Part shown: positions 1 through 64,000 of the stretch, piece by piece | Layout: every line of letters begins with the position of its first letter | Position numbering within the stretch: position 1 is the first letter of the stretch | Source of the DNA: a virus | Virus record (IMG/VR): IMGVR_UViG_3300041411_000074 | Span: 1-64,000 of that record | DNA: 64,000 nt | Reading direction: 5' to 3' (one strand) | Translations under genes and position numbers: made by a program | The notes under the pieces: model-generated | Databases searched by the model: none | The model's input: only the letters and a program-made list of their open reading frames with translations | What the model was told of the DNA's origin: nothing

Positions 1-1315
1 ACTTAGAAGCTTTAGCTTCAGGAACTACTTCTGTACCTTGGTCGCCAAGTTCTGTAAACATATCGGATGCTTCAAGAGCTTGTTTCTGTGCAGCAAAACC
101 ACTCAGAACAGTTTCAAATGCCGAGTCGTCTAGGCTGGACAGGGAGGTCGAAACAGCTTCAACTTTGTCGGCGGACATAACAGCGGCGAGTTTGGACTTA
201 CGAGCGTCCAGTTTAACGGTGACAGCGGCAGCTTCAGCAGAGGCTACAGCTTCTTTCATCTGGGCAACTTCTTGGAGAGCGGTAGCCAGAAGGGTTTCTT
301 TTTCAGCAAGCAGCAAAGAAGCAGCTTCGAATTTAGAAGTAAGATCAGAAACACTCAATTGAGCGCCCTGAAGTTGTTCTTGCAGTTCGGCAAGTTGAGT
401 CATTTCTAGAGTTTCCTCAGTTTTATTGAATTGGGCAAACAGTTTGGTTTTTAACATACCACCTTCTTGTTTTTGAGCTGTATCAGCCAAATGTGTGTAA
501 AACTCTTCAAGAGTCATAACACGGTCAGCTAGTCCAAGCTCAATAGCTTCTTTTGGCAAGAAGGTACGCGCCTGTGTGGACTTCACTGCTTCTACTGACA
601 AGTTGCGATGTTCTGCAACGAACCCAGTAAACTCTTCGTAAAGTGTGTCAACTTTACCTTGAATATCTTCCAAGAACTCTTTACGGAAACTACCATCAGC
701 GTCAAATGGAATCTTGTCATCACCAGCAGAGATAAAGGTACGTTCATAACCCTCTTTCTCAAGTGCTTTGGAGTCATTCATCAAACGAACCAGAACACCA
801 ACACTGCCAACTTCTGAGCTTGGAGCCATGATCAGTTCATCAGCAATTACAGACAAACCATAGGCTGCTGAAGCGGACAGACCATCTACATAGGTGATGA
901 TACGAACGTCGTTTTCAGTAGCCAATTTGCGCATGTAACTGGCAGTTGGCATCATCTGGAAAGCTTCACCACCACCACTAGAAACACTGAATGCAATTGT
1001 CTTTGCACCACTGTCTACAAGATAAGTGAAGTCTTCTTTAATCTGCTGGTAAGATGCACCACCACAATCAAAGCCCATCATAGTGACTGGCTTGTAACTA
1101 AGTGGACCATCAATGTTCAGAACAGCAACCCCGATATCTTTGTTAAAAGAATATCGGGAATTGCTTTCACGGTTATCTTCAACTGCTGTATCTAGTTTGA
1201 AGTCTTCATTGTTTCGTTCGTTAAGATATTGAATAACAATTTCAAACGATGCTGGGTGCATCAAGTGAGGAGTATTGCAAATCTTTTCTTTCAGTCTGAG
1301 AAGACTGTGGGCCAT
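1..1315 (-). CDS. Prohead protease (S49/ClpP-fold) fused to C-terminal scaffold-like coiled coil; runs off the window start
   Basis: Absent from the ORF track. Translated by hand from ATG 1315 (SD AGGAG at 1321-1325): MAHSLLRLKEKICNTPHLM...SSGGGEAF...DGLSASAAYGLS...EVGSVGV...LGLADRV, then an Ala/Glu/Gln/Leu-rich tail. Directly follows the portal gene. Confidence 0.88.
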   Translation of the reverse strand, partial: MAHSLLRLKEKICNTPHLMHPASFEIVIQYLNERNNEDFKLDTAVEDNRESNSRYSFNKDIGVAVLNIDGPLSYKPVTMMGFDCGGASYQQIKEDFTYLVDSGAKTIAFSVSSGGGEAFQMMPTASYMRKLATENDVRIITYVDGLSASAAYGLSVIADELIMAPSSEVGSVGVLVRLMNDSKALEKEGYERTFISAGDDKIPFDADGSFRKEFLEDIQGKVDTLYEEFTGFVAEHRNLSVEAVKSTQARTFLPKEAIELGLADRVMTLEEFYTHLADTAQKQEGGMLKTKLFAQFNKTEETLEMTQLAELQEQLQGAQLSVSDLTSKFEAASLLLAEKETLLATALQEVAQMKEAVASAEAAAVTVKLDARKSKLAAVMSADKVEAVSTSLSSLDDSAFETVLSGFAAQKQALEASDMFTELGDQGTEVVPEAKASK

Positions 1316-1323
1316 ACAGCCTC

Positions 1324-2850
1324 CTAAACGTTTTCGTTATTTGATGTGGAAGAGTCGCCTGAGCTACCAGAGTTGTTACCTGTACCAGATGGAAGACCTT
1401 CTGTCATTCCTTGACCGGAACCAGTTTCCATTGGACTAAGCATCTTAGATAGCTCTTCTACGGAAAGGCTTTCATCAACATGGAATGGGATATCAGCTTG
1501 CTTCATAACCCAGTTAACTACAGCAGGGGTTTTAGGCATCATGCCAACAGCAGTTACACGCTGCAAGAACTTACCGATTTCATCCAAAGACTCTTTAGAG
1601 ATATTCCCGTAATCAAAGTACGGCATTACATCAGTATCCCACGCATTTAATTCCCACAACTGGCGAACCAAATCGTTGTTCAACTGATCTTTAATCTCAT
1701 TAAGCTTAGACTCAAGAGTCATCTCAATGATGCTTACTTTAGTTTCAGCAAGACTAAACGAACCAGAACCACTTGAACCAAGTGCAAGGAAGTCAGCAAA
1801 CAGTGCAGTTAGAATCTCAGAAGTGTAACGACCAATGATTGCATTAGTGTCATAAGACTTTTGACCTGTGACACTTTTGATGTCAAATTCAAACATCTTA
1901 TTCCCGTTTTCGTCGAGAATAAGAGGGAGGATCATACCTGACTGCTTGGCTTGGTGCATGTTAGCTAGAATCTTTTTGTACTCTTCAAATACTGCCTTGT
2001 TCTCTTCAGAGGCATCAGTTGCCATATACTGAGGAGGAAGGTACAGCACTTTAAATCCATTACTGTCTTGAGCTACAGCGATTGCTTCAGACTCTTGGTA
2101 GGCTTGCTTATATTTCCAAGCTTGCCAAGCACCATTAAGCGGGCTAGTGCCCTCGGGATTGTCCTTCAGAGGCGCATTGCGAAAATGGAGGAACTTAGCA
2201 CGTTTAATAAACTTAGTTACAGGCTTTAGACTGGAATCAATTGCTGAACTAGGATTGTTTACAAAGTCACTACCCATTAGAGGGGAGTTAGTTGGAAGAA
2301 TCACATACTGATAAAAACCAGCAAGGTCACGACCATTATTCTTAGTCTTCCAGCTTTCGATAGTGTCTTGAGGGCGTAGGGCAAGTTTCTTAATTCGCAC
2401 TAAACCATCGTTGTATTTACTACCTTTGGCTTTCTCGCGATGACCATAAACCTTTTCTACACAGGCAAAACCGTATCGATTAAAGCTCACAATCTGCTTA
2501 ATTGCAGCATCCCAAGAATGGTCCATGTCATCTTTAACTTGACGTAGGTAGTTAGCTTGAAACTTAAGCTTTTCTTCATAACCTTCGGGGACCTTAACAG
2601 TCCAAGGCACTCGTGCAATCATCATCTCTACAAGTTCAAGGGCTGGAGCAATGGCTCCATCTTTTGCCATACGCTTATAGGTATCAATGCACTGAGGCCA
2701 ACGTAGTTCGTGCGAACATTCTTCTAATACACGACCACCTAAAATTGTGAGGCCAGAAAAACCTTGTTCGCCATAAGTTAGGGAAGGAATATCGTTAGTG
2801 CCAGTTTGCAAGTTCCCCACATCTAAGGAGACATCTTCTTCGTCAGCCAT
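1324..2850 (-). CDS. Portal protein
   Basis: 508 aa between terL and prohead protease; portal-like motifs (NPEGTSPL, LALGSSGSGSFSLAETK, NNDLVRQLWELN). Confidence 0.88.
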   Translation of the reverse strand: MADEEDVSLDVGNLQTGTNDIPSLTYGEQGFSGLTILGGRVLEECSHELRWPQCIDTYKRMAKDGAIAPALELVEMMIARVPWTVKVPEGYEEKLKFQANYLRQVKDDMDHSWDAAIKQIVSFNRYGFACVEKVYGHREKAKGSKYNDGLVRIKKLALRPQDTIESWKTKNNGRDLAGFYQYVILPTNSPLMGSDFVNNPSSAIDSSLKPVTKFIKRAKFLHFRNAPLKDNPEGTSPLNGAWQAWKYKQAYQESEAIAVAQDSNGFKVLYLPPQYMATDASEENKAVFEEYKKILANMHQAKQSGMILPLILDENGNKMFEFDIKSVTGQKSYDTNAIIGRYTSEILTALFADFLALGSSGSGSFSLAETKVSIIEMTLESKLNEIKDQLNNDLVRQLWELNAWDTDVMPYFDYGNISKESLDEIGKFLQRVTAVGMMPKTPAVVNWVMKQADIPFHVDESLSVEELSKMLSPMETGSGQGMTEGLPSGTGNNSGSSGDSSTSNNENV

Positions 2851-2858
2851 TTTATCTC

Positions 2859-4433
2859 CTATTGATGGAAAGGATTAACGTGTGTTAAGTTTGCTGATTG
2901 GAGCCCAGAGAGGAAGTTTGGGATAATCTTACGAGATGCTACAGCTTCAAATGCATCAGAGCACGCATCACAAAGATCATCGTGGCCCGATTCGCCAGAA
3001 CGGCGGGCCCCATCAAAGACCTCCAACTGATTGTAAAAGAACGATAAGTCATTAACTACACCATTCTCATAGTCTGTTGCACAGTTCTTTAGTATCTTCA
3101 TTCCACCATTCATTACGATGGAAGCGAAGGGTTTAAATCTATCTGCTTTCCGACCTTGAGCTCTCATTTGCTTTACAAAGAACCCAGAAGAGGAAATTTC
3201 CTTAGTCAAGAAACTGTTAGTAAACTTAGCTCCTGGGCCAGGGTCCAGAGGAATTATGATGTTTACTTTAGGCCCATCCTGATGTGCAGCCTCCATAATA
3301 AAGTCTAACCATTCACCGGGAAGTACGCGAGTTTGTCTAATGTCATGAATAAAGTAACTACCATCTTTTAACCGGCTCATCTTCACCGAAACGGTGTAGT
3401 CCGGCGATGGGTTCTTGTCACTCTTCTTGGAAAATGCAAAATCATAAGCCCTTACAGTAGATTCAATCTCTGTCCAAGCTGGTTCTTTATCTTCTTCGAC
3501 AAACCACTCGCGTCTGACCATGCCCGACCCTTCGGCGCGAGCCTCCCAACTCCCCCACAGCAAAATTTCTTTCTCAATGCGTGGCAAACCTTCGAGGAAT
3601 GCGATATAGTTATCTTCAATGTACGGGTTGTCGTAGACAGACGCCGAAATCCATGCAAAAGAAAGAGGCTTAATTTGCTTCTTATCAGTCTCTGGAAGAA
3701 GATCACCAAAGGAGTCTCTACGCCCATGATTCTCAAACATCTCTTCACGAGACATTGCCCAAATCATGTCGTTACCGTCACGGATAAACCAACGAACAAT
3801 ACCCTGTTTTGCAGGGTCTGGACGACCATAGAATTCATGCCCAACTGGGTGCAAGTACCAGCCGACCCACTTTTTAACCCACGAATCAGGATTTGGGTTC
3901 ATGGTGGCGCGCATCACAGGCTTCATGTCTGCTTTAGTACGAAGTCGTGAGAGGATGTACAAGAACTGACTTTCTTCGAATTGACAAAGTTCATCTAGGA
4001 CCGCAGAACTAATTTGTGACCCTTGAAAATTGTCCGTATCATCTACACGTTCGAAGTGAGTAAAAGATACTTCAGCTTTTTTCTCCAGTCCATCTACAGG
4101 ACCAAAGTTAATCTTCATATCCTTGTTTCGGATACGAGCTTTATCATCAAAATCTTTAAAGAGAGATTTAGCTTCATCCCATATCGCCCCCGGCTTAGTT
4201 AGCATCGGGGTGGTACGTCTGATTACAATTCCTTTATAATATGGAATATGGATATACTTCATATGGTGCATTAAAGCTGCAAAGGTCTTCCCACCGCCAG
4301 CTTGGCCCCCGTAGAAAATAATATCTACTTCTTCGCCTTCTTCTGTAGCATATTTACTTCTTTTACCAGTGCCGTCTCTCAGTGTTAGAAACAACGACTG
4401 AGGACGACTGGCAGGAGCAATTACTAATGTCAT
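2859..4433 (-). CDS. terL: Terminase large subunit
   Basis: Walker A GGQAGGGKT, Walker B AVLDE, ATMNP coupling motif, nuclease motifs YDFA and HDDLCDA. Confidence 0.95.
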   Translation of the reverse strand: MTLVIAPASRPQSLFLTLRDGTGKRSKYATEEGEEVDIIFYGGQAGGGKTFAALMHHMKYIHIPYYKGIVIRRTTPMLTKPGAIWDEAKSLFKDFDDKARIRNKDMKINFGPVDGLEKKAEVSFTHFERVDDTDNFQGSQISSAVLDELCQFEESQFLYILSRLRTKADMKPVMRATMNPNPDSWVKKWVGWYLHPVGHEFYGRPDPAKQGIVRWFIRDGNDMIWAMSREEMFENHGRRDSFGDLLPETDKKQIKPLSFAWISASVYDNPYIEDNYIAFLEGLPRIEKEILLWGSWEARAEGSGMVRREWFVEEDKEPAWTEIESTVRAYDFAFSKKSDKNPSPDYTVSVKMSRLKDGSYFIHDIRQTRVLPGEWLDFIMEAAHQDGPKVNIIIPLDPGPGAKFTNSFLTKEISSSGFFVKQMRAQGRKADRFKPFASIVMNGGMKILKNCATDYENGVVNDLSFFYNQLEVFDGARRSGESGHDDLCDACSDAFEAVASRKIIPNFLSGLQSANLTHVNPFHQ

Positions 4434-5398
4434 TGATATTCCTTAGAAAATTTAATCCACCTCTCATCTTCTAAAGGAATCCAACCTTTAACAAATTCTC
4501 TGTGCATTGCGGTGAAAGCTCTTGCTGGCAAGTTATCGTTATGTAACCGATTATACAGAGTGGTGAACTTTGCAGAAGTTAGTGTGGTATTAGTAAGATA
4601 TAATTCGTAGTAATAGTCAGCCATCAACCACTTAGTTAATTGTTCGTCTTTTGTAAGAACTGTGCCAGCCTCCCATGCTGGGCGGTTTCTAGCCTTAAGA
4701 CCTTCAGACACTTTTCTTTTTGTCTCTTCTGATCTTACTAGTCCTGTATTCCACGTAACTTTACCCAGCTTCTTTTCTCGCATGATTGCTTTTGTTTCAT
4801 CAGAGTGGGTTTTACCAAAGAAGTGGTTCCCTTCTCCAACAAACTCTTTCATCTTTTCAGTGCGATCACAACCACAAGATCTTGTTCCGCTATTCTTGGT
4901 CAGATTACCTGCACGCACAGTTGAATAGTTACCACAAGTACAAAGACATGTCCAAGTTGAAGTTCTTTGTCCGTTAGATTGAACTACCCAGTCATCAAAA
5001 GAAACTACAGTGAGTCTACCACGGACTTCGCCAGTTAAATCTTTAAACACAGGACTATTAAATCCTGAATTCTTAGAGTTGAATTCGGCTAGTTGTTTGG
5101 CTTGTTCTATTTTCAAAACTTCATAAAGTTTTGAGCTAAACTTAAATAGTCTCTTTTTACTCATAAAGAAAGCAGCGGTGAACAAACCAACATGTCCGGG
5201 GTTCATTTTCCACAGGAGTAAATGAGCAACATAATGTTCTCTTGCAGTAAACATTACCAAATTACTCTTATCATCGCCCCCTCCCAAACACCTAGGGAGA
5301 ATATGGTGAATTTCGAAGTATCCTTCTTGCTGTTTCTTATCAAGACCACGAACTTTAGCCTTTTCTACAAGCGCATTATAAATCTTTTCGTAATTCAA
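4430..5398 (-). CDS. HNH homing endonuclease with NUMOD3-like DNA-binding segment
   Basis: EIHHILPRCLGG.D..SNLV.FTAREH..AH HNH motif, CxCG...SCGC, and HFFGKTHSDETK; overlaps the terL start by 4 nt. Confidence 0.85.
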   Translation of the reverse strand: MNYEKIYNALVEKAKVRGLDKKQQEGYFEIHHILPRCLGGGDDKSNLVMFTAREHYVAHLLLWKMNPGHVGLFTAAFFMSKKRLFKFSSKLYEVLKIEQAKQLAEFNSKNSGFNSPVFKDLTGEVRGRLTVVSFDDWVVQSNGQRTSTWTCLCTCGNYSTVRAGNLTKNSGTRSCGCDRTEKMKEFVGEGNHFFGKTHSDETKAIMREKKLGKVTWNTGLVRSEETKRKVSEGLKARNRPAWEAGTVLTKDEQLTKWLMADYYYELYLTNTTLTSAKFTTLYNRLHNDNLPARAFTAMHREFVKGWIPLEDERWIKFSKEYQ

Positions 5399-5401
5399 AA
5401 C

Positions 5402-5692
5402 TTAACCCTCTTTTACTACACTATGGTAGCGAGGGTTTGCAACTTGTACCCAAATAAGCTCATCAGAATCATAGTCATGACTGAACAACTTATAAAAAAT
5501 TTCAAGTTGTGTGTTTTCAGGTCCACCAACATAATTGTGTGCAAGAGCATCACATGCTTGGTTAGCCAACTGTACGTTCTGAAACTCACCACAAACTTGA
5601 GAAGATCCGTATTTAGGATCATCAGAGTAGCTATGGTATTCACTAACAATATATCGAGTTACAGGACGGACTTTAAATTCTACTTTATGCAT
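5402..5692 (-). CDS. Hypothetical protein
   Basis: ORF track; start moved to MHKVEF behind a GGAG SD. Confidence 0.55.
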   Translation of the reverse strand: MHKVEFKVRPVTRYIVSEYHSYSDDPKYGSSQVCGEFQNVQLANQACDALAHNYVGGPENTQLEIFYKLFSHDYDSDELIWVQVANPRYHSVVKEG

Positions 5693-5754
5693 TTTATATT
5701 CTCCGGTTCTCATGAACCTTCAGTTAAGGAGTAGCCCGCAGGCTACGTTTTGTT

Positions 5755-6117
5755 TTACTCAGCTTCTTCCGAAGCCTTTTCACTACCATCACATGTGGCA
5801 AGATATTGCTTGATCATCTTCGATTTATCGCGACCCTTAATTCCCCTGCGGGCAAGGATTGGTCGGATTTCCTCAATAGGCATATCTTCAAGTTGTTCTT
5901 TCGTATAATTCTCTTGAATTACTTGATAACGAAATCCGGGACTGTCTTCCAACATATCTTTGCTTTCAACATACATCCAGCAACTATGTGGATAACTCAG
6001 TCGTGGTACTTTGTCTTCTTGAAGGATAGCGCCTTTATTAGAGGCTTCCACCACGTTCTTCATGAAGTTGTAGCCAAGGCTATCATTACCTGTAATATAC
6101 AGCATATATCTATTCAT
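5755..6117 (-). CDS. Hypothetical protein with C-terminal SAP/HeH-like helices
   Basis: SD AGGAG; YTKEQLEDMPIEEIRPILARRGIKGRDK resembles Rho_N/HeH-type helices. Confidence 0.65.
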   Translation of the reverse strand: MNRYMLYITGNDSLGYNFMKNVVEASNKGAILQEDKVPRLSYPHSCWMYVESKDMLEDSPGFRYQVIQENYTKEQLEDMPIEEIRPILARRGIKGRDKSKMIKQYLATCDGSEKASEEAE

Positions 6118-6154
6118 TTAAATTCTCTCCTGTTGTGTTCAATTCATAAAAGAG

Positions 6155-6184
6155 AGTATGAACTATGGGAGGTCTGTTTGTCAA
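6155..6184 (-). promoter_or_regulatory. Sigma70-like promoter
   Basis: TTGACA-18-CATACT upstream of ORF 6117. Confidence 0.55.
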
Positions 6185-6252
6185 GCTTATTACAAATATA
6201 TTTAAACTATTTTCAAATAGCTCTATATTTCAATAGTTACCTATAAAACAAC

Positions 6253-7095
6253 TTAAGGCCGTTCTTCCCAAAAACTTGAGAACACACCTGTAGCTGTACC
6301 ACTGCCAAAGTTATTGAAAATCCAATAGTAAGTTCCCGGACCTACCCCACGAGAATCATCCACAGAAGCACCGACAGACTGTGCTTGACCACTTGCGTTA
6401 GCCACAACAATACGAATGACATCAATGTCAACGCCACCTGTTAGGGCTGTTGCGCCCGACCCGACAGTATTCTGAGCTGTATACAAGGGTAGTGGAGGGG
6501 CTGGAAATGCACTGCCAGTCATAGTGTTCTTGGGGATGATTGGGAGAGCTTCTGAGAATGTACCGGTAGGTGTACCACCAACTACAGTACGTAGTTTGAC
6601 AGACCCTGCGTCTAGGGAGAGCCTAACGTTCTGAAGTATTGTATTCACAGGAACTATAATTCTCATTACCAATGTAGCGCTAGAAGCAATACTAAGCTCC
6701 TTGAATGTACGAAACTCCCTACCTTCGAAGAAACCTGTCTGCCCAACATCCACTCTTAGGCGCCTATATCCCTCTGTCTTTGTGGTCCATACATCAGAAG
6801 GAAGGTCTACAGAAGTGAACGGCTCAATAGAACTAGCTAGAAGTAGGTCAGCATCAATCACACCAAGGAAGGGTGCCCTAATCCAAGTCTGCAAAGAATT
6901 CTTTGTGAAGGAGTAGGTTTCTTTTGGGAAGATTTCAGCCCCTGTAAAGGAGTCTGCTGGGATAGTGGCTGAACGTGTGACGTATAATGCACCGTTACTT
7001 AGGTTTGTAAGCTTGATGCTATTGAGTGTAAAGTCTAGAGATGTTAGGGTGGATAAGTTAATCCAACCAGTTGTTTGTAGCCTATGTACACTCAT
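6253..7095 (-). CDS. Putative virion-associated beta-rich protein
   Basis: 280 aa, Thr/Ser/Gly/Val-rich; SD AAGGA; lies next to the SGNH gene. Confidence 0.6.
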   Translation of the reverse strand: MSVHRLQTTGWINLSTLTSLDFTLNSIKLTNLSNGALYVTRSATIPADSFTGAEIFPKETYSFTKNSLQTWIRAPFLGVIDADLLLASSIEPFTSVDLPSDVWTTKTEGYRRLRVDVGQTGFFEGREFRTFKELSIASSATLVMRIIVPVNTILQNVRLSLDAGSVKLRTVVGGTPTGTFSEALPIIPKNTMTGSAFPAPPLPLYTAQNTVGSGATALTGGVDIDVIRIVVANASGQAQSVGASVDDSRGVGPGTYYWIFNNFGSGTATGVFSSFWEERP

Positions 7096-7158
7096 AGCAT
7101 TCCTTTTATTATTTTGATTTGGAATGAATATTTATAAACTTGTTTATTAGAAGTTACT

Positions 7159-8547
7159 CTACAACCCTAAAGCAGCCGTATAAGCTGGGATAGCGTATCC
7201 AGCCAATGTCAGATAGCCATTAGCCGTAGGATGCGTATTATCCAATGTCTCAAACCCTGTCCATGTAATTGTATCAATCCAAATAAGCTTAGGATTAGCT
7301 TTAGCATCCATGACAGCTTTCAATGTGACGTTTGCAGCATTAACCAACTCTGGAGCACCAATGTTAGGCAGAATCCCCCGACACAATACTTTGCCATATC
7401 CTTTAGCCAGCAGCTTATCGATACACAATCCATAATCAGCTTGTTCTGTGCTATCAATGCCACCAGAGCCGCTGTTACCACCTAATGCTAGGATTGCTAC
7501 ATCATTAGCTGTAACAGTTTTCATAGCTAAGGCGGCGTCAATCATTGCCCTACCACCACCTACTGTTTGACCACTAACACCATTCGTGCTACCAACAAAC
7601 CCAAGTGCTGCTGCTACGTGCATTGTTTCAGTGTTTACTGAAGTGGCTCCCGGACCGGAGCCGTAAGTGATGCTGTCACCAAACTGATCTAGCTTTCTTC
7701 GCACACCAATATCAAGCAGTGTGCTATTGCCGCTTACAGCAAAATGTCCACCAAGCTCTCTGAATGCACCCCCATCCCACACATTGTATGTGGCTACAGA
7801 ACCATCACAAGGAATAACAATAGCACGAGGAACACCATCAGCTTCAGGAGGGGCTGTGTAATAAGTGGGAACCCCACCATTCTTACTCACACCAACTCTA
7901 GAGGATGTAGCTACAATCTTAGTGAATGTGCCGCGTATCTTGACAGAGCCTACGTTAGAACCACTGGTTACATTACTTGGTGCTTGGAGAGGCGGGGAGT
8001 ATCCTGATACGTTTGGTGTGATCCCAGCAGAGTACAAGCCTGTGGCTGAATCACTGCCTGCCTGAATCCAATTAGATGCTGCAACAAGTGCCGGAGGTTG
8101 GCCTGTAACACTCAAGACATTCCCAGAGGATGCTACATAAGGAGCATCACCCATCTGCACAACCCACCTTACTTGTACAAAGTAGGTAGCATGAGGAAGA
8201 CCAGTGAAGAGTGTGTATACAGATACAGAGTTGGGAGCACTGATGAAATCACCACCATCTACACTCACTTGCATAGACCCAGCGTTATCACCATAATCTG
8301 AAGGAGATGTAAGCTTGGCTTCAGTACCTGTAATCCATCCACACCACAATGTCAAAGCACCATAGGCATACACTCTTGCGGCGTTCTTAGTTGTATTAAG
8401 AGAGCCTGCAAAGCCCGGAACGAACTGAGAGGATGTGAATGGTGTAGTTGTGGGATCAGGAATTACAACGGAATGCTTTGGTTTAAAACTATGAAGGGGT
8501 CTTGAAATAGAACTGACAACTGAAGATGTAATATCATGAGTCATCAT
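7159..8547 (-). CDS. SGNH/GDSL esterase-domain protein
   Basis: Blocks FGDSIT, NGVSG, LGGN and DNTHPT in the C-terminal third; beta-rich N-terminus. Confidence 0.85.
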   Translation of the reverse strand: MMTHDITSSVVSSISRPLHSFKPKHSVVIPDPTTTPFTSSQFVPGFAGSLNTTKNAARVYAYGALTLWCGWITGTEAKLTSPSDYGDNAGSMQVSVDGGDFISAPNSVSVYTLFTGLPHATYFVQVRWVVQMGDAPYVASSGNVLSVTGQPPALVAASNWIQAGSDSATGLYSAGITPNVSGYSPPLQAPSNVTSGSNVGSVKIRGTFTKIVATSSRVGVSKNGGVPTYYTAPPEADGVPRAIVIPCDGSVATYNVWDGGAFRELGGHFAVSGNSTLLDIGVRRKLDQFGDSITYGSGPGATSVNTETMHVAAALGFVGSTNGVSGQTVGGGRAMIDAALAMKTVTANDVAILALGGNSGSGGIDSTEQADYGLCIDKLLAKGYGKVLCRGILPNIGAPELVNAANVTLKAVMDAKANPKLIWIDTITWTGFETLDNTHPTANGYLTLAGYAIPAYTAALGL

Positions 8548-8551
8548 AAAA

Positions 8552-8854
8552 TCAAGTCTCTAGAAATACACCAAAAGGTTTGCCAACATAAGCATAACGC
8601 TTTACACGATAAGTGCCGGGACCAGACAAGACAGTAGAAGGATTGCTATAGCTTAATGCGACAAATACAGCATTATCTGCACCGGGAGTATCTTGGAGGA
8701 TCTTGAACTTAGGTGCGTTTTGTTCTTGGTAGGATAGAGGCTTATCAGCATCCAGAAAGAACACACCAACCACCACTGAAGCACCTGCTGCAATAACGAT
8801 ATCTGTTGAAGTCGCTTCTGTAATACCAGCAGCTAAAATTGTACTTTGTGCCAT
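8552..8854 (-). CDS. Small beta-rich partner of the SGNH protein
   Basis: Start MAQSTILAAG behind SD AAGGA; GPGTYRVKR motif. Confidence 0.65.
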   Translation of the reverse strand: MAQSTILAAGITEATSTDIVIAAGASVVVGVFFLDADKPLSYQEQNAPKFKILQDTPGADNAVFVALSYSNPSTVLSGPGTYRVKRYAYVGKPFGVFLET

Positions 8855-8875
8855 TATGAATCCTTGATTAAAGTT

Positions 8876-9034
8876 AGCTGCTGATTGAATAATTATTGCT
8901 GATTCACCCACCTACCCGGTAATCAGACTCTTAGGTTCTAAAAGTAAACCTACCTTCTCCACTTGATAGCTTACCTATCAGCATTTACATCAGTGGAAGC
9001 GCCAGCAACCACGGGTTTCCGAACTAGGCAGCTC
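8876..9034 (-). ncRNA. Candidate structured RNA, possibly pseudoknotted
   Basis: Intergenic; stems TTCCACT/AGTGGAG, TGATAG/CTATCA, TAGGTT/AACCTA, CTGATT/AATCAG, GGTTGCTGG/TCAGCAGCT. Confidence 0.5.
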
Positions 9035-9044
9035 AGAAATTCTT

Positions 9045-9452
9045 TTAATCTTTCTTTTCTACAGGTTCATCAAAAGTCAATTTCAAACGAGGAACAAGCT
9101 TTACAATCTCTGCAACTTCTTGTTCATCTTCGTCATCAACCGAACGCTTACCTTCAAGACGAATCTTAGTAAGAGATGCTTCTTCTTGACTAGCGGCTCT
9201 ATCCAAACTGATCAGGGAGTTGATAACCCACTTAGAAGAGTCAAGCTGTTTAGGCTCTACTTCCTTACCTTCAACACTATTCTTAATGTTTTCTAGGCAC
9301 TTACTTTCCAACTCTCGGAGCTTGGCAGCAGTATCACGAAGCTTAGACTTCTGGATTCGAACTTTACTGTTTGATTTCGTATTTCTATTCGAACGAGGGC
9401 CATCAAACCTTGTATCAGGAGATGGGTTGGAGTTCTTTGGGGTTTTAGCCAT
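9045..9452 (-). CDS. Helical basic protein, possible terminase small subunit
   Basis: Basic N-terminus and helical core, upstream of and co-oriented with terL; function inferred from position only. Confidence 0.45.
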   Translation of the reverse strand: MAKTPKNSNPSPDTRFDGPRSNRNTKSNSKVRIQKSKLRDTAAKLRELESKCLENIKNSVEGKEVEPKQLDSSKWVINSLISLDRAASQEEASLTKIRLEGKRSVDDEDEQEVAEIVKLVPRLKLTFDEPVEKKD

Positions 9453-9479
9453 TATAAATACCTTTGAATTAATAAAATT

Positions 9480-9690
9480 CTTTCTATAAAACACTCACAG
9501 GACAACTTGCAATAGATTAAGTAATCAGAATGTTTTATAGAAAGCTCACTGGTAACTGAGGAGAGGCAGCATCAATGAGTAAAGACTTTGGGGAGGAGAG
9601 AAACCCTAATCTTTAAGAGTCGCCATAGGAGAGAGGATAGCGACGGAGAAACCCAACTTTCTAGAATTTGATCTTCGTGTTGGGGTGAAA
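9480..9690 (-). ncRNA. Hairpin array with CU-rich anti-SD loops in the tRNA 3' trailer
   Basis: Three hairpins with CTCTCCT-containing loops plus a 17-bp terminal stem; G-U pairs work only on the minus strand. Confidence 0.7.
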
Positions 9691-9691
9691 C

Positions 9692-9767
9692 TGGTGCCGT
9701 CACCAAGAGTTGAACTCGGGACATCCTGATTACAAAACAGGTGCTCTACCAACTGAGCTATAACGGC
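9692..9767 (-). tRNA. tRNA-Thr (anticodon UGU), CCA encoded
   Basis: GCCGTTA-TA-GCTCAGTTGGTAGAGC-A-CCTGT-TTTGTAA-TCAGG-ATGTC-CCGAG-TTCAACT-CTTGG-TGACGGC-ACCA, 76 nt cloverleaf. Confidence 0.96.
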
Positions 9768-9777
9768 GGATTCATTG

Positions 9778-10077
9778 CTCCCTAAGTAACCCTCTTTACT
9801 CCGAAGAGCAGCCGACAAGTTACTAGGAAGACTTCAGGAGTCGTCACTCCACTTCTTTAAGTGGCTCTAAGGCCGAACATCAGATAGTAGAATTAAAACC
9901 CTTTACCGTCACGGACAGACCTTGTTACAGGTAGGAACACAACCACTACGTTAGTGGGACACTTCAGCGTTTTTATGTAGCACTACCACAGCCTAAGCTT
10001 ACTGGCATCCTAGCTGAATAGGGCTGCTACTATCAGCGTCATACAAGCTCAGCCAAGGCATCTTTTGCTGTGTATGA
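9778..10077 (-). ncRNA. Candidate ~300-nt multi-branch structured RNA upstream of the tRNA
   Basis: At least 8 stems, including long-range GATAGTAG/CTACTATC; no credible ORF. Confidence 0.6.
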
Positions 10078-10091
10078 ACTTTGTTGCTCTT

Positions 10092-10322
10092 TTAACAAGT
10101 AGTCAATGGAGAAGTATTCACCCAATCAAACTGTTTACCAATAAGGTCTACAGGTTTTGGTCTATCAAAAAGATGTCCAAAATTAGCTCTATCAGGCGTC
10201 CTCTTATCAAACACAAGCTTCAAATGATCTTTAATCATCAACCATTGTTTTTCAGAAATGGTGTCTGTGTCGGATAGTTCTACGAAGCCTTGTAGCCAAT
10301 ATGTGAAGCTTTCAGAATTCAT
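10092..10322 (-). CDS. Conserved phage hypothetical protein
   Basis: F.YWLQGFVEL...QW.MIKDHL.LVF pattern; coupled to the upstream ORF. Confidence 0.7.
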   Translation of the reverse strand: MNSESFTYWLQGFVELSDTDTISEKQWLMIKDHLKLVFDKRTPDRANFGHLFDRPKPVDLIGKQFDWVNTSPLTTC

Positions 10323-10501
10323 TGGTCGTGATCCTTAGAAAGTTCTTCTATAGAAATAGAACGGCTATCATATACATAACCTTCGTAGCCTTCCCCATCT
10401 TGAAGGTAGCTCACAGCCTCTTTCCCATCATAGTCAACCAAAGTAATCTTAACTTCTTTGTCTTGAGTGCAATGAGCTGTCACTTTAACTGTACTTGTCA
10501 T
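10319..10501 (-). CDS. Hypothetical protein
   Basis: SD GGAGAGG; follows a promoter. Confidence 0.65.
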   Translation of the reverse strand: MTSTVKVTAHCTQDKEVKITLVDYDGKEAVSYLQDGEGYEGYVYDSRSISIEELSKDHDQ

Positions 10502-10537
10502 AAATGTTTCCTCTCCTTTCCTAATTTCAATAAAGAT

Positions 10538-10566
10538 ATTTTACAGCATGTTTCGTTATAAGTCAA
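10538..10566 (-). promoter_or_regulatory. Sigma70-like promoter
   Basis: TTGACT-17-TAAAAT; could drive the two small ORFs and the downstream RNA/tRNA array. Confidence 0.65.
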
Positions 10567-10572
10567 GAGTAA

Positions 10573-10755
10573 TTACTCATAATTAGGATAAACTTTACGG
10601 AATTGACTATTATTTTCACTAATTGATTCAAAAGCATACTCAAATTTGAAATCTTTATTATCTTCTTCAACTAACTCGATAAGATCGCAATAACAATCTT
10701 CGAGCAATTCTCCACAATCTTGACATGACTCAATCATCAAATATATCCTTTTCAT
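10573..10755 (-). CDS. Small Cys-containing hypothetical protein
   Basis: CxxCG...CxC; overlaps the end of the HNH gene. Confidence 0.4.
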   Translation of the reverse strand: MKRIYLMIESCQDCGELLEDCYCDLIELVEEDNKDFKFEYAFESISENNSQFRKVYPNYE

Positions 10756-11506
10756 AATCCCGTTCTGCTTTTAAGATGGCATGCCACTTGTCTGGATGCA
10801 TGCCTCCCTTACGGTGATTACATGTAGGACAGAGTAGCTGTAAGTTTTCAATACTGTTTCGACCATGCAATACAATAGGCATGATGTGGTCGATATGATA
10901 ATTCTTTCCAGACAAGTCAACAGGACAATAAACACAAACACCATACTGCTTATCATACAAATCATTAATTTCTTGCACTGTAAAAGAGCCTCCTACTGCA
11001 AAAACCCTACTTCTGCGAGTATGACGCCTGTTGGCAGCTTTCTCAGGATACAGGATTGCATCACGTCGTCTATTGGCTCGATCACAAACTACACAATGAC
11101 CATTCCTTGCTACACGCTTAGCCATATGACCTCGTTTACAAGGTTTGTCTGTATAGTAAAATTTTGAATCCGTAGCGTATGCTTCTCTTTTTGTTTTTGG
11201 TAGAAATTCAAGATCTTCATACTGATCTTCATCAACAAAGACTCTAAAGTCATCATCAGCTAGATACTGTTGACGTTCATATTCCCTTGCTGCTAGTGCT
11301 TTTTCTTTCCTGTCTCTTTTGTCCTTAACAAATAAAACAGATTCTTCTTTCTCTTCTCTAAAGAGTTGATTCCTCTCTTCTAAGCATTCAACACACTGAG
11401 TAGATTCAACCATACGTTCAGATATGTGGCCATTCTTACATTCCTCACCAATAAAGAAATATTTAATGCCTTGTGCTCTAGCTTCTGCTCTTGTTGTAAA
11501 TTCCAT
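10730..11506 (-). CDS. HNH endonuclease with two N-terminal Zn-binding repeats
   Basis: Repeats CKNGH..ER....CVEC and CKRGH..KR....CVVC; C-terminal CVYC...HIDHIMP...GRNSIENLQLLCPTCN. Start moved to MEFTT. Confidence 0.85.
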   Translation of the reverse strand: MEFTTRAEARAQGIKYFFIGEECKNGHISERMVESTQCVECLEERNQLFREEKEESVLFVKDKRDRKEKALAAREYERQQYLADDDFRVFVDEDQYEDLEFLPKTKREAYATDSKFYYTDKPCKRGHMAKRVARNGHCVVCDRANRRRDAILYPEKAANRRHTRRSRVFAVGGSFTVQEINDLYDKQYGVCVYCPVDLSGKNYHIDHIMPIVLHGRNSIENLQLLCPTCNHRKGGMHPDKWHAILKAERDYEKDIFDD

Positions 11507-11654
11507 TCTTCTCTCTTTAGATTTATTAAAGATACTAGAAATAAATGAATAAGTCAAGTGATTATAGATTTATTTGTTGTCTGTGGTGTGTCAGGAGTAT
11601 TAAGATTTTGATTCTTATGTATTTAATATTATTTATATTGTATTAGATTTACAT

Positions 11655-12097
11655 TTCAACTGAGTTCAGATAGGAACTTCAGATAAAGAAATACCTTACC
11701 CAGCCATACAAAGCTAATGCTCTGCCTAAGACCGAGTAACTTACCTTATCTGATAGCTCTATCTGCCTCTGTCCGTTATAGCAATAAATGCCTTTCAACT
11801 TGAGACGAGATTTAGTGGATCTTTCGATCCTACGGTCTACACGGACAAACGTAGCCGCCTTCAGGACAATGACACTAATAACGCATTGTCTCAACACATT
11901 GCATATCGCACGACTTTATTAGAATCGTTAGGGAGGTAGTGTTTTTCAGTTTACCTTGCAGACTGTCCCATCACTCACAGTAGTCCGCTTGTTTAAGAAA
12001 GAAGCTGCCATCTCACACAGGAAGCGTTAGCCACCATGTTAACCGACCTTCAAACCGATCTTTATTTCAATGTGCTTTCGCTTAGGGAAATAAAGAA
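11655..12097 (-). ncRNA. Candidate ~440-nt highly structured RNA 5' of the HNH gene
   Basis: Starts just after a promoter; stems TCTTTATTTC/GAAATAAAGA, GACAATG/CATTGTC, TGTCCGT/ACGGACA, GGATC-GAAA-GATCC, CAGATAG/CTATCTG, TTACTCGGTC/GGCTGGGTAA. Confidence 0.7.
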
Positions 12098-12104
12098 TGT
12101 ATCA

Positions 12105-12132
12105 ATTATACACGAATTAGAAAATAGATCAA
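12105..12132 (-). promoter_or_regulatory. Sigma70-like promoter for the structured RNA
   Basis: TTGATC-16-TATAAT. Confidence 0.6.
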
Positions 12133-12271
12133 CCTTTTGTTTGACCCACAGCCCATCCGCTTTAATTCAGTAAAAGAAGTATCTCACATCTTGTATCCCA
12201 ATTGCAAGCTTTCTTGTAAAATAGTTATACCGTTCGTCGGGAATGATACTGAAAAATATATTAATTAAACC

Positions 12272-12300
12272 TTGCTTTTCTCTTGTAATTATGCCATACT
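12272..12300 (+). promoter_or_regulatory. Sigma70-like promoter, divergent
   Basis: TTGCTT-17-CATACT with an AT-rich upstream element, ahead of the HTH gene. Confidence 0.5.
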
Positions 12301-12333
12301 TCTTTTATCAAATTACCCAGCAGAGAAGCTAAA

Positions 12334-12603
12334 ATGAAAACTGAAGAATCTACAATCCTTGATGTAAAGTCTAAGCTTGCTGCACTGATCATGCAGTTTA
12401 TGCAAGAAAAAGAATTGAATCAATATCAGACAGCCACGAAGGTAGGTACAACACAACCAAGGATCAGCGACTTGACAAGGGGTAAGATTAGTCGATTCTC
12501 TATCGAAAGCCTCCTCCTGATTGCATTGAAGCTTGGTGTCGATATTGAGCAAGAATTTGACCCTGAGTATGGCTTGAATATTCGTCTGGGTGCCGCTCAG
12601 TAG
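12334..12603 (+). CDS. XRE-family (HigA-like) helix-turn-helix protein
   Basis: LNQYQTATKVGTTQPRISDLTRGKISRFSIESLL. Confidence 0.85.
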   Translation: MKTEESTILDVKSKLAALIMQFMQEKELNQYQTATKVGTTQPRISDLTRGKISRFSIESLLLIALKLGVDIEQEFDPEYGLNIRLGAAQ

Positions 12604-12844
12604 TCGTAGCACCATGTCCCCAACAGTGCTATCCTTTGTACAACAAATAGGAGAAGCCCAAATGCCCATCATCCACTCACACACCTACCGTCTCCTGAAA
12701 CAAATCCTTGAACATGCAGATAAGGTTGTGATAGTGTCGGTAACACAAGAGGATGAGAAGCAAATGACATACACGTATGTGAAACGTAAACAAACTGAGA
12801 AGGGAGAGAGGAGATGAAATCTTTACACCCATCTGACAAGGGCA

Positions 12845-13153
12845 ATGCACCGTGGAGACGTGAGTGCTGGTACTCTAGTCCTGATAGCCTATCCTTTAAA
12901 CGTAAAAAGAAATCTAAAAGTAAGATTAAGGGGATTTAAATTGAATAACAAATTTGTAAGCTTGGTGTTGGTTGATCGTTCATCTGACTCTGTAGATGAA
13001 GAGTGGGGCCGTGGTTTTAAGGGTATCACACATTTTGAATTTGAATCAGCACAAGACGCTAGACAGTTCTTCATTGAAGAGAATATAAAGTACAAACAAG
13101 GTTTTGTTGTAGCAACACGATTCGTTCTGATTCCGTACATGGGGAGGAAATAA
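12845..13153 (+). CDS. Hypothetical protein
   Basis: ORF within the co-oriented plus-strand gene run. Confidence 0.5.
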   Translation: MHRGDVSAGTLVLIAYPLNVKRNLKVRLRGFKLNNKFVSLVLVDRSSDSVDEEWGRGFKGITHFEFESAQDARQFFIEENIKYKQGFVVATRFVLIPYMGRK

Positions 13154-13254
13154 TATGTTCTTTATTGGATTGATTTGTGGTATTGTATTGACATCGGTGA
13201 TCGGATTACTTCTAGTGGGTTATCAATTTAGTACAATGTTTCGGAGGAATTGAA

Positions 13255-13530
13255 ATGAATTGGCACACAAGAGGTTTTCTGACGAAGTTCGCTGCTCTTC
13301 TGGAAGAATACAACGCTAGCTTAGAGATTGAGGGAGACGCATACGGAGGAATTCAGGACATTACATTGGAAGTGAGGAATCCTCAGACTTTTGATCAATT
13401 CTACGATAGTTGGATTATTGAGCACCCTGAAGAGAAATATCCGTGGAATAGTCGTAAATATTCTTATGCTGATTGGGTTGATCTAGGTAAGAATGTTGAT
13501 TGTCATAAGATTAAGGGGCTTTTGAAATGA
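13255..13530 (+). CDS. Hypothetical protein
   Basis: SD GGAGG. Confidence 0.65.
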   Translation: MNWHTRGFLTKFAALLEEYNASLEIEGDAYGGIQDITLEVRNPQTFDQFYDSWIIEHPEEKYPWNSRKYSYADWVDLGKNVDCHKIKGLLK

Positions 13531-13754
13531 TCTATAAGGATATGATGCGAAGAGAAGACTTTGAAAAAGTGGTTGCAGGGTTCAGGATACTCAACCATGA
13601 ATGACTGGAGCTTTCAAGAGATTGGAGAGTTCCTATATTATTTTATCAAAAACCAAGACACAGGAAAGTATGCGCTTATCAAGCAGTATTTTGGTCAAGA
13701 TAGGTATGAGGTGCTATTACAAGATTGGACGGACTATAATGGGTTGGCCGAGGT

Positions 13755-14018
13755 ATGAGTAACCAAGCTTGCAGTAATCCATATTATGATGTGGAAAAGC
13801 AATCGGCTAACATGACCCACACATTCCGTGACCACGACATAGACGAAATCTTCGTCATCCATTCACCAAACAACACCCTCCTCCACATAAGCTACCTTGG
13901 CCCAACAGAGGAGACATTTTACACTAGGGCTGACATATTGGCGATGTTGGATATTATTGATGGGAAGGTAGAGGGAGTTGTGGTTGTAAAAGCCCAACCA
14001 CAGGAGATTCGGAAATGA
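13755..14018 (+). CDS. Hypothetical protein
   Basis: Translationally coupled (ATGA overlaps) at both ends. Confidence 0.6.
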   Translation: MSNQACSNPYYDVEKQSANMTHTFRDHDIDEIFVIHSPNNTLLHISYLGPTEETFYTRADILAMLDIIDGKVEGVVVVKAQPQEIRK

Positions 14019-14335
14019 CAACAGTAGTCAACAAATACAAAGTAAATATGTCTGATCCTGATATCATGTATGTGGGTCGTGGAAGTGTGTGGGGTAATCC
14101 ATATACAAGTCTTTCAACCCCAACCAAAGCAGAAATACAAGTAGCTACACGAGAAGAATCTATAGAGAGATATAAACAATACCTTTGGAATCAAATTCTT
14201 AAAGGTGTAATCACCAAAGAGATGCTTATTGAGCTTGATGGTAAGCGACTAGCTTGTTACTGTGCGCCTAAATCATGTCATGGTGATGTGCTGGTAGCGG
14301 CTATTGAGTGGGCTAAAGTAGAGATAAATAAATGA
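14015..14335 (+). CDS. DUF4326-family protein
   Basis: YVGRGSVWGNPY...REESIERYK...L.GKRLACYCAPKSCHGDVL. Confidence 0.85.
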   Translation: MTTVVNKYKVNMSDPDIMYVGRGSVWGNPYTSLSTPTKAEIQVATREESIERYKQYLWNQILKGVITKEMLIELDGKRLACYCAPKSCHGDVLVAAIEWAKVEINK

Positions 14336-14637
14336 CCTCCATTCTCTTGTGGTTTGTATGTGCTACATGCAGCTTTTATCTGTTCAAAAACTACATCTCA
14401 TCCAACCTGCGACAGGTGGGTATCCTAGACGCTAGCATCGCTCAAGCTATGAGAAATGCCGCTAAGAAAGACGCTTCGATTGAAGAAATCTACAATGCTA
14501 CGGACAATGTAATCAACGCAACATTTTGGACAGTGATTTTAGTGATTCATCTAGCTATTTGGCCTATTTGTTTGGTACAGTTGGTGATGTGGCAGACAAT
14601 AGATAAACAAGACTTTTCGGATTTTAGGGGTGAATGA
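14332..14637 (+). CDS. Membrane hypothetical protein
   Basis: Two hydrophobic segments; coupled to neighbours. Confidence 0.6.
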   Translation: MTSILLWFVCATCSFYLFKNYISSNLRQVGILDASIAQAMRNAAKKDASIEEIYNATDNVINATFWTVILVIHLAIWPICLVQLVMWQTIDKQDFSDFRGE

Positions 14638-15052
14638 TATGAATAAGTGGACACAAGATCTTCCAAAGACATCAGGTTACTACTGGTTCTCAATGGAATA
14701 TGAAGATCATCCACTATGCCTATACTTTGATGTTTATAGTGATTATGTGGAGACGTATGGATATTTTTATAATGATCCTTTGACGTGTGATACTTCTAAG
14801 GGTTATTATTTCTCAGAGTATCCAGTTGAGCCTCTTGGTTGGGAGGTTTGAATATGAAAGTATGTTGCTCAAACGGTAAACCTTATGACACCCTGACAGA
14901 CTTTGAACGGTTAGGTGGGTGCTCGACCGATCATTGTCTTGGACCAATAGAAGTTGAAGACTTTGATTTATTGCTAACTGGTCTTGGTACATTCAACACA
15001 AACGATTGTATTAGTTATGAAGACATGCGACATTTATTTAAAGTGAAGGAGA

Positions 15053-15457
15053 ATGAAGTTGACAACTAAAGCTCAGTATGAAATGGTAATCACAGATGTA
15101 GACAGCACCCTGACAAGTCTGCATACCCTTGAAGCATCAATTGACCTAACAGATCTGATACTGGACGGACAGATTACAGTGGCAGAGAATGCATTACTGG
15201 CTATTATCAGTTCAGCTCAAGAAAAGCTTGATCTTATCGAACAGGAGGAAGTAATGGATAATTTCCTTGCTGAATTGAAAGTTGTGTTTGATAAATACAC
15301 AGCGAAGATAGAGTTAGGGAGTACTGAGACAGGGTACGGGTTGAATTACGGAGAGGGTGAGACAGCAGTTGGTATTAAGCTGACAGCGACTTTTGAAGGG
15401 ACAACAGCGACTAAAGAGATTAATAAGTCTGTTATTGTTAGTGGAGATCTGGTGTAA
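15053..15457 (+). CDS. Hypothetical protein
   Basis: SD AAGGAG; 134 aa, acidic. Confidence 0.65.
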   Translation: MKLTTKAQYEMVITDVDSTLTSLHTLEASIDLTDLILDGQITVAENALLAIISSAQEKLDLIEQEEVMDNFLAELKVVFDKYTAKIELGSTETGYGLNYGEGETAVGIKLTATFEGTTATKEINKSVIVSGDLV

Positions 15458-15648
15458 TGGAAAAGGTTAAGGAAGTCGCTTGTGTAGAAATATCTATGAC
15501 TTGTAATAAATGTACTCATGGCGAAATGATCCCCACAGGATATAGTTATATGACAAGTCCAACCCAGTACCCACACGAGTGTAATATTTGTGAAAACAGG
15601 GAGGTATATCTCAAAAATTATCCTTGTATTGAATATCGGAAGTGTTGA
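15457..15648 (+). CDS. Small zinc-ribbon protein
   Basis: CNKC...M...PTQYPHECNIC. Confidence 0.6.
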   Translation: MEKVKEVACVEISMTCNKCTHGEMIPTGYSYMTSPTQYPHECNICENREVYLKNYPCIEYRKC

Positions 15649-16314
15649 AATGAAATCACAAGAGATTGACAAGCTCAAACAGTTGGACAGCACGGGCTGC
15701 AACGGCACTATCCAAGCTTGTTTAATGGACCCTAATATCAACCAAGCACATTATGCAGATGTTTTGTATTATTTACTGCACAAAACTCTTGACGAACGTG
15801 CGTATTATGAGAAGATGTATCAGAAGTTCTTTAATGTGATTACATCGGCCGGATTGATGAGTAATGAATTGCTTGAATTGGAGGAAAAGGTATGAAAGAC
15901 AGAGATTTTCTAAAATGGATTCATGAGCGGCTTGAACATGTGCATCATGAAAGTCCTCTAATGGATTATATGCATAAACTTCGTGCAGTGATAGCCACAA
16001 GTGATCCTGAGAAAGAAACATTGAATATGGGGATGAGTAATAGTTTGGCTGAGTTGGATAGGGAGGATGTAGAATGACAATCTCAGACGAAGATAAGAAA
16101 GCAATCTACACAGCCTATATAGCTTGGACACATCAAGTGGCAAATGATTTGGATGATAAGACTTGGTATACAGCTGAAGAGTTGGTTTATAGAGTCTTGT
16201 CCCTTGTGGAAGATCAGCTTAAAATAAAGCTTGCATAATAGATTGAAGTGTGGGAAGCTAGAGATGTTGGGAAAGTAAAGGTGTGGAAATTTAATTAATA
16301 GAAGGAAATACTAA

Positions 16315-17121
16315 ATGGCGGGTAAAAGTCGGGCATATCTAACTGTAGTCGATGACCAAGAAGTATTGGTCCCGAGGAAGAAAACACGGTCCACCCGAAA
16401 TGGTGGTGTTAAGCCTGAGATTAAGGAGAAGTTTCTGGAGGAACGTAATAATCCACCACCAGTTGTGGCTAAGACCGCAAAACAGAAAGAATACTTCCGT
16501 CTTTTGGAAGATCCTGAAGTAAAAGCAATCGTATGCTTGGGTTTGCATGGCACGGGTAAGACTTTTTGTGCTGCTGTTGTGGCTGCTGATAAGTTTCGTA
16601 AGAATGAGATTAAACAAATTATTGTAGCTCGTGCATATGTCCAAACTGGTAAAACATCAGGCTACAAACCCGGTAGTTCTTTGCAGAAATTGTACCCCTA
16701 TGTGCGTAACGTACTAGATACTATTAAATCGCGTATTGGTGCTGGAGCATATGAAATTGCACTGAAAGACGGAGAATCTGGTGAAATTCAGGTGCAAGAG
16801 GTTGAAAGCATCAGGGGCCGATCTTTTGACCTGCCTTCTTACCTCATAATCGACGAAAGCCAACAGACTACAAAGGAAGAAATGCAAAGTATTGTTACGC
16901 GAGTATCAGATAACTGCAAATTGGTCCTCTGCGGTGATATTTTGCAGAAGGATATTCAAGGTGAGTCTGGTCTTGAGTGGTTTATGTCTTTCTCAAAACG
17001 TCACAACTTGAAAGGTGTTGCAGTAATTGACTTTAACTCCCCAGATGAAATTGTTCGTGGTGGGTTGGTTAAAGATATTGCGATTGGGATGATGAAAGAT
17101 CGTGAACAGGAGAGTAAATAA
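16315..17121 (+). CDS. phoH: PhoH-family ATPase
   Basis: GLHGTGKT, IIVAR, GYKPG, IRGRSF, IIDESQ, LCGD..Q.D, IVRGGLV. Confidence 0.93.
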   Translation: MAGKSRAYLTVVDDQEVLVPRKKTRSTRNGGVKPEIKEKFLEERNNPPPVVAKTAKQKEYFRLLEDPEVKAIVCLGLHGTGKTFCAAVVAADKFRKNEIKQIIVARAYVQTGKTSGYKPGSSLQKLYPYVRNVLDTIKSRIGAGAYEIALKDGESGEIQVQEVESIRGRSFDLPSYLIIDESQQTTKEEMQSIVTRVSDNCKLVLCGDILQKDIQGESGLEWFMSFSKRHNLKGVAVIDFNSPDEIVRGGLVKDIAIGMMKDREQESK

Positions 17122-17894
17122 TGAGTGAATTGATTCCATTTATGCAACCCAAGCGTGTGATGACTCGCTCGTTTAATAATCATGAATATAAAATCCGTAT
17201 TGCACGTCCTATTACGGAAATTGATGACTTTGAAGAGGAAATCATGGCTCTGGAAGAGGCGACCGAGCACGACGTTGTGTTTGTCCAACTTTCAAGTCCG
17301 GGAGGCAGCCTTGAAACATGTGATTTTATTTGCCGCCGAATGAATGAATGTGCTGCACCTATCATTGTTGAAATCGGCATGACATGTGCTTCAGCGGCTA
17401 GCGCTATGATGTTGCAAGCAACGGACTGGGTTATTGATGATAGTTCTACAGCTATGATTCACGCTTGTTCATACAGTCCGGGCTGGGGCAAGGAGTTTGA
17501 CGTACGTATGTCAGTAAGTTACACCGAGCGTCTTAATAGGGAGTGGATTGAACGCACTTATTCTGGATTCCTCACAGAAACTGAGCTTCAGCAGGTATTG
17601 GACGGAAAAGACCTTTATTTCTTTGCAGATGATCTTCGTGAACGTCTTCCGAAGTATAAAGAATATCGAGATGCAGTGAATGCAGCTAAACCTTGTCAAT
17701 GCGGTGATCCATTGTGTGGTCAGCCTACAAATCCAACTGGTGAAGATGAAGGATTTGAAGACCTTGAAGATTTCGACCTAGAAGCTCTTATCCAAGAAAA
17801 AGTTGACGCTGCTTTAGTTGCATATGACAAAAAGGTAAAGTCTGCTGCTCGTAAGGCTGCAAAACCAGTAAAATCTGTAGAAAAGACTGAATAA
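17121..17894 (+). CDS. ClpP-like serine protease
   Basis: LSSPGGS, CASAAS (catalytic Ser), AMIH (His); acidic/basic C-terminal tail. Confidence 0.8.
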   Translation: MSELIPFMQPKRVMTRSFNNHEYKIRIARPITEIDDFEEEIMALEEATEHDVVFVQLSSPGGSLETCDFICRRMNECAAPIIVEIGMTCASAASAMMLQATDWVIDDSSTAMIHACSYSPGWGKEFDVRMSVSYTERLNREWIERTYSGFLTETELQQVLDGKDLYFFADDLRERLPKYKEYRDAVNAAKPCQCGDPLCGQPTNPTGEDEGFEDLEDFDLEALIQEKVDAALVAYDKKVKSAARKAAKPVKSVEKTE

Positions 17895-17963
17895 AGAGCT
17901 AGACAAACCAGTGGAGTGCATGTATTATTGGCTCCACTAACTTAAAACAAAGGAGAGAAATAA

Positions 17964-18272
17964 ATGCCAACAATTGCTGAACGAAATGATATTGCATTTG
18001 CGAGTATGCGGGAACGATTTCAAGAACGGCTTGACACAGAAACTGTACAGATGACACTAGGAGAGCTTGTTGAGTACACAGAGGCTTGTGATTCAATGTG
18101 TGATTTGTGTCACATTGAAAGTTACGCGCAATTAACTTGTTTCCTTATGCAAAATCTTGGTTATGATTATCCAGATGCACCAGTTGTTCTTCGATATAAA
18201 ACTTTGAACACTTCTGAGGGTATTCAATCTGCTTTGTCCGACTGGGACAACCGTTATGAGATGGGGAAATAA
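17964..18272 (+). CDS. Hypothetical protein
   Basis: Strong SD AAGGAGAG. Confidence 0.65.
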   Translation: MPTIAERNDIAFASMRERFQERLDTETVQMTLGELVEYTEACDSMCDLCHIESYAQLTCFLMQNLGYDYPDAPVVLRYKTLNTSEGIQSALSDWDNRYEMGK

Positions 18273-19092
18273 GATGATTAGAGCACAGGAAATTGAGGAA
18301 CTCATTGCAGAACAACAAGCTGACCTTGCTGCACAGGAAAAGTCAGAGAATTCTGAGGAGGAAGAATGAAGGAATTAGATTATGATGAACGATATGAAGA
18401 TTACTTAGCCATCGTTGAACACTGTTTCGATGTTGAGCCAATGTGGTGTTATGATCTAGACTTGGAATACATGCAAGGAGAAATGATTTGAATTTACCAC
18501 CAAATACAAACCCAGAGCTTGCACAAAAGTTCAAAGATTTTAAAGATAGTATTGAGTTTAGTAGTAAGACATGTAAATCTAAGATCTACGGACCAACAGG
18601 CTTCCTAGTTTGGGAGGAGGCAGAAGAAGATTACCAAAAACGTATGAATGAACTATTCTACGAAGTTAAATAAGGAGAATAAAATGCCACTATACATGTT
18701 GGTTATAGTTGACTTCGGACACCGTGAGAATGTTGGCTTGTTTGACACACAGGCTAAAGCAATGGCTTTGCAGACAAGTTTGGAACTAGAACTGTTTGAC
18801 TCTGGTACTCTTTGTGGTATTAGTTTTTACACTGAGGAGCACTTTGTTAAATGAATTACGAACAAGATAAAATTGAAGACCTTGAATCATCGATGGAATT
18901 GTGGTTGATGGGTAATGCGGAAAATGCTGTAGAAACATTTGGAGAGGATATTGTAGCTGCAATTAATGAAGTTCTAGATCATGAGTGATTATGATATTTT
19001 CTTAGACCAACAGCTTGAAGATTACTATGAAGGTTTCGAAGAGGAAGCTGAAGAGCCTGAATGGGACGGACCATATCCAGAGGATGAGTATT

Positions 19093-19380
19093 ATGAGTAC
19101 GACTGAGAAGAAAGTTAAAGAGTTGAAAATCACCACAGTCGATTATAAAACTTATACTGACTACGAGTTTATACCTCCGGGATTGTGGATGATGCAAAAT
19201 GCAATTGGAGATTATATTTTTATCAGCACAAGCAGCAGGCAAGAGGCACAGGACTGGGTAGACTCTAATTATCCGCCGAAAGGGAAATATAAAGTAACTG
19301 CCACCAAGATGATTACTACAAAACCTAAAAGTGAGAGTGGAAATTTATCTTGCACTGGAACAGCCACTAGAAAGAAATAG
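19093..19380 (+). CDS. Hypothetical protein
   Basis: Start moved to MSTTEKK; basic protein. Confidence 0.55.
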   Translation: MSTTEKKVKELKITTVDYKTYTDYEFIPPGLWMMQNAIGDYIFISTSSRQEAQDWVDSNYPPKGKYKVTATKMITTKPKSESGNLSCTGTATRKK

Positions 19381-19389
19381 GAGAGCAAC

Positions 19390-19602
19390 ATGGAATACAC
19401 AATCACATACAATGACAAAGAACAGAAGTTTGAAATGAACGGTGTACTGGAGATGTGGGTAGGTAACCATCTCTACACAATTGCAAAAGAAAATAACGTA
19501 ACGACTATTGCAGACTCCGAAAGTCACCACTTGGCAATTCTTGGCGCACACGGGATTAAGGTCAATCTTCTTGAGGAAGACGGTTCACGGATGGAGTGGT
19601 GA
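19390..19602 (+). CDS. Hypothetical protein
   Basis: SD AGGAG. Confidence 0.6.
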   Translation: MEYTITYNDKEQKFEMNGVLEMWVGNHLYTIAKENNVTTIADSESHHLAILGAHGIKVNLLEEDGSRMEW

Positions 19603-20096
19603 TGAGCAAAGAATATTCACTCTACATGGACATTGCTCTACGAGCTGCACAAGATAGTCATGCAGTCAGGAAGAAGGTTGGGTCAGTAATTTTAACTAAA
19701 AGTCGTGGTTTGTATGTAGGTTACAATGGGACACTTCCCGGAATGAGCAACACTTGCGAGGAGAAGATCTACAATAATGGTGCAGGTGGTTGGATGGATG
19801 AGGTTTCTTTTAAAGAAGTCTATCCTTACGAAGATGAGAATGGACATTACAAACTGAAAACTTTGGAAGGTGTAGTCCACTCGGAAATCAACTCACTGTG
19901 CAAGATGTTGAAAGAGGGTGTTAGTGCTGAAGGAGCTACAATCTTTGTAACATTGTCTCCATGTGCAACTTGCAGTTCAATTATCGCTTCCAGTGGGATT
20001 AAAAAGGTTGTATACTACGAGGAATACAGAGATACCAAGGGTATTGAGATGTTGAGAGATTTTGGTGTGCAGGTAGAGCAGTATGAACCGACTTAA
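19602..20096 (+). CDS. dCMP deaminase
   Basis: KVG.V...GYNG, HSEIN and SPCATC zinc-binding motifs. Confidence 0.9.
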   Translation: MSKEYSLYMDIALRAAQDSHAVRKKVGSVILTKSRGLYVGYNGTLPGMSNTCEEKIYNNGAGGWMDEVSFKEVYPYEDENGHYKLKTLEGVVHSEINSLCKMLKEGVSAEGATIFVTLSPCATCSSIIASSGIKKVVYYEEYRDTKGIEMLRDFGVQVEQYEPT

Positions 20097-20421
20097 ACCT
20101 GAGAACGGTTCATTTGATAACGTCGTGAGGGAATGTTTTAAGAAGAATAAAAACTCTTGTATTAGCTTCTTTTTAAGCTCATCATACTGTTACTACATCC
20201 TCTACCAGTCACTGATGACAGATGGAGCCTTTGACAAAATGTGCAAGTGGATGCTTGAGAATTACGATAGCTTGGAACATGAACACAAGGATCTTGTAAC
20301 AAAGGAAATGCTATCTGCGGGAAGTGGATATAATATCCCATATGATGGGTATCCACTCAGGGTGCAGAATTCAGCAAGTTATTTTATTGAAGCTTTATAT
20401 AAATCTAAAGGAGAAAATTAA
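20083..20421 (+). CDS. Stand-alone NAD-ligase subdomain Ia-like protein
   Basis: SYCYYILYQSLMTDGAFDKMCKWM matches the YY......sD..yD pattern of LigA subdomain Ia. Confidence 0.6.
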   Translation: MNRLKPENGSFDNVVRECFKKNKNSCISFFLSSSYCYYILYQSLMTDGAFDKMCKWMLENYDSLEHEHKDLVTKEMLSAGSGYNIPYDGYPLRVQNSASYFIEALYKSKGEN

Positions 20422-20846
20422 TGCACACATCAGAAAGCCTGTGGGATTCAGAAGAGATTATTGACACTAAAAATCTCCAGTTTTTCAGCCTATGTCAAGT
20501 TATGGCTGCACTACATTACGAATATGTAGAATATCGTTCTTGTGCTTCACGGTTTGAAAGTAAACACCACTCCAATAAAGGGCGTGAAGTGTTGTCGATT
20601 TCTTCATGTATTACACTCTATAACGGTAATAGTGCAAAGTGTGTGTTTGGTCGTCCACCAAGTAAGTTGAATATCTGGTGCTTCTCGGATTATGCGATTG
20701 CACAAGCTAAGGCTGCTCGTATTGTAAAGCAGGTTAAACTTCAATATTGCCGACAGACAAAACAGTTGCTAGTGCAAGATCATCGAGTTCAGTTCGTTCT
20801 TAGTTCTTATAAGAATCTTTTCCTTAACAATAAATATCTGGGGTGA
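20421..20846 (+). CDS. Hypothetical protein
   Basis: SD AAGGAG; coupled. Confidence 0.6.
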   Translation: MHTSESLWDSEEIIDTKNLQFFSLCQVMAALHYEYVEYRSCASRFESKHHSNKGREVLSISSCITLYNGNSAKCVFGRPPSKLNIWCFSDYAIAQAKAARIVKQVKLQYCRQTKQLLVQDHRVQFVLSSYKNLFLNNKYLG

Positions 20847-21987
20847 GTCATGGACAGAGCAATTATCTATATGTTCTCCGACTCTTCATGGATGTATGCG
20901 TGTGAGTTCAATCCAAGGTTTCATTCGGAAAAGGGTAAGTACCACGAAATCATCGTCGGTCGTGGCTGGAGTAGTCGTGAAGTTGACGAAATGATTAAAC
21001 CGTACTATGAAGAAAATGCATCAACAATCTTTGATCAATAGAAATTTATAAGGCTCTTAGGCTCTTGTCTCGGGGCTTTTCTTTTGCCATAATGAATTAC
21101 AAATTTAGAGGAGGTTTTATGAAAACTTTATTGATTGTTCTAAGTATTTGCTCAGCTTTAGTGGTAATATTCACTATAACAAACTTGACGTGGCCTACAG
21201 CAATTGCTATTAGTGTCTACGGTGTATGTCAATACTGTATCGGACTGTGTGATAATGAATAAACAGAAAGAAAAGCTAAAGAAAGACCTAGAACTAATCC
21301 ACCGCCACCTAACACGGGCAGAAGTTGTGATGGAAAAGATAGCCACAAAACTTGGCATTGACAGACACGAATACTTAGAGAAAACTCTATACGAAGTGGA
21401 AGAGTTGCTGAAAATGTTTGAAGACAACGGACCACCAAAGACCCACTAGGCCTTGTTTAGTTACTTAGTGGACATCATAAAGACTTTTAGAGAACATTTG
21501 CAATGGTAGGATTAGTTAAACAACGTCTAGCTTGGGAAGCAGAATTTGCATTAGGTGCTGAGCCGGACTTTGTGGCTTTTAAAGAGTATAAAGAAAAGAG
21601 ATTGTCTGAAGATTTCAGGCTGTCAAGTTATATGGAAAAGCATTTTGAATACGTGATTAATTTAGAACGAAGACTGAAGGAGAAAGAAGATGAGTAATAA
21701 TGATAAATGGTTCTTTGGGTTTATTACGTTGTGGATTGTTTTGACAACAGGTACACCAGATGTAGTTGATGCAGTGACTGTTAGATTGATGGGTAGTCAG
21801 TGTACTTATGATGCTTATAAAGGAGTTAAACCGTGAGTAACGAGGAAAAGAAAGGCTTAATTAATGATTTCTTGGTATGGGCACAATACAACAGAAGTAC
21901 ACAGCTTCAATACATGCCAGAATGGGATACTGAATATTATGGTGTGGATCAAGAAGAATTGATTGATGAATATCTGAAGGAGGAGCT

Positions 21988-22368
21988 ATGACTAACCCGA
22001 ATTTTGCACCAATCACAGACGCTCAACGAGAACAGGCTAAACAACAACGGCTAGTTGACCAAGAGTTTGCCCGTAATAATCTTAAAGTAATTTACACCGA
22101 CCAGCCGCACTGGGTAACACTAGCTTCTAAATATAATTGTAAACTGCCAATGTGGTGGAAGCCCTCAAGTGATGTGAAATACCTACGCCGGGTGGCAAAG
22201 AAAGCTAATTTTGATTTGAATGTCTTTGTAGAAAGTACAGGCTGTTCTAACATCAAAGAATATGCTGAATTAAACTCAAATTGGAGTGTGCTTGGGCTAG
22301 TTGGGACACTACTTGAGTTCATTGATGAGCAAAAGACGTCAGAATCCAAGCAATATACAATAAGTTAA
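21988..22368 (+). CDS. Hypothetical protein
   Basis: SD AGGAGG. Confidence 0.65.
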   Translation: MTNPNFAPITDAQREQAKQQRLVDQEFARNNLKVIYTDQPHWVTLASKYNCKLPMWWKPSSDVKYLRRVAKKANFDLNVFVESTGCSNIKEYAELNSNWSVLGLVGTLLEFIDEQKTSESKQYTIS

Positions 22369-22478
22369 GGGAGTTTTAGGTGTAAGAAACAACGTTCTCT
22401 ACCCCAAAGCTGTGAGACTAAGGTTGTAAAGACACGAAGTTTCTGCTACGATATATTCCCAATGAAAGGAGAAATAAA

Positions 22479-22790
22479 TTGAAACTAACAAACGAAGACA
22501 TCAATAGCTCCATTGATAATCTGAAAGCAGCTCAAAGTGAGTTGTCTGCTGTTATTAGTTATGTACAAAATAAATGTAATCACACAAACATAGCTGAATG
22601 TGATTACCAACCAAGTGAATTCTTCAACGCTCTTGCACCAATGCGTGTATGTTTAGATTGTGGTCTATCTGAAGAAGGCTGGGGTTGTGGTTTTCAAGTG
22701 TTGCGTGAAAAGGTTGCAGGGTTGACACCAAGGAAAATTAGTAGGGATGACTTGTACGCAATTCGCTGTGGTAAGCATATTACTCAATAG
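22479..22790 (+). CDS. Hypothetical protein (C.H...CxxCG)
   Basis: SD AAGGAG with TTG start. Confidence 0.6.
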   Translation: MKLTNEDINSSIDNLKAAQSELSAVISYVQNKCNHTNIAECDYQPSEFFNALAPMRVCLDCGLSEEGWGCGFQVLREKVAGLTPRKISRDDLYAIRCGKHITQ

Positions 22791-23146
22791 GAGAATTAAA
22801 ATGTTAATAATCTTATATCTCGCAATATCTTTGGTGATGTTCTACCACGAAGTATTAGATTCATACAGATGTAAAGTTAAAATTGATTTTGTAAGGAGTG
22901 TATCCTTCTCTCTTTTGTGGCTGATCAGTATCCCCTTCTCCACTTACCTGATGTGGAAGGAACTGAAATGACCAAACAATATTCCTACGACAGAGAAGTG
23001 ATTAAAGACTTCATCCAGTTCTTGTCAGATGAGCATAAGTGTGCGGTAGTTTGCTTCCCAGATGAATTTGCAGCTAATAGTTATGTCAACTATCGTTTTG
23101 TTAACGTTTCAGAAATATTAGAAGAGTTTATTGAGGGGAGAAAACA

Positions 23147-23983
23147 GTGAGCATTCAAATGCAAAACCAAACAACAATGTTGGGGAATCAGTCCATATAC
23201 GTCTCAATTAAGCCGGGGAAGGTTGGGACTGTCCCACTTTTGATAATGAACGGTATAGGAGCGAATACTGGTCTGCTGACTCCGTTTGTTGAAGCTATGC
23301 ACGAATCAAATCCTGATATCGAGGTTATTACTTTTGATGTACCGGGGTGTGGAGGTTCTTCTACCCCTTCGCTGCCATATAGGTTTAGCGGCTTGGCTAA
23401 AATAGTTTCACAAATGTTAGACTATTTGAACTATGCACAAGTTGATGTACTTGGACTTAGTTGGGGTGGATTTTTGGCAACCCAGTTTGCTTATGATTAT
23501 CCTCAGCGTTGTAAGAAACTAATTCTATGTGCTACAGCAACAGGAGTTACCAGTATTCCACCCAGTATGAAAGTACTTTCTCTAATGGCTTCACCTAGAC
23601 GTTACTCTGATTCAGCTTACATGGTTGAGATTGCACCTTTGATCTACGGTGGAAAATTCCGCTCTGATCCTGAACTAGCAATTAAGTACGCACAGAAGAT
23701 GGAAGCTAACAGATCTGAGAATAAAGCTAACGCAACTGGCTATAAGTTTCAACAGCTAGCAATTTGTTGGTGGAGTAGTTTGTGGATGTTTCCTTACATT
23801 AAACAGTCTACACTTTTGATTGGTGGTAGTGATGATCCAATCATACCGCTGGTGAATATGAAGATTATGAAAGGGATGATCCCTAATTCTAAACTTCATG
23901 TGGTGGATGATGGACATCTTTTCCTTCTTTGTTCAACTGACGTGGTAACGCCTATTATTACTAAATTCTTGGAAGTGTCATGA
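23147..23983 (+). CDS. phaZ: Poly(3-hydroxyalkanoate) depolymerase, intracellular mcl-PHA type (alpha/beta hydrolase)
   Basis: Colinear with Pseudomonas PhaZ as I recall it: PLLIMNGIGAN, FDVPG.GGSSTP..PYRF.GLAK, GLSWGG (Ser), YPQRCKKL, MASPRRY, IAPLIYGG, DDPIIPLVNM (Asp), DDGHLFL (His). SD GAGGGGAG. Confidence 0.9.
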   Translation: MSIQMQNQTTMLGNQSIYVSIKPGKVGTVPLLIMNGIGANTGLLTPFVEAMHESNPDIEVITFDVPGCGGSSTPSLPYRFSGLAKIVSQMLDYLNYAQVDVLGLSWGGFLATQFAYDYPQRCKKLILCATATGVTSIPPSMKVLSLMASPRRYSDSAYMVEIAPLIYGGKFRSDPELAIKYAQKMEANRSENKANATGYKFQQLAICWWSSLWMFPYIKQSTLLIGGSDDPIIPLVNMKIMKGMIPNSKLHVVDDGHLFLLCSTDVVTPIITKFLEVS

Positions 23984-24381
23984 TAATTGAATATGCTAAA
24001 ACACTCTCACCTCCGATGTGCGGGCAATACCCTGAAAAGATATGGGTATTCGGTGATAACATGAAAGCATTTGGTAAGGGTGGACAAGCCATAATCCGTG
24101 ACGAGCCTAATGCTTTCGGCATCCCAACTAAACGATATCCTTCTTGGGATGATTGGGCATTCTTTAGTGACCAACCAGATGAAATTGAAGCTGTAAAGGA
24201 ATCGTTACGTGAGTTGTGGAAGCTTTCACAAGACAAAGTGATTGTATTCCCTGAAGATGGGATTGGGACAGGAAGGGCTAAGATGAAAGAGAAAAGTCCT
24301 ATTGCTTATAAGCTGATGTGTGATATATTGCGGGAACATTTTGGAATACTCAACGGTGTTACTGATGGAGCGAAATCATGA
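23980..24381 (+). CDS. Conserved phage protein (VFGDN...GGQA..R..PN..GIPTK family)
   Basis: Recurrent phage motif; coupled to phaZ. Confidence 0.7.
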   Translation: MIIEYAKTLSPPMCGQYPEKIWVFGDNMKAFGKGGQAIIRDEPNAFGIPTKRYPSWDDWAFFSDQPDEIEAVKESLRELWKLSQDKVIVFPEDGIGTGRAKMKEKSPIAYKLMCDILREHFGILNGVTDGAKS

Positions 24382-24671
24382 CAGCAAAACAACCAACACC
24401 AATGCCTGAAGGAATCACTAGACCAAAGGCTCCTGCTGCACCACCTAGAAAGCCTGCGTTGGCTAGTCCAAATAACCTAACACTAGAGCAGGCATTTGAT
24501 ATCCTGTTTCAGAAATATAAAGATGCACTTGAGGAGTTGAGTGAGAAATGACTATAGAACGCTGCTCATGTGGAGCTAGGGAGAAGAATAAGTGTAATAA
24601 AGAATCCACACCTATTGATGGTGTAAGGTATGGTAAAATTTGCGTGAAGGAATTAAAAGAGGAGAGTAAGA

Positions 24672-25145
24672 ATGTTAGTTGAAATGGATAAAGGAATGCT
24701 GTCTGCACTAATCAAGGGTTGTGACCCTGCCTATGAGATTATGGATCACCCACTGATTAAGTCTAAAGGCTATTACACTGGTGGACACTGCGACAGATGG
24801 AACTGGAATAGTTCTTTTGGAGATTGTACAGAGGAACAGTTGTGGGAGACGTATCAGTTACTGAATAATCCAGTTCCATACAAGAGGCGTCCCAGCATGG
24901 CTGGACCATGTTCTGCTTCTGAACTCTATAAACGCCTTATGGAACTGGAAGGTGTAGAATATGTTTTGATTGAAGATCATTATAACCTGTCAGTTACTAT
25001 TACAGTGGTTGGCGGCAAGGATCAAGAGATTGCCGATACGCTTGCAAGCTCCCTCGCTATGATGACTAAGACACTAGGCGAATATCAGGTTGTTGCAAGT
25101 GGTAAAATGAATTGGACATTTCGAATTAATCGGGAGATAAAATAA
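24672..25145 (+). CDS. Hypothetical protein with C-terminal baseplate-J-like segment
   Basis: LMELEGVEYVLI...ITVVGGKDQEIADTL...F.INR. Confidence 0.6.
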   Translation: MLVEMDKGMLSALIKGCDPAYEIMDHPLIKSKGYYTGGHCDRWNWNSSFGDCTEEQLWETYQLLNNPVPYKRRPSMAGPCSASELYKRLMELEGVEYVLIEDHYNLSVTITVVGGKDQEIADTLASSLAMMTKTLGEYQVVASGKMNWTFRINREIK

Positions 25146-25411
25146 TGGAACACGTTAAACAGTTAATTGAATCCATTCCGGGTGTTGAGTTCGTGCATGT
25201 CACAACTAATCGTACGTGGGATGCGGACAAGAAAACAGGACTGATTCCACAAAGCTTTAAAATATATGTGTTAGGTGGAAAGAAGAAAGAAATTGCACAA
25301 ATGATATGGAACAACAAGCCTATTGGTGTATTGTCTCAGGGTAATACTAAAGTGAAAGTTAAAGATTCGCTTGGATTCAAGCACATGATTAGTTTTGAGA
25401 GGCTTCTGTGA
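25145..25411 (+). CDS. Stand-alone baseplate-J-like domain
   Basis: IPGV..V.V..N.T..D..GL.P.SF..YV.GG...EIAQ.IW..KP.G...GN..V.V.DS.G....I.F.R pattern of myophage baseplate J. Confidence 0.7.
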   Translation: MEHVKQLIESIPGVEFVHVTTNRTWDADKKTGLIPQSFKIYVLGGKKKEIAQMIWNNKPIGVLSQGNTKVKVKDSLGFKHMISFERLL

Positions 25412-25519
25412 CTAAATTCGAACAAGCTAGGCAAAGAGCACGCGAGTTAGATAAACTCCATCCTGACTTGATTCACATGGTTGGGATTAGGTATCTGATT
25501 ACTAGAGTGAGGAAATATA

Positions 25520-25768
25520 GTGAACCAAACAATTGAAGAAAGATTTCAGTCAATAGAAGACCAACTTAAAGCAATTAGGAAAGAGCTGGAGGAGAGTTTG
25601 GCGAGGTATTATACTCCGTATAAGAACAAACACTATCCATTTAACGCGGATCTAGATCCTAGGACTGCTACAGGATATGGCCTAAGATATCTTGCACAAG
25701 AAGCTGGTGTAGACTTTGATCCGCTAGATACTGATGAACAAGTGAGAAATAAATTGGGGAACAAATAA
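25520..25768 (+). CDS. Small protein with baseplate-wedge-like motif
   Basis: LDPRTATGYGLRYLAQEAGV...DTDEQVR. Confidence 0.55.
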   Translation: MNQTIEERFQSIEDQLKAIRKELEESLARYYTPYKNKHYPFNADLDPRTATGYGLRYLAQEAGVDFDPLDTDEQVRNKLGNK

Positions 25769-26105
25769 TGAAAGCGTATCAAGTAGTATTGGTTGATGGT
25801 GATGGGGCAAGTTTTGAAGAGTTCGTAACTCCTAAAGTGTTTATTGACAAGACAAAGGCTGAAGCTTACAAACAGTTCTTTATTGATGAGGATGCTGGTT
25901 GGTGGAAAGTTTATGTTAAGGAAGTGAAGTTGGTAGAATGAAACCAATAATCCTTAAAACACCAGAAGGACTATATGTCTGTGAAATCCCTATTGAGAAT
26001 GAACCAGAAGACGGAGCATCTGATAGAGAGTGGTGGATATGGGCAGCGACTGGAGTAGGGGCAAGTACGGTGGTGTAACCACATCCCTGTAGAGGCTTAT
26101 GATAG

Positions 26106-26576
26106 TTGGGTGAAGGATTGGGAGGAGATGGTGTGAGCAGCTTTAAAAGAGAAGAACGTTACATTGTACTAAAGCTAAGTGATCTTACAGATGATGAGTA
26201 TAATCACATTGAAGATTACCTTGAAAAATGTATGATTGAACGCCGAGAGTGTGTTGTGGTAGAATCTGACTGGCCTATTTACGACGAGGTCTGGAAAATG
26301 ATTGAGAAGATTGAAAATGAAGAGAGAAAAGTTTTGATGGGCGAGGTATCAGTGGAAGACCAAGCAGTATCATCATTTGCAGAGTTTGATATCATGAATC
26401 AATGTGATCCTGAAATTTTCACTGCTAAAGATTGGGAAGAATCTGTTCAAAAAGGTTGGTATAATCAGGGTGACGGACGAGCATTGTGGGGGACAAGTAC
26501 ACACTACAACTACGATCATTCTGGATTTAGTAGTCAGCCCGCTAACGCAACACATGTCCATTGGTTTCCTAAATAA
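26106..26576 (+). CDS. Hypothetical protein
   Basis: FKREERYIVLKLSD...CVVVESDWP.Y..VW pattern common in phages; true start probably the GTG behind GGAGGAG. Confidence 0.65.
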   Translation: MGEGLGGDGVSSFKREERYIVLKLSDLTDDEYNHIEDYLEKCMIERRECVVVESDWPIYDEVWKMIEKIENEERKVLMGEVSVEDQAVSSFAEFDIMNQCDPEIFTAKDWEESVQKGWYNQGDGRALWGTSTHYNYDHSGFSSQPANATHVHWFPK

Positions 26577-26591
26577 AACTTGGTGTTTAAA

Positions 26592-26801
26592 ATGATTAAA
26601 CCAGAAGACCTAGAAATCAGCACATACCCACCCTATAAAACTGGTGGGCAACATGTAGGACTTACTCATAGTGGTGTGTTGATTGTACATATACCCACAG
26701 GACTTGGTGTTGTGTCTATTACTGAGAGAAGTCAATATAGAAATAAAGAGAGGGCTTTGACAATGTTGGAAATATTGGTTGAATTGGAGGGTACAGAATG
26801 A
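26592..26801 (+). CDS. Minimal class-I release-factor (RF-1/GGQ) domain protein
   Basis: EDLEISTY....GGQHV....SGV.I.HIPTG..V....RSQYRNKERAL..L. Confidence 0.85.
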   Translation: MIKPEDLEISTYPPYKTGGQHVGLTHSGVLIVHIPTGLGVVSITERSQYRNKERALTMLEILVELEGTE

Positions 26802-26930
26802 ATAGGTTTGAGGAAGCTAAAGCAAGAGCTAGAGAGTTAGATAAATTACAGCCTGAATACTCACATGCTGTCGGTATAAACTACGATATTGTCAGGTGGA
26901 GAAACCACAAAGATGAAAAAGAGGAGACTT

Positions 26931-27464
26931 ATGGCACGACTAGCAAAGAAGACTGACAATGAGATTGTAGCTGAGTGGCTTATTGAGCATCGTTGGAAAG
27001 AAACACTAAACTCTGATACTAAGCAAAAGATGCCAGCCTTCGTGGAGGAGGCTGTGTGGGCTGCTGTCTATATTGTAGCTGGTACACACAACGGTAAAGT
27101 TAATATCAGTCCAAAGCTTGTATTCAAGTGCCTCATGCTTGATCCAATTACTTCTGAATCTGTTAAGACAAGAGAGGTGGGATATGCCATGGGAGATAGT
27201 ACAGCAAGGCGACTGGCACAAACAGCTAGGTTTGCACTCAAAGGGATTCAAGGTCGAATAGAGGCATACCAACAACAAATACCAGAAGAGGTTTTGAGGG
27301 TTAAAGAAATGGAACGTAAGTTTGTGATTGCTTATTACACAGGGTTTGATAGTCCACTTTATTCTGAACCACTGCCTCCTATACCTAGTGAGATTATGCA
27401 GCTTAGATCAGAGGGTAAGTATCTAGAATATGGTGAAGCTGTAAGGGAGTTCCGAAGTAAGTAA
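26931..27464 (+). CDS. Hypothetical protein
   Basis: Start MARLAKK behind SD GAGGAG. Confidence 0.65.
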   Translation: MARLAKKTDNEIVAEWLIEHRWKETLNSDTKQKMPAFVEEAVWAAVYIVAGTHNGKVNISPKLVFKCLMLDPITSESVKTREVGYAMGDSTARRLAQTARFALKGIQGRIEAYQQQIPEEVLRVKEMERKFVIAYYTGFDSPLYSEPLPPIPSEIMQLRSEGKYLEYGEAVREFRSK

Positions 27465-27500
27465 TTACGCTCGGAGTATAGTAGAGATAATTTAAGTTGA

Positions 27501-28499
27501 GTGTGTATGGCTAACTGGGAAGATTTATTAGGTGGTGAAGAAATACAGTTTGACGGATTTGAAGGTACAAGTTATGGAGATTTAACTGTCCTTGGGTGGA
27601 ATGGTAAATATGGCAATGATAAGAAATATATTGTATCTTGTTCTGTATGTAGACAAGATCCTGAACTGCACGGATCGGGGTTATTCGCTATGAGTAAGGG
27701 ACACCTCAATAGAGGTTGTATCCCTTGTGGTTGTGCAGAAAAGCCTAACTGGACAGAGGACCAATATAAGGTAAGAGTAAGTAGAGCTTGCATAGAAAGG
27801 GGTTTAATCTTCAGAGGTTGGCACGGGGAATATACTACTGCAAACAAAACCAAAGTTAGAGCAGAGTGTCCAGATCACGGCGATTTCTGGTCTATGACAA
27901 TTAGTTTCTTTCTTATAAAAGATGGTTACAAAGGTTGTGCTGGATGCTTTGCTTTAAGGATGGGAGATTATAAAAGAAAAGATGACTCTGTAATGATTAA
28001 AATGTTTATGGACACTGGATGTTATGCTGATGGTACAGTATTTACCAGAAGTGAAAGAGTTGATAAACACGGACATAAGAAATACTGGTACATGGATTGT
28101 CCTGACTGTGGTGAATCAGGTGAAGGACATTTAGTGGGTTTGTATAAGGGTGCTAGGTCTTGTGCTTGTAGTGGTAATAGACAACAAGAAACCTATATCA
28201 ATCTTCTAATGGATAAAGAAGATGTAATTGCTATTAAGTTTGGCATTGCAAATCTATCAACTGAAAGGATTAAACGACAGAATCAGCTATCAATTTATGA
28301 TGTTGTAAATTATGGTGTCTGGACTTATCCAACAGTTAAAGACTGTAGAGATGCTGAAAGGTATTGTCTGAATAACCTAACTACAAAGGTAATCACTAAA
28401 GAGGAAATGCCCGATGGGTATACTGAGACTACCTTCCCCTCAAATTTAGAACCTGTGATTCACATCTTTGAGGAATATGGTGGTGTGAGAAATATCTAA
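27501..28499 (+). CDS. Cys-rich putative homing endonuclease (GIY-YIG-like C-terminus)
   Basis: Several CxxC/CPxHG zinc motifs; C-terminal YINLL....IKFGIAN....R.K.Q...E. Confidence 0.6.
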   Translation: MCMANWEDLLGGEEIQFDGFEGTSYGDLTVLGWNGKYGNDKKYIVSCSVCRQDPELHGSGLFAMSKGHLNRGCIPCGCAEKPNWTEDQYKVRVSRACIERGLIFRGWHGEYTTANKTKVRAECPDHGDFWSMTISFFLIKDGYKGCAGCFALRMGDYKRKDDSVMIKMFMDTGCYADGTVFTRSERVDKHGHKKYWYMDCPDCGESGEGHLVGLYKGARSCACSGNRQQETYINLLMDKEDVIAIKFGIANLSTERIKRQNQLSIYDVVNYGVWTYPTVKDCRDAERYCLNNLTTKVITKEEMPDGYTETTFPSNLEPVIHIFEEYGGVRNI

Positions 28500-28514
28500 T
28501 CCCCTGTTAAAATT

Positions 28515-28543
28515 AGAAGCCCTCCTTGTGAGGGTTTTCTTTT
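28515..28543 (+). terminator. Rho-independent terminator ending the plus-strand block
   Basis: AGAAGCCCTC-CTTGT-GAGGGTTTTCT followed by T-run. Confidence 0.75.
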
Positions 28544-29167
28544 GCGTGTCTAGAAAATATGTGAAAGGTCTATAAGCATTGAAAACACTGGCGCGGTATC
28601 AGATTAGCTTAACGCCTTAAGGATTCACCCAATACGAATCATTCTTAAATAATAAAATATCACAACAATAATCGTGCCAACTAACTCGCCAGTCATCTGA
28701 TCAATACCTCTAAAGATATTACCCTTGACATAAACTCTGACAGGTGGATGTAACAAGATAGCTTGCTTGGGGTGCATATATTTTAACGTTATGTTCAATG
28801 GAGCAACTACTCTAAACACCCTAGCACTCATACTGACCAACGTATGTCAACCATAATAATCCACTCTGCACAACTAGCACACTTCACTAGCTTAAGTCAA
28901 TGTATTGTGCAGTTTGTGTGAAGGATTGGCTGAGAGATGGTGGTTAATGTATGTGGAATGGAATCGTTACAGGGGAAAGTTGGAGGGATTCGACTACAGG
29001 CTTAACATCAGAGATGTCTCGCCCATCCCTTGACAGAGTATTATTAGCCACTTATCACTAACTGAGAGTACATGTGTACACTAGAATCGATAAGGCTTAG
29101 AAGGGATTTTACAGGCTAGAGATTTGAAGGGGTATTGTAAGAGGGTGTGCACTGACTATAAACAACT

Positions 29168-29188
29168 ACGTCCCACATTGTGGGACGT
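29168..29188 (-). terminator. Perfect inverted repeat, likely terminator of the minus-strand block
   Basis: ACGTCCCACA-T-TGTGGGACGT just after the stop of ORF 29215. Confidence 0.55.
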
Positions 29189-29214
29189 TATAATAACCTG
29201 CTAGAATGTTTTAC

Positions 29215-29469
29215 TTAACCTAACAACTCAGCTAGAAGGTCATCGTCAAGAATGTCGTCAATTGTCTGATAAGGAGTGTCATCTAACATCAGCGTAGCTG
29301 TCTTTTTATCAATACCAACCTTTGCATAGCTCTTATCACCAGCCTTAATAGCTTCAAGGTGACGTTTAAGGTTCTTAATCTCTGAGGCTGTTGACATAGG
29401 AGAAGCTTGGGTGTTAAAGAACTTACTACCAGTGCAGTCTGTAATGTAGATGCTATGCCAACCATTCAT
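29215..29469 (-). CDS. Hypothetical early protein
   Basis: Start MNGWHS downstream of the promoter at 29507-29535. Confidence 0.55.
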   Translation of the reverse strand: MNGWHSIYITDCTGSKFFNTQASPMSTASEIKNLKRHLEAIKAGDKSYAKVGIDKKTATLMLDDTPYQTIDDILDDDLLAELLG

Positions 29470-29506
29470 GATCTTCTTCCTAAATGGTGTTTCGTTCTGA
29501 TGTCTC

Positions 29507-29535
29507 ATTGTAAGAGAATTCATCTACCCTGTAAA
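29507..29535 (-). promoter_or_regulatory. Sigma70-like early promoter
   Basis: AATAAAGC-TTTACA-17-TACAAT. Confidence 0.65.
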
Positions 29536-30118
29536 GCTTTATTTAAAAGAATTACTCAATTAGTAAACCATACCTTTTCAAAAGTAGTCGCCTAGCAGCC
29601 TGCACAGCTTCATTGTCAGGGTGCCCTTCTGCTGTTCTAATCAACTTCTCTTTTCGAGTTAGTAAGCTATCAGGATGTATTACACTTCCATTTTCTATGG
29701 CTTCTCTGTATAAGTCCTCTGCAATAGCTACTTTAGCTTGTAGCTCTATTGTAGTATTGTTCCACCATCTCTGATATGTCTTTGTTTGTGGTGCTGATCT
29801 AAGCCCTGCATGTATATGACTCAAAACATCATATTTTGTAGGGTAGCCGTTAGCTATTGACCATTGAGTAAGATTCTGAACAGGGATTGACATATTTCTA
29901 GAAAGCTTCTGGCTGATGTAGATAGTAGAAGTAACCATTTTTGTTACCTAGCCTGTTCCATTCTTTAACCAGCGTATCAGCTTTTACTAAGCTCAAACCA
30001 ACATATTCTCCATCCGTTTCAACAAACCAACCTCTGTCTGACATTTGACCATTGCGAAACTTTTGTTCAACAATGGCACCAGTATTCTTGCTGTATGTCC
30101 AGTAAGTGAAGATTCGCA

Positions 30119-30319
30119 TTAGTAAATCTCCCCACAGAAAGCGATGAATTCAGCTTCAGTGATCTTAGTTTCAAGGGCATTCAGGACAGCATCAAACACT
30201 TGACTAGGAAGCTTTGGAGTCTTAGCATCTTCAATGAGAACACGTTTCATCTCTTCAACTGGCAACTGAGTTGCTGTTTGGATCATTTTGTTGAACAGAG
30301 CTTTTTGTGTAGTGTTCAT
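30119..30319 (-). CDS. Hypothetical early protein
   Basis: First ORF after the promoter at 30361-30389; SD AGGA. Confidence 0.6.
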   Translation of the reverse strand: MNTTQKALFNKMIQTATQLPVEEMKRVLIEDAKTPKLPSQVFDAVLNALETKITEAEFIAFCGEIY

Positions 30320-30360
30320 GGTCTGTCTTCCTATGCTTGGTTGTTTGTTTCAGTGGGTAC

Positions 30361-30389
30361 ATTATCTCTATTTCTGTCCGTAGCTGCAA
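30361..30389 (-). promoter_or_regulatory. Sigma70-like early promoter
   Basis: AATAAAGC-TTGCAG-17-GATAAT. Confidence 0.55.
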
Positions 30390-30824
30390 GCTTTATTTTC
30401 ATATATTTCAAAAGAATTTATAGCTGCTTTTCTATCAGGCACAATCCCTGTTTGTCTCGTGTCTTTGCTTACTCACCATGGAGATTATTCTACAGGCAAA
30501 CAAAAGCCAGCACAATAGGCTGGCATAGGATTGTTTAATTCATCCTCACAAAGCCTCAAACCTAACAGGCGTGTACTCTGCATAATCTCCTGACATCATA
30601 ATAAACTGCTCATACATCTCAGAACGTTCTACATGGAGCTATTTTACCATTGTTTCAAGACAGAACGAACACTGGACACGTCATCAATAAGGGAATGCAG
30701 CTTCTCAACAGCTTCCCACTCAGAGAAAGCACAAACAAGAATCCACAAGTGACCTTTACAGTAGTTGGTGTCATAATTCATGATATACAAGACTTGTGCT
30801 CCTCTGTTGATTTGCTTCAGTAAG

Positions 30825-31478
30825 TTAATAATAGATTAATTCATTAGAGCGGTCAACAACTGTTTCATCTATTTTTGAGTAGTTTTCATATCGTTCAATC
30901 AGAGCTTTTGCTACACGTTTATCTGATTGGCTGTCTGCCAATACGTGTGCTTGATCCAGCTTGAAAGCCAACCATACTTTGTGTGCCGTATCGGGAGAAT
31001 CAAACCACCCTAGATTGGTCTGTTTGCCCGTTGTCACTGAGACACACTGAGCCCTATACCTGCTGGCCTTTTTGTCCCAAGAGACACCTGTAGGCAGTTC
31101 TTGCGTGTTGTTAGATCTTTCTAATATAAATAAATTTATTCTCTGTTCAATAAATAAGCATGTCTCAGGGCTATAAACTTTATTGTCTTTAACTAACAAG
31201 TCTTTATCTAGCTGCTTCCCTTGCCAATCCTGTTCTTCCATCCAAGCTTTGAATTTCGAGAAATAGAGCCATTCATCACAAACCGAACAGTCTGCATATG
31301 TACTGAAGCTAGAGTGGTAAACTTCGGAGTAAGCCCTTTTTAACATGGCACGCCATCTTTCATAAAATGGGCAGAACCAAGTTTGGAATTGTTTTCCATC
31401 AACCATTTTGTTTTGTGTTAAAGAATAGTCCGCATCATTAATACCAACACCGCACACTAGTTTGTTTCTTTTACGCAT
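30825..31478 (-). CDS. HNH-like (LDKD variant) homing endonuclease with AP2-like C-terminus
   Basis: GVGINDADY, CPFY.RW..ML.R, QLDKDLL..NKVYSPETC, LPTGV..., LGWF..P..AH. Confidence 0.75.
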   Translation of the reverse strand: MRKRNKLVCGVGINDADYSLTQNKMVDGKQFQTWFCPFYERWRAMLKRAYSEVYHSSFSTYADCSVCDEWLYFSKFKAWMEEQDWQGKQLDKDLLVKDNKVYSPETCLFIEQRINLFILERSNNTQELPTGVSWDKKASRYRAQCVSVTTGKQTNLGWFDSPDTAHKVWLAFKLDQAHVLADSQSDKRVAKALIERYENYSKIDETVVDRSNELIYY

Positions 31479-31813
31479 TTAATTCTCCAATGATAAAACC
31501 CTCCTAATGAGGGTTTAAAGGTTTAGTTTAATCACTTACCCTCACCAACACAATTAATTTCCCAATCCACCACTGGTGTTTTACCACCATTCTCATCCAT
31601 ATGCTCTGCTTTGAAAGCTTCCATGTAAGATTGATAAGCTTCTTCCACTTCCATCGACATAATTGTCTTTCTCTCTTCTTTCATCATCCTGATGCATTCT
31701 GGTTTGGAGAGATTGTCCGCTACTACATATTCTTCTGTGGACATAGCTGATGTGAAAGCGATTACTAGGAGCATGGACATGATGTTGTTTCCTATGTCGG
31801 TTAGGTATGGCTT

Positions 31814-31842
31814 ATTATGAATCTATCTGTTCACCTTGTAAA
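31814..31842 (-). promoter_or_regulatory. Sigma70-like early promoter
   Basis: AATAAAGC-TTTACA-17-CATAAT. Confidence 0.6.
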
Positions 31843-32108
31843 GCTTTATTTATCAGACACCAGCATAATAAACACTAGCATGTGCAGCGGCCCTGTAAGA
31901 CATAGCGGACTGTACAGCGGCTTGAGCAGCACAAACATAACCCATTGCTTTGTCTTCACGAGCCAATTTCATCATTTCCCGAGCTTGTTTCATGTACTTC
32001 TGAAACTCAGTCTGTTGTTTGTAGCCGAACAGTTTAGCGACAGTTTTAATGAAGTTCATGTTTAGTAGTCTCTATCTGGTGAGAAGCTTTTGCTTCCCTC
32101 TTGAGATA

Positions 32109-32136
32109 ATTCTACCCTATCCACCACACCAGTCAA
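32109..32136 (-). promoter_or_regulatory. Sigma70-like early promoter
   Basis: TTGACT-16-TAGAAT. Confidence 0.6.
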
Positions 32137-32171
32137 CAATTATTTTAATCTTTATTCATTGAAAGATCCTA

Positions 32172-32519
32172 TCAATCCTGCCCAACATTACTGTAATAAC
32201 CACCCCCACCACCATTCCCTATTCTTTTGCTCCAAATGTCGTCAGATGTGTATTCAGAGAGAGTGTTTTCGATGTTATCCCATGAGCTGAAGACATTGTT
32301 CAACTTATAGAGTTTGTCAGTCTTCCTATTGAGTTTGTAATGATTGACTGCCTCTTTAGTGGTATATGGTCCATTCGAATCAAAACCATGCGAGGCAGCC
32401 TGATTATGCACAAACCAAACAGTATTGTCCTCTACATATGTACAGTGAAGAACAATTGATTCATAATAGTCGGCTTGGAGCTTGTATTTGGTGCCTTCGA
32501 GATAGGTCATTACATCCAA
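32172..32519 (-). CDS. Hypothetical protein
   Basis: ORF on the transcribed strand. Confidence 0.5.
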   Translation of the reverse strand: MDVMTYLEGTKYKLQADYYESIVLHCTYVEDNTVWFVHNQAASHGFDSNGPYTTKEAVNHYKLNRKTDKLYKLNNVFSSWDNIENTLSEYTSDDIWSKRIGNGGGGGYYSNVGQD

Positions 32520-32818
32520 CCCTTCACTATGCCATATATAATTATGATTAAAAGGGTTATCGATATTAACAGGACAGATCCTGACAACACAAGTAACCCT
32601 AGATTATTGCTCACTATCGAGCTCATAGGCATTAGCCCTCCATCACATCGTCAGTGTTAAGGGCTTTCTTGACTTCGTCAAGAGTCCAGTCAGAAGGAAA
32701 TTCAACCTTCTCAGAAGAGCCATCTACGTAGAAGGCGAAGTAAGTGTTGTAAGATTGAATGGTGGTCATGGTGTAGCTCCAAGCTTGTGAGATGCTTTAT
32801 TGCGTCTCTGTGTGGTTG

Positions 32819-32847
32819 ATTCTACAGATAGTTAAAACCCTCGTCAA
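32819..32847 (-). promoter_or_regulatory. Sigma70-like early promoter
   Basis: TTGACG-17-TAGAAT. Confidence 0.7.
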
Positions 32848-34217
32848 GCATCTCATGAAAGAAATTTCAGGCTATTTGGCATAAGCCTCATAAAGATAAT
32901 TAGCAACCTCATATGTAAACACACGAACGTTGCCATTCAGAATCCAACGCTCGCTACCAATAACCCTTCCACTTCGTTGGTAACAGACAATACCATGAGT
33001 ACGCCCTACATCGTTTCCGATTATGTATGAGTCTTCCTCAAGAGAGTTGATTACCTTTTCAAACTCTTGACGTGTACATTCTTTCATTTTCATGACACAT
33101 TCAGTCCTATTTGTCTAAGAAGAAAGCTGGCATAGCACTCGTTTTGATACTGAGTGTGTGTCTTATCTGTGAGGATCTTTAGTAGAGTGTCTTTAAGTTC
33201 AAGTACTTCATTAAAAGGAACCATGACCATTGGCTTACCTTGAACACACAGTTTAGGAAGCTCACCACAAACTGTTGAGTAGGCGTTCAAATGGTTCATA
33301 CTTCTTGCTCCCAATTCCTCTTAAGACTGCGCTGACTACTATAGCCTCGCTTCTTGTCCTTACCACCTGTGTCATAGTGGTCTGCACACTTGCTCTTAGA
33401 AGAACGCGCCCCTCGGGCACTCTCGCGTTCATATTTCTGGAATGTTTCTGTGTAGGTGTTCATTTAGTTTGTTCCTCAATGCGTTTAAGAGCTTCCTGAC
33501 AATCTTTAACTGTCAGTGTCCAAGTATCCGCACTAAGAAGTACGTCTTCCTTGATACCATCAATTCGTACCCATAAGCACTCACCTTCATAGCCACGAAC
33601 GTAGAGTTCGGCCTTGTGTTTCTTAAGTACCTTCTGTAAATCTTTAATGAGGCTGGTAGCCTGTACATTACTCATTTTAATTTCTCTTCAAAAATTTCAG
33701 TCAAATAAACTTCAATGGCTTCCTTCAAACATCCCTTGAAGTTGTTCCACAAAGGTGCATCCACTTGCTGATACTCTTGGATCTTATCTAACAACTTCCA
33801 TGAAGCTTCATTTAGTACATCAGAGCCTAAATCAATATTAATACTCATCACTCACCCCTTTAGAATTCACTTCCACATTAGACAAAGAAACATGCCAGAC
33901 TGATTCTTCACGCCAAACTTTGAATGATGTGTGACCTTGTGCTACTAGGTTTTCTACGGTGATCATAGCGGCGCTTAGGGTGATATGGGAAGTTTTCATT
34001 TCTTAATCCTCTGTGTCGACAGACCAGATTGTACCATTAGGGAAGTCATTGTGGAAGAACTGGCGAGCATTTAGGTCACTCGATGCTGTGTAAATAACTT
34101 TATTCAAAGTGTGCACAGTGGCATCAAAGTCCCAGCCTAGTTCATGGTAGTAAATGTAGTAGTTGTCCATGTTACACCTCACTCAAAGTCTTAATGTATC
34201 GTTTGGTTGCTTGTTTT

Positions 34218-34901
34218 TCAGACGGACTTAACTTCTGTCCTCTTGTTAGCATTTAATCGCAGATTGGCAGCCCTGTCAAGCAATTTTTCTGCAACAAGCA
34301 AAGAGAAATTCTCCGCTTCGCCAGCCAGTCGCCACTTTTCAATTGCGGCTTCAATTTGCACAGCCTTAGCCATACACCATGCTTGATGAGCAGTTAGAGG
34401 ATCTTGAAACACGCCAAGGTAGCGTTTACCTTCACCTTGAACTCTGGCTACGTACCGATCACTGTATCCGCTGACAAAAGTTACACCAAGGGGCAGATCT
34501 ACTAGGCTTTTGTTGTTAGATGACACTAACATATTTATATAGTTTGGAACAAAGCAGCAGGTGTTAGGGCCATATTCTTTGTTACCTTTAATAAGTATAT
34601 CTTTGTCTATCTCCAAACCTTCCCAAATCTGAACTTCCATCCAAGCCTTGAATGCGCTAAAGTATTTCCAAACGATGTTTACAGTTGTTCCCTCAAGCAC
34701 AGGTCTTTTAGAAAGCGTATTCTTGCTATAACCTCTTTTGACCATAGCGCTCCACTTCCTATAGAATGGACACATCACAGATTTATTTCCAACACGTATA
34801 GATACTTTGTAATCCGCATCATTGATACCCCATCCAGATACAGTTGGAAATTCTTTAGGTTTGTTTAAACCCCTATTTCTTGTGTACTTTGTTTTAGACA
34901 T
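34218..34901 (-). CDS. HNH-like (IDKD variant) homing endonuclease with AP2-like C-terminus
   Basis: GWGINDADY, CPFYRKW, EIDKDIL.KGNKEYGPNTC; paralog of 30825. Confidence 0.75.
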   Translation of the reverse strand: MSKTKYTRNRGLNKPKEFPTVSGWGINDADYKVSIRVGNKSVMCPFYRKWSAMVKRGYSKNTLSKRPVLEGTTVNIVWKYFSAFKAWMEVQIWEGLEIDKDILIKGNKEYGPNTCCFVPNYINMLVSSNNKSLVDLPLGVTFVSGYSDRYVARVQGEGKRYLGVFQDPLTAHQAWCMAKAVQIEAAIEKWRLAGEAENFSLLVAEKLLDRAANLRLNANKRTEVKSV

Positions 34902-35505
34902 TTTTCAACTCATCCAAGTAATTGCTAATTTTAATTTTATATCGTACCAATGTTTTAGTGATCACACAAGCCTTCTTTAAGATATTTTTCAGGCTATTCT
35001 CCGAAGATAAGTCATCTATCCAGATCACTCCACAAGGTGTGGCTACCTCTGTGTGGGTGTAATCTACATCACACGAATTGTAGGTAGTTTCTACGCCAAA
35101 TTCCTCTATTTCTGTCCGAATTGGTCGGACACTGACAGCCTTCTTCAACAAGACTTCTTGACGTTCGATTTTAGCCACAATCACATCACGAAGAAGGCTG
35201 TACTCAGAGATTGACATGTCTGTTGTTTTATACTCAGTTTCCAGCTCCACCATCTGAGACTGAAGAGTCTGTAGTCGCTTGAACTGAGGTAAGATTTTAT
35301 CTTTAATGCTCACCTTAGGTTTATTTGCACCAGCCCGCAAAGCAATCTGTTCATCAGAAAACCAATCAACGTTGGCTTTGCCGTGTTGTGTGTACATTGG
35401 GATTTCAACGGAACGGACGTGTCTTGAGCCCGTTTGCTGGCCCGAGTAGTCAGGTTCGTTGTCGTGTGATGAGACCCATGACTGGATTGCGAAATAACGA
35501 CTCAT
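34894..35505 (-). CDS. Hypothetical protein
   Basis: 203 aa directly after the promoter at 35544-35572; SD AGGT. Confidence 0.65.
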   Translation of the reverse strand: MSRYFAIQSWVSSHDNEPDYSGQQTGSRHVRSVEIPMYTQHGKANVDWFSDEQIALRAGANKPKVSIKDKILPQFKRLQTLQSQMVELETEYKTTDMSISEYSLLRDVIVAKIERQEVLLKKAVSVRPIRTEIEEFGVETTYNSCDVDYTHTEVATPCGVIWIDDLSSENSLKNILKKACVITKTLVRYKIKISNYLDELKNV

Positions 35506-35543
35506 TGAACACCTACCTAAGCTTGTTTGTTCCTGTTGTGGTG

Positions 35544-35579
35544 ATTCTAACCCAACGAAAACAGGCCGTCAAGCGGCCT
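35544..35579 (-). promoter_or_regulatory. Composite terminator hairpin and sigma70 promoter
   Basis: AGGCCG-CTTGA-CGGCCT-GTTTT with TTGACG-17-TAGAAT overlapping the hairpin. Confidence 0.7.
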
Positions 35580-36225
35580 TTTCAATATAAGTAAAGTTTT
35601 CATATTTATCAATTAACGCTTTAGCTACACGTTCATCTGTTTGTTGTGCTGCGAGTACATAGGCTTGCTCCAGTTTAAACGTAAGCCATGCTTGGTGAGC
35701 TTCTTCTGGTGTCTTGAAGTGGCCTAAAACTTTTACCTTCCCTGTGACAACAGAACTGCACGTTGCCACATACTTACCTCTACTCTTGTCGAAACAAACA
35801 CCAATAGGCCACTCACCACGATCTGCTGCCCGCTCAATTATGAATGAGTTAACTCTAGCGTCTACGAAGACGCAAGTATCAGGACCGTAGATCTTATTGC
35901 CCGGAAAGAGGATATCTTTATCCAGCTGTTTACCTTCCCAATCTTGAAGCTCCATCCAAGATTTGAAGTTGCTGAATGTTAGCCATTCTCTCACCACAGA
36001 GCAACCTTTATAACTTGGATACTTTGACTGGTAGTTTTCACTATAACACCTCGTCAACATACTCATCCACCTACCATAGAACGGACATACCCATACAAGC
36101 TTTCGTTTTTTACCGCCTAGGTAACCGATTGTCTTGAACACTTGTACAACATAATCAGCATCGTTAATACCAACACCGCGCACTAGCTTAGTTCTCTGGT
36201 AGCTCTTCAACTTTCTCTTCTCCAT
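35569..36225 (-). CDS. HNH-like (LDKD variant) homing endonuclease with AP2-like C-terminus
   Basis: Close paralog of 30825 (GVGINDADY, QDWEGKQLDKDIL, AFKLDQA/TFKLEQA, RVAKALI). Confidence 0.78.
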   Translation of the reverse strand: MEKRKLKSYQRTKLVRGVGINDADYVVQVFKTIGYLGGKKRKLVWVCPFYGRWMSMLTRCYSENYQSKYPSYKGCSVVREWLTFSNFKSWMELQDWEGKQLDKDILFPGNKIYGPDTCVFVDARVNSFIIERAADRGEWPIGVCFDKSRGKYVATCSSVVTGKVKVLGHFKTPEEAHQAWLTFKLEQAYVLAAQQTDERVAKALIDKYENFTYIEKAA

Positions 36226-36270
36226 ATATAAAGCCCTCTAGGACGAGGGCACAATTTTACAACACTTACT

Positions 36271-36516
36271 CTAAAACTTCTTACAACACCGTCCACACTT
36301 ACTGCATTGAGTAGTCCCACAGCAAGCCAAGATTAGGATATAAGGAACAATCCACAACAAGCCTGTAAGCAACACCAACACGATGTTAACCAGATGCCCA
36401 CCAGCAGACAACCCTTTAGTGATACCAATTTGAACACCACACGATGGACACTTACACATTGACATGCTCATATCACACCTCCAATACACTGATGAACAAC
36501 GCATCAGGCCAATCAA
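36271..36516 (-). CDS. Zinc-ribbon membrane protein (LITAF-like layout)
   Basis: CPSC, hydrophobic hairpin, CSKCG. Confidence 0.6.
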   Translation of the reverse strand: MIGLMRCSSVYWRCDMSMSMCKCPSCGVQIGITKGLSAGGHLVNIVLVLLTGLLWIVPYILILACCGTTQCSKCGRCCKKF

Positions 36517-36827
36517 GGTTAGCGATCACACGAGCGCCTTCATGACTCGTAGCTTCAATATCCAGGAAGAACTCACCGCTTGAGTCAAGCATTTTTACTT
36601 TGAATGTACGAGTATAACTTTTCACGATATCACCTCAATCAATTCATTTGTGTATAGATTCTGTAGCCACTGACCCGTACCATCATCAAAAAGTATAGTA
36701 GCTGTTTCATTCTCCTCGTCTACGTTGTTAAAGGTTATCTCCTTAACTTCGCAAGCGGATTTGAATTTGCTGCCACCCACGCGAACGAATACTTTGTCAC
36801 CGGGGAGGAGTTGTCCGATGAGCTTTT

Positions 36828-37031
36828 TCATGTCAAGCGCTCCAGCCTACGGATTTTAGACTCTAGTTGATAGATTGTGCAGATATCTTCTTCTAAGCTT
36901 TCACCACTCACTGCTAGTTCAATATCATTAAAGACAAAGGTTACATAGTTGTGTCTGGTGCTGATTGCCTGCTCTTTTGCATATTGAACTGCTGTGTAAA
37001 TGCTGAATCCCGGTGGTATTACAATCTTCAT
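36828..37031 (-). CDS. Small hypothetical protein, paralog-like to 50340
   Basis: G.SIY.A...A.......V.F.FN.I...V. Confidence 0.55.
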   Translation of the reverse strand: MKIVIPPGFSIYTAVQYAKEQAISTRHNYVTFVFNDIELAVSGESLEEDICTIYQLESKIRRLERLT

Positions 37032-37247
37032 GACCTTCTCCTCATACCAGACGTACGATGAATCGGACAGCTCCATAGGCCAAGTCCTTCTTGTTAGCAA
37101 AAGCACGAGCAGTGCTACCTTTACCTGCTGGGTATTGCTTTACGACAGCCTTGGTCTGGATGTCAACTACTTCGTAAGCTACGTTGGTTTGAGTAGTCAT
37201 GTCTGTTGCTCCGGTTTGGTTAGAAGCTTTCTGCTTCCTATGTAGAT

Positions 37248-37276
37248 ATTCTAGGGTAGTCAGAAAGTCCTGTCAA
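37248..37276 (-). promoter_or_regulatory. Sigma70-like early promoter
   Basis: TTGACA-17-TAGAAT. Confidence 0.75.
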
Positions 37277-37724
37277 TACCTATTTATAAATAAATTTAGC
37301 AGAGAGCAAATCATTAGCCCACTCGTACATCTCACCAACACCAAATGCATAGGACAGGGCAATCTTTGTGTGCTTAGCGCTATTAGGGCAGACGTTATCA
37401 TTTACCATTGAGTTGATAGTGTCACGGTAGGACTGTTTGAACCGCTTAGAGGTTTTCATTTTATTCTCCCATCTCTTCAGAAATCAAAGCTGGATCACGA
37501 GAAGCTTCATACCAACCGTAGCACCAGAGACTGGCTTCTAAAGTATCTTTAGCATAAGGGCAAATCGACAACATTTTATGCTCAACACGAGCAGTCCAGC
37601 CTTCTGAAAATTCTACGGTGAGTTGCTTTTGTTGAATGTTCATCTCAATCACCCTTCGGTTCAGTTGTTTTACTTTCTTGAGTTGATTAAGAGCCCCTTT
37701 CGAAGCCCTGTCAAGCATTTATTT

Positions 37725-38540
37725 TCAAACCTTCTCTGTATATCTGTAGTTGTCATAGTCTTCTTGGATCACTTGCCACTTGGCCGCAAGTGGTTCCCGA
37801 AGCTCTTCAAGGAATTCAGGGCTTTCGTAGTAGATTCCAATTTCAGTCTTGAGGTGCTCTATCTTAGCCAACTGCCAAAACCTGTGTGCTTCCATTGGGT
37901 CTGATGCCCTGCCCAGTATAGTGGTTACATCACCCCTCTTTATGCTTGCAACGTAAGTGCCCACGCCGCTTTTCTTCACACCCATACCATGAGCAGACCT
38001 TACAGAAAACTTATCAAGAAACAAATTGTTAATTCTCACAGGTACTGCACGGCAAAATTCGGGTCCATATTCTTTGTTACCGAAGACTAGTAAGTCCTTG
38101 TCAATTCTAAAGTCATCGCTCGGGCAATTGCTGTAGTACCATGCACAATAATTCTGTAAGTTATGCCACAAAGGATTCACATAGACACCTTTAGCACCAT
38201 AGTCTGAGTACGCTTTGTGTCCCGTGTCGTAACACCTACGGATCATGTTTGCCCACCTCTTATATGCTGTGTGTTGGTTTCCATCTTTTCCCGTTGTTGA
38301 GTATGGTCCAACCCCGCGATATCCAATACCAAGAACCGTCTTTGCTAGTGGGTCTTCAACCTTACCCCTGATAGCAGCACTGGCCCTAGTCGTCACAAAT
38401 GAGCCAGTATTAATAAACCTAACCTTGATGTCAAAGCAACCATCAGCAGATATTATTTCATACGGTCCTGATACACCTCTAGCCTCAAAGATGTCGCCGA
38501 CCTTGTACTTTCTAACTTGTCCATCTGGTATTTTACGCAC
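37725..38540 (-). CDS. HNH-like (IDKD variant) homing endonuclease
   Basis: AYKRWANMIRRCY, W.NLQNY..W, RIDKDLLVFGNKEYGPEFC. Confidence 0.75.
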   Translation of the reverse strand: MRKIPDGQVRKYKVGDIFEARGVSGPYEIISADGCFDIKVRFINTGSFVTTRASAAIRGKVEDPLAKTVLGIGYRGVGPYSTTGKDGNQHTAYKRWANMIRRCYDTGHKAYSDYGAKGVYVNPLWHNLQNYCAWYYSNCPSDDFRIDKDLLVFGNKEYGPEFCRAVPVRINNLFLDKFSVRSAHGMGVKKSGVGTYVASIKRGDVTTILGRASDPMEAHRFWQLAKIEHLKTEIGIYYESPEFLEELREPLAAKWQVIQEDYDNYRYTEKV

Positions 38541-38606
38541 TTTCTTCCTCTTAATAGTAAACCCGACACTAGGCCGGGTTGTTTTGTTGTGACTGTTGCC
38601 AGTCGT

Positions 38607-39014
38607 TTACTCACTAGGCTTAAGAATCTCTTTGCAACTCTTAGAGATTACCAAAAGTTTAGATCTATTCTCAATGTTGTCTTGGCTCACCACTTCCGTT
38701 AGCTCTACGATACCTTCAACCACTTCAACAAACTTTTCAAGTTGACCTTTCAATTGTGAGATTTCAAGATCCTGCAACGAAAACAGCTCGTTCATTAGCT
38801 CAATACGTTCCGCTGTATCATCTGTACTTGGAAGACTGAGGGCTTCTTCCTTCGGAACTTCTCCCAAAGGTTCCTCCCTATCTTCTATCAAACCAGACAC
38901 TAGTGGCGTCACTTTATAGTTAACATCTTCAATTGCCCAAGCCTCAACCTCTTTCATAAACAAGCTACGGCCATCTCTCTCAATCAAAAACCCTTTAACT
39001 TTGGAGTTAGTCAT
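38607..39014 (-). CDS. Hypothetical protein with coiled coil
   Basis: Start MTNSKV behind SD GAGGT. Confidence 0.55.
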   Translation of the reverse strand: MTNSKVKGFLIERDGRSLFMKEVEAWAIEDVNYKVTPLVSGLIEDREEPLGEVPKEEALSLPSTDDTAERIELMNELFSLQDLEISQLKGQLEKFVEVVEGIVELTEVVSQDNIENRSKLLVISKSCKEILKPSE

Positions 39015-39350
39015 GGTCAGCACCTCAATTTGATCTAGCAATTGAGGCAAAAGCTTGTGCCAATGTCTTCTTGACGCGAGATTTACCGTCGATCCTCTGC
39101 ACACGATAGCCCTCGGAACACTTGATTATTAAACCGAGAAAATTACCCCGATCATCAAACATGCGTCGAGTGTTGTTGCCCGATACAGGACTGAAAGAAC
39201 CTTTGATGCTGTCTGTTTGTGCCATGATAATCACCTTAAAGATTTTTAGATACTTAACCCAAAGAACCATTTCCTTGGATTTTGTCTCCTTGGTCTGTCA
39301 GATGGCCTACTACTTAATCGCCGTCTCTACATCTCCCTTCGGTATGAAGA

Positions 39351-39379
39351 ACTATAGCGAAAGGCTTACACAGCGTCAA
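39351..39379 (-). promoter_or_regulatory. Sigma70-like early promoter
   Basis: TTGACG-17-TATAGT. Confidence 0.65.
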
Positions 39380-39397
39380 GCAATTTCTGAAAAGATT

Positions 39398-39655
39398 TTA
39401 CGAATTGTAAATTAACCCTTTAGAAACAAGCACTTGCTCAATACTTCCAAGGTTGATAGCGTAAGCTTTAGCCTCAGCTGTAGGATACGCAACATCAAAA
39501 TCAATATCCTCAGCAAACCACAGGTGGCTATCTAGAAACCCTTCCAGTGTGCTGACAGGAAGGTTTGAGTAAGCTAGACAGTCCAACAAGGCTTCGTTGT
39601 GAACACCTTCCACTTTCAGAGATTCCAAAGCTTGCTTGATTTCTTTAACGATCAT
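39398..39655 (-). CDS. Hypothetical protein
   Basis: SD AGGAG. Confidence 0.6.
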   Translation of the reverse strand: MIVKEIKQALESLKVEGVHNEALLDCLAYSNLPVSTLEGFLDSHLWFAEDIDFDVAYPTAEAKAYAINLGSIEQVLVSKGLIYNS

Positions 39656-40265
39656 TTTATGAAGCTCCTACGTTGTGTGTGTTGACTCGTTTGTGTTACA
39701 GATTCAGAGCCTGTGTAAAGTTGGTGAGAGGCTCTGTTAAGGTGATGATACGCTTGTCGGATCCCATAGCAAGGGGTGTTTCACGAAATTATCACATTTA
39801 TTTTCGAGCCCGTTTCCATGCAGCATTAAGAATTTGTAGCGTCTCATCTTCCTCTTTTGTACGGTGTGCAGGCTCAGAGGATGCTTCCAATTGATTGAGG
39901 ATCAACCAAAGCTGTTTTTCTGTAAGTCTCACGAGTACAGCTTTGTCTCCAATCATCTTTCTCTCCTAAAACATTAATTTAAATTATCAAAACACCATCT
40001 CTTTAAAACATCCCAGTTATTTTATGCCATTGTTCTTCTACAAACTTGACACCTTCTAAATAATCGTGATCATCATTTCGATTAACCACATCCTCAGATT
40101 TCCACTCAATCCAATGTGCAATCCACTGTTCCAATCCAATGACACTCAAATCACATGCATACAGACCTTCGCTGATTGCATCTTTAAAGCTTTCTGATTC
40201 TGTCGATTCATTTAAGACAGTTTGCAAGCGTTCTTTTAGTTGCTGAAGAGGATTAATTCTGTTAT

Positions 40266-40493
40266 TCACTGGTTCAGCTCCTGCCTCTCGACGATAGGCT
40301 CGATCTTCCCAAGACAATCACGCTTCGATTCGGGCCATGTTCTGACGACCTCGGCGCATTGCTTGCAGTGTTCGGCAAGCGTTGGCTCGGCGGCAGGGGC
40401 AGCGAGGAGGAGTCGAAGTTCTTGGAATGCTGACATATCAGCCGCTGCCAGCCTCTCCGCAAGCTCTTGCGTGATTTCAAATTTACTGCTCAT
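40266..40493 (-). CDS. GC-rich prophage-type hypothetical protein
   Basis: ELRLLLAAP...VERQE pattern and GC-rich codons. Confidence 0.6.
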   Translation of the reverse strand: MSSKFEITQELAERLAAADMSAFQELRLLLAAPAAEPTLAEHCKQCAEVVRTWPESKRDCLGKIEPIVERQELNQ

Positions 40494-40768
40494 TCGCTTG
40501 CTCCCGATTCGGTGGGCTTGAGGGCTGCGTCGATCAATTCACCCAAATAATCGTTCGGTCTATCGCAGCGATTGCGAGCCCGCCCAAGCAGGTTTTCCAA
40601 TTTCTTATTCCGCTGCTCAGCGGCTGTAAGGCGCTGAATCAGATCAAGTCTTTCGTTCAGACCATCCATGTAAATTTCATTGATACCGTCCAGCTCTTCC
40701 CGCAGCCCAGACAGTTGATCTTTCAATAATTTATTTTCAATTTCCACAATATTTCTCCTTTTACTCAT
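40490..40768 (-). CDS. Coiled-coil hypothetical protein with GC-rich prophage-type C-terminus
   Basis: RLTAAEQRN...IDAALKPTESGASE ending with ATGA coupling. Confidence 0.6.
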   Translation of the reverse strand: MSKRRNIVEIENKLLKDQLSGLREELDGINEIYMDGLNERLDLIQRLTAAEQRNKKLENLLGRARNRCDRPNDYLGELIDAALKPTESGASE

Positions 40769-40899
40769 TTGATTAACAACCTATCCAAACAATACCCCAA
40801 TTTCCCCAACAAAACAACCTTTTCATGCAGCTTTTTCGTATGTTTAAGCCACGTTAGGGCTTAATTGATACAAGGGCAAGCCTTGACAATAACCTCTGT

Positions 40900-41214
40900 T
40901 TAATTCCACTCCAAAACACTATTCTTCAATGTCTGCATTAATTCTTTATAATCCATCTCACCGGGCTCGTGATATTTCTTCAAAGATTCTTCCAACCACA
41001 AAGCTTCCACACCATCACATTCTATGAAATCCACAAGAGGAGTGCCTAGAATGTAGGCGTGTCCTTCATTTGTGTAGATCGTTTGTCCTGTAAGTCTGCA
41101 CACAAAATCTTCATTAGCTTCAATGATGGCTTCGATAATATAGAATCCATTATGTTCCGATAAGAGTTTACTTTGTAGGATTACCCTCTCTCCGATGCTA
41201 AAGAGGTGATTCAT
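40900..41214 (-). CDS. Hypothetical protein (SH3/KOW-like start)
   Basis: FSIGERVILQS. Confidence 0.6.
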   Translation of the reverse strand: MNHLFSIGERVILQSKLLSEHNGFYIIEAIIEANEDFVCRLTGQTIYTNEGHAYILGTPLVDFIECDGVEALWLEESLKKYHEPGEMDYKELMQTLKNSVLEWN

Positions 41215-41411
41215 ACCCTTTCCTCTTTAGTCAATACACGCTGGCTGACATTGCCCACAACATACGCACTAATGATAACCATTGTCAATGACTGGAACAC
41301 ATCTGGTGGGAGCGTACCATTCCATAAACACACGAAGAATAGAAGTTGTGTAGTGGAGATTAGAATAAACTTACGAGATAGGAATTTATCAATCATTTTG
41401 TTCATCCTCAT
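41211..41411 (-). CDS. Small two-TM holin-like membrane protein
   Basis: LSRKF...TM...AYVVGNV. Confidence 0.55.
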   Translation of the reverse strand: MRMNKMIDKFLSRKFILISTTQLLFFVCLWNGTLPPDVFQSLTMVIISAYVVGNVSQRVLTKEERV

Positions 41412-44166
41412 AATAAAATTTCACTTTAAGCTTTTTATCCAAGTCGTGAAACTCTTCCCAACCTGAGTCTTTATATTTCTCATACCAGAAATTAGAAACA
41501 TACTCTTGAAGGGCTTCACCGTATTCATCAAAAGCTTCTTCATACCAGTCAACCAACAGTTCGCGATTGCTCACGCTTCAACCTCCTCTTCAATAACTTG
41601 CCCAAACACATTAGCCAAAACATATTCCCTACATGCCTTGTCAAACCTGAAACGACACTGTTTAAGCTCTTCGCGGCAAAGTATGTACTCAAGGCTATTA
41701 TCTAGCGAACTTTTCGACTTTGCATAGGCACTTTCTGCCTGCTGGAGACGTTCTAGTAGTTCGGTAAGGTGGTTCATAGGGTTTGTCATTCTGGCGCCCC
41801 TTTCTGCTCTTTATACACCAGATATTTAAGGTATTGAGCAACATCAAATAGCTGCTCATCGTCCTCTAAATCCATATCAGGGATACAGATGTTTGCTGTT
41901 CCAACAGAAGCTGTCATCTCAAAGGCAAGCTTGAGAATGGCTACTTGCATCTCTTGTTCATTCATTTGTGAACTCCAATAATTCGTGTTGTACGAGCCAC
42001 ACATTCCCACTCATCGAAATCTAGGAAATGATACCCTGAAACTTTACTCCACACAAGCAGAGTTTTATCTTTGATAGGCTGATTTGTGTATTCTTCAAAG
42101 TCTTTGATGTTCATTTCACCAATCCTTTTGCAAAGTCCATTGCATCAGAAATGTTAGAGAATGTTTTAGAAACGTCTTTAGAACGTACAGTCCAGACATT
42201 CTCTTTATTCTTGAATGGGAGAATTCCCAAACCGTTCATGGTCATTAGTTGGGTTGAGGCGTTCATTTGGTTTCATCCTTTAAGATTGCAATATCAATTA
42301 GACGAACAAGTTCTGTGCTAGCTGTTTCAATATTACTCTGCTCGTCAAAGAATGTCAGCCACTCATTCGAGAGACTAATAAAAGGTGTGCCGGATGCGAT
42401 TAGGAAAGCTTCCCAACGAATAGAGTTTTGAATCTGTTCAGCAGATGGACGCTTTGCTACTGATACTCGCTTAGTTTTTACTGACATAACATTCTCCCCT
42501 TAGTACTTATGAATCGTTATGGAATTATCTACGGATTTATTTGAATTTAAATTTCTTATAAAACCTGTTGCTTCTTCTAGACTCCAAAATACTGTATTGT
42601 AGTAACCAATTCCATGCATCCCACTCTTAAAATTAAGCCAAAACAACCACAAAAACTTATACTGAGGATAATACTTATTTCCTACTTGTTTTATACGATA
42701 ATTCATAACATTCCCTCTTAAATTCCTGTGATGTATTGCTATCTTTAGATAAATATCTTTGATAGCCGTATTGTCTCTGTTTTGGTACAGGCTGTCAACA
42801 ATTATTTGAAAGCTCTTCCAAAACAAATTCCCAACCATTTCGACGTTGTAGATCAAACTTAACCAATTCGTACATTCGGCAAAGGGTTGTTGTCTTAATC
42901 CTAATCGTTGCACCTTCGCTATCTGTAAAGGTGCTGTAATACTGATTAGGATTTGCCGATACATAGTCCTCAACTGTCAAACCATTACCTGTGAGCTTCA
43001 TGCTGCTTTCTCCTCGTTGTTGACAAACCACTTACACCCATCATTAGGATTCTTGCAAGCTACAGGCATACAAAGATAAGCCTGATAACGAGGCAAAGGA
43101 ATCTGCGTGAAACGTTTACAAGCGGTCTTGCGGACACAATCTGTACCCTCGCACATAACGAGATTTGTCATTGTTCATCCTCATAAGTAACTTCAAACCA
43201 ATATTCATGATTAGGAAACTCAACACCTAGTTTCCTAACCTCTTCCCGTGCTTCCGTTTCATCTGTAATGTGATCACTACAGAATACCACATCCATATTC
43301 TTATCTTCGTAATAGATTTCGTAGATGTTACTCATCCCTCTTCTCCCAAATCAAATTCAAGCGCTTCAATAATCTTCTCAATATCGTCTGTCACAGAATA
43401 ATCGTAGTGCAATTCTTTCTCCAACAAATGTTTAGCATTTTGGAGGAGAGTGATAGTGTCGAGTATTGTTTGTTTACGTTGGGTCATTTTTCAGCCTCCA
43501 TATTAGGACGTGCTGTCCACTGCCACTCCTTACAGTTTTCTTGCCAAGCTTCTTGAAACCAATCGTCTGTATTTTCAAGACATGCATAATACTTCCCATC
43601 ACCTTCATCTTTGTAGAACCATGCTGCACAGACAAGTCCTGTAGACGGTTGATACCATTGTGCTTCTTTTGGGGCTTTGTTCCAATTGATATTCATTTCG
43701 TCTCCTCTTTCAATACAAATTTAGCACTATTATTACACAGAACATGGTTCGGATCAAGAGTTCGTGCAACAAACCTGTCTACACCATCATTCTTTGAACA
43801 AAACTCTTCAGCCTTTGACCACTCTTCAGGGGTGATGCGAATACTAGATGAGTTAACACCTAGAAAGATACCAGACAGAAATACACAGAACCAACCAAAT
43901 AATTCGCCCATTTTAATTGTCCTTTGTACCAAGTTGAAGGAATCTTTTATTGTAGCAAGGGTGCTGCTCTTTTACAAACTGATTGGTAGTGAAGTCTGTG
44001 TATTCAAAATGCCGACCACAACCATAAGATTCATCACTAGGATCAAACTCTTCAGTTGTAACATTGCCACCTTGATCATAATAACTTGTACCAGATGAGT
44101 GGTGCAATACTTCTACGATTGCTTCTTGGTCCTGTGTCTCAAGCCATTTGATAAAGTCTTTAACAT

Positions 44167-44667
44167 TCATTTCTCGTTCTCCAATTCATCAATCTTATCA
44201 CTCAACGAGAGCAACCGACTTTCAATGTACTCTTTCTGAGACAACAAGTCGTTATATTCTTTCACATACTTCTTCAGCACTGCTGCATTACTAACCTCAT
44301 TCCCTTTAGGTTTAGCCCACTTCTTCGTACACTGATACCCTACAAACACAATGCCTTCGTAATCATCTTTAGCATATTCATGCACAAATTCATAGTCATT
44401 CAGGTTGCAGATGAATTCTAAATCAAATCTTCCAACATCAATGTATTTAGAATATTCACGAGCCAACCCTTCGTGTGTGAAAATGTTTGTGTCTTCTTTG
44501 CCATCTTTGAAAGGCCAGTAGTTGTACGTGTCGATTAGGACAATATCACCGTGATCGTCTGTGCGAGCTACGCAGCGACGATCACGACACCAATAAGGGT
44601 CTGATGAAGGGCCGAGGTTAGGTTTCCAACTGTATGAAAAGTAATCACCATCTTTAATTTCTTTCAT
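44167..44667 (-). CDS. Hypothetical protein
   Basis: 166 aa, coupled to denV. Confidence 0.65.
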   Translation of the reverse strand: MKEIKDGDYFSYSWKPNLGPSSDPYWCRDRRCVARTDDHGDIVLIDTYNYWPFKDGKEDTNIFTHEGLAREYSKYIDVGRFDLEFICNLNDYEFVHEYAKDDYEGIVFVGYQCTKKWAKPKGNEVSNAAVLKKYVKEYNDLLSQKEYIESRLLSLSDKIDELENEK

Positions 44668-45059
44668 TTCATCTCTCCCAAACGTTCATTGATACGTTGA
44701 CGACTAATTTCAATAGCTTCTTGTGTAGGAACATAATCTCCAAACCACCAGTTATTGATTCCTTCAATCAAACTGTCTTTTTCAATAGGATTTACTTTAT
44801 ATCCACGACTGACAGCTTCATTGCACAGAGAGTAATACCTCTTGGTGATGAAGTCAAGCTTATCATACAGAAACAAAACATGACCTGTACCCATTGTGTA
44901 AGCTGATGGCTGCTTGATCTTATCTTTGAAATTGTACTTGTTAATCTTACGAGCTTGTGCTTTGCGGACTAGACCAAAGACACGAGTGATCTCATGCAAT
45001 TCTCCGAGCAAGTGCTTATTGTGCAATTCAGATGGTGCGATAACATTGATTCTTGTCAT
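44664..45059 (-). CDS. denV: Pyrimidine-dimer DNA glycosylase / endonuclease V
   Basis: True start MTRINV keeps Thr2, Glu23 and Arg26 at T4 DenV spacing; YTMGTGHVLFLYDKL...RY. Confidence 0.9.
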   Translation of the reverse strand: MTRINVIAPSELHNKHLLGELHEITRVFGLVRKAQARKINKYNFKDKIKQPSAYTMGTGHVLFLYDKLDFITKRYYSLCNEAVSRGYKVNPIEKDSLIEGINNWWFGDYVPTQEAIEISRQRINERLGEMK

Positions 45060-45092
45060 GACAAAGCTTCTGTGTGAGTAGCTGATGTGAGA

Positions 45093-45128
45093 ATCATACA
45101 GACAAAAGAAAAGGCCGTCAAGCGGCCT
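45093..45128 (-). promoter_or_regulatory. Composite terminator hairpin and sigma70 promoter for denV
   Basis: Same 17-bp AGGCCGCTTGACGGCCT plus TTTTCTTTT; TTGACG-17-TATGAT. Confidence 0.7.
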
Positions 45129-45605
45129 GTGGGGTTGGGGTAGCATATAAAATAAATTTATTTTAATGTGCATATCTCTTCGTTCAAGTGTAGGACTGTG
45201 ATACTCCCTCTAAAAAGCTTTACTTCAAACTCTCCGTTGTGACTATTTCTGCTTTCTATTCGTGAACGTAACAATGCCACCAAACGGTCATCGATTGCTT
45301 CTCCAAAGTGCTCTTCTAAGAACTTAGAGATGACCGTTTTTAAATAGAACCTTCTTTTCATCTCCACTTTGTTCATTTAAAATCTTCCTCTGTAATTTTA
45401 GGATATTCCACTTCCATAACACGAGCCTGAATGTCATCACGAAACCTAAACCACTCTTGTTCTGTGCTTGAGTACCAGAAGGAAACGTTGTTAACTCTCT
45501 TTACGTAGTTTAGTTCTGTGAATATACCAAGCTCATCATAAACAGAGACGAAGCATTCAGACCAGAAATCGTTTGGTAGATCTGTTGGTTTTATCCAATT
45601 GTTCA

Positions 45606-46961
45606 TTATTTCTTACTCACAAAGCAAAATTGATTATCACCCACTTCCTCTTTCCATGCATTCAGCATAATAGAGTGGAGTTTGTCTTCAGCACTTGCAC
45701 GACAGATGAAACTGTCATGATAAATCAAAAGGTTTTCTCCTTCTTGAATCATGTCTGATACTACACGGGCTGCAATATTGCTGTCAATATTCATCAGTCG
45801 CATACCGGCATCAGTATAGAAATAATCTTCAATCAAATAATTATGTTTACGAATAGCCTCACAAACGTCTAGCACTTTGGTAGGTTTGATAATCCCAACA
45901 AACTTCTTATCTTGATCTTTCTTTTTAGTGTCTTGGAACAGCTTATTACTTACTGCGCTAACTGCTCCTGTACGATCAATTGCGTTAATAGAGATGAGCA
46001 AAGCTACTTTAGCCAGATTGCGCACAGGATCATATGTAGTCAAGCCATACTTTTCTTTGTGGTCATCAATCATTTCCTGATCAATCTTTACAATCTCTGA
46101 AAGATCAGCACCATATGGCTTGAAGTCTCGACCAATAATATCCCAAACATTGCAGTCATACCCTCCACTTAGATTCAGCCGTTCTAAACAGAGCATCGGG
46201 TGGATTGATGAGTAGTCGAGTTCACAAACAGATTCCCCACCAAATGTCAGATACTTAGAACGATATTTCTCAGGAAGAAGCTGCACGCCGCCACCTGATA
46301 CAAAGAAGCGTCCAGACTCTTGCAGACTATTGCTGTATACACGTTTGTACTCAACTGTTGCAACACGTTTGCCTTTGAATTCAATACTAGCGTCTTTCAA
46401 GCTGTCGTTTAACACTTTAACACCCTCTCTCAGTGTGGTGATACCATTACGTCCACGAAGGGACTTGTTTTCACCTGTCTTTCTGTTACGAATTTCAATC
46501 ATTTCATCAGCCTCAGTGTTAGGCATCAATACTAAATCAATTGTATCCCACAAAGCAAGGTATTTTTCTTTAAATTGTACAAAAGATTTAACTGTTTTGG
46601 TTGGATTACCTTTGGTATCTGTTTCTTTTACAAATCCTTTATAAATGTCAATAAACTGACACTCCTCTAGATGGTAGAGAAGGGCAGTCACAACACGATA
46701 ACCAATGTTTTGATCATTAGAGCTATAGTAATTAGAAGATAATGAGATATAGAAGCCTCCAGCTTTGTTCCTAACTGCCTTAGCACTATTAGTTACAAAC
46801 CAACGGATAGCTTTCTCCCACCTACCATCTGTAACAGTAAGGAGATACTTCACTACACCCTCATACCATACACTTCTGTGATAATACAAGCTACTATCTG
46901 TATTAGTAATCATAGCTTCATACATCTGAAGATCATTCATCTCTCTTAAATCATAAATCAT
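45606..46961 (-). CDS. Divergent family-A / T7-RNAP-like polymerase, no exonuclease domain
   Basis: SGRFF...Q.LP...R, motif A ELDYSSIHP, motif B RNLAKVALL, motif C IYHDSF. Confidence 0.65.
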   Translation of the reverse strand: MIYDLREMNDLQMYEAMITNTDSSLYYHRSVWYEGVVKYLLTVTDGRWEKAIRWFVTNSAKAVRNKAGGFYISLSSNYYSSNDQNIGYRVVTALLYHLEECQFIDIYKGFVKETDTKGNPTKTVKSFVQFKEKYLALWDTIDLVLMPNTEADEMIEIRNRKTGENKSLRGRNGITTLREGVKVLNDSLKDASIEFKGKRVATVEYKRVYSNSLQESGRFFVSGGGVQLLPEKYRSKYLTFGGESVCELDYSSIHPMLCLERLNLSGGYDCNVWDIIGRDFKPYGADLSEIVKIDQEMIDDHKEKYGLTTYDPVRNLAKVALLISINAIDRTGAVSAVSNKLFQDTKKKDQDKKFVGIIKPTKVLDVCEAIRKHNYLIEDYFYTDAGMRLMNIDSNIAARVVSDMIQEGENLLIYHDSFICRASAEDKLHSIMLNAWKEEVGDNQFCFVSKK

Positions 46962-48648
46962 AGACTCGATATCCGGTAATGGTCTTATATAACATTTACA
47001 CCTCTAGGCCACGTAATACAAGGCTCTCAGGAAAAGAAATCATTTATTCGCTCCACTGAATCACAATCTCATCAGTCTTGTAGTCATGAAACTCAAAGTA
47101 TGTCAACCCATCTTTAGGCTTAGGGTCTAACACACTGCCGTTACAAGGAAATCCTTTCTCTTTCAGGAGATGCATGATTGAATAGTTAGGTGGCTGGTTT
47201 AGGATATCATTCATTCCTATACGGATTTCTTTAATCATCGTTTCATACTCTCTTTTGTAGGAAACTCCCAACCATTATCTTCACAAGTCTTCTTCCAAGC
47301 CTTGTCTTTGAAGCTCTCATCTTGCAGACGTTCATAAATGTATAGTGGTAGGTGAATCCAACCATCGTAGGACATGGATTCAAAAAGATCCTTCAAATCA
47401 CCCTTGTTGAAAGCGTATACTGTGTTCTTGTCTTCCATATCAATCTCCTCAATTTGTACAGCCATAATCTCACATTTACCCCTCAAATAGCAAGGAAAAG
47501 AACATGGTATTATTTCAAGTGGTTAGTGGTTAAGTTGAAGGATATTCATGTTGTTTAATCCTCAATCCCATCATCAAAATGTCTACGAATCAAATACTGT
47601 CTCCACTCTTCACTCACTTCATAATCTTTCTTTGTGTGGTTGTCAAAGAATCCAATAGCCCAACCACTGCTACTGATGATACCACCTTCTCGGATAGGCT
47701 TCCCCCAAGATTCCTCAACATTCAATACTTCACCTTGAACATATGTGGATGCAAGATAGCGTGATTTACTGAGGACAACTGAAGAGTATTTCTTTCCTGA
47801 ATGTAAGTGTGTGACGTACCAAGCTTTAAGATTGTTCATTGCAAAACTCCGCTAATCACATCTTCATACTGCTGAATATAATCCCTCATACCCCTTTCAA
47901 ACTGATACGAGGGTTCCAGATTACCACAGTATTCAATAGAACCACCTTCAGGATAGATGAACTTAAGCCGTCCAGCATAACTGTTCTCTACAAAAGCTTT
48001 CTCTTTGTAATGTTCCTCAGCTTGCAAGAAACCCTTCCACCACATTGATTTCTGCATCACTCTTCTCCCTTCCAAACCACTTCATAAACAGGACACACAT
48101 CAGACAGCTTCCTGACATACGTATCATAATCCATAAAATTCCCTACAAGGAAGAACACCCCCTGACTATTCATGACAAGCATCTCCTTCTCTTTGAGCTT
48201 AAGCTTCTGTCCCGTGGATGTGTCGATTATTTTGAATTTCTTTTTCATTTGTTATTCTCCTAGCACTTTCGTGGTATAATTAATAAACTCATCTGACTCA
48301 GCAAGCTTTTTCTCATACAGCTCTGCATACTCTTCTGGAAACATCCAGTCAACCAAATTTTCTGCTGTACTCCTAGACATTTTCCAGCAGAGAAGGCTTA
48401 TACAATACCCTCTAAACTCTTCATAATTCATTTGGCATCAGCCTCGTAAGCATCATAGACGTGTACAAGCATACCGTTCTCAACAAGTTTATAGAAATTC
48501 ATGTTATGCTGAGTGGCTTCGTGTACAGAACCTTTGTTGGTTTCCATAAAGGAACGAGCATCAGAGTCAGTCCAGTGTTTGCCATGCAGTTGAAAGTGGT
48601 TACTTCTGAATTTAATGTTCATGGTGTGTCTCCTTGATTGATGTGCCT

Positions 48649-48677
48649 AGGATAACCTCATCACCAACCCCTGTCAA
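48649..48677 (-). promoter_or_regulatory. Sigma70-like promoter starting the minus-strand block
   Basis: TTGACA-17-TATCCT. Confidence 0.6.
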
Positions 48678-48711
48678 CCCCATTTCGAAAAATCTTCTGA
48701 CAGAGTGTAGA

Positions 48712-48776
48712 TAAATCTACCAAACAAATTTGCTAGACAAATCTACTGAATGAATTTACCAAATGAATTTGCCCAA
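48712..48776. repeat. Five tandem imperfect 13-bp repeats (iteron-like)
   Basis: TAAATCTACCAAA, CAAATTTGCTAGA, CAAATCTACTGAA, TGAATTTACCAAA, TGAATTTGCCCAA. Confidence 0.75.
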
Positions 48777-48824
48777 GGGGTTTCCCTAAATAGATCGCCT
48801 AGAATAATATTTTTAAATCATTTC

Positions 48825-48853
48825 TTGACAGGTGGAGGGATGTGGTGGAGAAT
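48825..48853 (+). promoter_or_regulatory. Sigma70-like promoter starting the replication block
   Basis: TTGACA-17-GAGAAT. Confidence 0.55.
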
Positions 48854-48890
48854 TGGTGTATCTGAAAAGCAACGTAGAGAGGAAAATATA

Positions 48891-49733
48891 ATGGAAATTA
48901 AAGCTTACGCCTGTAAACACTGTGAATCAATCTACAAGACAGCGCAGAAAGCATCTGCCTGTGAAAAGAAATGTGTAGCCCGTATTGCAGAGGAGAAGAC
49001 TGAGGAGGAACGTCAGGCAAACCTTCAAACTCTTGTGAATTACGTTCGTCTGAACGCAGAGTCTATAGAAGATATCTGCCGAATGTCTGAGGAAGTAAGC
49101 CTCAAGTTGTTCCCCAAATCCTCTATCAAGAAGATGAAGCTTCGTGTTTCTTACGCACCACATGCTAGTAACTCTCATTCTGCACCTCTCGGTGAATTTG
49201 AGAATTGGGGACGCAAGGAAGGTAAACCTACGGGATACCCAGCACTTAGAGGTTCAATTACTGTAGTGTACAACAAGGAACCTAAAGGTTTTTCTTCAAG
49301 TACCTTCAATTCTCGTGATGGTATTTGTGGTATTCACACAGGGGATGGTGGCTATCGGTCAGGGGATGGTGGCTATACTGTGGGTTATGACGTAACCCTC
49401 TGGTTGTCTGATTTTCCTAAGATCAAAGCTGCAATTGAGGCTAAACAAAAAGAGATTGATAGTTATGAAATTTTTCGTTCCAAACTTTCTGGCGAATACA
49501 TCGACCAAGTGAGCGCAGATGCTGAGATTAATGCTGCCAAGTCCAATATCGAAGACTTTGAAGATGAAATCCGAAAACTACGTGAGCTGATCGCTTGTGA
49601 GCAAGGTATTATCAAGGACAAAAAAGAAAACTACTCAACCCCTAAACAAGAAATTCTTGACAAAGAGTATGAGAAGACTTCTAATGATTTTGGTCTGAGT
49701 CGTGGTCAGCAATCATTGACAAGCATCTGGTAA
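48891..49733 (+). CDS. Hypothetical protein (N-terminal CxxC, C-terminal coiled coil)
   Basis: Start MEIKAYACKHC behind SD GAGG. Confidence 0.7.
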   Translation: MEIKAYACKHCESIYKTAQKASACEKKCVARIAEEKTEEERQANLQTLVNYVRLNAESIEDICRMSEEVSLKLFPKSSIKKMKLRVSYAPHASNSHSAPLGEFENWGRKEGKPTGYPALRGSITVVYNKEPKGFSSSTFNSRDGICGIHTGDGGYRSGDGGYTVGYDVTLWLSDFPKIKAAIEAKQKEIDSYEIFRSKLSGEYIDQVSADAEINAAKSNIEDFEDEIRKLRELIACEQGIIKDKKENYSTPKQEILDKEYEKTSNDFGLSRGQQSLTSIW

Positions 49734-50878
49734 AACCTCTTGACCCCTCACAAACAATGTGACAAGATACTGTGACTGAAGCGCTTACGAGTAAGCTAAT
49801 GTAAGCAAATAAATTTGACTAATTATTAATGTAATGCTATGCAGCGAAAGCTATTCGAAGAGTGGCGGCTGTGGGAGAGATGGGATGATTTCAGGATATG
49901 TGTTAGCAAGGCAAACTGCTGTAGAAATGCCTAATGGTGCTCGTAGTGAGCTAGGTTATACACTTTTGGATGGTGTTGGCGTATTTCACTCTATTGAAGA
50001 GGTGTACGAAGTGATCAAGGACTTGAACTTACCTCTTGGCTGGGTAGCTATGTCGGTGGACCAACTTCTTCCGGGTTATATGCTTCCAAAGGAGAATAAA
50101 TAATGAGAGTATGTCAGTCAATTCAAGAGCTTCTTGATGAAGAGCTAAGCCAAATGTGGGAAGGTTTGGACTATGAAGGTCTGAATGTGGAAGCTACGAA
50201 AGAGTGGTTTGCAGGGACAGATATTTTTATTCAGATTCTTGATAAACTTAAAGAAGAAAATAAGCACCTATCATGATTGATGAACATATGCAGCAATTAA
50301 TTGAGATGGAAAAATAAATTGAATGGGTGGGAGGAATAAGTGATGAATTGCAAATGGAGACATGTTGACCTAGGCTGGCGGTGTGGTACAATCTACGAAA
50401 TGTGTGATGAAGCTGTTCAGGTTGCGAAATTGTTGAACACACAAGTATCATTTACTTTCAACGGTGTTCGTGTTAATGTCAGCAACCAAAGTGATGTTGA
50501 AGGTGTTTCTTTTCAAGCAATGGAAGCTGTAAAGAATAAAACTGATGCAGTCTTTGGGAAGGGGTGTCACTAATGGCTATGATTAATATCACTAAAGATT
50601 ATCGCAAGTATTCTAGTGAAGAACTTCGGTCACTTGCATATTCAGGCTTGCTTGAGTGTAACGGGTATGATCTTGACTCGTTCCTTGAATACATCTTTCA
50701 GGACATGCACAGCGAACAAGACTTGAAAGAAGCCTTAGAGGAAGGTAAGAAGGAAGCACTTGACAGTGAAATTAGTATTTGTTCAGAATGTGAAGAAGAG
50801 ATTTATGGCTGAACATCCTTGCTATTCTTGAAGCAATTTGATTAATATTCTTTGCAGGGTGTTGGAGGGGAGAAGAGC

Positions 50879-52636
50879 GTGAGTAACAAATACGGCATTG
50901 ATACATCCCATGAACACAAGACAGGATGTCCAAGGTGTATTCGAAAAGGTGAGGACAGGTCCAAGAATAATTTGCACGTCTATGGAGAAGGTAAGGGAGC
51001 TTTCTGTTGGGCGTGTGAGTTTACTATTCCAAGTGATGAGTGGCTTGCCGAACATGGCGAAATTAAAGATGAAGAAGAGGAGTTTGATTACATGGGTTCT
51101 GAGTTTAACCAAGAGATTCACAATAAATTGAAAGAAAACACGTCAGTAGACCCTAAAGGTTGGAGGGGTCTACGCCGTGATACTTGTGCCTACTTTGGTG
51201 TTCGTCACTCCTTCAACACTGAAACAGGTGAGATTGAAAAACAATATTATCCAACTACCCAGAACTACGAGTTGTCGGGTTATAAGGTTAGGCATGAACC
51301 AAAGGATTTTGGGGCAATTGGCATCACTGGTAAACAATGTGAATTATTTGGACAATTCCGGTTTCAGGATGGCAAGGGCAAATATATTCTGTTGGTAGCT
51401 GGCGAAATCGACGCCTTGAGTGCCTACCAGCTCCTTGGTGATTATCAGAAATCCAAAGGCTTTGAACCTATTCCTGTAGTTTCTAGTACTATTGGTGAAG
51501 GAGGAAGTGCCAAACAGGTGCAACAGCAGTATGCATTTCTGGACCAATGGGAGCGAGTCCATATTTGTTATGACAACGATAAAGCTGGCAAGGAGGCTGC
51601 TGAGAAAGTGGCTAAAGTTTTGCCTAAAGGTAAAGCATTTATTGTCAACCTAAGCTTGAAAGATTGTAATGAGTATCTTGTGGCAGGGAAGAGTAAGGAA
51701 TTTATCAAAGCTTTCTATGATGCCAAGGGCTATACCCCGAACGGTATTGTTGGTAGTGGTGAGCTTTACCAAAAAATCCTTGATGAGGTGGAAGCTGACA
51801 AAATCCCTTTTCCACCATTTATGAAAAAGCTCAATGAAATGACTGCTGGTGGTCTGAGCTTGGGGAAGCTGTGTAACATCGGCGCCGCCACAGGATTAGG
51901 GAAGACAGTTTATGTGGACTCAATTATTTACCATCTTATTTTCAACAGTCCATACCGTGTTGGTGTGGTGAGTATGGAACTTAACAGTGGTCAGTATGGT
52001 CTATCTATGTTGTCTCGACATGTTGGTCGGAAGATTGCCAACATTCAGGATAAGGAAGAGCGTAGTAACTATTTGAAGAGTGATTACGTCCAAGAGAAGC
52101 AAAAGGAGTTGTTCTTTAAAGCGGACGGCTCACACCGTTGGCACTTGGTCGATGATCGGGATGGTTCAATCGAGGATATGAAATCTCTCGTTGAACAGTT
52201 GGTTATTAGCTGCGAGTGTAAGGTAATTGTACTTGATCCATTGCAAGACATTCTGGATGGTATGAGCAACGAAGATCAAGCTTTGTTCCTGAAGTGGCAG
52301 AAAGGTTTGATTAAGAGCCACAACATGAGTTTCATTAACATCAATCATGTCCGAAAAAGTGGCAATTCTTCGCAATCAAACTCTAACGGCGGGATGATTA
52401 CCGAAGAGGATTTTGCTGGCTCAAGTACAATTATGAAATCTGCTGCACTGAATATTCTCCTAGTGAGAGACAAGATGAATGAAGACCCTGTGATCCGCAA
52501 CACTACCCGAGCTTTTCTTAGTAAGAATCGGGATAATGGTATTACAGGCCCAGCAGGTTCATATTACTACAATAATGAAACCCACCAACTTCAAGATTTT
52601 GATGAATGGTTAGAGGAAAATCCACAGGAGTTTTAA
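50879..52636 (+). CDS. T7-type primase-helicase
   Basis: CPRC...CWAC zinc ribbon, TOPRIM (AGEIDA, YDND.AG, KDCNE), Walker A AATGLGKT, VLDP, HVRK, SKNR..G.TG. Confidence 0.95.
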   Translation: MSNKYGIDTSHEHKTGCPRCIRKGEDRSKNNLHVYGEGKGAFCWACEFTIPSDEWLAEHGEIKDEEEEFDYMGSEFNQEIHNKLKENTSVDPKGWRGLRRDTCAYFGVRHSFNTETGEIEKQYYPTTQNYELSGYKVRHEPKDFGAIGITGKQCELFGQFRFQDGKGKYILLVAGEIDALSAYQLLGDYQKSKGFEPIPVVSSTIGEGGSAKQVQQQYAFLDQWERVHICYDNDKAGKEAAEKVAKVLPKGKAFIVNLSLKDCNEYLVAGKSKEFIKAFYDAKGYTPNGIVGSGELYQKILDEVEADKIPFPPFMKKLNEMTAGGLSLGKLCNIGAATGLGKTVYVDSIIYHLIFNSPYRVGVVSMELNSGQYGLSMLSRHVGRKIANIQDKEERSNYLKSDYVQEKQKELFFKADGSHRWHLVDDRDGSIEDMKSLVEQLVISCECKVIVLDPLQDILDGMSNEDQALFLKWQKGLIKSHNMSFININHVRKSGNSSQSNSNGGMITEEDFAGSSTIMKSAALNILLVRDKMNEDPVIRNTTRAFLSKNRDNGITGPAGSYYYNNETHQLQDFDEWLEENPQEF

Positions 52637-53719
52637 ATGGCAATTAAGTATTTAGAAATTGGCCAAGTATTAGAAAATAAACAAGGTGAGAAGTATGTAA
52701 TTGAAGGTCTTGACCACTGTAAATCAGTTAAGGTTAGATTCCTCTCTAATAATTCTGTAAAATACACTACTGCAAATTATGCTTATCGTGGCATCGTCCG
52801 CATGGAAAGGGTTCTTGTCGGTGAACAATATTTGGATAAGAATGGGGAAACAATTACTGTAGTTGGCAAGACTAAACAAGATGATATTACAATCCAATGG
52901 GATGATGGCGAAACGCGCTCGACAAATGCCTATAGGATTGAGAATAGGCTTGTGATTCGGACCAATGACAATAAGCATGTTAATCCAACCGTAAAAGTTG
53001 GGCAAATATACGTTAATCGCCAAGGTTCAGAAATCAAGGTTCTTGAATACGAAAATTCAACCAAGATTTTAGTGGAGATTGGCGAAAGAAAGTACCAGCA
53101 ATATGTACACGCAGGGAATCTGATATCACTAAATGTACATGACAAGTATGCACCATCTGTTGCAGGTAAAGGTATTTTTGGAGATGCAGAAGTTGATGTC
53201 AAATCTCAAGTCTATACTTCTTGGGCTGGGATGTTAAAACGCTGCTATACTTTTTATGATGATAAACCAAGGGCAAGAATCAACTATGAAGGCTGTGAAG
53301 TCAGGGAAGATTTTCTGTATCTTCCAGATTACATGGCTTGGTATGAGAAACAAATTGTTCAGCCAAAGTGGCATCTTGACAAAGATCTTTTGGTTCCCGG
53401 TAATAAGATCTACAGCCCCGATACGTGTGTGTTTTTACCAAGAGCTTTGAATACGTTCTTAACAGTCAGGGGTAATGAACGCGGACCATATCCAATCGGC
53501 GTTACTTACCATGAACGTCTAGGGAAATATGAGGCTTGCTGTAATCGGGATGGTAAGAGTGTTTATCTTGGGCTTTATTTAAATCCTGAAGATGCCTTTG
53601 AAGCTTACAAGAAAGAGAAGGAATCTTACGCGAAAGATCTTGCAAAGCGTTGGGAAGGGGTGATAGACTCTCGGGCTTGTGAAGCACTGATGAATTATAG
53701 GGTTTTAATTACCGATTAG
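52637..53719 (+). CDS. HNH-like (LDKD variant) homing endonuclease with N-terminal repeats and AP2-like C-terminus
   Basis: Three G..Y....G repeats; WAGMLKRCY, HLDKDLLVPGNKIYSPDTC, YLGLY..PEDAF. Sits between helicase and polymerase. Confidence 0.8.
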   Translation: MAIKYLEIGQVLENKQGEKYVIEGLDHCKSVKVRFLSNNSVKYTTANYAYRGIVRMERVLVGEQYLDKNGETITVVGKTKQDDITIQWDDGETRSTNAYRIENRLVIRTNDNKHVNPTVKVGQIYVNRQGSEIKVLEYENSTKILVEIGERKYQQYVHAGNLISLNVHDKYAPSVAGKGIFGDAEVDVKSQVYTSWAGMLKRCYTFYDDKPRARINYEGCEVREDFLYLPDYMAWYEKQIVQPKWHLDKDLLVPGNKIYSPDTCVFLPRALNTFLTVRGNERGPYPIGVTYHERLGKYEACCNRDGKSVYLGLYLNPEDAFEAYKKEKESYAKDLAKRWEGVIDSRACEALMNYRVLITD

Positions 53720-53728
53720 GAGTAACAA

Positions 53729-55840
53729 ATGCTAGGCGAAAATGAGATTATTCTGGACATTGAGGCAGATGGATTTATTTTTGAATCCACGAAGGTTTGG
53801 ACTGTATGTGCAACAAACATCCAAAGTGGTGAAAAGATTAAGGTAAATCCCTTTAAAGATGAATCTGCCAAGAGTCAGCTAATCTCATTCATCTTTAAAA
53901 AACCTAATCCAACTATTGGCTTTCACTTCGGTCTGGGCTATGACATGTTCGTTCTTCAGAACTTGTTGGATATTAAGTTCACAGTTGGTAAAGACACAAT
54001 TGAAGGTCAACCTGTTCAGTTTGTCGATACACTTTATTTGAGTATGTTCCTCAATCCTGATCGTATCGGACATAGTGTTGAAGCCTTTGGTGAAGTTCTC
54101 GGATTGCCTAAAATTGATTGGCGAGAAAAAGCAATTGAACTGGGACTAATTGAACGTAACGCACCAAAAGGTGCTGAGTTTATGCAGTGGCATCCAGAAA
54201 TGGACGTGTACTGTGAACGTGACGTTGATGTAAACGTAATGTTGTATCAATATCTTCAAAAGGAATGGCAGGAGGTTTACGGGAAACCTTTCAGCATTAC
54301 TGATGCTTACAAATGTGGACAGAAGTCTTTCTATTTAATGTCTTGTCAGGAACTTACAGGATTTAAGTTTGATGTTGAAGGTGGTATTAAGCTTAAGGAA
54401 CGGATTGGTGTAATGATGGAAGAGATCCGGGCAGAGGTAGAGCCTAAACTTCCTCCTCGTGCATTGAAGAAGTCCGAAGAAAAGTATTACAGTATGCCCG
54501 CTAAGCCATGGAAAAAATCAGGAGACTTCTCGTCGTCTTGGGAAAAGTTTGTAGAAAAGCACAATGGTGTTTTAGATACCAACACAGGTTTGTGGGACTT
54601 CTATGGTGAAAAGTATCCAGTAGTGGCAGGAGCTATGCTGAATATTAAGTTGCCAATGGAGATGGCTAACCAAGATCAGATGAAAGATTGGTTTCTTGAA
54701 CAGGGTTGGAAACCTTCGCTGTGGAATTTCCAACGTGGGCCTGATGGTAAGCCAATGCGAGATCCTAAGACACGCCAACTTATCCAAACAAGTCCTAAGA
54801 TTCAGGAACAGGGTAAGATTTGCCCCAATCTCATGAAGTTGGAAGGTGATATTGTTAAACAAGTTGTGAAGTGGCTGAGCTTGCGTAACCGACAATCTGT
54901 ATTGGAGGGCTGGCTTACAAATGATCGCCTGCAAATGGATGGGCGTATTGGTGCAGGGCGTACAGGTATTGCTGCGACACATCGCCAAAAGCATCGTACT
55001 TGCGTAAACGTCCCGAAGGCTTCTGAGAAGGTTTTGCTTGGCAAAGAGTTCCGTTCTCTGTGGATTTCGGGAGATGGGATGCTTATTGCTGCCGGGGATG
55101 CCGCTGCGTTAGAGGGACGAGTTCAGGGGCACTATTGCTATAAATATGATGATGGAGCAACGGCTGAAGAATTGTTGAAAGGCGATGTGCACAGTAAGAA
55201 TGCGTTTGCTTTCTTTGGACATGAATCTGAAATCCAACAATTTGATTTGCACAGCCCTGACTTTAATAAAGAACATCCTAAATTCAAGCCTTTCCGAGAT
55301 AAGAGTAAAAACGGATATTATGCCTGTATGTATGGCTGTGCTGGCCCTAAATTAGCCAGTACATTAGGCTTGCCAGTTAAGATGGGAAATGATAAACTTG
55401 AGGCATTCTGGGATGCTAATCCAGCCACTAAGGCACTCAAAGAGAACCTAGAAAAGTATTGGACAAGTACAGGACGTGAGAAGTATCTTCCTGCGATTGA
55501 TGGCCGTATGCTTTGCACTCGCAAGAAGTCTGCACTGCTTAATACAATTTTCCAAAGTTGTGGTGGTATTTCAATGGATTATGCGCTATGCTTTATGGAC
55601 GCTTGGCTTGGTGGTTTGAAGTGGAAAGATCGTAAACCTTACTACATCTACAAAGGTCATGTAGTGATGCGTGTTTGCTATCAACACGATGAGGTAGAAT
55701 TTGAGTGTGAGGAAGAAATTGCAGAGGAAATTTCTCGAATGATTGAAAAAGCTATTGAAAAAGCTGGACTCTATTTGAAACTTAAAGTACCATTAGCGGG
55801 CGAAGGCAAGACGGGAAAATCGTGGTGCGAAGTGCATTGA
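53729..55840 (+). CDS. Family A DNA polymerase with 3'-5' exonuclease
   Basis: ExoI DIEAD, ExoII YD, ExoIII YCERD; motif A DAAALEGR, motif B RDKSKNGYYACMYG, motif C HDE. Confidence 0.95.
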   Translation: MLGENEIILDIEADGFIFESTKVWTVCATNIQSGEKIKVNPFKDESAKSQLISFIFKKPNPTIGFHFGLGYDMFVLQNLLDIKFTVGKDTIEGQPVQFVDTLYLSMFLNPDRIGHSVEAFGEVLGLPKIDWREKAIELGLIERNAPKGAEFMQWHPEMDVYCERDVDVNVMLYQYLQKEWQEVYGKPFSITDAYKCGQKSFYLMSCQELTGFKFDVEGGIKLKERIGVMMEEIRAEVEPKLPPRALKKSEEKYYSMPAKPWKKSGDFSSSWEKFVEKHNGVLDTNTGLWDFYGEKYPVVAGAMLNIKLPMEMANQDQMKDWFLEQGWKPSLWNFQRGPDGKPMRDPKTRQLIQTSPKIQEQGKICPNLMKLEGDIVKQVVKWLSLRNRQSVLEGWLTNDRLQMDGRIGAGRTGIAATHRQKHRTCVNVPKASEKVLLGKEFRSLWISGDGMLIAAGDAAALEGRVQGHYCYKYDDGATAEELLKGDVHSKNAFAFFGHESEIQQFDLHSPDFNKEHPKFKPFRDKSKNGYYACMYGCAGPKLASTLGLPVKMGNDKLEAFWDANPATKALKENLEKYWTSTGREKYLPAIDGRMLCTRKKSALLNTIFQSCGGISMDYALCFMDAWLGGLKWKDRKPYYIYKGHVVMRVCYQHDEVEFECEEEIAEEISRMIEKAIEKAGLYLKLKVPLAGEGKTGKSWCEVH

Positions 55841-55930
55841 TCTGGAAAAGAAATTGAAAATACCGCTGTACAAACCCAATAAATCATGCGAGAATAGATA
55901 GTACAAATTAAATTGTAAAGGAGAGAAATA

Positions 55931-56314
55931 ATGAAATTTAAAAGTGGCGACAAGGTTGTACGGATTAAGTCTGATTGGGATGTGGTTCGTGTTGGTGGAG
56001 TTTATATTGTTCGATATCAGGAGACTGATGGTGTATACTTGAGTGATCTGCAAGGTAAGGTACTTGTAGGCTGTTATGATCCGGCATACTTTCAGCTTCT
56101 TGTAGAAGTGTCAGCTACGCCAGTAACACCAAACTACGCAGCAGCCTTCAATACTTGGATGGACGACTATGTGAACAATCCACAAGCATACGAGAATTCC
56201 CATGAAAGTGCAGTACGCCATTTGAAAGAGAAGCTTAATGGTGAAGAGCCGTCTTATGGTGAAGTTTGTGCAGAAGTGCTTGTAAATTATATTAATAAAT
56301 TGGAGAATAAATAA
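55931..56314 (+). CDS. Hypothetical protein
   Basis: SD AGGAGAG; FKSGDKVVR start. Confidence 0.65.
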   Translation: MKFKSGDKVVRIKSDWDVVRVGGVYIVRYQETDGVYLSDLQGKVLVGCYDPAYFQLLVEVSATPVTPNYAAAFNTWMDDYVNNPQAYENSHESAVRHLKEKLNGEEPSYGEVCAEVLVNYINKLENK

Positions 56315-56766
56315 TGAAAACTATCTATACCTATCTCGTAGCAGATGACAGCAACGTATATGCTGAAACAAATACACGCGAAGATGCAAGGAATTACTTG
56401 CGTGATATTAAAGCAACAGGTAATAAAGCTGTTAAGATATTCCGTGAAGAATACGTTCGTATTGCTTATACACAGGTACGTTAACATGGGAAAGATTACC
56501 ATACGTGAAACAAGCTCTGTTGATAACGGAACTTCCTCTTCACACTCAGAAGTAGAGTATATCTTTGAGGATAGCTCGGATTACTTCGCTTGGAGTGAGC
56601 AGAAAGCAGAAGCTATTAACAACGCTGTTAAAGCTTATGTTGGTGGCTTGGATTTTGGTAGTGCATTTGAAACACCACTTGAGGAAGAGTCAGCAGATAA
56701 CGTGACAGAGATTAAAGTGGCTAAGAAGATTAAAGAGCCGACTAAGCATTAATTAAGGAGAAATGT

Positions 56767-57108
56767 GTGTTTAATTATAGTCCTGATGAAACAAAGATTT
56801 TGATTGATGGGAAGAAGATTGAAGGCTTGGCTAACAAGTTTCTGACTAACGCAAGCGGACGAGGCTTTACGCTCACCCTACATGGTGGTAGTCAGTGGCA
56901 TAAATATCTTGACGGTCTTGTGTTCAGCAAGTACAGTAAAACTGTTAATGTATCTGTGGAAATTGCTTTGACTGATGAAGACGTGCAGTCCGACTTGTTC
57001 GATATTAAAGGTGACTTTATTTTGGTCAGTTGGAGTTACAATCTTAGTTCGGAAACTTTCCCAGAAGTAAGTTATAGCTTTGTGCATAACAGTCCAATCT
57101 ATAGTTAA
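56767..57108 (+). CDS. Small protein resembling the myophage tail-tube (DUF3277-type) N-terminus
   Basis: NYSPDETKILIDGKKIEGLA...FTLTLHGGS....L; SD AAGGAG. Confidence 0.5.
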   Translation: MFNYSPDETKILIDGKKIEGLANKFLTNASGRGFTLTLHGGSQWHKYLDGLVFSKYSKTVNVSVEIALTDEDVQSDLFDIKGDFILVSWSYNLSSETFPEVSYSFVHNSPIYS

Positions 57109-57187
57109 AAAGAATTTGTCGAAAGACAGATACATCCTCACAATAATGTGAACATGTAAATATACACAACTTAATAGAGAAAATTAA

Positions 57188-57886
57188 ATGACTAACAAAA
57201 CAGAAGTAATTGTACGTGACTTACCTAAATCGGGCACTCTGGAGACAGCTAACGTTTATATCAAGAATGCTGTAGTTTACTATGCAGCAGTACATGAACC
57301 AAAGCTTAAATATCAATCTGTAGACAAAGAGTTTAGTGCAACAGTCTTCGTAGATGAAGAAGCCAAGGATCGTTTGCTGGACGAAGTAATGGTTAACAAA
57401 TCCTTCTCCCAAGTAGGCATCACCAAAACTAGCAAGCCACCTCGGAAGATCAAGTTTGCCTTGTCTTCGCAAGTTGAAGAAGGTAAAGCTAATTATGATC
57501 TGGTAGATGGTTTGTGGGGATTTAACATTGCCAAGCCTGAGTTTAGTAAGAAGGGTTTGCCGATGAACGTCAACGTGATTGATGCAGAAGGTAATGCGTT
57601 CACTGAGAACGTGGGCAATGGCTCGGTAGTTAACCTGAAGTTGTTCGGATATAAGAATCAGGACGGTCAACTCACTGTTACATTGGACACTGTTCAAGTA
57701 GTAGAGCACGTAGCTTATGAAGGCAAAGGTTCGTCTGATTCGGTTGATGATGATGTCTTGGGTGTTAGTTATAAGGTGAAGAAGACTGAGGCTAAGCCTG
57801 CTGAAGAGGAAGTTCCAGCACCGAAGGTCAAGGCTGCTCCGCAACCTGAACCAGAGGACGAAGAACTGGGTGACTTGCCTTTTTGA
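57188..57886 (+). CDS. Single-stranded DNA-binding protein (T7 gp2.5-like)
   Basis: VGNGSVVN, TVQVVEHVAY, acidic tail ending DLPF; between polymerase and exonuclease. Confidence 0.8.
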   Translation: MTNKTEVIVRDLPKSGTLETANVYIKNAVVYYAAVHEPKLKYQSVDKEFSATVFVDEEAKDRLLDEVMVNKSFSQVGITKTSKPPRKIKFALSSQVEEGKANYDLVDGLWGFNIAKPEFSKKGLPMNVNVIDAEGNAFTENVGNGSVVNLKLFGYKNQDGQLTVTLDTVQVVEHVAYEGKGSSDSVDDDVLGVSYKVKKTEAKPAEEEVPAPKVKAAPQPEPEDEELGDLPF

Positions 57887-57951
57887 TCTAAGGAATTCTG
57901 CACAAGGATGTGCAACCATTTAAAACAAATTAATTTAGTAGGAGAAATAAT

Positions 57952-58200
57952 ATGAAAGAGCGTCAATCCCTCTACAGCCGTGCGTATCAATTGGCTCAAG
58001 AAGCAATCACCAATAAAGAAGATGTAAAAGAACTTGCTGGTGAATTTACATACGATAAAGAATATAACACTGACGGCTTTGATAAAGTCGAAGTAAAGAA
58101 TATTGTTAAAGCAGCACAAGCAAAAGCCAAGCAAGACAATCTTGCAGAGAAGGTTGAAGAACTGAATAAACTTCAACAGATTCAAGAAGCTTATAGCTGA
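57952..58200 (+). CDS. Small helical protein, GapR/T4-DsbA-like DNA-binding candidate
   Basis: KEDVKEL....GFDK..VK.IVK pattern. Confidence 0.5.
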   Translation: MKERQSLYSRAYQLAQEAITNKEDVKELAGEFTYDKEYNTDGFDKVEVKNIVKAAQAKAKQDNLAEKVEELNKLQQIQEAYS

Positions 58201-58216
58201 GCAATTAAGTTCAAAT

Positions 58217-58243
58217 AGCCGGTGAAATATCCGGCTTTCTTTT
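58217..58243 (+). terminator. Rho-independent terminator
   Basis: AGCCGG-TGAAATAT-CCGGCT-TTCTTTT. Confidence 0.7.
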
Positions 58244-58555
58244 ACCAACGGAGTATTATTATGGGTGTCGAGTATTCAGCACGGATTCTTGTTGGACTTC
58301 CCCACGAAGATCTTGAAGAATTCTTACAGGATGTAGAAGATCATTATGATGTGGGGTTGTATGTTTGCAGTCCGTATTACGATGCAAGCTATGGAGATTC
58401 CTTGTTTGGTGTTCTTGTAGAGCACTGTGATGATTTTAGTTATACAGAAATTGATGAGTTTAATTGGTCAGAGAAAGTCTGTAAAGCACATCAAGAGTTT
58501 ACAAAGATCACTGGTAAGAAGGGTGTGCTGTTCCTCTCTACTTACGGGAGTTGAA

Positions 58556-59554
58556 ATGACAAAACTAACATCAATAATTGACCTAGATTACGTAAAGTAC
58601 GCTTCTGCATCAGTTGGTGAAAAACGTTCTATTGTTGTCACACACAAAGCTTCGGGACGTGAAAAGGAGTTTTCCACTAGAACTGAATTCTACGGACGGG
58701 ATAAAGCAAAATCCGGTGGATGGCTTGGGGAACTAAACGCTAAACGTGAAAGTCCATTTACTGTAGATGAGTTTGATATTATTGATCGTCAAGTTGCTGA
58801 GCCAGTTGATCACGTATTGCAAATTGCAAAGACTCAAGTTGAAGGTGATCTAAAAAGACTTGGTACAAATAAATACAAAGCTTTCTTGGGCAAGGGTGAT
58901 AGCTTTCGTGTTGAACTGTCTACACTGAAGAAGTATAAAGATAATCGAAAAGATATGCTTCGCCCCTTGCACATGGATGCAGTTACAGAGTATCTTGAAC
59001 GTAAGTTTAAAGCTGAGATTGTCACAGGGATTGAGGCTGATGATCGTTGTGTAATTGAAGCTTACAATAATCCTAATGCTGTGATTCAGGGGTTAGATAA
59101 AGATTACTATGGACAACCCGTCAAGTTCTTTAACGTCAATCGACCAGAAGAAGGTATTCAAGACTGCAATCAGTTTGGTAGCTTGTGGTTAGATGATAAA
59201 GGAGATGTTCGTGGCATTGGACGTATGCACCTTTATTGGCAAGTAGGTAGTAATGATACATCCGATAACTATGCTGCAAACTGCTTCTCAGACATTAAAT
59301 GGGCAGGAAAATCAGCCTATAAAAGCTTAGTAGAAGCTAAGACAGACAGTGAGGCATGGGAGAAGCTTAAAGAGGTTTTCCAGCATCTTTACCCCGAAGA
59401 TAAGACTGTTTTAGGCTGGAGAAATGACTCTATCAACATCACTTGGGATTATGTTTTGAATGAATGCTTCATGATGGCTAGGATGTTGAAGGTTGAAGGT
59501 GAAAATATTAATGCTTATGATGTGATGGATAAATTGGGTGTAAGTTATGCTTAA
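58556..59554 (+). CDS. 5'-3' exonuclease (T7 gp6/RNase H-like)
   Basis: IDLD, FR...YK.NR, IEADD, DKD, DTSDN acidic clusters; start MTKLT. Confidence 0.88.
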   Translation: MTKLTSIIDLDYVKYASASVGEKRSIVVTHKASGREKEFSTRTEFYGRDKAKSGGWLGELNAKRESPFTVDEFDIIDRQVAEPVDHVLQIAKTQVEGDLKRLGTNKYKAFLGKGDSFRVELSTLKKYKDNRKDMLRPLHMDAVTEYLERKFKAEIVTGIEADDRCVIEAYNNPNAVIQGLDKDYYGQPVKFFNVNRPEEGIQDCNQFGSLWLDDKGDVRGIGRMHLYWQVGSNDTSDNYAANCFSDIKWAGKSAYKSLVEAKTDSEAWEKLKEVFQHLYPEDKTVLGWRNDSINITWDYVLNECFMMARMLKVEGENINAYDVMDKLGVSYA

Positions 59555-60101
59555 GGAGCCTTGGCTAACCCCAGAAGGGATGAAGATATGGAAAACTGAA
59601 TCCCAATACTGGAACTGGTTGCGTGGCTCACTTCGAAGATTATGGGGTGATTATCCTCTACGCAAAGAGTGGAAAGCTAGACAACTACGTTTAATTACAC
59701 CAGAAGAGAAAGCTAGTAAACTGTTTCATCCATCAACAAAGAATCTTGGACAATGTTTTTATTGTAAGCAATGGTTTGCAGGGAGTAAACTTGAGTGTGA
59801 CCATAAAACACCATCTGACGGCTGTAGATCAAAAGAGACAGCAGAATCATTCTTGTGGTATTGTGGAGGTGGTGTAGGAGATGAGTGGGTCTTGAGCTGT
59901 AAGCCCTGTCACAAAGTTAAGACTCATTCTGAACGTCAAGGGCTGACAATGGATGAGAGTAGAATAGACAAAGAAATCATTGCTATCATGAACGCTAAAA
60001 CAGATAGACAGTGGCTAGAACAACGTAGTATAGTGCCAGCAAGCAATGCTAAGAAAAGACGGCGGCAAATTGAGGAGGAAATGAAGAATGAAACTGTTTA
60101 A
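59547..60101 (+). CDS. HNH-type endonuclease
   Basis: CFYC...ECDH...LSCKPCH..KT. Confidence 0.7.
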   Translation: MLKEPWLTPEGMKIWKTESQYWNWLRGSLRRLWGDYPLRKEWKARQLRLITPEEKASKLFHPSTKNLGQCFYCKQWFAGSKLECDHKTPSDGCRSKETAESFLWYCGGGVGDEWVLSCKPCHKVKTHSERQGLTMDESRIDKEIIAIMNAKTDRQWLEQRSIVPASNAKKRRRQIEEEMKNETV

Positions 60102-60881
60102 ACTTTACTGTGTGGAAAGTCCCGGCTGGGATTGCAATCATGGATTCGTTATAAGGGCAAAAGATGAATTGGCTGCACGAGAGCTTGCACAAAATCAAAT
60201 TTCTGATGAAAAGGGTGGCAGTAAAGAATTCTGGCTAGATTCAAACTTCTCTAGTTGCGAAGAGATTAAAGTAAACGGTGATCCTGAAATTATCCTTAAT
60301 GATTTTAACGCTGGTTAGGAGAACAACAATGACTGACAAGAAACTTAAAGTTAACAATGCAGCGTACACTGAACTTAGTATTCAAATTGCTGTACTTCAA
60401 GCATCTGTGGATAAACTTCTTCAGTTGGCTATGAAGCCTGAGCAAGAGATTACTATTGAACCACTTCGTATTAAATCTTTGAAAGACATTATGCCCGAAG
60501 ACATTGAGAATGCACGACTGTTGTTTAATGATATTGTTCCAACAGATGAAGAATTCTTGGAGAATTTCAAATGATTAAAGATTATTGGACAGCAATCTTC
60601 TGGTGCGAATTTATCCAGTTTAGTGTTTATTTTAATGTGTGGTGCTCACAATTGGGGATCTAGATATGTCAGTTATAGAGATGTTTCCAAAGAAACCAGA
60701 CACAGAGAAATCACTAGGGCACTCTATCTCTAAGTTAGACTTCTGGAAAGGGAGAAATGAGATTATAAGCAGAGATTTCCATTCATTTAGTGTCTACCAA
60801 AAACAAGAGACGCTGGACACCGTGCTTGACATCAATAACAAATTGTACCAACTTATTTTAGAATTGAAGGGAGAGATTTAA

Positions 60882-61784
60882 TTGAGTGAAGTAGAATGGA
60901 AACAACAGGCAATTGAATTAGCAAAGACTGGTAAAAGTTGGAGAAAGATTGCAGAATTGGTAGACAAACCACGCTCAACTGTTTCTGATTACTTGCGTAA
61001 AGAGTTCAGCCAAGTTGTTGTAGACAACCGTCGTTCTTCAGAAACTTATTCTGTACGAAAGAACGATAAAGTTGAACATGACAACAGTCGAATCTTGTTG
61101 ATCAGTGATTTGCATATTCCTTATCACCACCAAGATGCTATTGCTTTCTTGAAACACTTGAAAGATAAATATAACCCAACACGAGTAATCTGTTTAGGGG
61201 ATGAGGTTGATGGTCACGCCTTGAGCTTCCATGATAGTGATCCAGATTTGCCAAGTGCTGGTGACGAAATTCGTCAAGCTTTGCCTGTTATTGCTGAACT
61301 ATTTAAAATCTTTCCAAAGATGGATATTCTTGAAAGTAATCACGGTAGTTTGGTGTGGCGTAAGGCTAAAGTATTTGGCATTCCAAAGCACTATATTAAA
61401 TCTTATAATGAAGTGCTGGGCGTAGACAGCGGTTGGAAATGGAGTTTTGATCTTACTGTAGACTTACCTAATGGACAGAAATGCTATATGCACCACGGTA
61501 AGACAAGTAATATTATTCAACTAAGTCAACAGATGGGCATGAATGCAACTCAAGGCCACTACCATGAAACATTCAAGATTGATTATTGGGGCAACAGCAC
61601 AGGACTTTATTGGGGTATGCAGTGTGGTTGTCTTATTGATGATGACAAACTTGCATTTAATTATAACAATGTAAATATTAAAAGGCCGATTATTGGGACA
61701 GGGTTGATTATTGACTCTATGCCTGTGTTGGAGCCAATGCGGCTAAACTCAGAAGGAAGGTGGGTAGGTGCAAAAGTCAATTGA
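60882..61784 (+). CDS. Calcineurin-like metallophosphoesterase with N-terminal HTH
   Basis: SDLH, GDEVD, SNH, HHG, GHYH; N-terminal SWRKIAELV..PRSTVSDYL. Confidence 0.88.
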   Translation: MSEVEWKQQAIELAKTGKSWRKIAELVDKPRSTVSDYLRKEFSQVVVDNRRSSETYSVRKNDKVEHDNSRILLISDLHIPYHHQDAIAFLKHLKDKYNPTRVICLGDEVDGHALSFHDSDPDLPSAGDEIRQALPVIAELFKIFPKMDILESNHGSLVWRKAKVFGIPKHYIKSYNEVLGVDSGWKWSFDLTVDLPNGQKCYMHHGKTSNIIQLSQQMGMNATQGHYHETFKIDYWGNSTGLYWGMQCGCLIDDDKLAFNYNNVNIKRPIIGTGLIIDSMPVLEPMRLNSEGRWVGAKVN

Positions 61785-62430
61785 TTTGACAGGAAAGATT
61801 TTTGGTAGATGGACAGTTCTTTCCAGGGGTGTGGATTATATTTACCCATCCACCGGTAAGAGGGCTCTTCGATGGAACTGTCTTTGTATCTGCGGAAAAG
61901 AAAAACTGGTGCATGGACCACACCTAAAGAACGGGACTAGTGTAAGCTGTGGGTGTTATAATGTTGAGCAAAGTTCTACACACGGACTATCCAATATGAG
62001 GGCTTACAAAGCATACTGGCACATGGTTAGACGCTGCTCCGAAAATGCATCAGATAAGGACAGAGAGTGCTATTATGATAAAGGAATTGGTGTTTGTGAT
62101 CGTTGGCAAGATGTGGTACTATTTGTAGAGGATATGGGAGAGTGTCCTGACGGATTTGAATTAGAGCGTCTCAATCCGGCTTTGGGTTATTTCCCTGATA
62201 ATTGCATATGGGCAAATGAGCAGAGACAGGCAGAAAATAGAGGAATGTTTAAAAATAACACATCGGGTAAAACAGGTGTAAATTTTGATGCGAAACTTGG
62301 TAAATGGCGTGCTATTCTACAAAAGAATAAAGTAAGATATGATGGCGGTGTCTACTTAAGTTTTGAGGCAGCTTGTGATGCAAGGGATAAGTTAGAACTT
62401 GAACACCTTGGCTATCTTAAGGAGAATTGA
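61768..62430 (+). CDS. HNH-AP2 homing endonuclease
   Basis: DLTGKIFGRWTV, SCGC, DMGECP...LER....GY.PDNC.WA, NTSG.TGV...W.A. Confidence 0.8.
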   Translation: MQKSIDLTGKIFGRWTVLSRGVDYIYPSTGKRALRWNCLCICGKEKLVHGPHLKNGTSVSCGCYNVEQSSTHGLSNMRAYKAYWHMVRRCSENASDKDRECYYDKGIGVCDRWQDVVLFVEDMGECPDGFELERLNPALGYFPDNCIWANEQRQAENRGMFKNNTSGKTGVNFDAKLGKWRAILQKNKVRYDGGVYLSFEAACDARDKLELEHLGYLKEN

Positions 62431-62567
62431 AATCGAAAATTATAAGCTACTAAAAACCGTTGATCGGCTTCAGATTGAGGTTGACGGATTGACGAAGGAG
62501 CTGTACACTCTCAAACAACAGCAAGCGGACATGATCGAACAAATTAGACGTTTGAAGGAGATGAATA

Positions 62568-63074
62568 ATGACGGTAGCGGAAAGTGAGTTTAATATTGGC
62601 GATGCTGTAAAGATTAAAGAGTCAGCTTGGGAAGTAAGTTATCCTGCACTTACTCAGTTTGGTTTCAAACGTGATGCTATTTATGAAGTTAGCGGCGTTT
62701 ATCCAAATCGTGGTATTTCATTAGTGGGTAATACACGGATTTATTATCCTTATTATTTTGAGGTGAGTAGTTCCAACATGATCCAATCGAAGGAAGAGGC
62801 AGAACACACCGGCGGTTCTGTAAACTACTACAAAGTTCACGTAGCTAATCCTACAACGCTTCCTGAAGCTTATGATGCTGAAGCCAATGATATTATTGAG
62901 TCGCTTGGTTTGACATTCGCTGAAGGGAATTTGTTTAAAGCAATCTGGCGTATGGCCGCTGATCGTAATGGTAAGAAAAAGAAAGGTAATAACTCTGTCT
63001 ATGATGCGGAAAAGCTGGTATTCTTTGCAGAACGTGTACTAGTTCAAGAGAAGGCAAAACATGAGTCAGAGTAA
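62568..63074 (+). CDS. DUF3310-like protein with N-terminal SH3-like domain
   Basis: GGSVNYY...EANDIIE.L...FAEGNLFKA.WR...YDAEK. Confidence 0.65.
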   Translation: MTVAESEFNIGDAVKIKESAWEVSYPALTQFGFKRDAIYEVSGVYPNRGISLVGNTRIYYPYYFEVSSSNMIQSKEEAEHTGGSVNYYKVHVANPTTLPEAYDAEANDIIESLGLTFAEGNLFKAIWRMAADRNGKKKKGNNSVYDAEKLVFFAERVLVQEKAKHESE

Positions 63075-63285
63075 GAAAGATTCCATTAAAGAGGTTGCAT
63101 GTTCCACAGCCATTGGTATGATTGGAAGCTGGCTTTTGACAATGGGTTGTTTGATGTTCTTCACAGGACCAATTGCTATTGCTACCTCGACAACCATCTT
63201 ATGCACAATCTGGAGTTTGGGACGTGGGTACATTATCCGTCGCCACTTCAATAACAAACAAAATGGAGAAACATATGCAAATTGA
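63061..63285 (+). CDS. Small two-TM membrane protein
   Basis: QSKK.S..E....AIG...S..RGY..RR.F pattern. Confidence 0.6.
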   Translation: MSQSKKDSIKEVACSTAIGMIGSWLLTMGCLMFFTGPIAIATSTTILCTIWSLGRGYIIRRHFNNKQNGETYAN

Positions 63286-63658
63286 TTACACTCAAATCGC
63301 TGCCCTACAAGAACAAATCTATAAAAACAACGTTAAGGCAGGTTGGTGGACTAACCTCACCACAGGTTTTATCAAGCCCCAGAAAGATGTAACAGAAATT
63401 CTGGCTAAGTTGGCTCTTGTACATTCAGAAGTTAGCGAAGCACTTGAAGGCGTACGTAAGAATTTGATGGACGATAAGCTTCCACATCGTCCAATGGCTG
63501 AAGTAGAATGTGCTGATGCGATCATTCGTTTGTTGGATTTGGGTGGTCATGAAGGTTGGGATATTGCAGGAGCTATCAAAGAGAAGTTGGCTTACAACGC
63601 TATTCGTGAAGATCATAAGATTGAAAATCGTATGACTGAAAACGGTAAGAAGGCTTAA
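63275..63658 (+). CDS. MazG-like NTP pyrophosphohydrolase
   Basis: LALVHSEVSEALEG.RK...EVECADAIIRLLD...EKLAYN. Confidence 0.85.
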   Translation: MQIDYTQIAALQEQIYKNNVKAGWWTNLTTGFIKPQKDVTEILAKLALVHSEVSEALEGVRKNLMDDKLPHRPMAEVECADAIIRLLDLGGHEGWDIAGAIKEKLAYNAIREDHKIENRMTENGKKA

Positions 63659-64000
63659 ATGAGTAAAGCCATGAAATTTGATAAAAATGATCTGTATTTG
63701 ATTAAAGATTATTTAGAAGAACTCTTGGAAGACTATCAACTTGATAATCCTGACACAATGCAAAGAGCTATTGAAGTGATTGAGAGACTGATTAAGGAGA
63801 CGTAGGTGATTCACGCACATGTTCCAACACAACGACCAAAGTTAGTTTGGCAAGATATTATTAAATCAAAAGAAGACTATACAAACCTAGCTAAATCAGG
63901 CATGATGCATGTGTACTTTCCAGAGATTAGTTGGAAAGAGGTTGAAGAGTATTTGAATAAGGAGAGTGTTAGTGAGTAGTCCAAGTGCAAAAGTAATTGC

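Follow-up and report, generated by a model that had tools for sequence, protein, structure and literature searches.

The minus strand between positions 9480 and 9691 of the phage genome studied here carries a member of a conserved, structured phage RNA family of about 210-250 nt that has no entry in Rfam. Members of the family are built in one order: a conserved 5' end leads into a 5' hairpin, after which come between two and four hairpins, in most cases three, whose apical loops are rich in C and U and centred on CUCUCC(U); a long three-way domain closes the RNA. The element belongs to the core of a clade of uncultured, Felix-O1-like (Ounavirinae-related) phages of about 85-93 kb, and the family appears to be restricted to that clade. 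As to what the RNA does, our best guess, to which we attach a probability of roughly 45%, is that it masks ribosome-binding sites, its loops pairing with Shine-Dalgarno (SD) sequences of the GGAG type in a way that would block initiation.

Architecture of the element

The window analysed here is the first 64 kb of a phage contig of 89,364 bp that encodes portal, large terminase, primase-helicase and DNA polymerase proteins. Folding the minus strand of positions 9452-9695 with RNAfold gives -63.1 kcal/mol (z -5.37), a stability that none of 200 shuffled sequences attains. The predicted structure has five units, a 5' hairpin, three CU-loop hairpins (H1, H2 and H3) and a terminal hairpin, with UUUCUCC as the linker between the 5' hairpin and H1. 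Taken as a whole, the element (9480-9691, minus strand) is 212 nt long and comprises 10 helices, as judged from the fold, from covariation and from a score of 256 bits with R1, the covariance model described below.

Read from its 5' end, the element begins where tRNA-Thr(UGU) with an encoded CCA ends (9692-9767, minus strand; called by ARAGORN, and 66.5 bits with the Rfam tRNA model). The conserved 5' end, GUUUCACC, occupies 9684-9691, and its TTCACC is invariant in 21 of 21 alignment rows. There follows the 5' hairpin (9652-9684), formed by helices 1 and 2, whose stem measures 6 bp; its loop is rich in A, and AGA pairs with UCU in a small inner stem. In this hairpin all nine of its pairs show compensatory changes, and 99.4% and 94.3% of the alignment cells of the two helices are paired. 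The UUUCUCC linker (9645-9651) is single-stranded in the fold and constitutes a fourth CU-rich segment, one that is CU-rich in most family members. Beyond it stand H1 (9619-9644, loop CCUCUCUCCU; helix 3, with 8 of 8 pairs compensatory), H2 (9580-9615, loop UUUCUCUCCU; helices 4 and 5), the 5' strand of which begins within a conserved CUUAAAG, and H3 (9545-9579, loop CCUCUCCU; helices 6 and 7), whose loop is the most frequent H3 loop of the family and recurs identically in many members. The terminal domain (9480-9544, helices 8-10) has a 17-bp, A/U-rich basal stem (UUUCUA..UAGAAA) and two small hairpins. No U-tract follows the terminal stem, and no terminator-like site was found at 9480-9544.

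A sequence-only reading of this DNA had already named the three CU-loop hairpins and the UUUCUCC linker, and RNAfold returns the same three hairpins and the same linker (9651-9645). That reading had also put the first CU hairpin directly after the CCA of the tRNA. In fact GUUUCACC and the 5' hairpin (9691-9652) come before it, leaving it 47 nt from the tRNA, and it is the 5' end of the element as a whole that abuts the tRNA. Likewise, the 17-bp closing stem that it described at 9480-9544 is present, but RNAalifold and covariation show that the domain closed by this stem is a three-way junction in which two small hairpins form the apex.

In both the minimum-free-energy and the consensus folds the CU loops are unpaired. 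H1, H2 and H3 together contain four G.U/U.G pairs and no A.C, so that full pairing is achieved on the minus strand only, just as had been claimed from the sequence. CTCTCCT occurs 15 times on the two strands of the 89,364-bp contig, and three of these occurrences fall within 70 nt at the element; among 7,406 hairpin loops predicted genome-wide, 53 are loosely CU-rich, and only those of H1-H3 are adjacent to one another. A possible competition for CUUUCUA, in which the 5'-hairpin loop and the terminal stem's 3' strand would be rivals (each reads UAGAAAG in the window), was considered and dropped, the likeness being lost in relatives.

Covariation, strand and loop conservation

R1 was built from the window and its closest relative, two near-identical seeds, with the structure supplied by hand. 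In the R1 alignment, 94.9% of 1,630 cells are standard pairs, against 66.1% after shuffling (none of 500 shuffles reaches the observed value) and 37-46% when the partners are slid by one to three columns; changes on both sides, that is compensatory changes, occur at 62 of the 64 pairs. The alignment is fitted to the model, and these covariation figures are favoured by that. An independent alignment with MAFFT and RNAalifold finds 21 of 26 terminal-domain pairs compensatory. Several G.U pairs are conserved across the family alignment. In 21 of 22 members it is the sense strand that gives the stabler fold, the mean difference from the antisense strand being -7.2 kcal/mol.

The loops behave quite differently from the stems. 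We collected 77 apical loops, amounting to 856 loop nucleotides, from 26 full-length sequences. CUCC is present in 74 of the 77, UCUCC in 68 and CUCUCCU in 52; UCCC is found in five; 60 loops consist of pyrimidines throughout, and G accounts for just 4 of the 856 nucleotides. Distinct hairpin sequences number 24 at H1, 23 at H2 and 25 at H3. The CUCC motif of the loops is thus kept while the stems vary freely among relatives, which extends to related phages what had been proposed from the three hairpins of the window. The number of CU hairpins varies as well, with two in L129, L152 and L157 and four in L154 and G001, a variation to be expected of redundant modules.

Distribution of the family

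Relatives of the 135-aa protein encoded downstream of the element were found at 39 IMG/VR loci, on long contigs of 81-93 kb and on shorter pieces. R1 identifies a full-length element on the gene-sense strand at 25 of these 39 loci, with E-values from 3e-66 to 1e-5, and an element cut by the contig end at one further locus. Its matches at the loci lie on the gene strand in 26 of 27 cases, the exception being a weak opposite-strand match at the palindromic terminal stem.

Five genomes apparently lacking the element were searched with R1 under default filters, and none gave a match. With the filters switched off, cmsearch detects the element in the four of these five that were re-examined, all complete genomes, with E-values from 1e-14 to 2e-6, and a regular-expression scan for clustered CU tracts finds it in the same four; the remaining one, G004, is a fragment of 39% completeness. 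In these four genomes the element is 2.7-3.7 kb upstream of the 135-aa gene and on the same strand. Fast filters miss distant members, and the apparent absences in the four relatives are therefore filter artefacts. The element is accordingly found in 9 of 9 complete genomes examined (the window, four others and the four filter-off genomes).

As far as the searches reach, the family appears confined to this clade. A pattern scan of IMG/VR for three CTCTCCT boxes gives at least 119 loci, and R1 was run on 99 of them and on L166, with L100-L119 left out. Only four of the 99 three-box viral loci match R1, and all four belong to the same clade; the remaining loci that have the pattern and no R1 match are treated as chance occurrences. 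R1 has no match in the terminase region of the Pseudomonas phage vB_PsaM_M1. BLAST searches of 50,697 phage records with the window element and two distant members return tRNA matches only, in a search in which near-window records were possibly masked. Rfam, to which the sequence-only reading had pointed as a check, holds no relevant family: cmscan of the whole window at gathering scores matches nothing but the tRNA, and at E-values up to 10 the region 9440-9700 yields only two chance-level matches, one to a miRNA and one to a snoRNA. The family of the 135-aa protein, for its part, has no relative among 185,579 prokaryote genomes.

Genomic context

The large terminase of the contig is 41-43% identical to those of the Pseudomonas phages phiPMW and vB_PsaM_M1, the latter classed in the Ounavirinae, and the phage PhaZ protein passes TIGR02240 with 333.6 bits. 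From the terminase identity, the TIGR02240 match and the rhizosphere-labelled DNA samples, we guess at a Pseudomonas-like host. Three wastewater runs labelled RNA-Seq, with small shares, consist of contigs that are probably DNA and are uninformative as to transcription.

The element behaves like a gene of a tRNA cluster. It starts 0-1 nt past the 3' end of a tRNA in the window and at five of the 25 full-length loci, namely L138, L159 and L165 (Thr), L145 (Arg) and L151 (Gly), which makes linkage to a tRNA frequent, not obligatory. At L147 the tRNA 3' end is 9 nt from the element, at L158 a tRNA-Gln begins 11 nt beyond the end of the element, and at five further loci tRNAs are found at most 120 nt upstream; most members have no adjacent tRNA call. 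An A precedes GUUUCACC in nearly all members, often as part of a tRNA-type CCA, and several other members have such a ..CCA before the element with no tRNA called. At L139 the element comes after a stop codon, and in other members after plain spacer.

On a larger scale, the element marks the border of the tRNA/accessory region with the packaging-structural genes, and both are transcribed in the same direction as the element. Neither of its ends shows a promoter-like or terminator-like site, and in most relatives the sequence that follows the terminal stem is not rich in U. With no promoter or terminator of its own, the element may never occur as a free RNA.

In the window the first gene past the element is the 135-aa open reading frame (9045-9452, minus strand), which starts with ATG at 9452 and has the ribosome-binding site AAAGG, not GGAG. 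Its product has no match in Pfam, PHROG or NCBIfam. AlphaFold predicts a helical hairpin (pLDDT 69), for which Foldseek returns nothing from the PDB at E <= 0.001; the weak fold matches include small terminases at E-values of 3.5-6.6, which are not significant. The distance from the element to this gene is 24-30 nt in many members, and six have inserts of 150-290 nt. A different gene comes first after the element in four members, and the distance to the next start codon ranges from about 24 nt to 3.7 kb.

Ribosome-binding sites and candidate targets

GGAG stands 3-10 nt before the start of an open reading frame of at least 40 codons at 129 sites in the genome. GGAGAA is the commonest form among them, with 33 sites, and GGAGAG accounts for 13; AGGAGAG, which the sequence-only reading had taken for an SD of this phage, is indeed found ahead of the starts 6117, 17964 and 55931; the phage thus uses it, though not as its typical site. 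The H2 loop has perfect 10-nt complements at the start sites 17964, 55931 and 39956 (minus strand), the H1 loop has one at 12814, and shorter loop complements are present at 6117 and 10501. Since the leaders are purine-rich, 10-nt complements of the loops are likely even without selection. The six AGGAGAG-type candidate targets (6117, 10501, 12814, 17964, 39956 on the minus strand, and 55931) are small open reading frames for which no function was recognised. One of them, the gene at 55931, was examined for conservation and is absent from all eight complete relatives searched; the one match, weak and partial (E 5.5e-4, 34% identity over 58 residues), comes from a fragment that is 43% complete. 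The candidates examined yielded no conserved phage target of the sort that an SD-masking sRNA would be expected to have.

The nine complete genomes resemble one another closely in their use of ribosome-binding sites, with GGAG at 39-52% of crude gene calls and GGAGAG occurring 5-15 times. In gene content, with the genomes grouped by apparent presence or absence of the element, no cluster is present in at least four genomes of one group and absent from the other. Both comparisons are descriptive, all nine genomes carrying the element and none supplying a contrast between genomes with and without it; the gene-content contrast in particular says little for that reason. Within the window, the minus-strand block that holds the element has GGAG at 2 of 13 gene calls, against 59 of 105 elsewhere, a difference to be read with rough gene calls and non-independent orthologous start sites in mind. 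The genes that follow the element mostly use AAGGA. Low use of GGAG near the element fits genes that escape a GGAG-directed RNA, and we regard it as a mild hint.

Discussion

Regardless of its exact role, the element is an RNA whose fold and loops are under clear constraint, and masking of ribosome-binding sites is the tentative reading that we favour for it. The seed that an SD-masking sRNA would be expected to show is at hand: the exposed CUCC of the loops complements the GGAG of the 129 sites before candidate starts. Consider, then, a transcript that runs through the tRNA genes and the element. The RNA would be cut from this longer, tRNA-containing transcript, its 5' end arising either from tRNA 3'-trailer processing or from an RNase E-type cut between A and GUUU, and its 3' end would be shielded by the long terminal stem, so that it could persist as a stable species. 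Its three or four exposed CUCC loops would then pair redundantly with GGAG-type SD sequences of host or phage mRNAs, and this pairing would block 30S binding, by analogy with NfeR1/cuckoo RNAs, LhrC and the hairpins of RNAIII. Release by tRNA-type processing is plausible, because in the window, and at five of the 25 full-length loci, the element directly adjoins the 3' end of a tRNA. A blocker of many mRNAs that acts stoichiometrically would need to be very abundant.

Conservation of the loops is equally compatible with recognition by a sequence-specific protein. The repeated CUCUCC loops might, for example, form a platform or decoy that binds several copies of a pyrimidine-specific RNA-binding protein in the manner of CsrB/RsmZ, an explanation that we consider possible but doubtful. 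With two to four equal loop motifs carried by stems that are unrelated to one another, the RNA is built like a sponge, the loop sequence is kept more strictly than a generic SD complement would require (as with CCUCUCCU in many H3 loops), and no conserved RNA target was found. The loops are moreover G-free and C-rich, as would suit ribosomal protein S1, or Rho with its primary (YC-binding) sites; Rho and S1, however, would tolerate much greater loop variation than is observed. Further candidates for capture are Era or RMF, which contact the 16S anti-SD, and an endoribonuclease toxin that cuts CUCCU-type sites, but all of these binders are hypothetical, and we know of no protein that recognises CUCUCC loops. 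Pairing and capture come together in the idea, quite unlikely in our estimate, that the RNA might imitate the 3' tail of 16S rRNA in multivalent form, being issued from a tRNA operon and serving a takeover of translation. In bulk, such a mimic would soak up SD sequences and shut off host or early messages, a shut-off that the neighbouring late genes, mostly of the AAGGA type, would escape; as a decoy, it would capture a host factor directed at the anti-SD, for instance a hibernation factor or an anti-SD-cutting abortive-infection toxin, and the ribosomes would stay usable for the phage.

Other explanations look to the position of the element or to its DNA. It could act in cis on the late operon, as a leader or a processing module in which the 5' hairpin and the 17-bp stem would be processing sites for RNase E or RNase III and stabilising structures, separating tRNA precursors from the downstream mRNA or protecting that mRNA, with CU loops that have no targets in trans. 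The constant location between tRNA/accessory and late genes on the same strand, the want of a terminator after the element, its invariant ends and its long A/U-rich duplex, which resembles the RNase III sites of phages such as T7, all agree with this, and so does the scarcity of GGAG (by crude calls, in the window) among genes of the same block. We nonetheless hold it to be unlikely. The next start codon may be near or kilobases away and the next gene differs among members, the copy number of the CU hairpins varies, and near-invariant loops on three hairpins with free stems are left unexplained. The repeated CTCTCCT boxes could also be read as a site in the DNA that is bound by a protein of packaging or replication, for instance a pac-like site bound by a small terminase; they are spaced by about 35 bp just upstream of the gene for a small helical protein, with the large terminase further on, and small terminases are among the non-significant fold matches of that protein. 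Compensatory stems, conserved G.U pairs and strand asymmetry point instead to selection on a single-stranded RNA fold, and in four genomes the element is kilobases away from the 135-aa gene, which makes a DNA site very improbable. We give next to no credence to a plus-strand RNA acting as a sponge of the CsrA/RsmA type, with AGGAGAG (GGA) displayed in its loops. It is true that each CU loop, read as its complement, puts AGGA into a hairpin loop, the type that CsrA and RsmE recognise, but the plus fold is the less stable one in 21 of 22 members, the conserved G.U pairs would turn into A.C mismatches, R1 matches the gene-sense strand with one weak palindromic exception, and the neighbouring genes and tRNAs are all on the minus strand.

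To our knowledge, hardly anything has been learnt so far about base-pairing sRNAs in virulent phages. In this context, it matters that a whole clade of uncultured phages keeps a multi-loop RNA complementary to the SD as a core feature. If masking of ribosome-binding sites, or the decoy of a ribosome factor, proves true, the element would represent an RNA-only route by which a phage can reprogram translation, and the design of the bacterial cuckoo sRNAs would have arisen independently in viruses. What is newly established here is the place of the element in the core of the clade, the frequency with which it directly adjoins a tRNA, the existence of variants with two to four hairpins, and the negative outcome for conserved phage targets among the candidates. 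The covariance model can be used to annotate phages of the clade, and three loops on free stems offer a compact, modular scaffold for synthetic regulators.

Comparison with known systems

Literature searches found no description of the element RNA, and in one of them none of the 20 papers listed out of 379 matches concerned phages. A 2025 review of phage sRNAs (PMC12197685) contains no occurrence of "tRNA", and the passages of it available to us describe no multi-loop anti-SD RNA. There are nonetheless several systems with which individual features of the element can be compared.

CsrB, RsmY and RsmZ share with it the principle of multivalent capture through many hairpins that present one short motif. 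Their motif is GGA, bound by CsrA/RsmA, whereas the presumed expressed (minus) strand of the element shows the complement. In its location, the element recalls rnaC and rnaD (species 1 and 2) of phage T4, stable small RNAs with no assigned function that likewise lie in a phage tRNA cluster directly after a tRNA; their folds, however, have no CU-rich loops, rnaC ends in a tRNA-like arm, and neither RNA resembles the element in sequence or structure. In its proposed manner of production, it recalls the c4 antisense RNA of P1 and P7, which, according to the part of the review that treats it, is cut from an operon transcript and pairs through its loops around a ribosome-binding site (PMC12197685). 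The comparison ends there: c4 acts on a single specific target further down its own operon, whereas the next start site here, AAAGG at 9452, has no complementarity to the loops of the element, and no specific target was found.

Closer in design are the sRNAs of Firmicutes. LhrC has three redundant CU-rich sites that act at the ribosome-binding site, and in the account given in the available sections of PMC4132741, LhrC1-5, the hairpins of RNAIII and RsaE all resemble the element in having several redundant, CU-rich, single-stranded sites that pair with G-rich ribosome-binding sites, so that here too one molecule could hold several mRNAs. These RNAs, as they are presented there, have no sequence relation to the element, are independent genes with terminators of their own, and use the motif UCCC (PMC4132741).

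The nearest counterparts are the cuckoo or alpha-r14 sRNAs of Alphaproteobacteria (RSs0680/CcsR1-4, and SmelC397, which is NfeR1), as described in parts of PMC4615179 and PMC10746234. Among them, NfeR1 uses three redundant anti-SD motifs to silence mRNAs, including ntrB, at the ribosome-binding site (the portion of PMC10746234 that concerns it). The likeness to cuckoo that the sequence-only reading had seen is real as a matter of design and does not extend to membership. The defining cuckoo motif is CCUCCUCCC, where the element has CUCUCC(U), and none of the family's 77 loops or 77 hairpin segments contains it; the motif variants tabulated in Table S1 of PMC4615179 may bear on this comparison. 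Cuckoo RNAs are chromosomal or plasmid-borne in Alphaproteobacteria, whereas the element is encoded by phages; in the sections of PMC4615179 that describe them they have neither the 5' hairpin nor the terminal three-way junction; and the element, unlike them, has no terminator of its own and is located in a tRNA cluster. No Rfam family matches the element beyond chance level even at an E-value of 10. With the motif absent, no model match and a phage as its carrier, the element is outside the cuckoo family. What the two share, as far as the corresponding parts of PMC4615179 go, is the principle itself, adjacent hairpins on free stems that display the same C/U-rich, anti-SD-like loop motif. Both have two to four such hairpins, but in cuckoo RNAs these come without multiloops, and in the element they are flanked by a further hairpin and a three-way junction, so that the likeness in layout is a qualified one. 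The sizes are similar, with hairpins of 24-58 nt and loops of 7-20 nt in the element that overlap the cuckoo ranges.

Borders and detection of the element in relatives

Related IMG/VR loci differ in what lies at either border of the structured RNA, whose 5' end in the window (9691, minus strand) adjoins tRNA-Thr(UGU). On the 3' side, a tRNA-like insert of 150-290 nt separates the element from the gene for the 135-aa protein in six of them (L131, L162, L151, L135, L160 and L128), and all six share the motif ..ATT(T/C)CTCATG(T/A)(G/A)T.. just 3' of the element; ARAGORN called no tRNA in these inserts. On the 5' side, acceptor-like ends (..CCGCACCA, ..CTACCA and ..CCGCTCCA) stand directly 5' of GUUUCACC in L132, L160 and the related genome G003 (L204), and there too no adjacent tRNA 5' of the element was called by ARAGORN. 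Such ends could belong to tRNAs of an unusual kind or be what is left of former ones.

How the element is searched for affects whether it is found. In the same genomes, the RNA-model genome search returned 0 candidates, and cmsearch with the covariance model of the element, run without filters, recovered it at E values of 1e-14 to 2e-6; absences of the element reported by the RNA-model genome search need checking. In genome G011 (the contig of L161), four further CU-rich tracts are clustered on the minus strand near 71878, distant from that genome's element.

Genomic setting in the window

In the packaging block (window 1-12300, minus strand), AAGGA-type ribosome-binding sites predominate, and GGAG, the complement of the element's CUCC loop motif, precedes 2 of the 13 minus-strand genes there as against 59 of 105 in the remaining genome, both counts resting on crude gene calls. 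Between a 76-aa ORF and the tRNA lies a non-coding stretch of about 300 nt with higher G+C (9778-10077, minus strand), in whose sequence hairpins can be discerned; most relatives have no counterpart of it 5' of the element.

The RNA/packaging region is flanked by two HNH-type homing endonuclease genes, one at 10730-11557 and the other, with NUMOD3, at 4430-5398 (both on the minus strand), an arrangement consistent with the variable inserts found around the element in relatives. Contigs of relatives with 85-95% likeness to window 5000-14000 occur in the wastewater libraries X20, X23 and X24, which are labelled RNA-Seq but marked as probably DNA, and they contain rearranged joints at about 9366-9683 and 9543-10562 in window coordinates.

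Elsewhere in the window, the gene at 23147-23983 (plus strand) matches the NCBIfam equivalog TIGR02240, poly(3-hydroxyalkanoate) depolymerase, with a score of 333.6 bits where 250.6 is the cut-off. Since homologues with 60-88% identity are present on many contigs of 84-92 kb, this depolymerase gene is common in the clade.

Follow-up and report, generated by a model that had tools for sequence, protein, structure and literature searches.

Pseudomonas and many soil bacteria store carbon and energy chiefly as PHA. Intracellular degradation of mcl-PHA has been viewed as a trait specific to Pseudomonas, with only one model enzyme, according to the accessible text of a study of PhaZKT (P. putida KT2440/KT2442), a member of family TIGR02240 (PMC12504323). 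The same accessible text assigns the catalytic triad of PhaZKT to Ser102, Asp221 and His248, describes Asn35 as essential, and reports that activity is abolished by deletion of loop 34-38 (FNGIG), of the hinge at 190-195 (YYWQLF) or of the lid at 133-192 (PMC12504323). The PhaZKT gene sits between phaC1 and phaC2, and the phaC1-phaZ-phaC2 order recurs in a Pseudomonas locus examined here (L008), in which a homologue of the gene described below lies between two 560-aa PhaC genes.

RP12-ORF269 and RP31-ORF266, from two Ralstonia phages, are named as 'poly(3-hydroxyalkanoate) depolymerase', which in the available sections of the article takes the form of one annotation line with no analysis (Matsui et al., 2017; PMC5468394). 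The accessible part of a preprint names a PHB depolymerase in a Gloeobacter prophage as a candidate auxiliary metabolic gene (AMG) (PMC13317609). A search of the openly accessible literature retrieved no paper on a Pseudomonas-type phage PhaZ clade, nor any functional work on a phage PHA depolymerase. A first-pass annotation of the DNA studied here, made from its letters alone, had raised the question of whether a phage PHA depolymerase was already reported; a distant homologue was, in the 2017 list (available sections of PMC5468394).

The window analyzed here covers positions 1 to 64,000 of an IMG/VR virus record of 89,364 bp (IMGVR_UViG_3300041411_000074) which CheckV rates as 100% complete. 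We consider it reasonably probable, judging from sequence comparison, that an accessory (auxiliary metabolic) gene of this uncultured, lytic ~89-kb tailed phage encodes a working intracellular mcl-PHA depolymerase of the Pseudomonas PhaZ type. The protein would be a further member, in a viral setting, of an enzyme family that is already known. The features on which the description relies are the following.

16315-17121, + strand: PhoH gene
22917..23150, + strand: 77-aa ORF, the upstream neighbor, whose TGA stop shares 4 nt with the phaZ GTG start
23133..23139, + strand: putative Shine-Dalgarno-like GAGGGGA, ~10 nt 5′ of the GTG, read from the sequence
23147..23983, + strand: phaZ-like gene of the mcl-PHA depolymerase family, alpha/beta hydrolase (ORF, TIGR02240, Pfam Abhydrolase_1, triad alignment, AF2)
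23459-23461, 23834-23836 and 23915-23917, + strand: catalytic codons of phaZ, for S105, D230 and H257, respectively
23980..24381, + strand: gene for a 133-aa DUF7831 protein (Pfam PF25176, 104.5 bits), whose ATG overlaps the phaZ stop

The phaZ-like ORF encodes 278 aa from a GTG start codon, read from the sequence, which aligns with the ATG start of a relative with 80% identity (P0007). Its product carries the motifs NGIGAN (35-40), GLSWGG (103-108), DDP (229-231) and DDGH (254-257), and its N-terminus, read directly, shows no signal peptide. The gene is joined to both neighbors by 4-nt overlaps, GTGA at 23147-23150 with the stop of the 77-aa ORF and ATGA at 23980-23983 with the start of the DUF7831 ORF. 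The ORF with its four motifs, Shine-Dalgarno-like sequence and coupling on both sides had been described in the first-pass annotation and is confirmed from the sequence. No Pfam family matched the 77-aa ORF. A scan of 12000-30000 against shuffles gave 36 promoter-like sites (49.3 expected) and 11 terminator-like sites (10.2 expected); since neither class is enriched over the shuffles, the scan does not define the transcription unit of phaZ.

The first-pass annotation had called the product a PHA depolymerase with an intact catalytic triad, and had proposed a TIGRFAM profile search and a tree against host PhaZ as checks. Against NCBIfam TIGR02240 (poly(3-hydroxyalkanoate) depolymerase, equivalog) the product scores 333.6 bits (E 9.1e-100; cut-off 250.6), with residues 9-276 aligned on profile positions 6-264 of 276. 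Taken as a profile match, this is far above chance, and a search across the genome reproduced it. Pfam Abhydrolase_1 is also matched. On the scale provided by two Pseudomonas genomes, in which the true PhaZ scores ~630 bits and the best paralogue 61 bits, the phage protein falls far on the PhaZ side. The runner-up family is PcaD (TIGR02427, 3-oxoadipate enol-lactonase), with 81 bits against a cut-off of 255.85, and the scl-PHA (PHB) depolymerase profile NF050089 gives 50.4 bits, over residues 51-131 only, against a cut-off of 300. Identities as PcaD, HsaD, proline iminopeptidase, scl-PHB depolymerase or macrolide esterase were rejected on scores far under the family cut-offs; a best match in another hydrolase family, which the annotation had said would count against its proposal, was not found.

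Among the best 80 matches listed, with one genome per species, 79 are Pseudomonas records and one is 'gamma proteobacterium L18', at 53-56% identity; these are the closest bacterial relatives among the at least 600 matching stretches listed, and a closer bacterial homologue is possible. The TIGR02240 cut-off is exceeded in 4 of 400 sampled genomes from the class of G001, given without taxon names, a sign that the PhaZ-type protein is narrowly distributed. In the alignment with P. putida PhaZ, S105 (in the G-x-S-x-G elbow GLSWGG), D230 and H257 fall on S102, D221 and H248. Loop 34-38 of the phage protein reads MNGIG and keeps Asn35. Across 28 homologues 55 columns are invariant, including S105, D229, D230, H257, G36, I37 and G38, and N35 is nearly so. 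The identification as a PHA depolymerase with its triad in place has therefore stood, on the equivalog score, the aligned triad and Asn35, the identity to PhaZ and the tree described below.

[quoted passage not shown] It differs in belonging to a phage-only sister clade, in an altered hinge, in insertions, in the absence of the C-terminal tail, in substitutions beside the nucleophile and in the GC3 of its gene (0.35 vs 0.83-0.91). Unlike the PhaZKT gene, it has no phaC, phaD or phasin genes around it, which is a feature of context and not of the enzyme.

An AF2 model built with 28 homologues (pLDDT 89.5) has an alpha/beta core and a helical cap at 141-206. The Foldseek neighbors (TM 0.70-0.80) are generic alpha/beta hydrolases, including esterases, C-C hydrolases, a Bacillus PHB depolymerase and an AHL-degrading esterase. 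A PDB search returned no solved structure of the PhaZ family, the best sequence match being Est1, a metagenomic esterase (6eb3, E 6.6e-33). Identity to Pseudomonas PhaZ is 0.56 in the core and 0.49 in the lid, the least conserved part; among phage copies lid identity is 0.60. The hinge of the phage protein reads YKFQQL, compared with YYWQLF, so that only Tyr and Gln are kept, and it is immediately preceded on its N-terminal side by an insertion of ~7 residues. A 3-residue insertion relative to P. putida PhaZ follows the first helix, and the Pseudomonas C-terminal tail is missing from the window protein and from most phage copies. Several substitutions mark the phage clade (P. putida positions, n=30): A106F in 29/30 rows, G136P in 29/30, K137S in 28/30 and V182M in 29/30, together with loss of W192 in 30/30. 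They either adjoin the nucleophile elbow or belong to the lid and hinge, where such clade-specific changes make the substrate range of the phage protein less certain.

For the phylogeny, 135 input rows were reduced to a quick tree of 106 by removal of 29 near-duplicates (at least 93% identity). In this tree Pseudomonas PhaZ and all phage and metagenome rows form a starred clade (99), with RP12 and all other 50%-cluster representatives outside. Two homologues from outside IMG/VR (P0120 and P0090) are regarded as viral on the basis of their sister position to IMG/VR loci in the quick tree. A careful tree was built from 52 of the 106 rows, comprising the window protein together with 29 viral and 9 Pseudomonas rows, P0121 and an outgroup of 12; none of the 21 rows whose context was unverified entered it. 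Here all 30 phage rows fall in one clade (95/79, not starred), whose sister group consists of Pseudomonas PhaZ and the representative of its cluster (99/96). The proposed tree against host PhaZ thus unites phage rows and Pseudomonas PhaZ, with 100/99 support against the 12 outgroup rows. The simplest reading of the tree would be a single old capture followed by spread from phage to phage. The sister position to Pseudomonas could in part be a rate artefact, in which fast evolution in phages pushes a clade from within Pseudomonas to the base.

RP12 ORF269 is like the window protein in being phage-encoded and full-length, with 46.9% identity over 98% of the query and the triad kept. Unlike it, RP12 ORF269 lies outside the Pseudomonas-plus-phage clade and comes from a phiKZ-related jumbo phage with a Ralstonia host. 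Across 50,697 deposited phage records, RP12 and RP31 are the only ones with a full-length homologue, at 46.9% identity, and the Pseudomonas-type phage clade therefore has no cultured system.

A large protein collection holds 1660 homologues at E <=0.001; the best 120 of these are 54-100% identical, and 10 of those 120 lie on contigs of 82-92 kb. IMG/VR contributes 57 loci with a phaZ homologue, distributed over several phage backbones that are unrelated to one another; no PhaC was seen in the flanks (up to 6 kb) of any of the 57. One locus (L112, 205 aa after trimming) was left out under a 250-aa minimum, and two others (L137 and L139) had no ORF passing the filters. The gene order around phaZ in the window is common to 10 loci with GC 0.39-0.40 (L003-L007, L088-L091 and L136). 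A homologue of the 77-aa ORF (62-85% identity) stands directly 5′ of phaZ in seven of them (L003, L004, L005, L088, L090, L091 and L136). The DUF7831 gene is directly 3′ in L090 and L091 (87% identity); L135 and L138 have it at another place in the locus.

The remaining IMG/VR loci have GC 0.41-0.60 and almost no other similarity to the window genome. One of them (L092) resembles the Pseudomonas jumbo phage Noxifer, with 73% nucleotide identity over 86% of 8 kb, and carries phaZ in place of the 150-aa gp081 of Noxifer between conserved flanks. Another (L109) is akin to Bordetella phage PHB04 and to Pseudomonas phages Touem01, Dolphis and Jeremy, and its phaZ adjoins baseplate genes. A third (L096) had no clear relative. 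Proteins flanking phaZ in seven lineages matched phage families in 8 of 10 cases tested.

Within its own phage group phaZ is a dispensable, accessory gene. It is absent from Pseudomonas phage vB_PsaM_M1, the nearest deposited phage, and was present in 10 of 26 near-complete genomes examined, exactly the carriers already known. The 16 complete genomes recovered only through their terminase all lack it (0/16), including one with a TerL 85% identical and three with 68-70%. The terminase pattern scans returned 3 loci from a single sequence and 34 from a 5-row alignment and missed most phaZ carriers, so that 0/16 describes the found genomes only. Four genomes with a PhaZ 83-91% identical to that of the window have TerL proteins merely 35-42% identical, and a similar DNA polymerase occurs in just two phaZ carriers (83% and 89%). 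This mismatch between PhaZ, TerL and polymerase indicates that phaZ moves as part of an early region that varies within this phage group, whose genomes (80-107 kb) are strongly mosaic.

Comparison of window phaZ with six copies of 83-91% identity gave dN/dS of 0.065-0.147 at dS 0.69-0.99, and six further phaZ pairs gave 0.084-0.142; these ratios indicate that phage phaZ is under purifying selection. The window gene has GC 0.41 and GC3 0.35 in a genome of GC 0.408, and more generally the GC of phaZ tracks that of its carrier phage, from 0.41 up to 0.59 with GC3 up to 0.74. Pseudomonas copies have GC3 0.83-0.91. The first-pass annotation had judged the gene ameliorated and not a host contaminant, a view upheld by phage-like GC and GC3, by low dN/dS (0.07-0.15) and by a gene order shared with related phages. 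A host contaminant or misassembly was rejected on the GC3 difference, the overlapping neighbors and synteny in 10 related phage loci.

The rest of the genome is that of a phage. PHROGs gave a named function to 8 of 10 large proteins tested, and those recognized on the window phage include portal, large terminase, primase-helicase, family A DNA polymerase, exonuclease and endonucleases. PhoH, a Clp-like (ClpP-like) protease and dCMP deaminase are encoded in the same + strand block as phaZ. vB_PsaM_M1 (89,387 bp, from seawater, host Pseudomonas sp. ZM01) has a DNA polymerase 68% and a TerL 44% identical to those of the window phage, with GC 0.406 vs 0.408; a literature search for it found no paper. 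We infer a Pseudomonas host for the window phage from these comparisons. When the whole 89,364 bp were searched by tblastn with the two PhaC proteins of one Pseudomonas locus, the best E was 2.2; Pfam PhaC_N was unmatched, and neither a phasin nor an AMP-binding acyl-CoA synthetase was found. The earlier statement that the window has no phaC thus holds for the rest of the genome as well, and the phage contributes a depolymerase alone, without phaC, phasin or acyl-CoA synthetase.

The locus presents a host-type metabolic gene in a bona fide phage genome under purifying selection, the combination that marks an AMG, and it suggests that the phage taps the PHA store of its host during infection. 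It resembles starvation-linked AMGs such as the PhoH gene of the same phage in being host-derived, under selection and placed in a non-structural block of a lytic phage; unlike PhoH-type AMGs, its product would be aimed at a storage polymer. Because phaZ shares a strand block with PhoH, the ClpP-like protease and dCMP deaminase, its expression probably coincides with theirs and precedes that of the late genes. The enzyme would bind the PHA granules of the host and hydrolyze the polyester to (R)-3-hydroxyalkanoic acids. Host acyl-CoA synthetase and beta-oxidation, for which the phage supplies no genes, would then turn these acids into acetyl-CoA and reducing power. Replication might in this way be fed in carbon-loaded cells limited for nitrogen or phosphorus, such as rhizosphere Pseudomonas. 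Given the altered lid hinge, phage PhaZ may also be exempt from the control that the host exerts on its PHA cycle.

The altered regions of the protein could also be read as signs of another substrate. The enzyme would then be an esterase or lipase shifted off PHA, for example towards 3-(3-hydroxyalkanoyloxy)alkanoates, membrane lipids or acyl-homoserine lactones, as the clade-wide substitutions near the nucleophile elbow, lid and hinge, the hinge insertion and the loss of the C-terminal tail might suggest. Its structural neighbors include general esterases and an AHL-degrading esterase, and relatives are labeled just 'esterase/lipase' in PHROGs and RefSeq. However, the score is well over the TIGR02240 equivalog cut-off and far above those of other families, full-length identity to bona fide PhaZ is 53-56%, and the predicted lid is itself retained across phage copies (identity 0.60). 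In addition, every identified carrier backbone suggests a phage of the Pseudomonas type, with hosts that make mcl-PHA. We regard a shifted substrate as unlikely. The activity could also be as proposed and its benefit physical, if dissolution of granules freed space, released granule-bound proteins, or eased assembly or lysis. That the depolymerase is carried alone, without acyl-CoA synthetase, phasin or PhaC, is compatible with such a role, as is the occurrence of the gene in Noxifer-type jumbo phages and beside virion or baseplate genes in other lineages. Yet little can be read into the lack of downstream enzymes in the phage, given that the host already has them, and the nearby PhoH suggests a starvation context instead. 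Granule clearance and fueling, both put forward in the first-pass annotation as possible roles, are not separated by sequence, and a purely physical benefit seems to us rather improbable.

The dispensability of phaZ in relatives might be taken to mean that it is a neutral passenger, or else an assembly artefact, a host fragment without a role in the phage. Such an origin is very hard to reconcile with dN/dS of 0.07-0.15 at dS 0.4-1.0, with the GC3 contrast to Pseudomonas copies, with 4-nt overlaps on both sides and the same position in 10 related phage loci, or with the recovery of identical pieces in a run from another study.

Intracellular depolymerization of host mcl-PHA stays the preferred reading, and a broader scenario can be sketched around it tentatively. 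A phage-only PhaZ would have been captured once from the Pseudomonas line and then passed on as a single-gene cassette among unrelated Pseudomonas-type phages (~90-kb myoviruses, Noxifer-like jumbo phages, PHB04/Touem01-like phages and others). As a deregulated depolymerase with an altered hinge it might override host control of PHA, and the polyester store of rhizosphere Pseudomonas would be a resource contested by phages that helps to set burst size in starved cells. If viruses do tap storage granules, a storage-polymer route would be added to viral auxiliary metabolism, with a bearing on rhizosphere carbon turnover. The phage proteins would also provide natural lid variants of an enzyme that is under engineering for bioplastic recycling.

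A megablast search of 22000-25000 against deposited phage records gave no match. Three public runs from three studies contain this DNA; all are labeled rhizosphere metagenome, and one of them may be its source. No RNA run is listed among the public runs with this stretch, which gives no evidence either way on expression. Run X3, from another study, contains contig pieces that match the gene exactly over 23111-23640, together with a diverged copy spanning most of the gene. The reads of run X2 cover the flanks, and cover phaZ only in its 5′ part. In run X1 a contig joint with a depth of 11 skips 23104-24368.

The phaZ gene also occurs in a Noxifer-like contig of 283.6 kb, L092. At L092:5938-6821, compared with its Noxifer counterpart (L221:3451-3890), phaZ stands exactly in the place of gp081, a gene for a 150-aa hypothetical protein, and the flanks are conserved. 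Judged from this alignment, the replacement is a clean single-gene cassette exchange. In the window, phaZ is translationally coupled to its 3′ neighbor:

23980-24381, + strand: DUF7831 protein

A homolog of this neighbor with 87% identity directly follows phaZ in two other IMG/VR loci, L090 and L091. In the ~104-kb phages L135 and L138, the homolog is 53-55% identical and is found ~3.7 kb upstream of phaZ.

One contig from the rhizosphere metagenome run X1, at a depth of 11, links window position 23104 to 24368, with the intervening letters unknown. This contig may represent a co-occurring variant carrying other content at the phaZ site.

Modules are strongly mosaic across the group of 80-107-kb phages, as seen when the window's complete genome was compared with 26 near-complete relatives. 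The large terminase (TerL) is only 35-42% identical in genomes whose PhaZ shares 83-91% identity with that of the window. Among the same 26 relatives, the genome whose TerL is 85% identical lacks phaZ, and no similar DNA polymerase was detected in it. Other genes of the window are listed below; the PhoH-like, Clp-protease-like and DUF7390 genes have counterparts in vB_PsaM_M1, the nearest deposited phage:

within 16315-17894, same strand block as phaZ: PhoH-like protein (148.6 bits)
within 16315-17894, same strand block as phaZ: Clp-protease-like protein, a weak match (24.3 bits)
within 20083-20846: 112-aa protein made up solely of a DNA ligase domain, the NAD-binding domain Ia (Pfam Nlig-Ia, 29.4 bits)
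within 20083-20846, after the Nlig-Ia protein: DUF7390 protein

The adjoining PhoH-like and Clp-protease-like genes encode proteins common to both phages, at 31-35% identity. The DUF7390 protein is 27% identical to a hypothetical ORF that adjoins the annotated 296-aa DNA ligase of vB_PsaM_M1, a pair which sits in the corresponding region, after dCMP deaminase.

Replication and packaging genes of some relatives match in pieces. The DNA polymerase homologs at G418:C1:65895-68747 and G405:C1:21499-24492 are each a single open frame (971-1010 aa) in which two matching pieces lie ~740-930 bp apart. The gap resembles an insertion that preserves the reading frame and may be an intein. At G406:C1:8559-10426 and G407:C1:80620-82486, the large terminase match covers residues 47-522, while residues 3-51 match as a separate piece ~300 bp away; this two-piece match suggests an intervening element close to the 5′ end of the gene.

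Follow-up and report, generated by a model that had tools for sequence, protein, structure and literature searches.

The 451-aa polymerase gene and its surroundings

The window (the whole stretch of 64,000 nucleotides analyzed here) belongs to an 89,364-bp phage genome, which carries a single copy of a gene for a 451-aa polymerase that very probably belongs to the divPolA2 family. The features of the gene and its surroundings are as follows.

45606..46961, minus strand: gene of the 451-aa divPolA2-type polymerase (ORF with ATG start; stop codon 45606-45608)
46512..46961, minus strand: N-terminal domain, residues 1–150, winged-helix-like
45609..46505, minus strand: catalytic core, residues ~153–451, family-A palm and fingers
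46260..46316, minus strand: S-G-R-x8-Q-x2-P-x3-R, residues 216–234, counterpart of the PolA "TGR" motif (conservation, pattern match)
46197..46223, minus strand: motif A ELDYSSIHP, residues 247–255, with catalytic D249 (D249 95/95, H254 93/95)
45981..46022, minus strand: motif B (O-helix) RNLAKVALLISINA, residues 314–327 (conservation in 95 members)
45705..45725, minus strand: motif C IYHDSFI, residues 413–419 (H415 and D416 95/95, S417 80/95)
46962..47043, minus strand: leader of the polymerase gene, 82 nt (sequence, consensus scan, fold)
48649..48677, minus strand: sigma-70-like promoter TTGACA-17-TATCCT (consensus scan, 10/12 matches)
50852-52636: primase-helicase
53729-55840: complete PolA
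57188-57886: gp2.5-like SSB
58427-59554: exonuclease

The ATG start is supported by the relatives, which keep the N-terminus MIY(D/E)L. The gene lies among small early genes of unknown function, in a neighborhood that varies among relatives; the next gene downstream begins at its stop codon, and neither non-coding DNA nor repeats lie 3′ of it. Megablast of positions 44000-49000 against 50,697 phage records returned no match. The sigma-70-like promoter at 48649..48677 probably heads the leftward early block that contains the polymerase gene; between this promoter and the polymerase start, the consensus scan reported one weak terminator-like site (48122-48093) and no other promoter- or terminator-like site. 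A repeat array is located at 48600-48900. Cultured relatives include Aeromonas phage 2L372X, Pseudomonas phage vB_PsaM_M1, and Pseudoalteromonas phage J2-1.

The earlier note had described a leader lacking a clear Shine–Dalgarno sequence and carrying an imperfect palindrome (47008-47024), and had considered 46960-47040 as a template site. An AGGAG-like Shine–Dalgarno sequence is indeed absent from the 82-nt leader, and no promoter, terminator, or significant structure was seen in it by sequence inspection, scanning, or folding. The palindrome was not recovered: an inverted-repeat search reported none there, and the fold of a 101-nt leader had a z of +0.61, with 146 of 200 shuffles folding as well or better, which leaves the template site unsupported.

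A complete PolA lies at 53729, as previously noted; it matches phrog_17 (E 2.4e-91), PF00476 is present in its close relatives, and it has the full family-A motifs (D457..E462, R523xxxK527x7Y535-G, and H653-D-E). The replisome 7 kb from the 451-aa polymerase gene is a complete T7-type replisome. Given this distance and its location in the leftward early block, the 451-aa polymerase is not the replicative polymerase.

Fold and catalytic motifs

Fold searches with the predicted model revealed that the 451-aa protein has the right-hand palm and fingers fold of a family-A DNA polymerase (DNAP) and the core fold common to the T7, mitochondrial, and N4 RNA polymerases (RNAPs), with DNAPs scoring slightly above RNAPs. 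They found neither an exonuclease domain nor a recognizable thumb. The proposal of a second, minimal family-A/T7-RNAP-like core without an exonuclease, originally made from the letters, is thus borne out. In the model, D249 ends a strand (residues 243–250), H415-D416 are located at the turn of a hairpin (residues 412–414/417–421), and the region of this strand and hairpin superposes on PolA palms.

The polymerase motifs recognized earlier, GR (residues 217–218), C-ELDYSSIHP (residues 246–255), RNLAK (residues 314–318), and IYHDSF (residues 413–418), also hold. All 95 aligned family members have G217, R218, R234, D249, Y283, K318, H415, and D416, and almost all have H254 (93), R314 (91), N326 (92), D393 (92), and S394 (87); the motif strings are therefore not due to chance. 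The segment of residues 216–234, which we take to correspond to the PolA "TGR" motif, named motif 2, keeps Q227 in 88 of the 95 members in addition to its 3 invariant residues (G217, R218, and R234). In motif B, the invariant K318 is followed by L322 (68 members; Met in 24) and N326.

Comparison between the 451-aa protein and the phage's own PolA revealed that (i) H254 occupies the position of the steric-gate Glu (E462), with identical D+5 spacing; (ii) N326-A327 follow RNLAK in place of Y535-G536, in agreement with the earlier reading of a motif B without the usual YG; (iii) S417 corresponds to E655; and (iv) Leu or Met 322 stands at K+4. In the alignment, the sugar selectors of PolA are replaced family-wide (Glu to His, Tyr-Gly to Asn-Ala, and HDE to HDS), which is reported here for the first time. 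In T7 RNAP, Y639 of the motif-B Tyr-Gly reads the 2′-OH, and the steric-gate position, His in the 451-aa protein, is Gly.

These replacements bear on the possibility of an accessory DNAP, comparable to the proofreading-less Pol theta and Pol nu, that would repair, fill gaps in, or bypass lesions in phage DNA after damage by UV or host nucleases. We consider this role unlikely: the steric-gate Glu, the motif-B Tyr-Gly, and the HDE Glu are all exchanged across the family; the recognizable thumb expected for processive gap filling is absent; and the integrase-linked island position and downstream repeats of the bacterial homologues (described below) would be left unexplained. Of 64 related viral loci, only 2 share the DenV-like neighbor, and conserved linkage to this DenV-like glycosylase was rejected on this count.

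The N-terminal domain comprises H49–64, E69–72, H76–79, H88–100, a hairpin (E104–108/E110–114), and a second hairpin (E120–130). Its H-S-H-H-S-S topology and its similarity to winged helices were assessed and gave matches at weak scores only; in the predicted model the domain looks like a winged helix, a resemblance that is new here. It is probably a DNA-binding domain joined to the polymerase core.

Relationship to divPolA2 and other polymerases

The 451-aa protein matches phrog_4756 (E 4.5e-74), and its family has 2673 cluster representatives (50% identity) at E ≤ 1e-3. By hhalign, the 95-sequence profile aligned with the divPolA2 representative AUR84708 of Vibrio phage 1.063.O (MG592441.1; L003:25469-26761) over 358 columns (99.85%, E 1.2e-30), and pairwise BLASTP between the 451-aa protein and AUR84708 gave an E of 5e-5 with 21% identity over 256 residues. 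Motif C reads F-D-E in AUR84708 and H-D-S in the 451-aa protein and 80 of 95 relatives. The barbavirus protein Barba31A (435 aa) was matched in a BFVD structure search (E 6.9e-24).

The divPolA2 family was first described in 2024 by computer analysis (Yutin, Tolstoy, Mutz, Wolf, Krupovic, Koonin 2024, Virol J 21:200; PMC11348598). A literature search under this name found only that paper and its preprint. As the main text characterizes them, divPolA2 proteins have ~430–450 aa with an N-terminal globular domain followed by palm and fingers, lack an exonuclease, are additional to a regular DNAP in a variable neighborhood, and have fold matches to DNAPs and to mitochondrial and N4 RNAPs, all of which the 451-aa protein shares; some phages carry 2–3 paralogues, and in barbaviruses the regular DNAP is a PolB (PMC11348598). 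In the present phage it is a PolA. The terms winged helix, integrases, and bacterial genomes have 0 occurrences each in that main text.

We are highly confident that the 451-aa protein is a divPolA2 member, that is to say, a non-replicative enzyme with family-A palm and fingers and intact catalytic motifs A, B, and C, lacking a 3′-5′ exonuclease and a recognizable thumb and fused to an N-terminal globular domain of ~150 residues that is probably a winged helix. It is additional to the regular replicative DNAP, being encoded outside the replication module in an early block on the opposite strand.

The family differs from the family-A DNAPs (Klenow, Bst/Taq Pol I, T7 gp5, Pol nu, and Pol theta) in having neither an exonuclease nor a recognizable thumb, in the 3 exchanges listed above (Glu to His, Y-G to N-A, and HDE to HDS), and in its distance at the sequence level. 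Pfam gave no match to the 451-aa protein at E ≤ 10, and none of the 95 members matched PF00476 or PF00940 (T7-like RNAP) at E ≤ 1. The hhalign comparison of the family profile with the phage's own PolA alone was not significant (E 0.35), nor was that with a 12-sequence, low-diversity profile of this PolA (E 0.24), which pairs both motif A segments. Searches of the PDB by sequence and by profile found no polymerase, NCBIfam gave the family no name, and the ESM Atlas returned unnamed clusters only.

Promoter search

The core fold common to single-subunit RNAPs raises the possibility of a very small enzyme of this class, comparable to T7 RNAP or N4 RNAPII, that would transcribe the middle or late genes of the phage, or genes of an island, from promoters of its own. 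A T7-style promoter set was not detected: every 10-mer is confined to at most 4 of the 58 intergenic regions in the 89-kb genome, a test that would miss a small number of promoters that are degenerate or form hairpins. The commonest shared intergenic 10-mers resemble ribosome-binding sites, and the direct repeats in the window, mostly paralogues of HNH genes, include no T7-style promoter family.

Three further observations weigh against such a transcriptase, which we regard as quite improbable: (i) known single-subunit RNAPs have 883 aa or more, and the 451-aa protein, at about half the size of the T7, mitochondrial, and N4 (vRNAP and RNAPII) enzymes or less, is too short for a promoter-specificity loop and an intercalating hairpin and has no N-terminal domain homologous to their promoter-binding domain; (ii) N326-A327 stand at K+8/K+9 in place of the motif-B Tyr-Gly, with Asn replacing the conserved Tyr; and (iii) the divergent control region carries sigma-70-like promoters, as revealed by the scan.

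Homologues in bacterial integrase-bearing islands

Bacterial homologue loci were found with a narrower, 32-sequence alignment (A2), and a full ORF matching the family profile is present in 58 of the 61 bacterial genome loci (E 1e-24 to 1e-148). The residues of the catalytic motifs are kept (R234 in 59/59, K318 in 58/59, N326 in 54/59, H415 in 57/59, D416 in 58/59, and S417 in 56/59), and the N-terminal domain is covered in 40/59. In a FastTree tree of 112 proteins, rooted at the midpoint, one split (SH-like support 94) has 51 of the 54 bacterial rows on one side and 55 of the 58 viral rows on the other.

A tyrosine integrase or serine resolvase, Pfam-confirmed in part, is present in 44 of 58 bacterial loci. 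The typical order is an integrase gene, 1–4 ORFs, and then the polymerase homologue on the same strand. In the following loci, the position of the homologue is replicase-like.

L010: int-x-AlpA-homologue
L011: int-AlpA-x-x-homologue-terS-portal-protease-capsid-connector
L017 and L035: AAA_25 ATPase immediately upstream of the homologue
L058 and L062: RNase H immediately adjoining the homologue

BLASTP clustering of 692 neighboring ORFs revealed no conserved partner beside the bacterial homologues except integrases and resolvases. The 300 nt 3′ of the homologue are largely non-coding (median 254 nt versus 72). Tandem repeats occur there in 21 of 54 loci, compared with 66 of 429 for other ORFs (p 1e-4) and, where the non-coding space is comparable, in 15 of 39 versus 32 of 168 (p 0.018), a modest enrichment to which related loci, e.g., L055/L057, do not contribute independently. 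A sister clade thus resides beside integrases in bacterial chromosomes, in the replicase position of satellite-like islands, a setting that is also new here. Culturable carriers of such islands include Alteromonas sp. 4B03 and Reinekea blandensis MED297. A link of divPolA2 to integrase-bearing islands with defense cargo was not found in print.

The homologue-bearing islands carry Hachiman (HamA), type I/II/III restriction-modification, Cas9, ABC-3C, and a reverse transcriptase. This cargo, together with the location of the phage gene among small early genes and the occurrence of paralogues, would suit a defense or counter-defense enzyme, an early gene product in phages and part of the cargo of islands, that makes a non-genomic nucleic-acid product such as a template-independent or self-templated polymer, a decoy, or a signal. 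This is very unlikely, however: PADLOC returned no match for the 7 proteins tested; the gene adjoins the integrase on the same strand and is not within the variable cargo; and the O-helix and minor-groove motifs are intact (R314, K318, Q227, and R234), which points to templated synthesis.

Proposed role

Our tentative proposal is that the polymerase is directed to a DNA site and initiates replication there, possibly using ribonucleotides (rNTPs). The N-terminal domain would guide the catalytic core to a specific site on the DNA, where the polymerase would synthesize the first short strand, and the replisome would then start, much as T7 RNAP and mitochondrial RNAP act at their origins. Ribonucleotides may serve as substrate because the PolA residues that exclude or read the 2′-OH are all replaced across the family. 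T7 primes its origin with its own RNAP, and to our knowledge T7-type replisomes have no initiator protein. The present phage has such a replisome, and no other RNAP was found among the 40 larger ORFs scanned in the window. Among the roles listed in the earlier note, origin priming gains indirect support from the island homologues, and a transcriptase with T7-style promoters is disfavored by the 10-mer test.

The "replicase" role would be carried over from the island clade to the phage clade by analogy; the two are sisters, so that their roles may differ. Several observations speak against an initiator: the phage gene lacks the downstream non-coding DNA and repeats, and its neighborhood is variable; the phage already encodes a gp4-type primase; DNAPs slightly outscore RNAPs in the fold searches; the repeat enrichment is modest; and the RNase H and AAA_25 adjacencies occur in 2 loci each only. 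Some phages carry 2–3 paralogues, and loci L075 and L105 share one contig; such multiplicity fits a part in an arms race or in transcription better than the initiation of replication at a single origin.

The island setting resembles, as an analogue only, that of piPolB pipolins and of P4 alpha/PICI pri-rep, in which, on published descriptions, a polymerase or primase gene lies beside an integrase in small elements with defense cargo. P4 alpha, too, combines a catalytic module with a winged helix that binds the origin. The folds are unrelated (family B, and archaeo-eukaryotic primase or DnaG-type). A broader reading, which we regard as doubtful, is that divPolA2 enzymes are winged-helix-guided, PolA-derived chain starters; that the islands (Proteobacteria, Desulfobacterota, and Ignavibacteria) form a self-replicating class with defense cargo; and that virulent phages with a T7-type replisome and no RNAP borrowed the enzymes for origin firing, perhaps with RNA primers. 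If so, self-priming replicases would have a third origin besides prim-pols and piPolB, and the islands would be the so far unnamed PolA counterpart of pipolins.

Family-A polymerases are known to have become RNAPs once, in the T7/mitochondrial lineage; divPolA2 represents a second, much smaller, and abundant family-A offshoot in which exactly the sugar-selecting residues are changed. An ability to start chains or to use rNTPs would make the polymerase the smallest PolA-type enzyme known with such an activity and a compact candidate tool, and would answer how T7-like replisomes start in phages without an RNAP. Through their link to divPolA2, the integrase-bearing islands with defense cargo would become a novel type of self-replicating element. 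An accessory repair DNAP would be an ordinary finding.

A search of the ICP1 literature found nothing relevant to ORF100, the ICP1 homologue of the polymerase.

The 451-aa protein belongs to the divPolA2 family

The virus record is 89,364 bp long and rated 100% complete, the window being its first 64 kb. The gene under study is

46961 down to 45606, minus strand: 451-aa polymerase gene (ORF call)

Its start codon is backed by an N-terminus, MIY(D/E)L, that is conserved in relatives. The motifs from which the earlier note had proposed a second, minimal family-A-like polymerase are all present (GR, residues 217–218; ELDYSSIHP, 247–255; RNLAK, 314–318; IYHDSF, 413–418), and motif B indeed lacks Y-G, with N-A standing eight residues past RNLAK. 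The 82-nt leader was correctly described as having no AGGAG-type ribosome-binding site; the imperfect palindrome reported in it is at chance level (fold z +0.61; 146 of 200 shuffles fold equally well or better).

The protein had no match in Pfam even at E 10, nor in NCBIfam or PADLOC, and the PDB sequences contained nothing relevant, whether queried with the protein or with the family profile. Its sole named match was phrog_4756, "unknown function" (E 4.5e-74). A word-indexed search returned 54 homologues, and the family comprises 2673 cluster representatives at E ≤ 1e-3 (452 at 1e-10 and 67 at 1e-30). Phage records matched by tblastn numbered 121, each below 60% identity, with the hosts Vibrio (95, including ICP1 ORF100), Aeromonas (14), Pseudoalteromonas (5), Shewanella (5), Pseudomonas (1), and Pseudaeromonas (1). 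Pseudomonas phage vB_PsaM_M1, an 89-kb member of Ounavirinae, has its homologue annotated as "DNA polymerase".

According to Yutin et al. 2024 (PMC11348598), in which divPolA2 is described, the family (i) was first seen in 110 barbaviruses of 80–85 kb that also encode PolB; (ii) sometimes has 2–3 paralogues in one genome; (iii) lies in variable gene neighbourhoods; (iv) has an active palm and lacks both a homologous thumb and an exonuclease; and (v) was proposed to be a repair DNA polymerase or an RNA polymerase. Our 95-sequence profile matched the published representative AUR84708 (MG592441.1) with a probability of 99.85% (E 1.2e-30, 358 columns; pairwise BLASTP of the protein itself, E 5e-5), and the predicted structure matched the 435-aa barbavirus protein Barba31A in BFVD (E 6.9e-24). 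Therefore, the window protein is divPolA2, a new member of an already published family. A full-text search for this name returned only the Yutin et al. paper and its preprint, and no experimental follow-up was found in the literature searched. A related phage contig, IMGVR_UViG_3300032080_000003 (85.6 kb), carries two paralogues (L075 and L105) about 28 kb apart, which are 39% and 31% identical to the window protein and fall in different sub-clades of our tree; this pair agrees with the 2–3 paralogues that Yutin et al. describe.

Predicted structure and active site

The AlphaFold2 model, computed from the 95-sequence alignment, has a pLDDT of 95.9 and a pTM of 0.92. Of the PDB entries, 151 matched it in Foldseek (E ≤ 1e-3), the top ones being the Aquifex, Bacillus, and Taq Pol I enzymes together with apicoplast polymerase and Pol theta. 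D249 closes the strand formed by residues 243–250, and H415-D416 lie at the turn of the hairpin 412–421, a modelled placement that corresponds to the canonical palm arrangement. Because the model has a right-hand palm, the polymerase fold claimed in the earlier note stands; except for the palindrome, the observation is real and its fold-level interpretation right.

The complete PolA said to lie elsewhere in the window was located at 53729–55840, within a T7-like replication module (primase-helicase, HNH insert, PolA, gp2.5-like SSB, and exonuclease), and served as the internal standard for the active site. Its motifs are D457-x4-E462, R523-x3-K527-x7-Y535-G, and H653-D-E; those of the 451-aa protein are D249-x4-H254, R314-x3-K318-x7-N326-A, and H415-D-S. 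The within-motif spacing is the same, the distance from motif A to motif B is 65 residues in the 451-aa protein and 66 in PolA, and the top-ranked alignment from hhalign against a PolA profile, which was non-significant, matches up both motif A segments. In the 95-sequence alignment, G217, R218, R234, D249, Y283, K318, H415, and D416 are invariant, and conservation is 90% or higher at G109, N185, Y220, Q227, H254, R314, N326, L389, D393, S394, M432, and C446. In established PolA and T7 RNAP enzymology, the Glu of PolA motif A acts as steric gate to the 2'-OH, the motif B Tyr reads the sugar, and motif C takes the form HDS in RNAPs. Across the family, the PolA Glu/Tyr/Glu positions are occupied by H in 93, N in 92, and S in 80 of the 95 sequences, and the K+4 position by L (68) or M (24). 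As judged from the alignment, the catalytic machinery is conserved in the family and the dNTP-specific residues are not, which argues against an ordinary DNA polymerase and falls short of proving the use of rNTPs.

Phage context

The gene stands at about eighth place in a leftward-running block of small uncharacterised genes, and no noncoding DNA follows it. The block is headed by a promoter divergent from the replication block:

48677-48649, leftward: sigma-70-like promoter TTGACA-17-TATCCT

In relatives, the homologue stays in the early block (L082 and L083) and its immediate neighbours vary. An accessory repair DNA polymerase, which the replaced sugar-related residues would not favour, is in our view unlikely; two genes downstream lies

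44664-45173, minus strand: T4 endonuclease V-type pyrimidine-dimer glycosylase (DenV-like; phrog_1183, E 4e-39)

and only 2 of the 64 related viral loci have such a glycosylase beside the homologue. The phrog_1183 match begins at residue 39 of this ORF as called, so its real start is probably further downstream. A phage transcriptase seems quite improbable: a T7-like promoter family was not found, every 10-mer being confined to at most 4 of the 58 intergenic regions, and the most frequent shared 10-mers resemble ribosome-binding sites.

Most bacterial homologues lie near an integrase or resolvase

Scanning a single genome from each prokaryote species for a sequence pattern yielded 61 loci, 58 of which have an ORF matching the family HMM (E 1e-24 to 1e-148). 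Motif A conservation was built into the search pattern; outside motif A, the bacterial homologues (n = 59) keep R234 (59), K318 (58), N326 (54), H415 (57), D416 (58), and S417 (56), and 40 of the 59 alignments extend into the N-terminal domain. Clustering of 692 adjoining ORFs revealed tyrosine integrase as the most frequent neighbour (39 loci; a P4-type integrase in 3 more), with serine resolvase next (12 loci); one or the other is present in 44 of 58 loci. Two Pfam scans, covering 150 and 133 neighbouring proteins, confirmed the integrases and resolvases. The typical order is integrase, 1–4 ORFs, and homologue, the last on the same strand as the integrase. Particular arrangements are

L010: int-x-AlpA-homologue (satellite layout)
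L011: int-AlpA-x-x-homologue-small terminase-portal-protease-capsid-connector (satellite layout)
L017, L035: AAA_25 ATPase immediately upstream of the homologue
L058, L062: RNase H immediately adjoining the homologue

In the satellite layouts, the homologue occupies the position where satellites keep their primase/replicase.

Pfam scans identified Hachiman, restriction-modification systems, Cas9, ABC-3C, and reverse transcriptase as island cargo, and these islands look like defence-cargo carriers. A defence or counter-defence polymerase is nevertheless a reading to which we give little credence. By locus, a Cas9-Cas1-Cas2 locus adjoins the integrase/homologue pair in L013 (Desulfovibrio sp. 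UBA6079) and L019 (Humidesulfovibrio sp.), Hachiman occurs in L021, type I restriction-modification in L053, L055, and L057, and reverse transcriptase in L059.

The 300 nt downstream of the bacterial homologue are noncoding over a median of 254 nt versus 72 nt. Tandem repeats occur there in 21 of 54 homologue loci versus 66 of 429 other ORFs of at least 150 aa (Fisher p 1e-4), and in 15 of 39 versus 32 of 168 when compared with ORFs having at least 150 noncoding nt downstream (p 0.018); these counts exclude L007–L009, apparently phage contigs within MAGs, include related loci that are not independent, and use low TRF thresholds. Upstream regions had no tandem-repeat enrichment.

Phage and island homologues form sister clades

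A midpoint-rooted FastTree of 112 proteins (58 viral rows, window included, and 54 bacterial rows; ORFs below 350 aa and exact duplicates removed) separates 51 bacterial and 3 viral rows from 55 viral and 3 bacterial MAG rows (SH-like support 94). The viral/bacterial label changes 7 times versus a mean of 37.6 for shuffled labels, and none of 500 shuffles came down to 7. The window protein lies firmly inside the phage group, and its nearest relatives are IMG/VR proteins at 58% identity. Viral contigs L117, L127, and L129 group with the island clade, L117 being sister to satellite-like L011, and probably represent satellites or prophages that were classed as viral; Bacteroidota MAG contigs L007–L009, which fall within the phage clade and have small phage-like ORFs all around, are probably phage contigs binned into MAGs.

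Our preferred mechanism, put forward tentatively, is an initiating polymerase: a putative N-terminal winged helix would guide the polymerase, which would start a chain and so provide the first strand, possibly RNA, for the replisome. Part of the probability goes neither to this mechanism nor to the repair, transcriptase, and defence readings. Since viral and bacterial homologues form sister clades, assigning the phage members a "replicase" role on the strength of the islands is an extrapolation.

Other features of the window

The only iteron-like array seen near the polymerase gene consists of five head-to-tail 13-bp units at 48708–48772, inside the intergenic region 48623–48890. The units alternate between the near-palindromes TAGAyAAATCTAC and CAAAyrAATTTGC, are flanked by the leftward promoter and a rightward sigma-70-like promoter (48825–48853), and coincide exactly with the flip of gene orientation and GC skew; the array may be an operator array or a replication origin. 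The replication-side block opens with

48750-49733, plus strand: unknown-function ORF, its mechanical call starting inside the repeat array

Its start is likely the ATG at 48891, which follows GAGAGGA. The product would then be ~280 aa long; it matches phrog_12523 weakly and has a C4 zinc-ribbon-like N-terminus (MEIKAYACKHCES...CEKKC).

The HNH/homing endonuclease load is unusually high (at least 10 among 40 larger ORFs scanned), and most direct repeats in the window reflect HNH gene paralogy:

30825-31478, 34218-34901, 35569-36225, 37725-38540, 52637-53719: HNH/homing endonuclease genes (phrog_953)
4430-5398, 10730-11557, 27501-28499, 59547-60101, 61768-62430: further HNH/homing endonuclease genes

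One lies between primase-helicase and PolA, and another adjoins the large terminase. Finally, the window contains

16315-17894, plus strand: PhoH-like ATPase (phrog_170), then ClpP-like protease (phrog_1827)

Phage vB_PsaM_M1, classified in Ounavirinae, has this pair as well, in support of kinship between the two phages.
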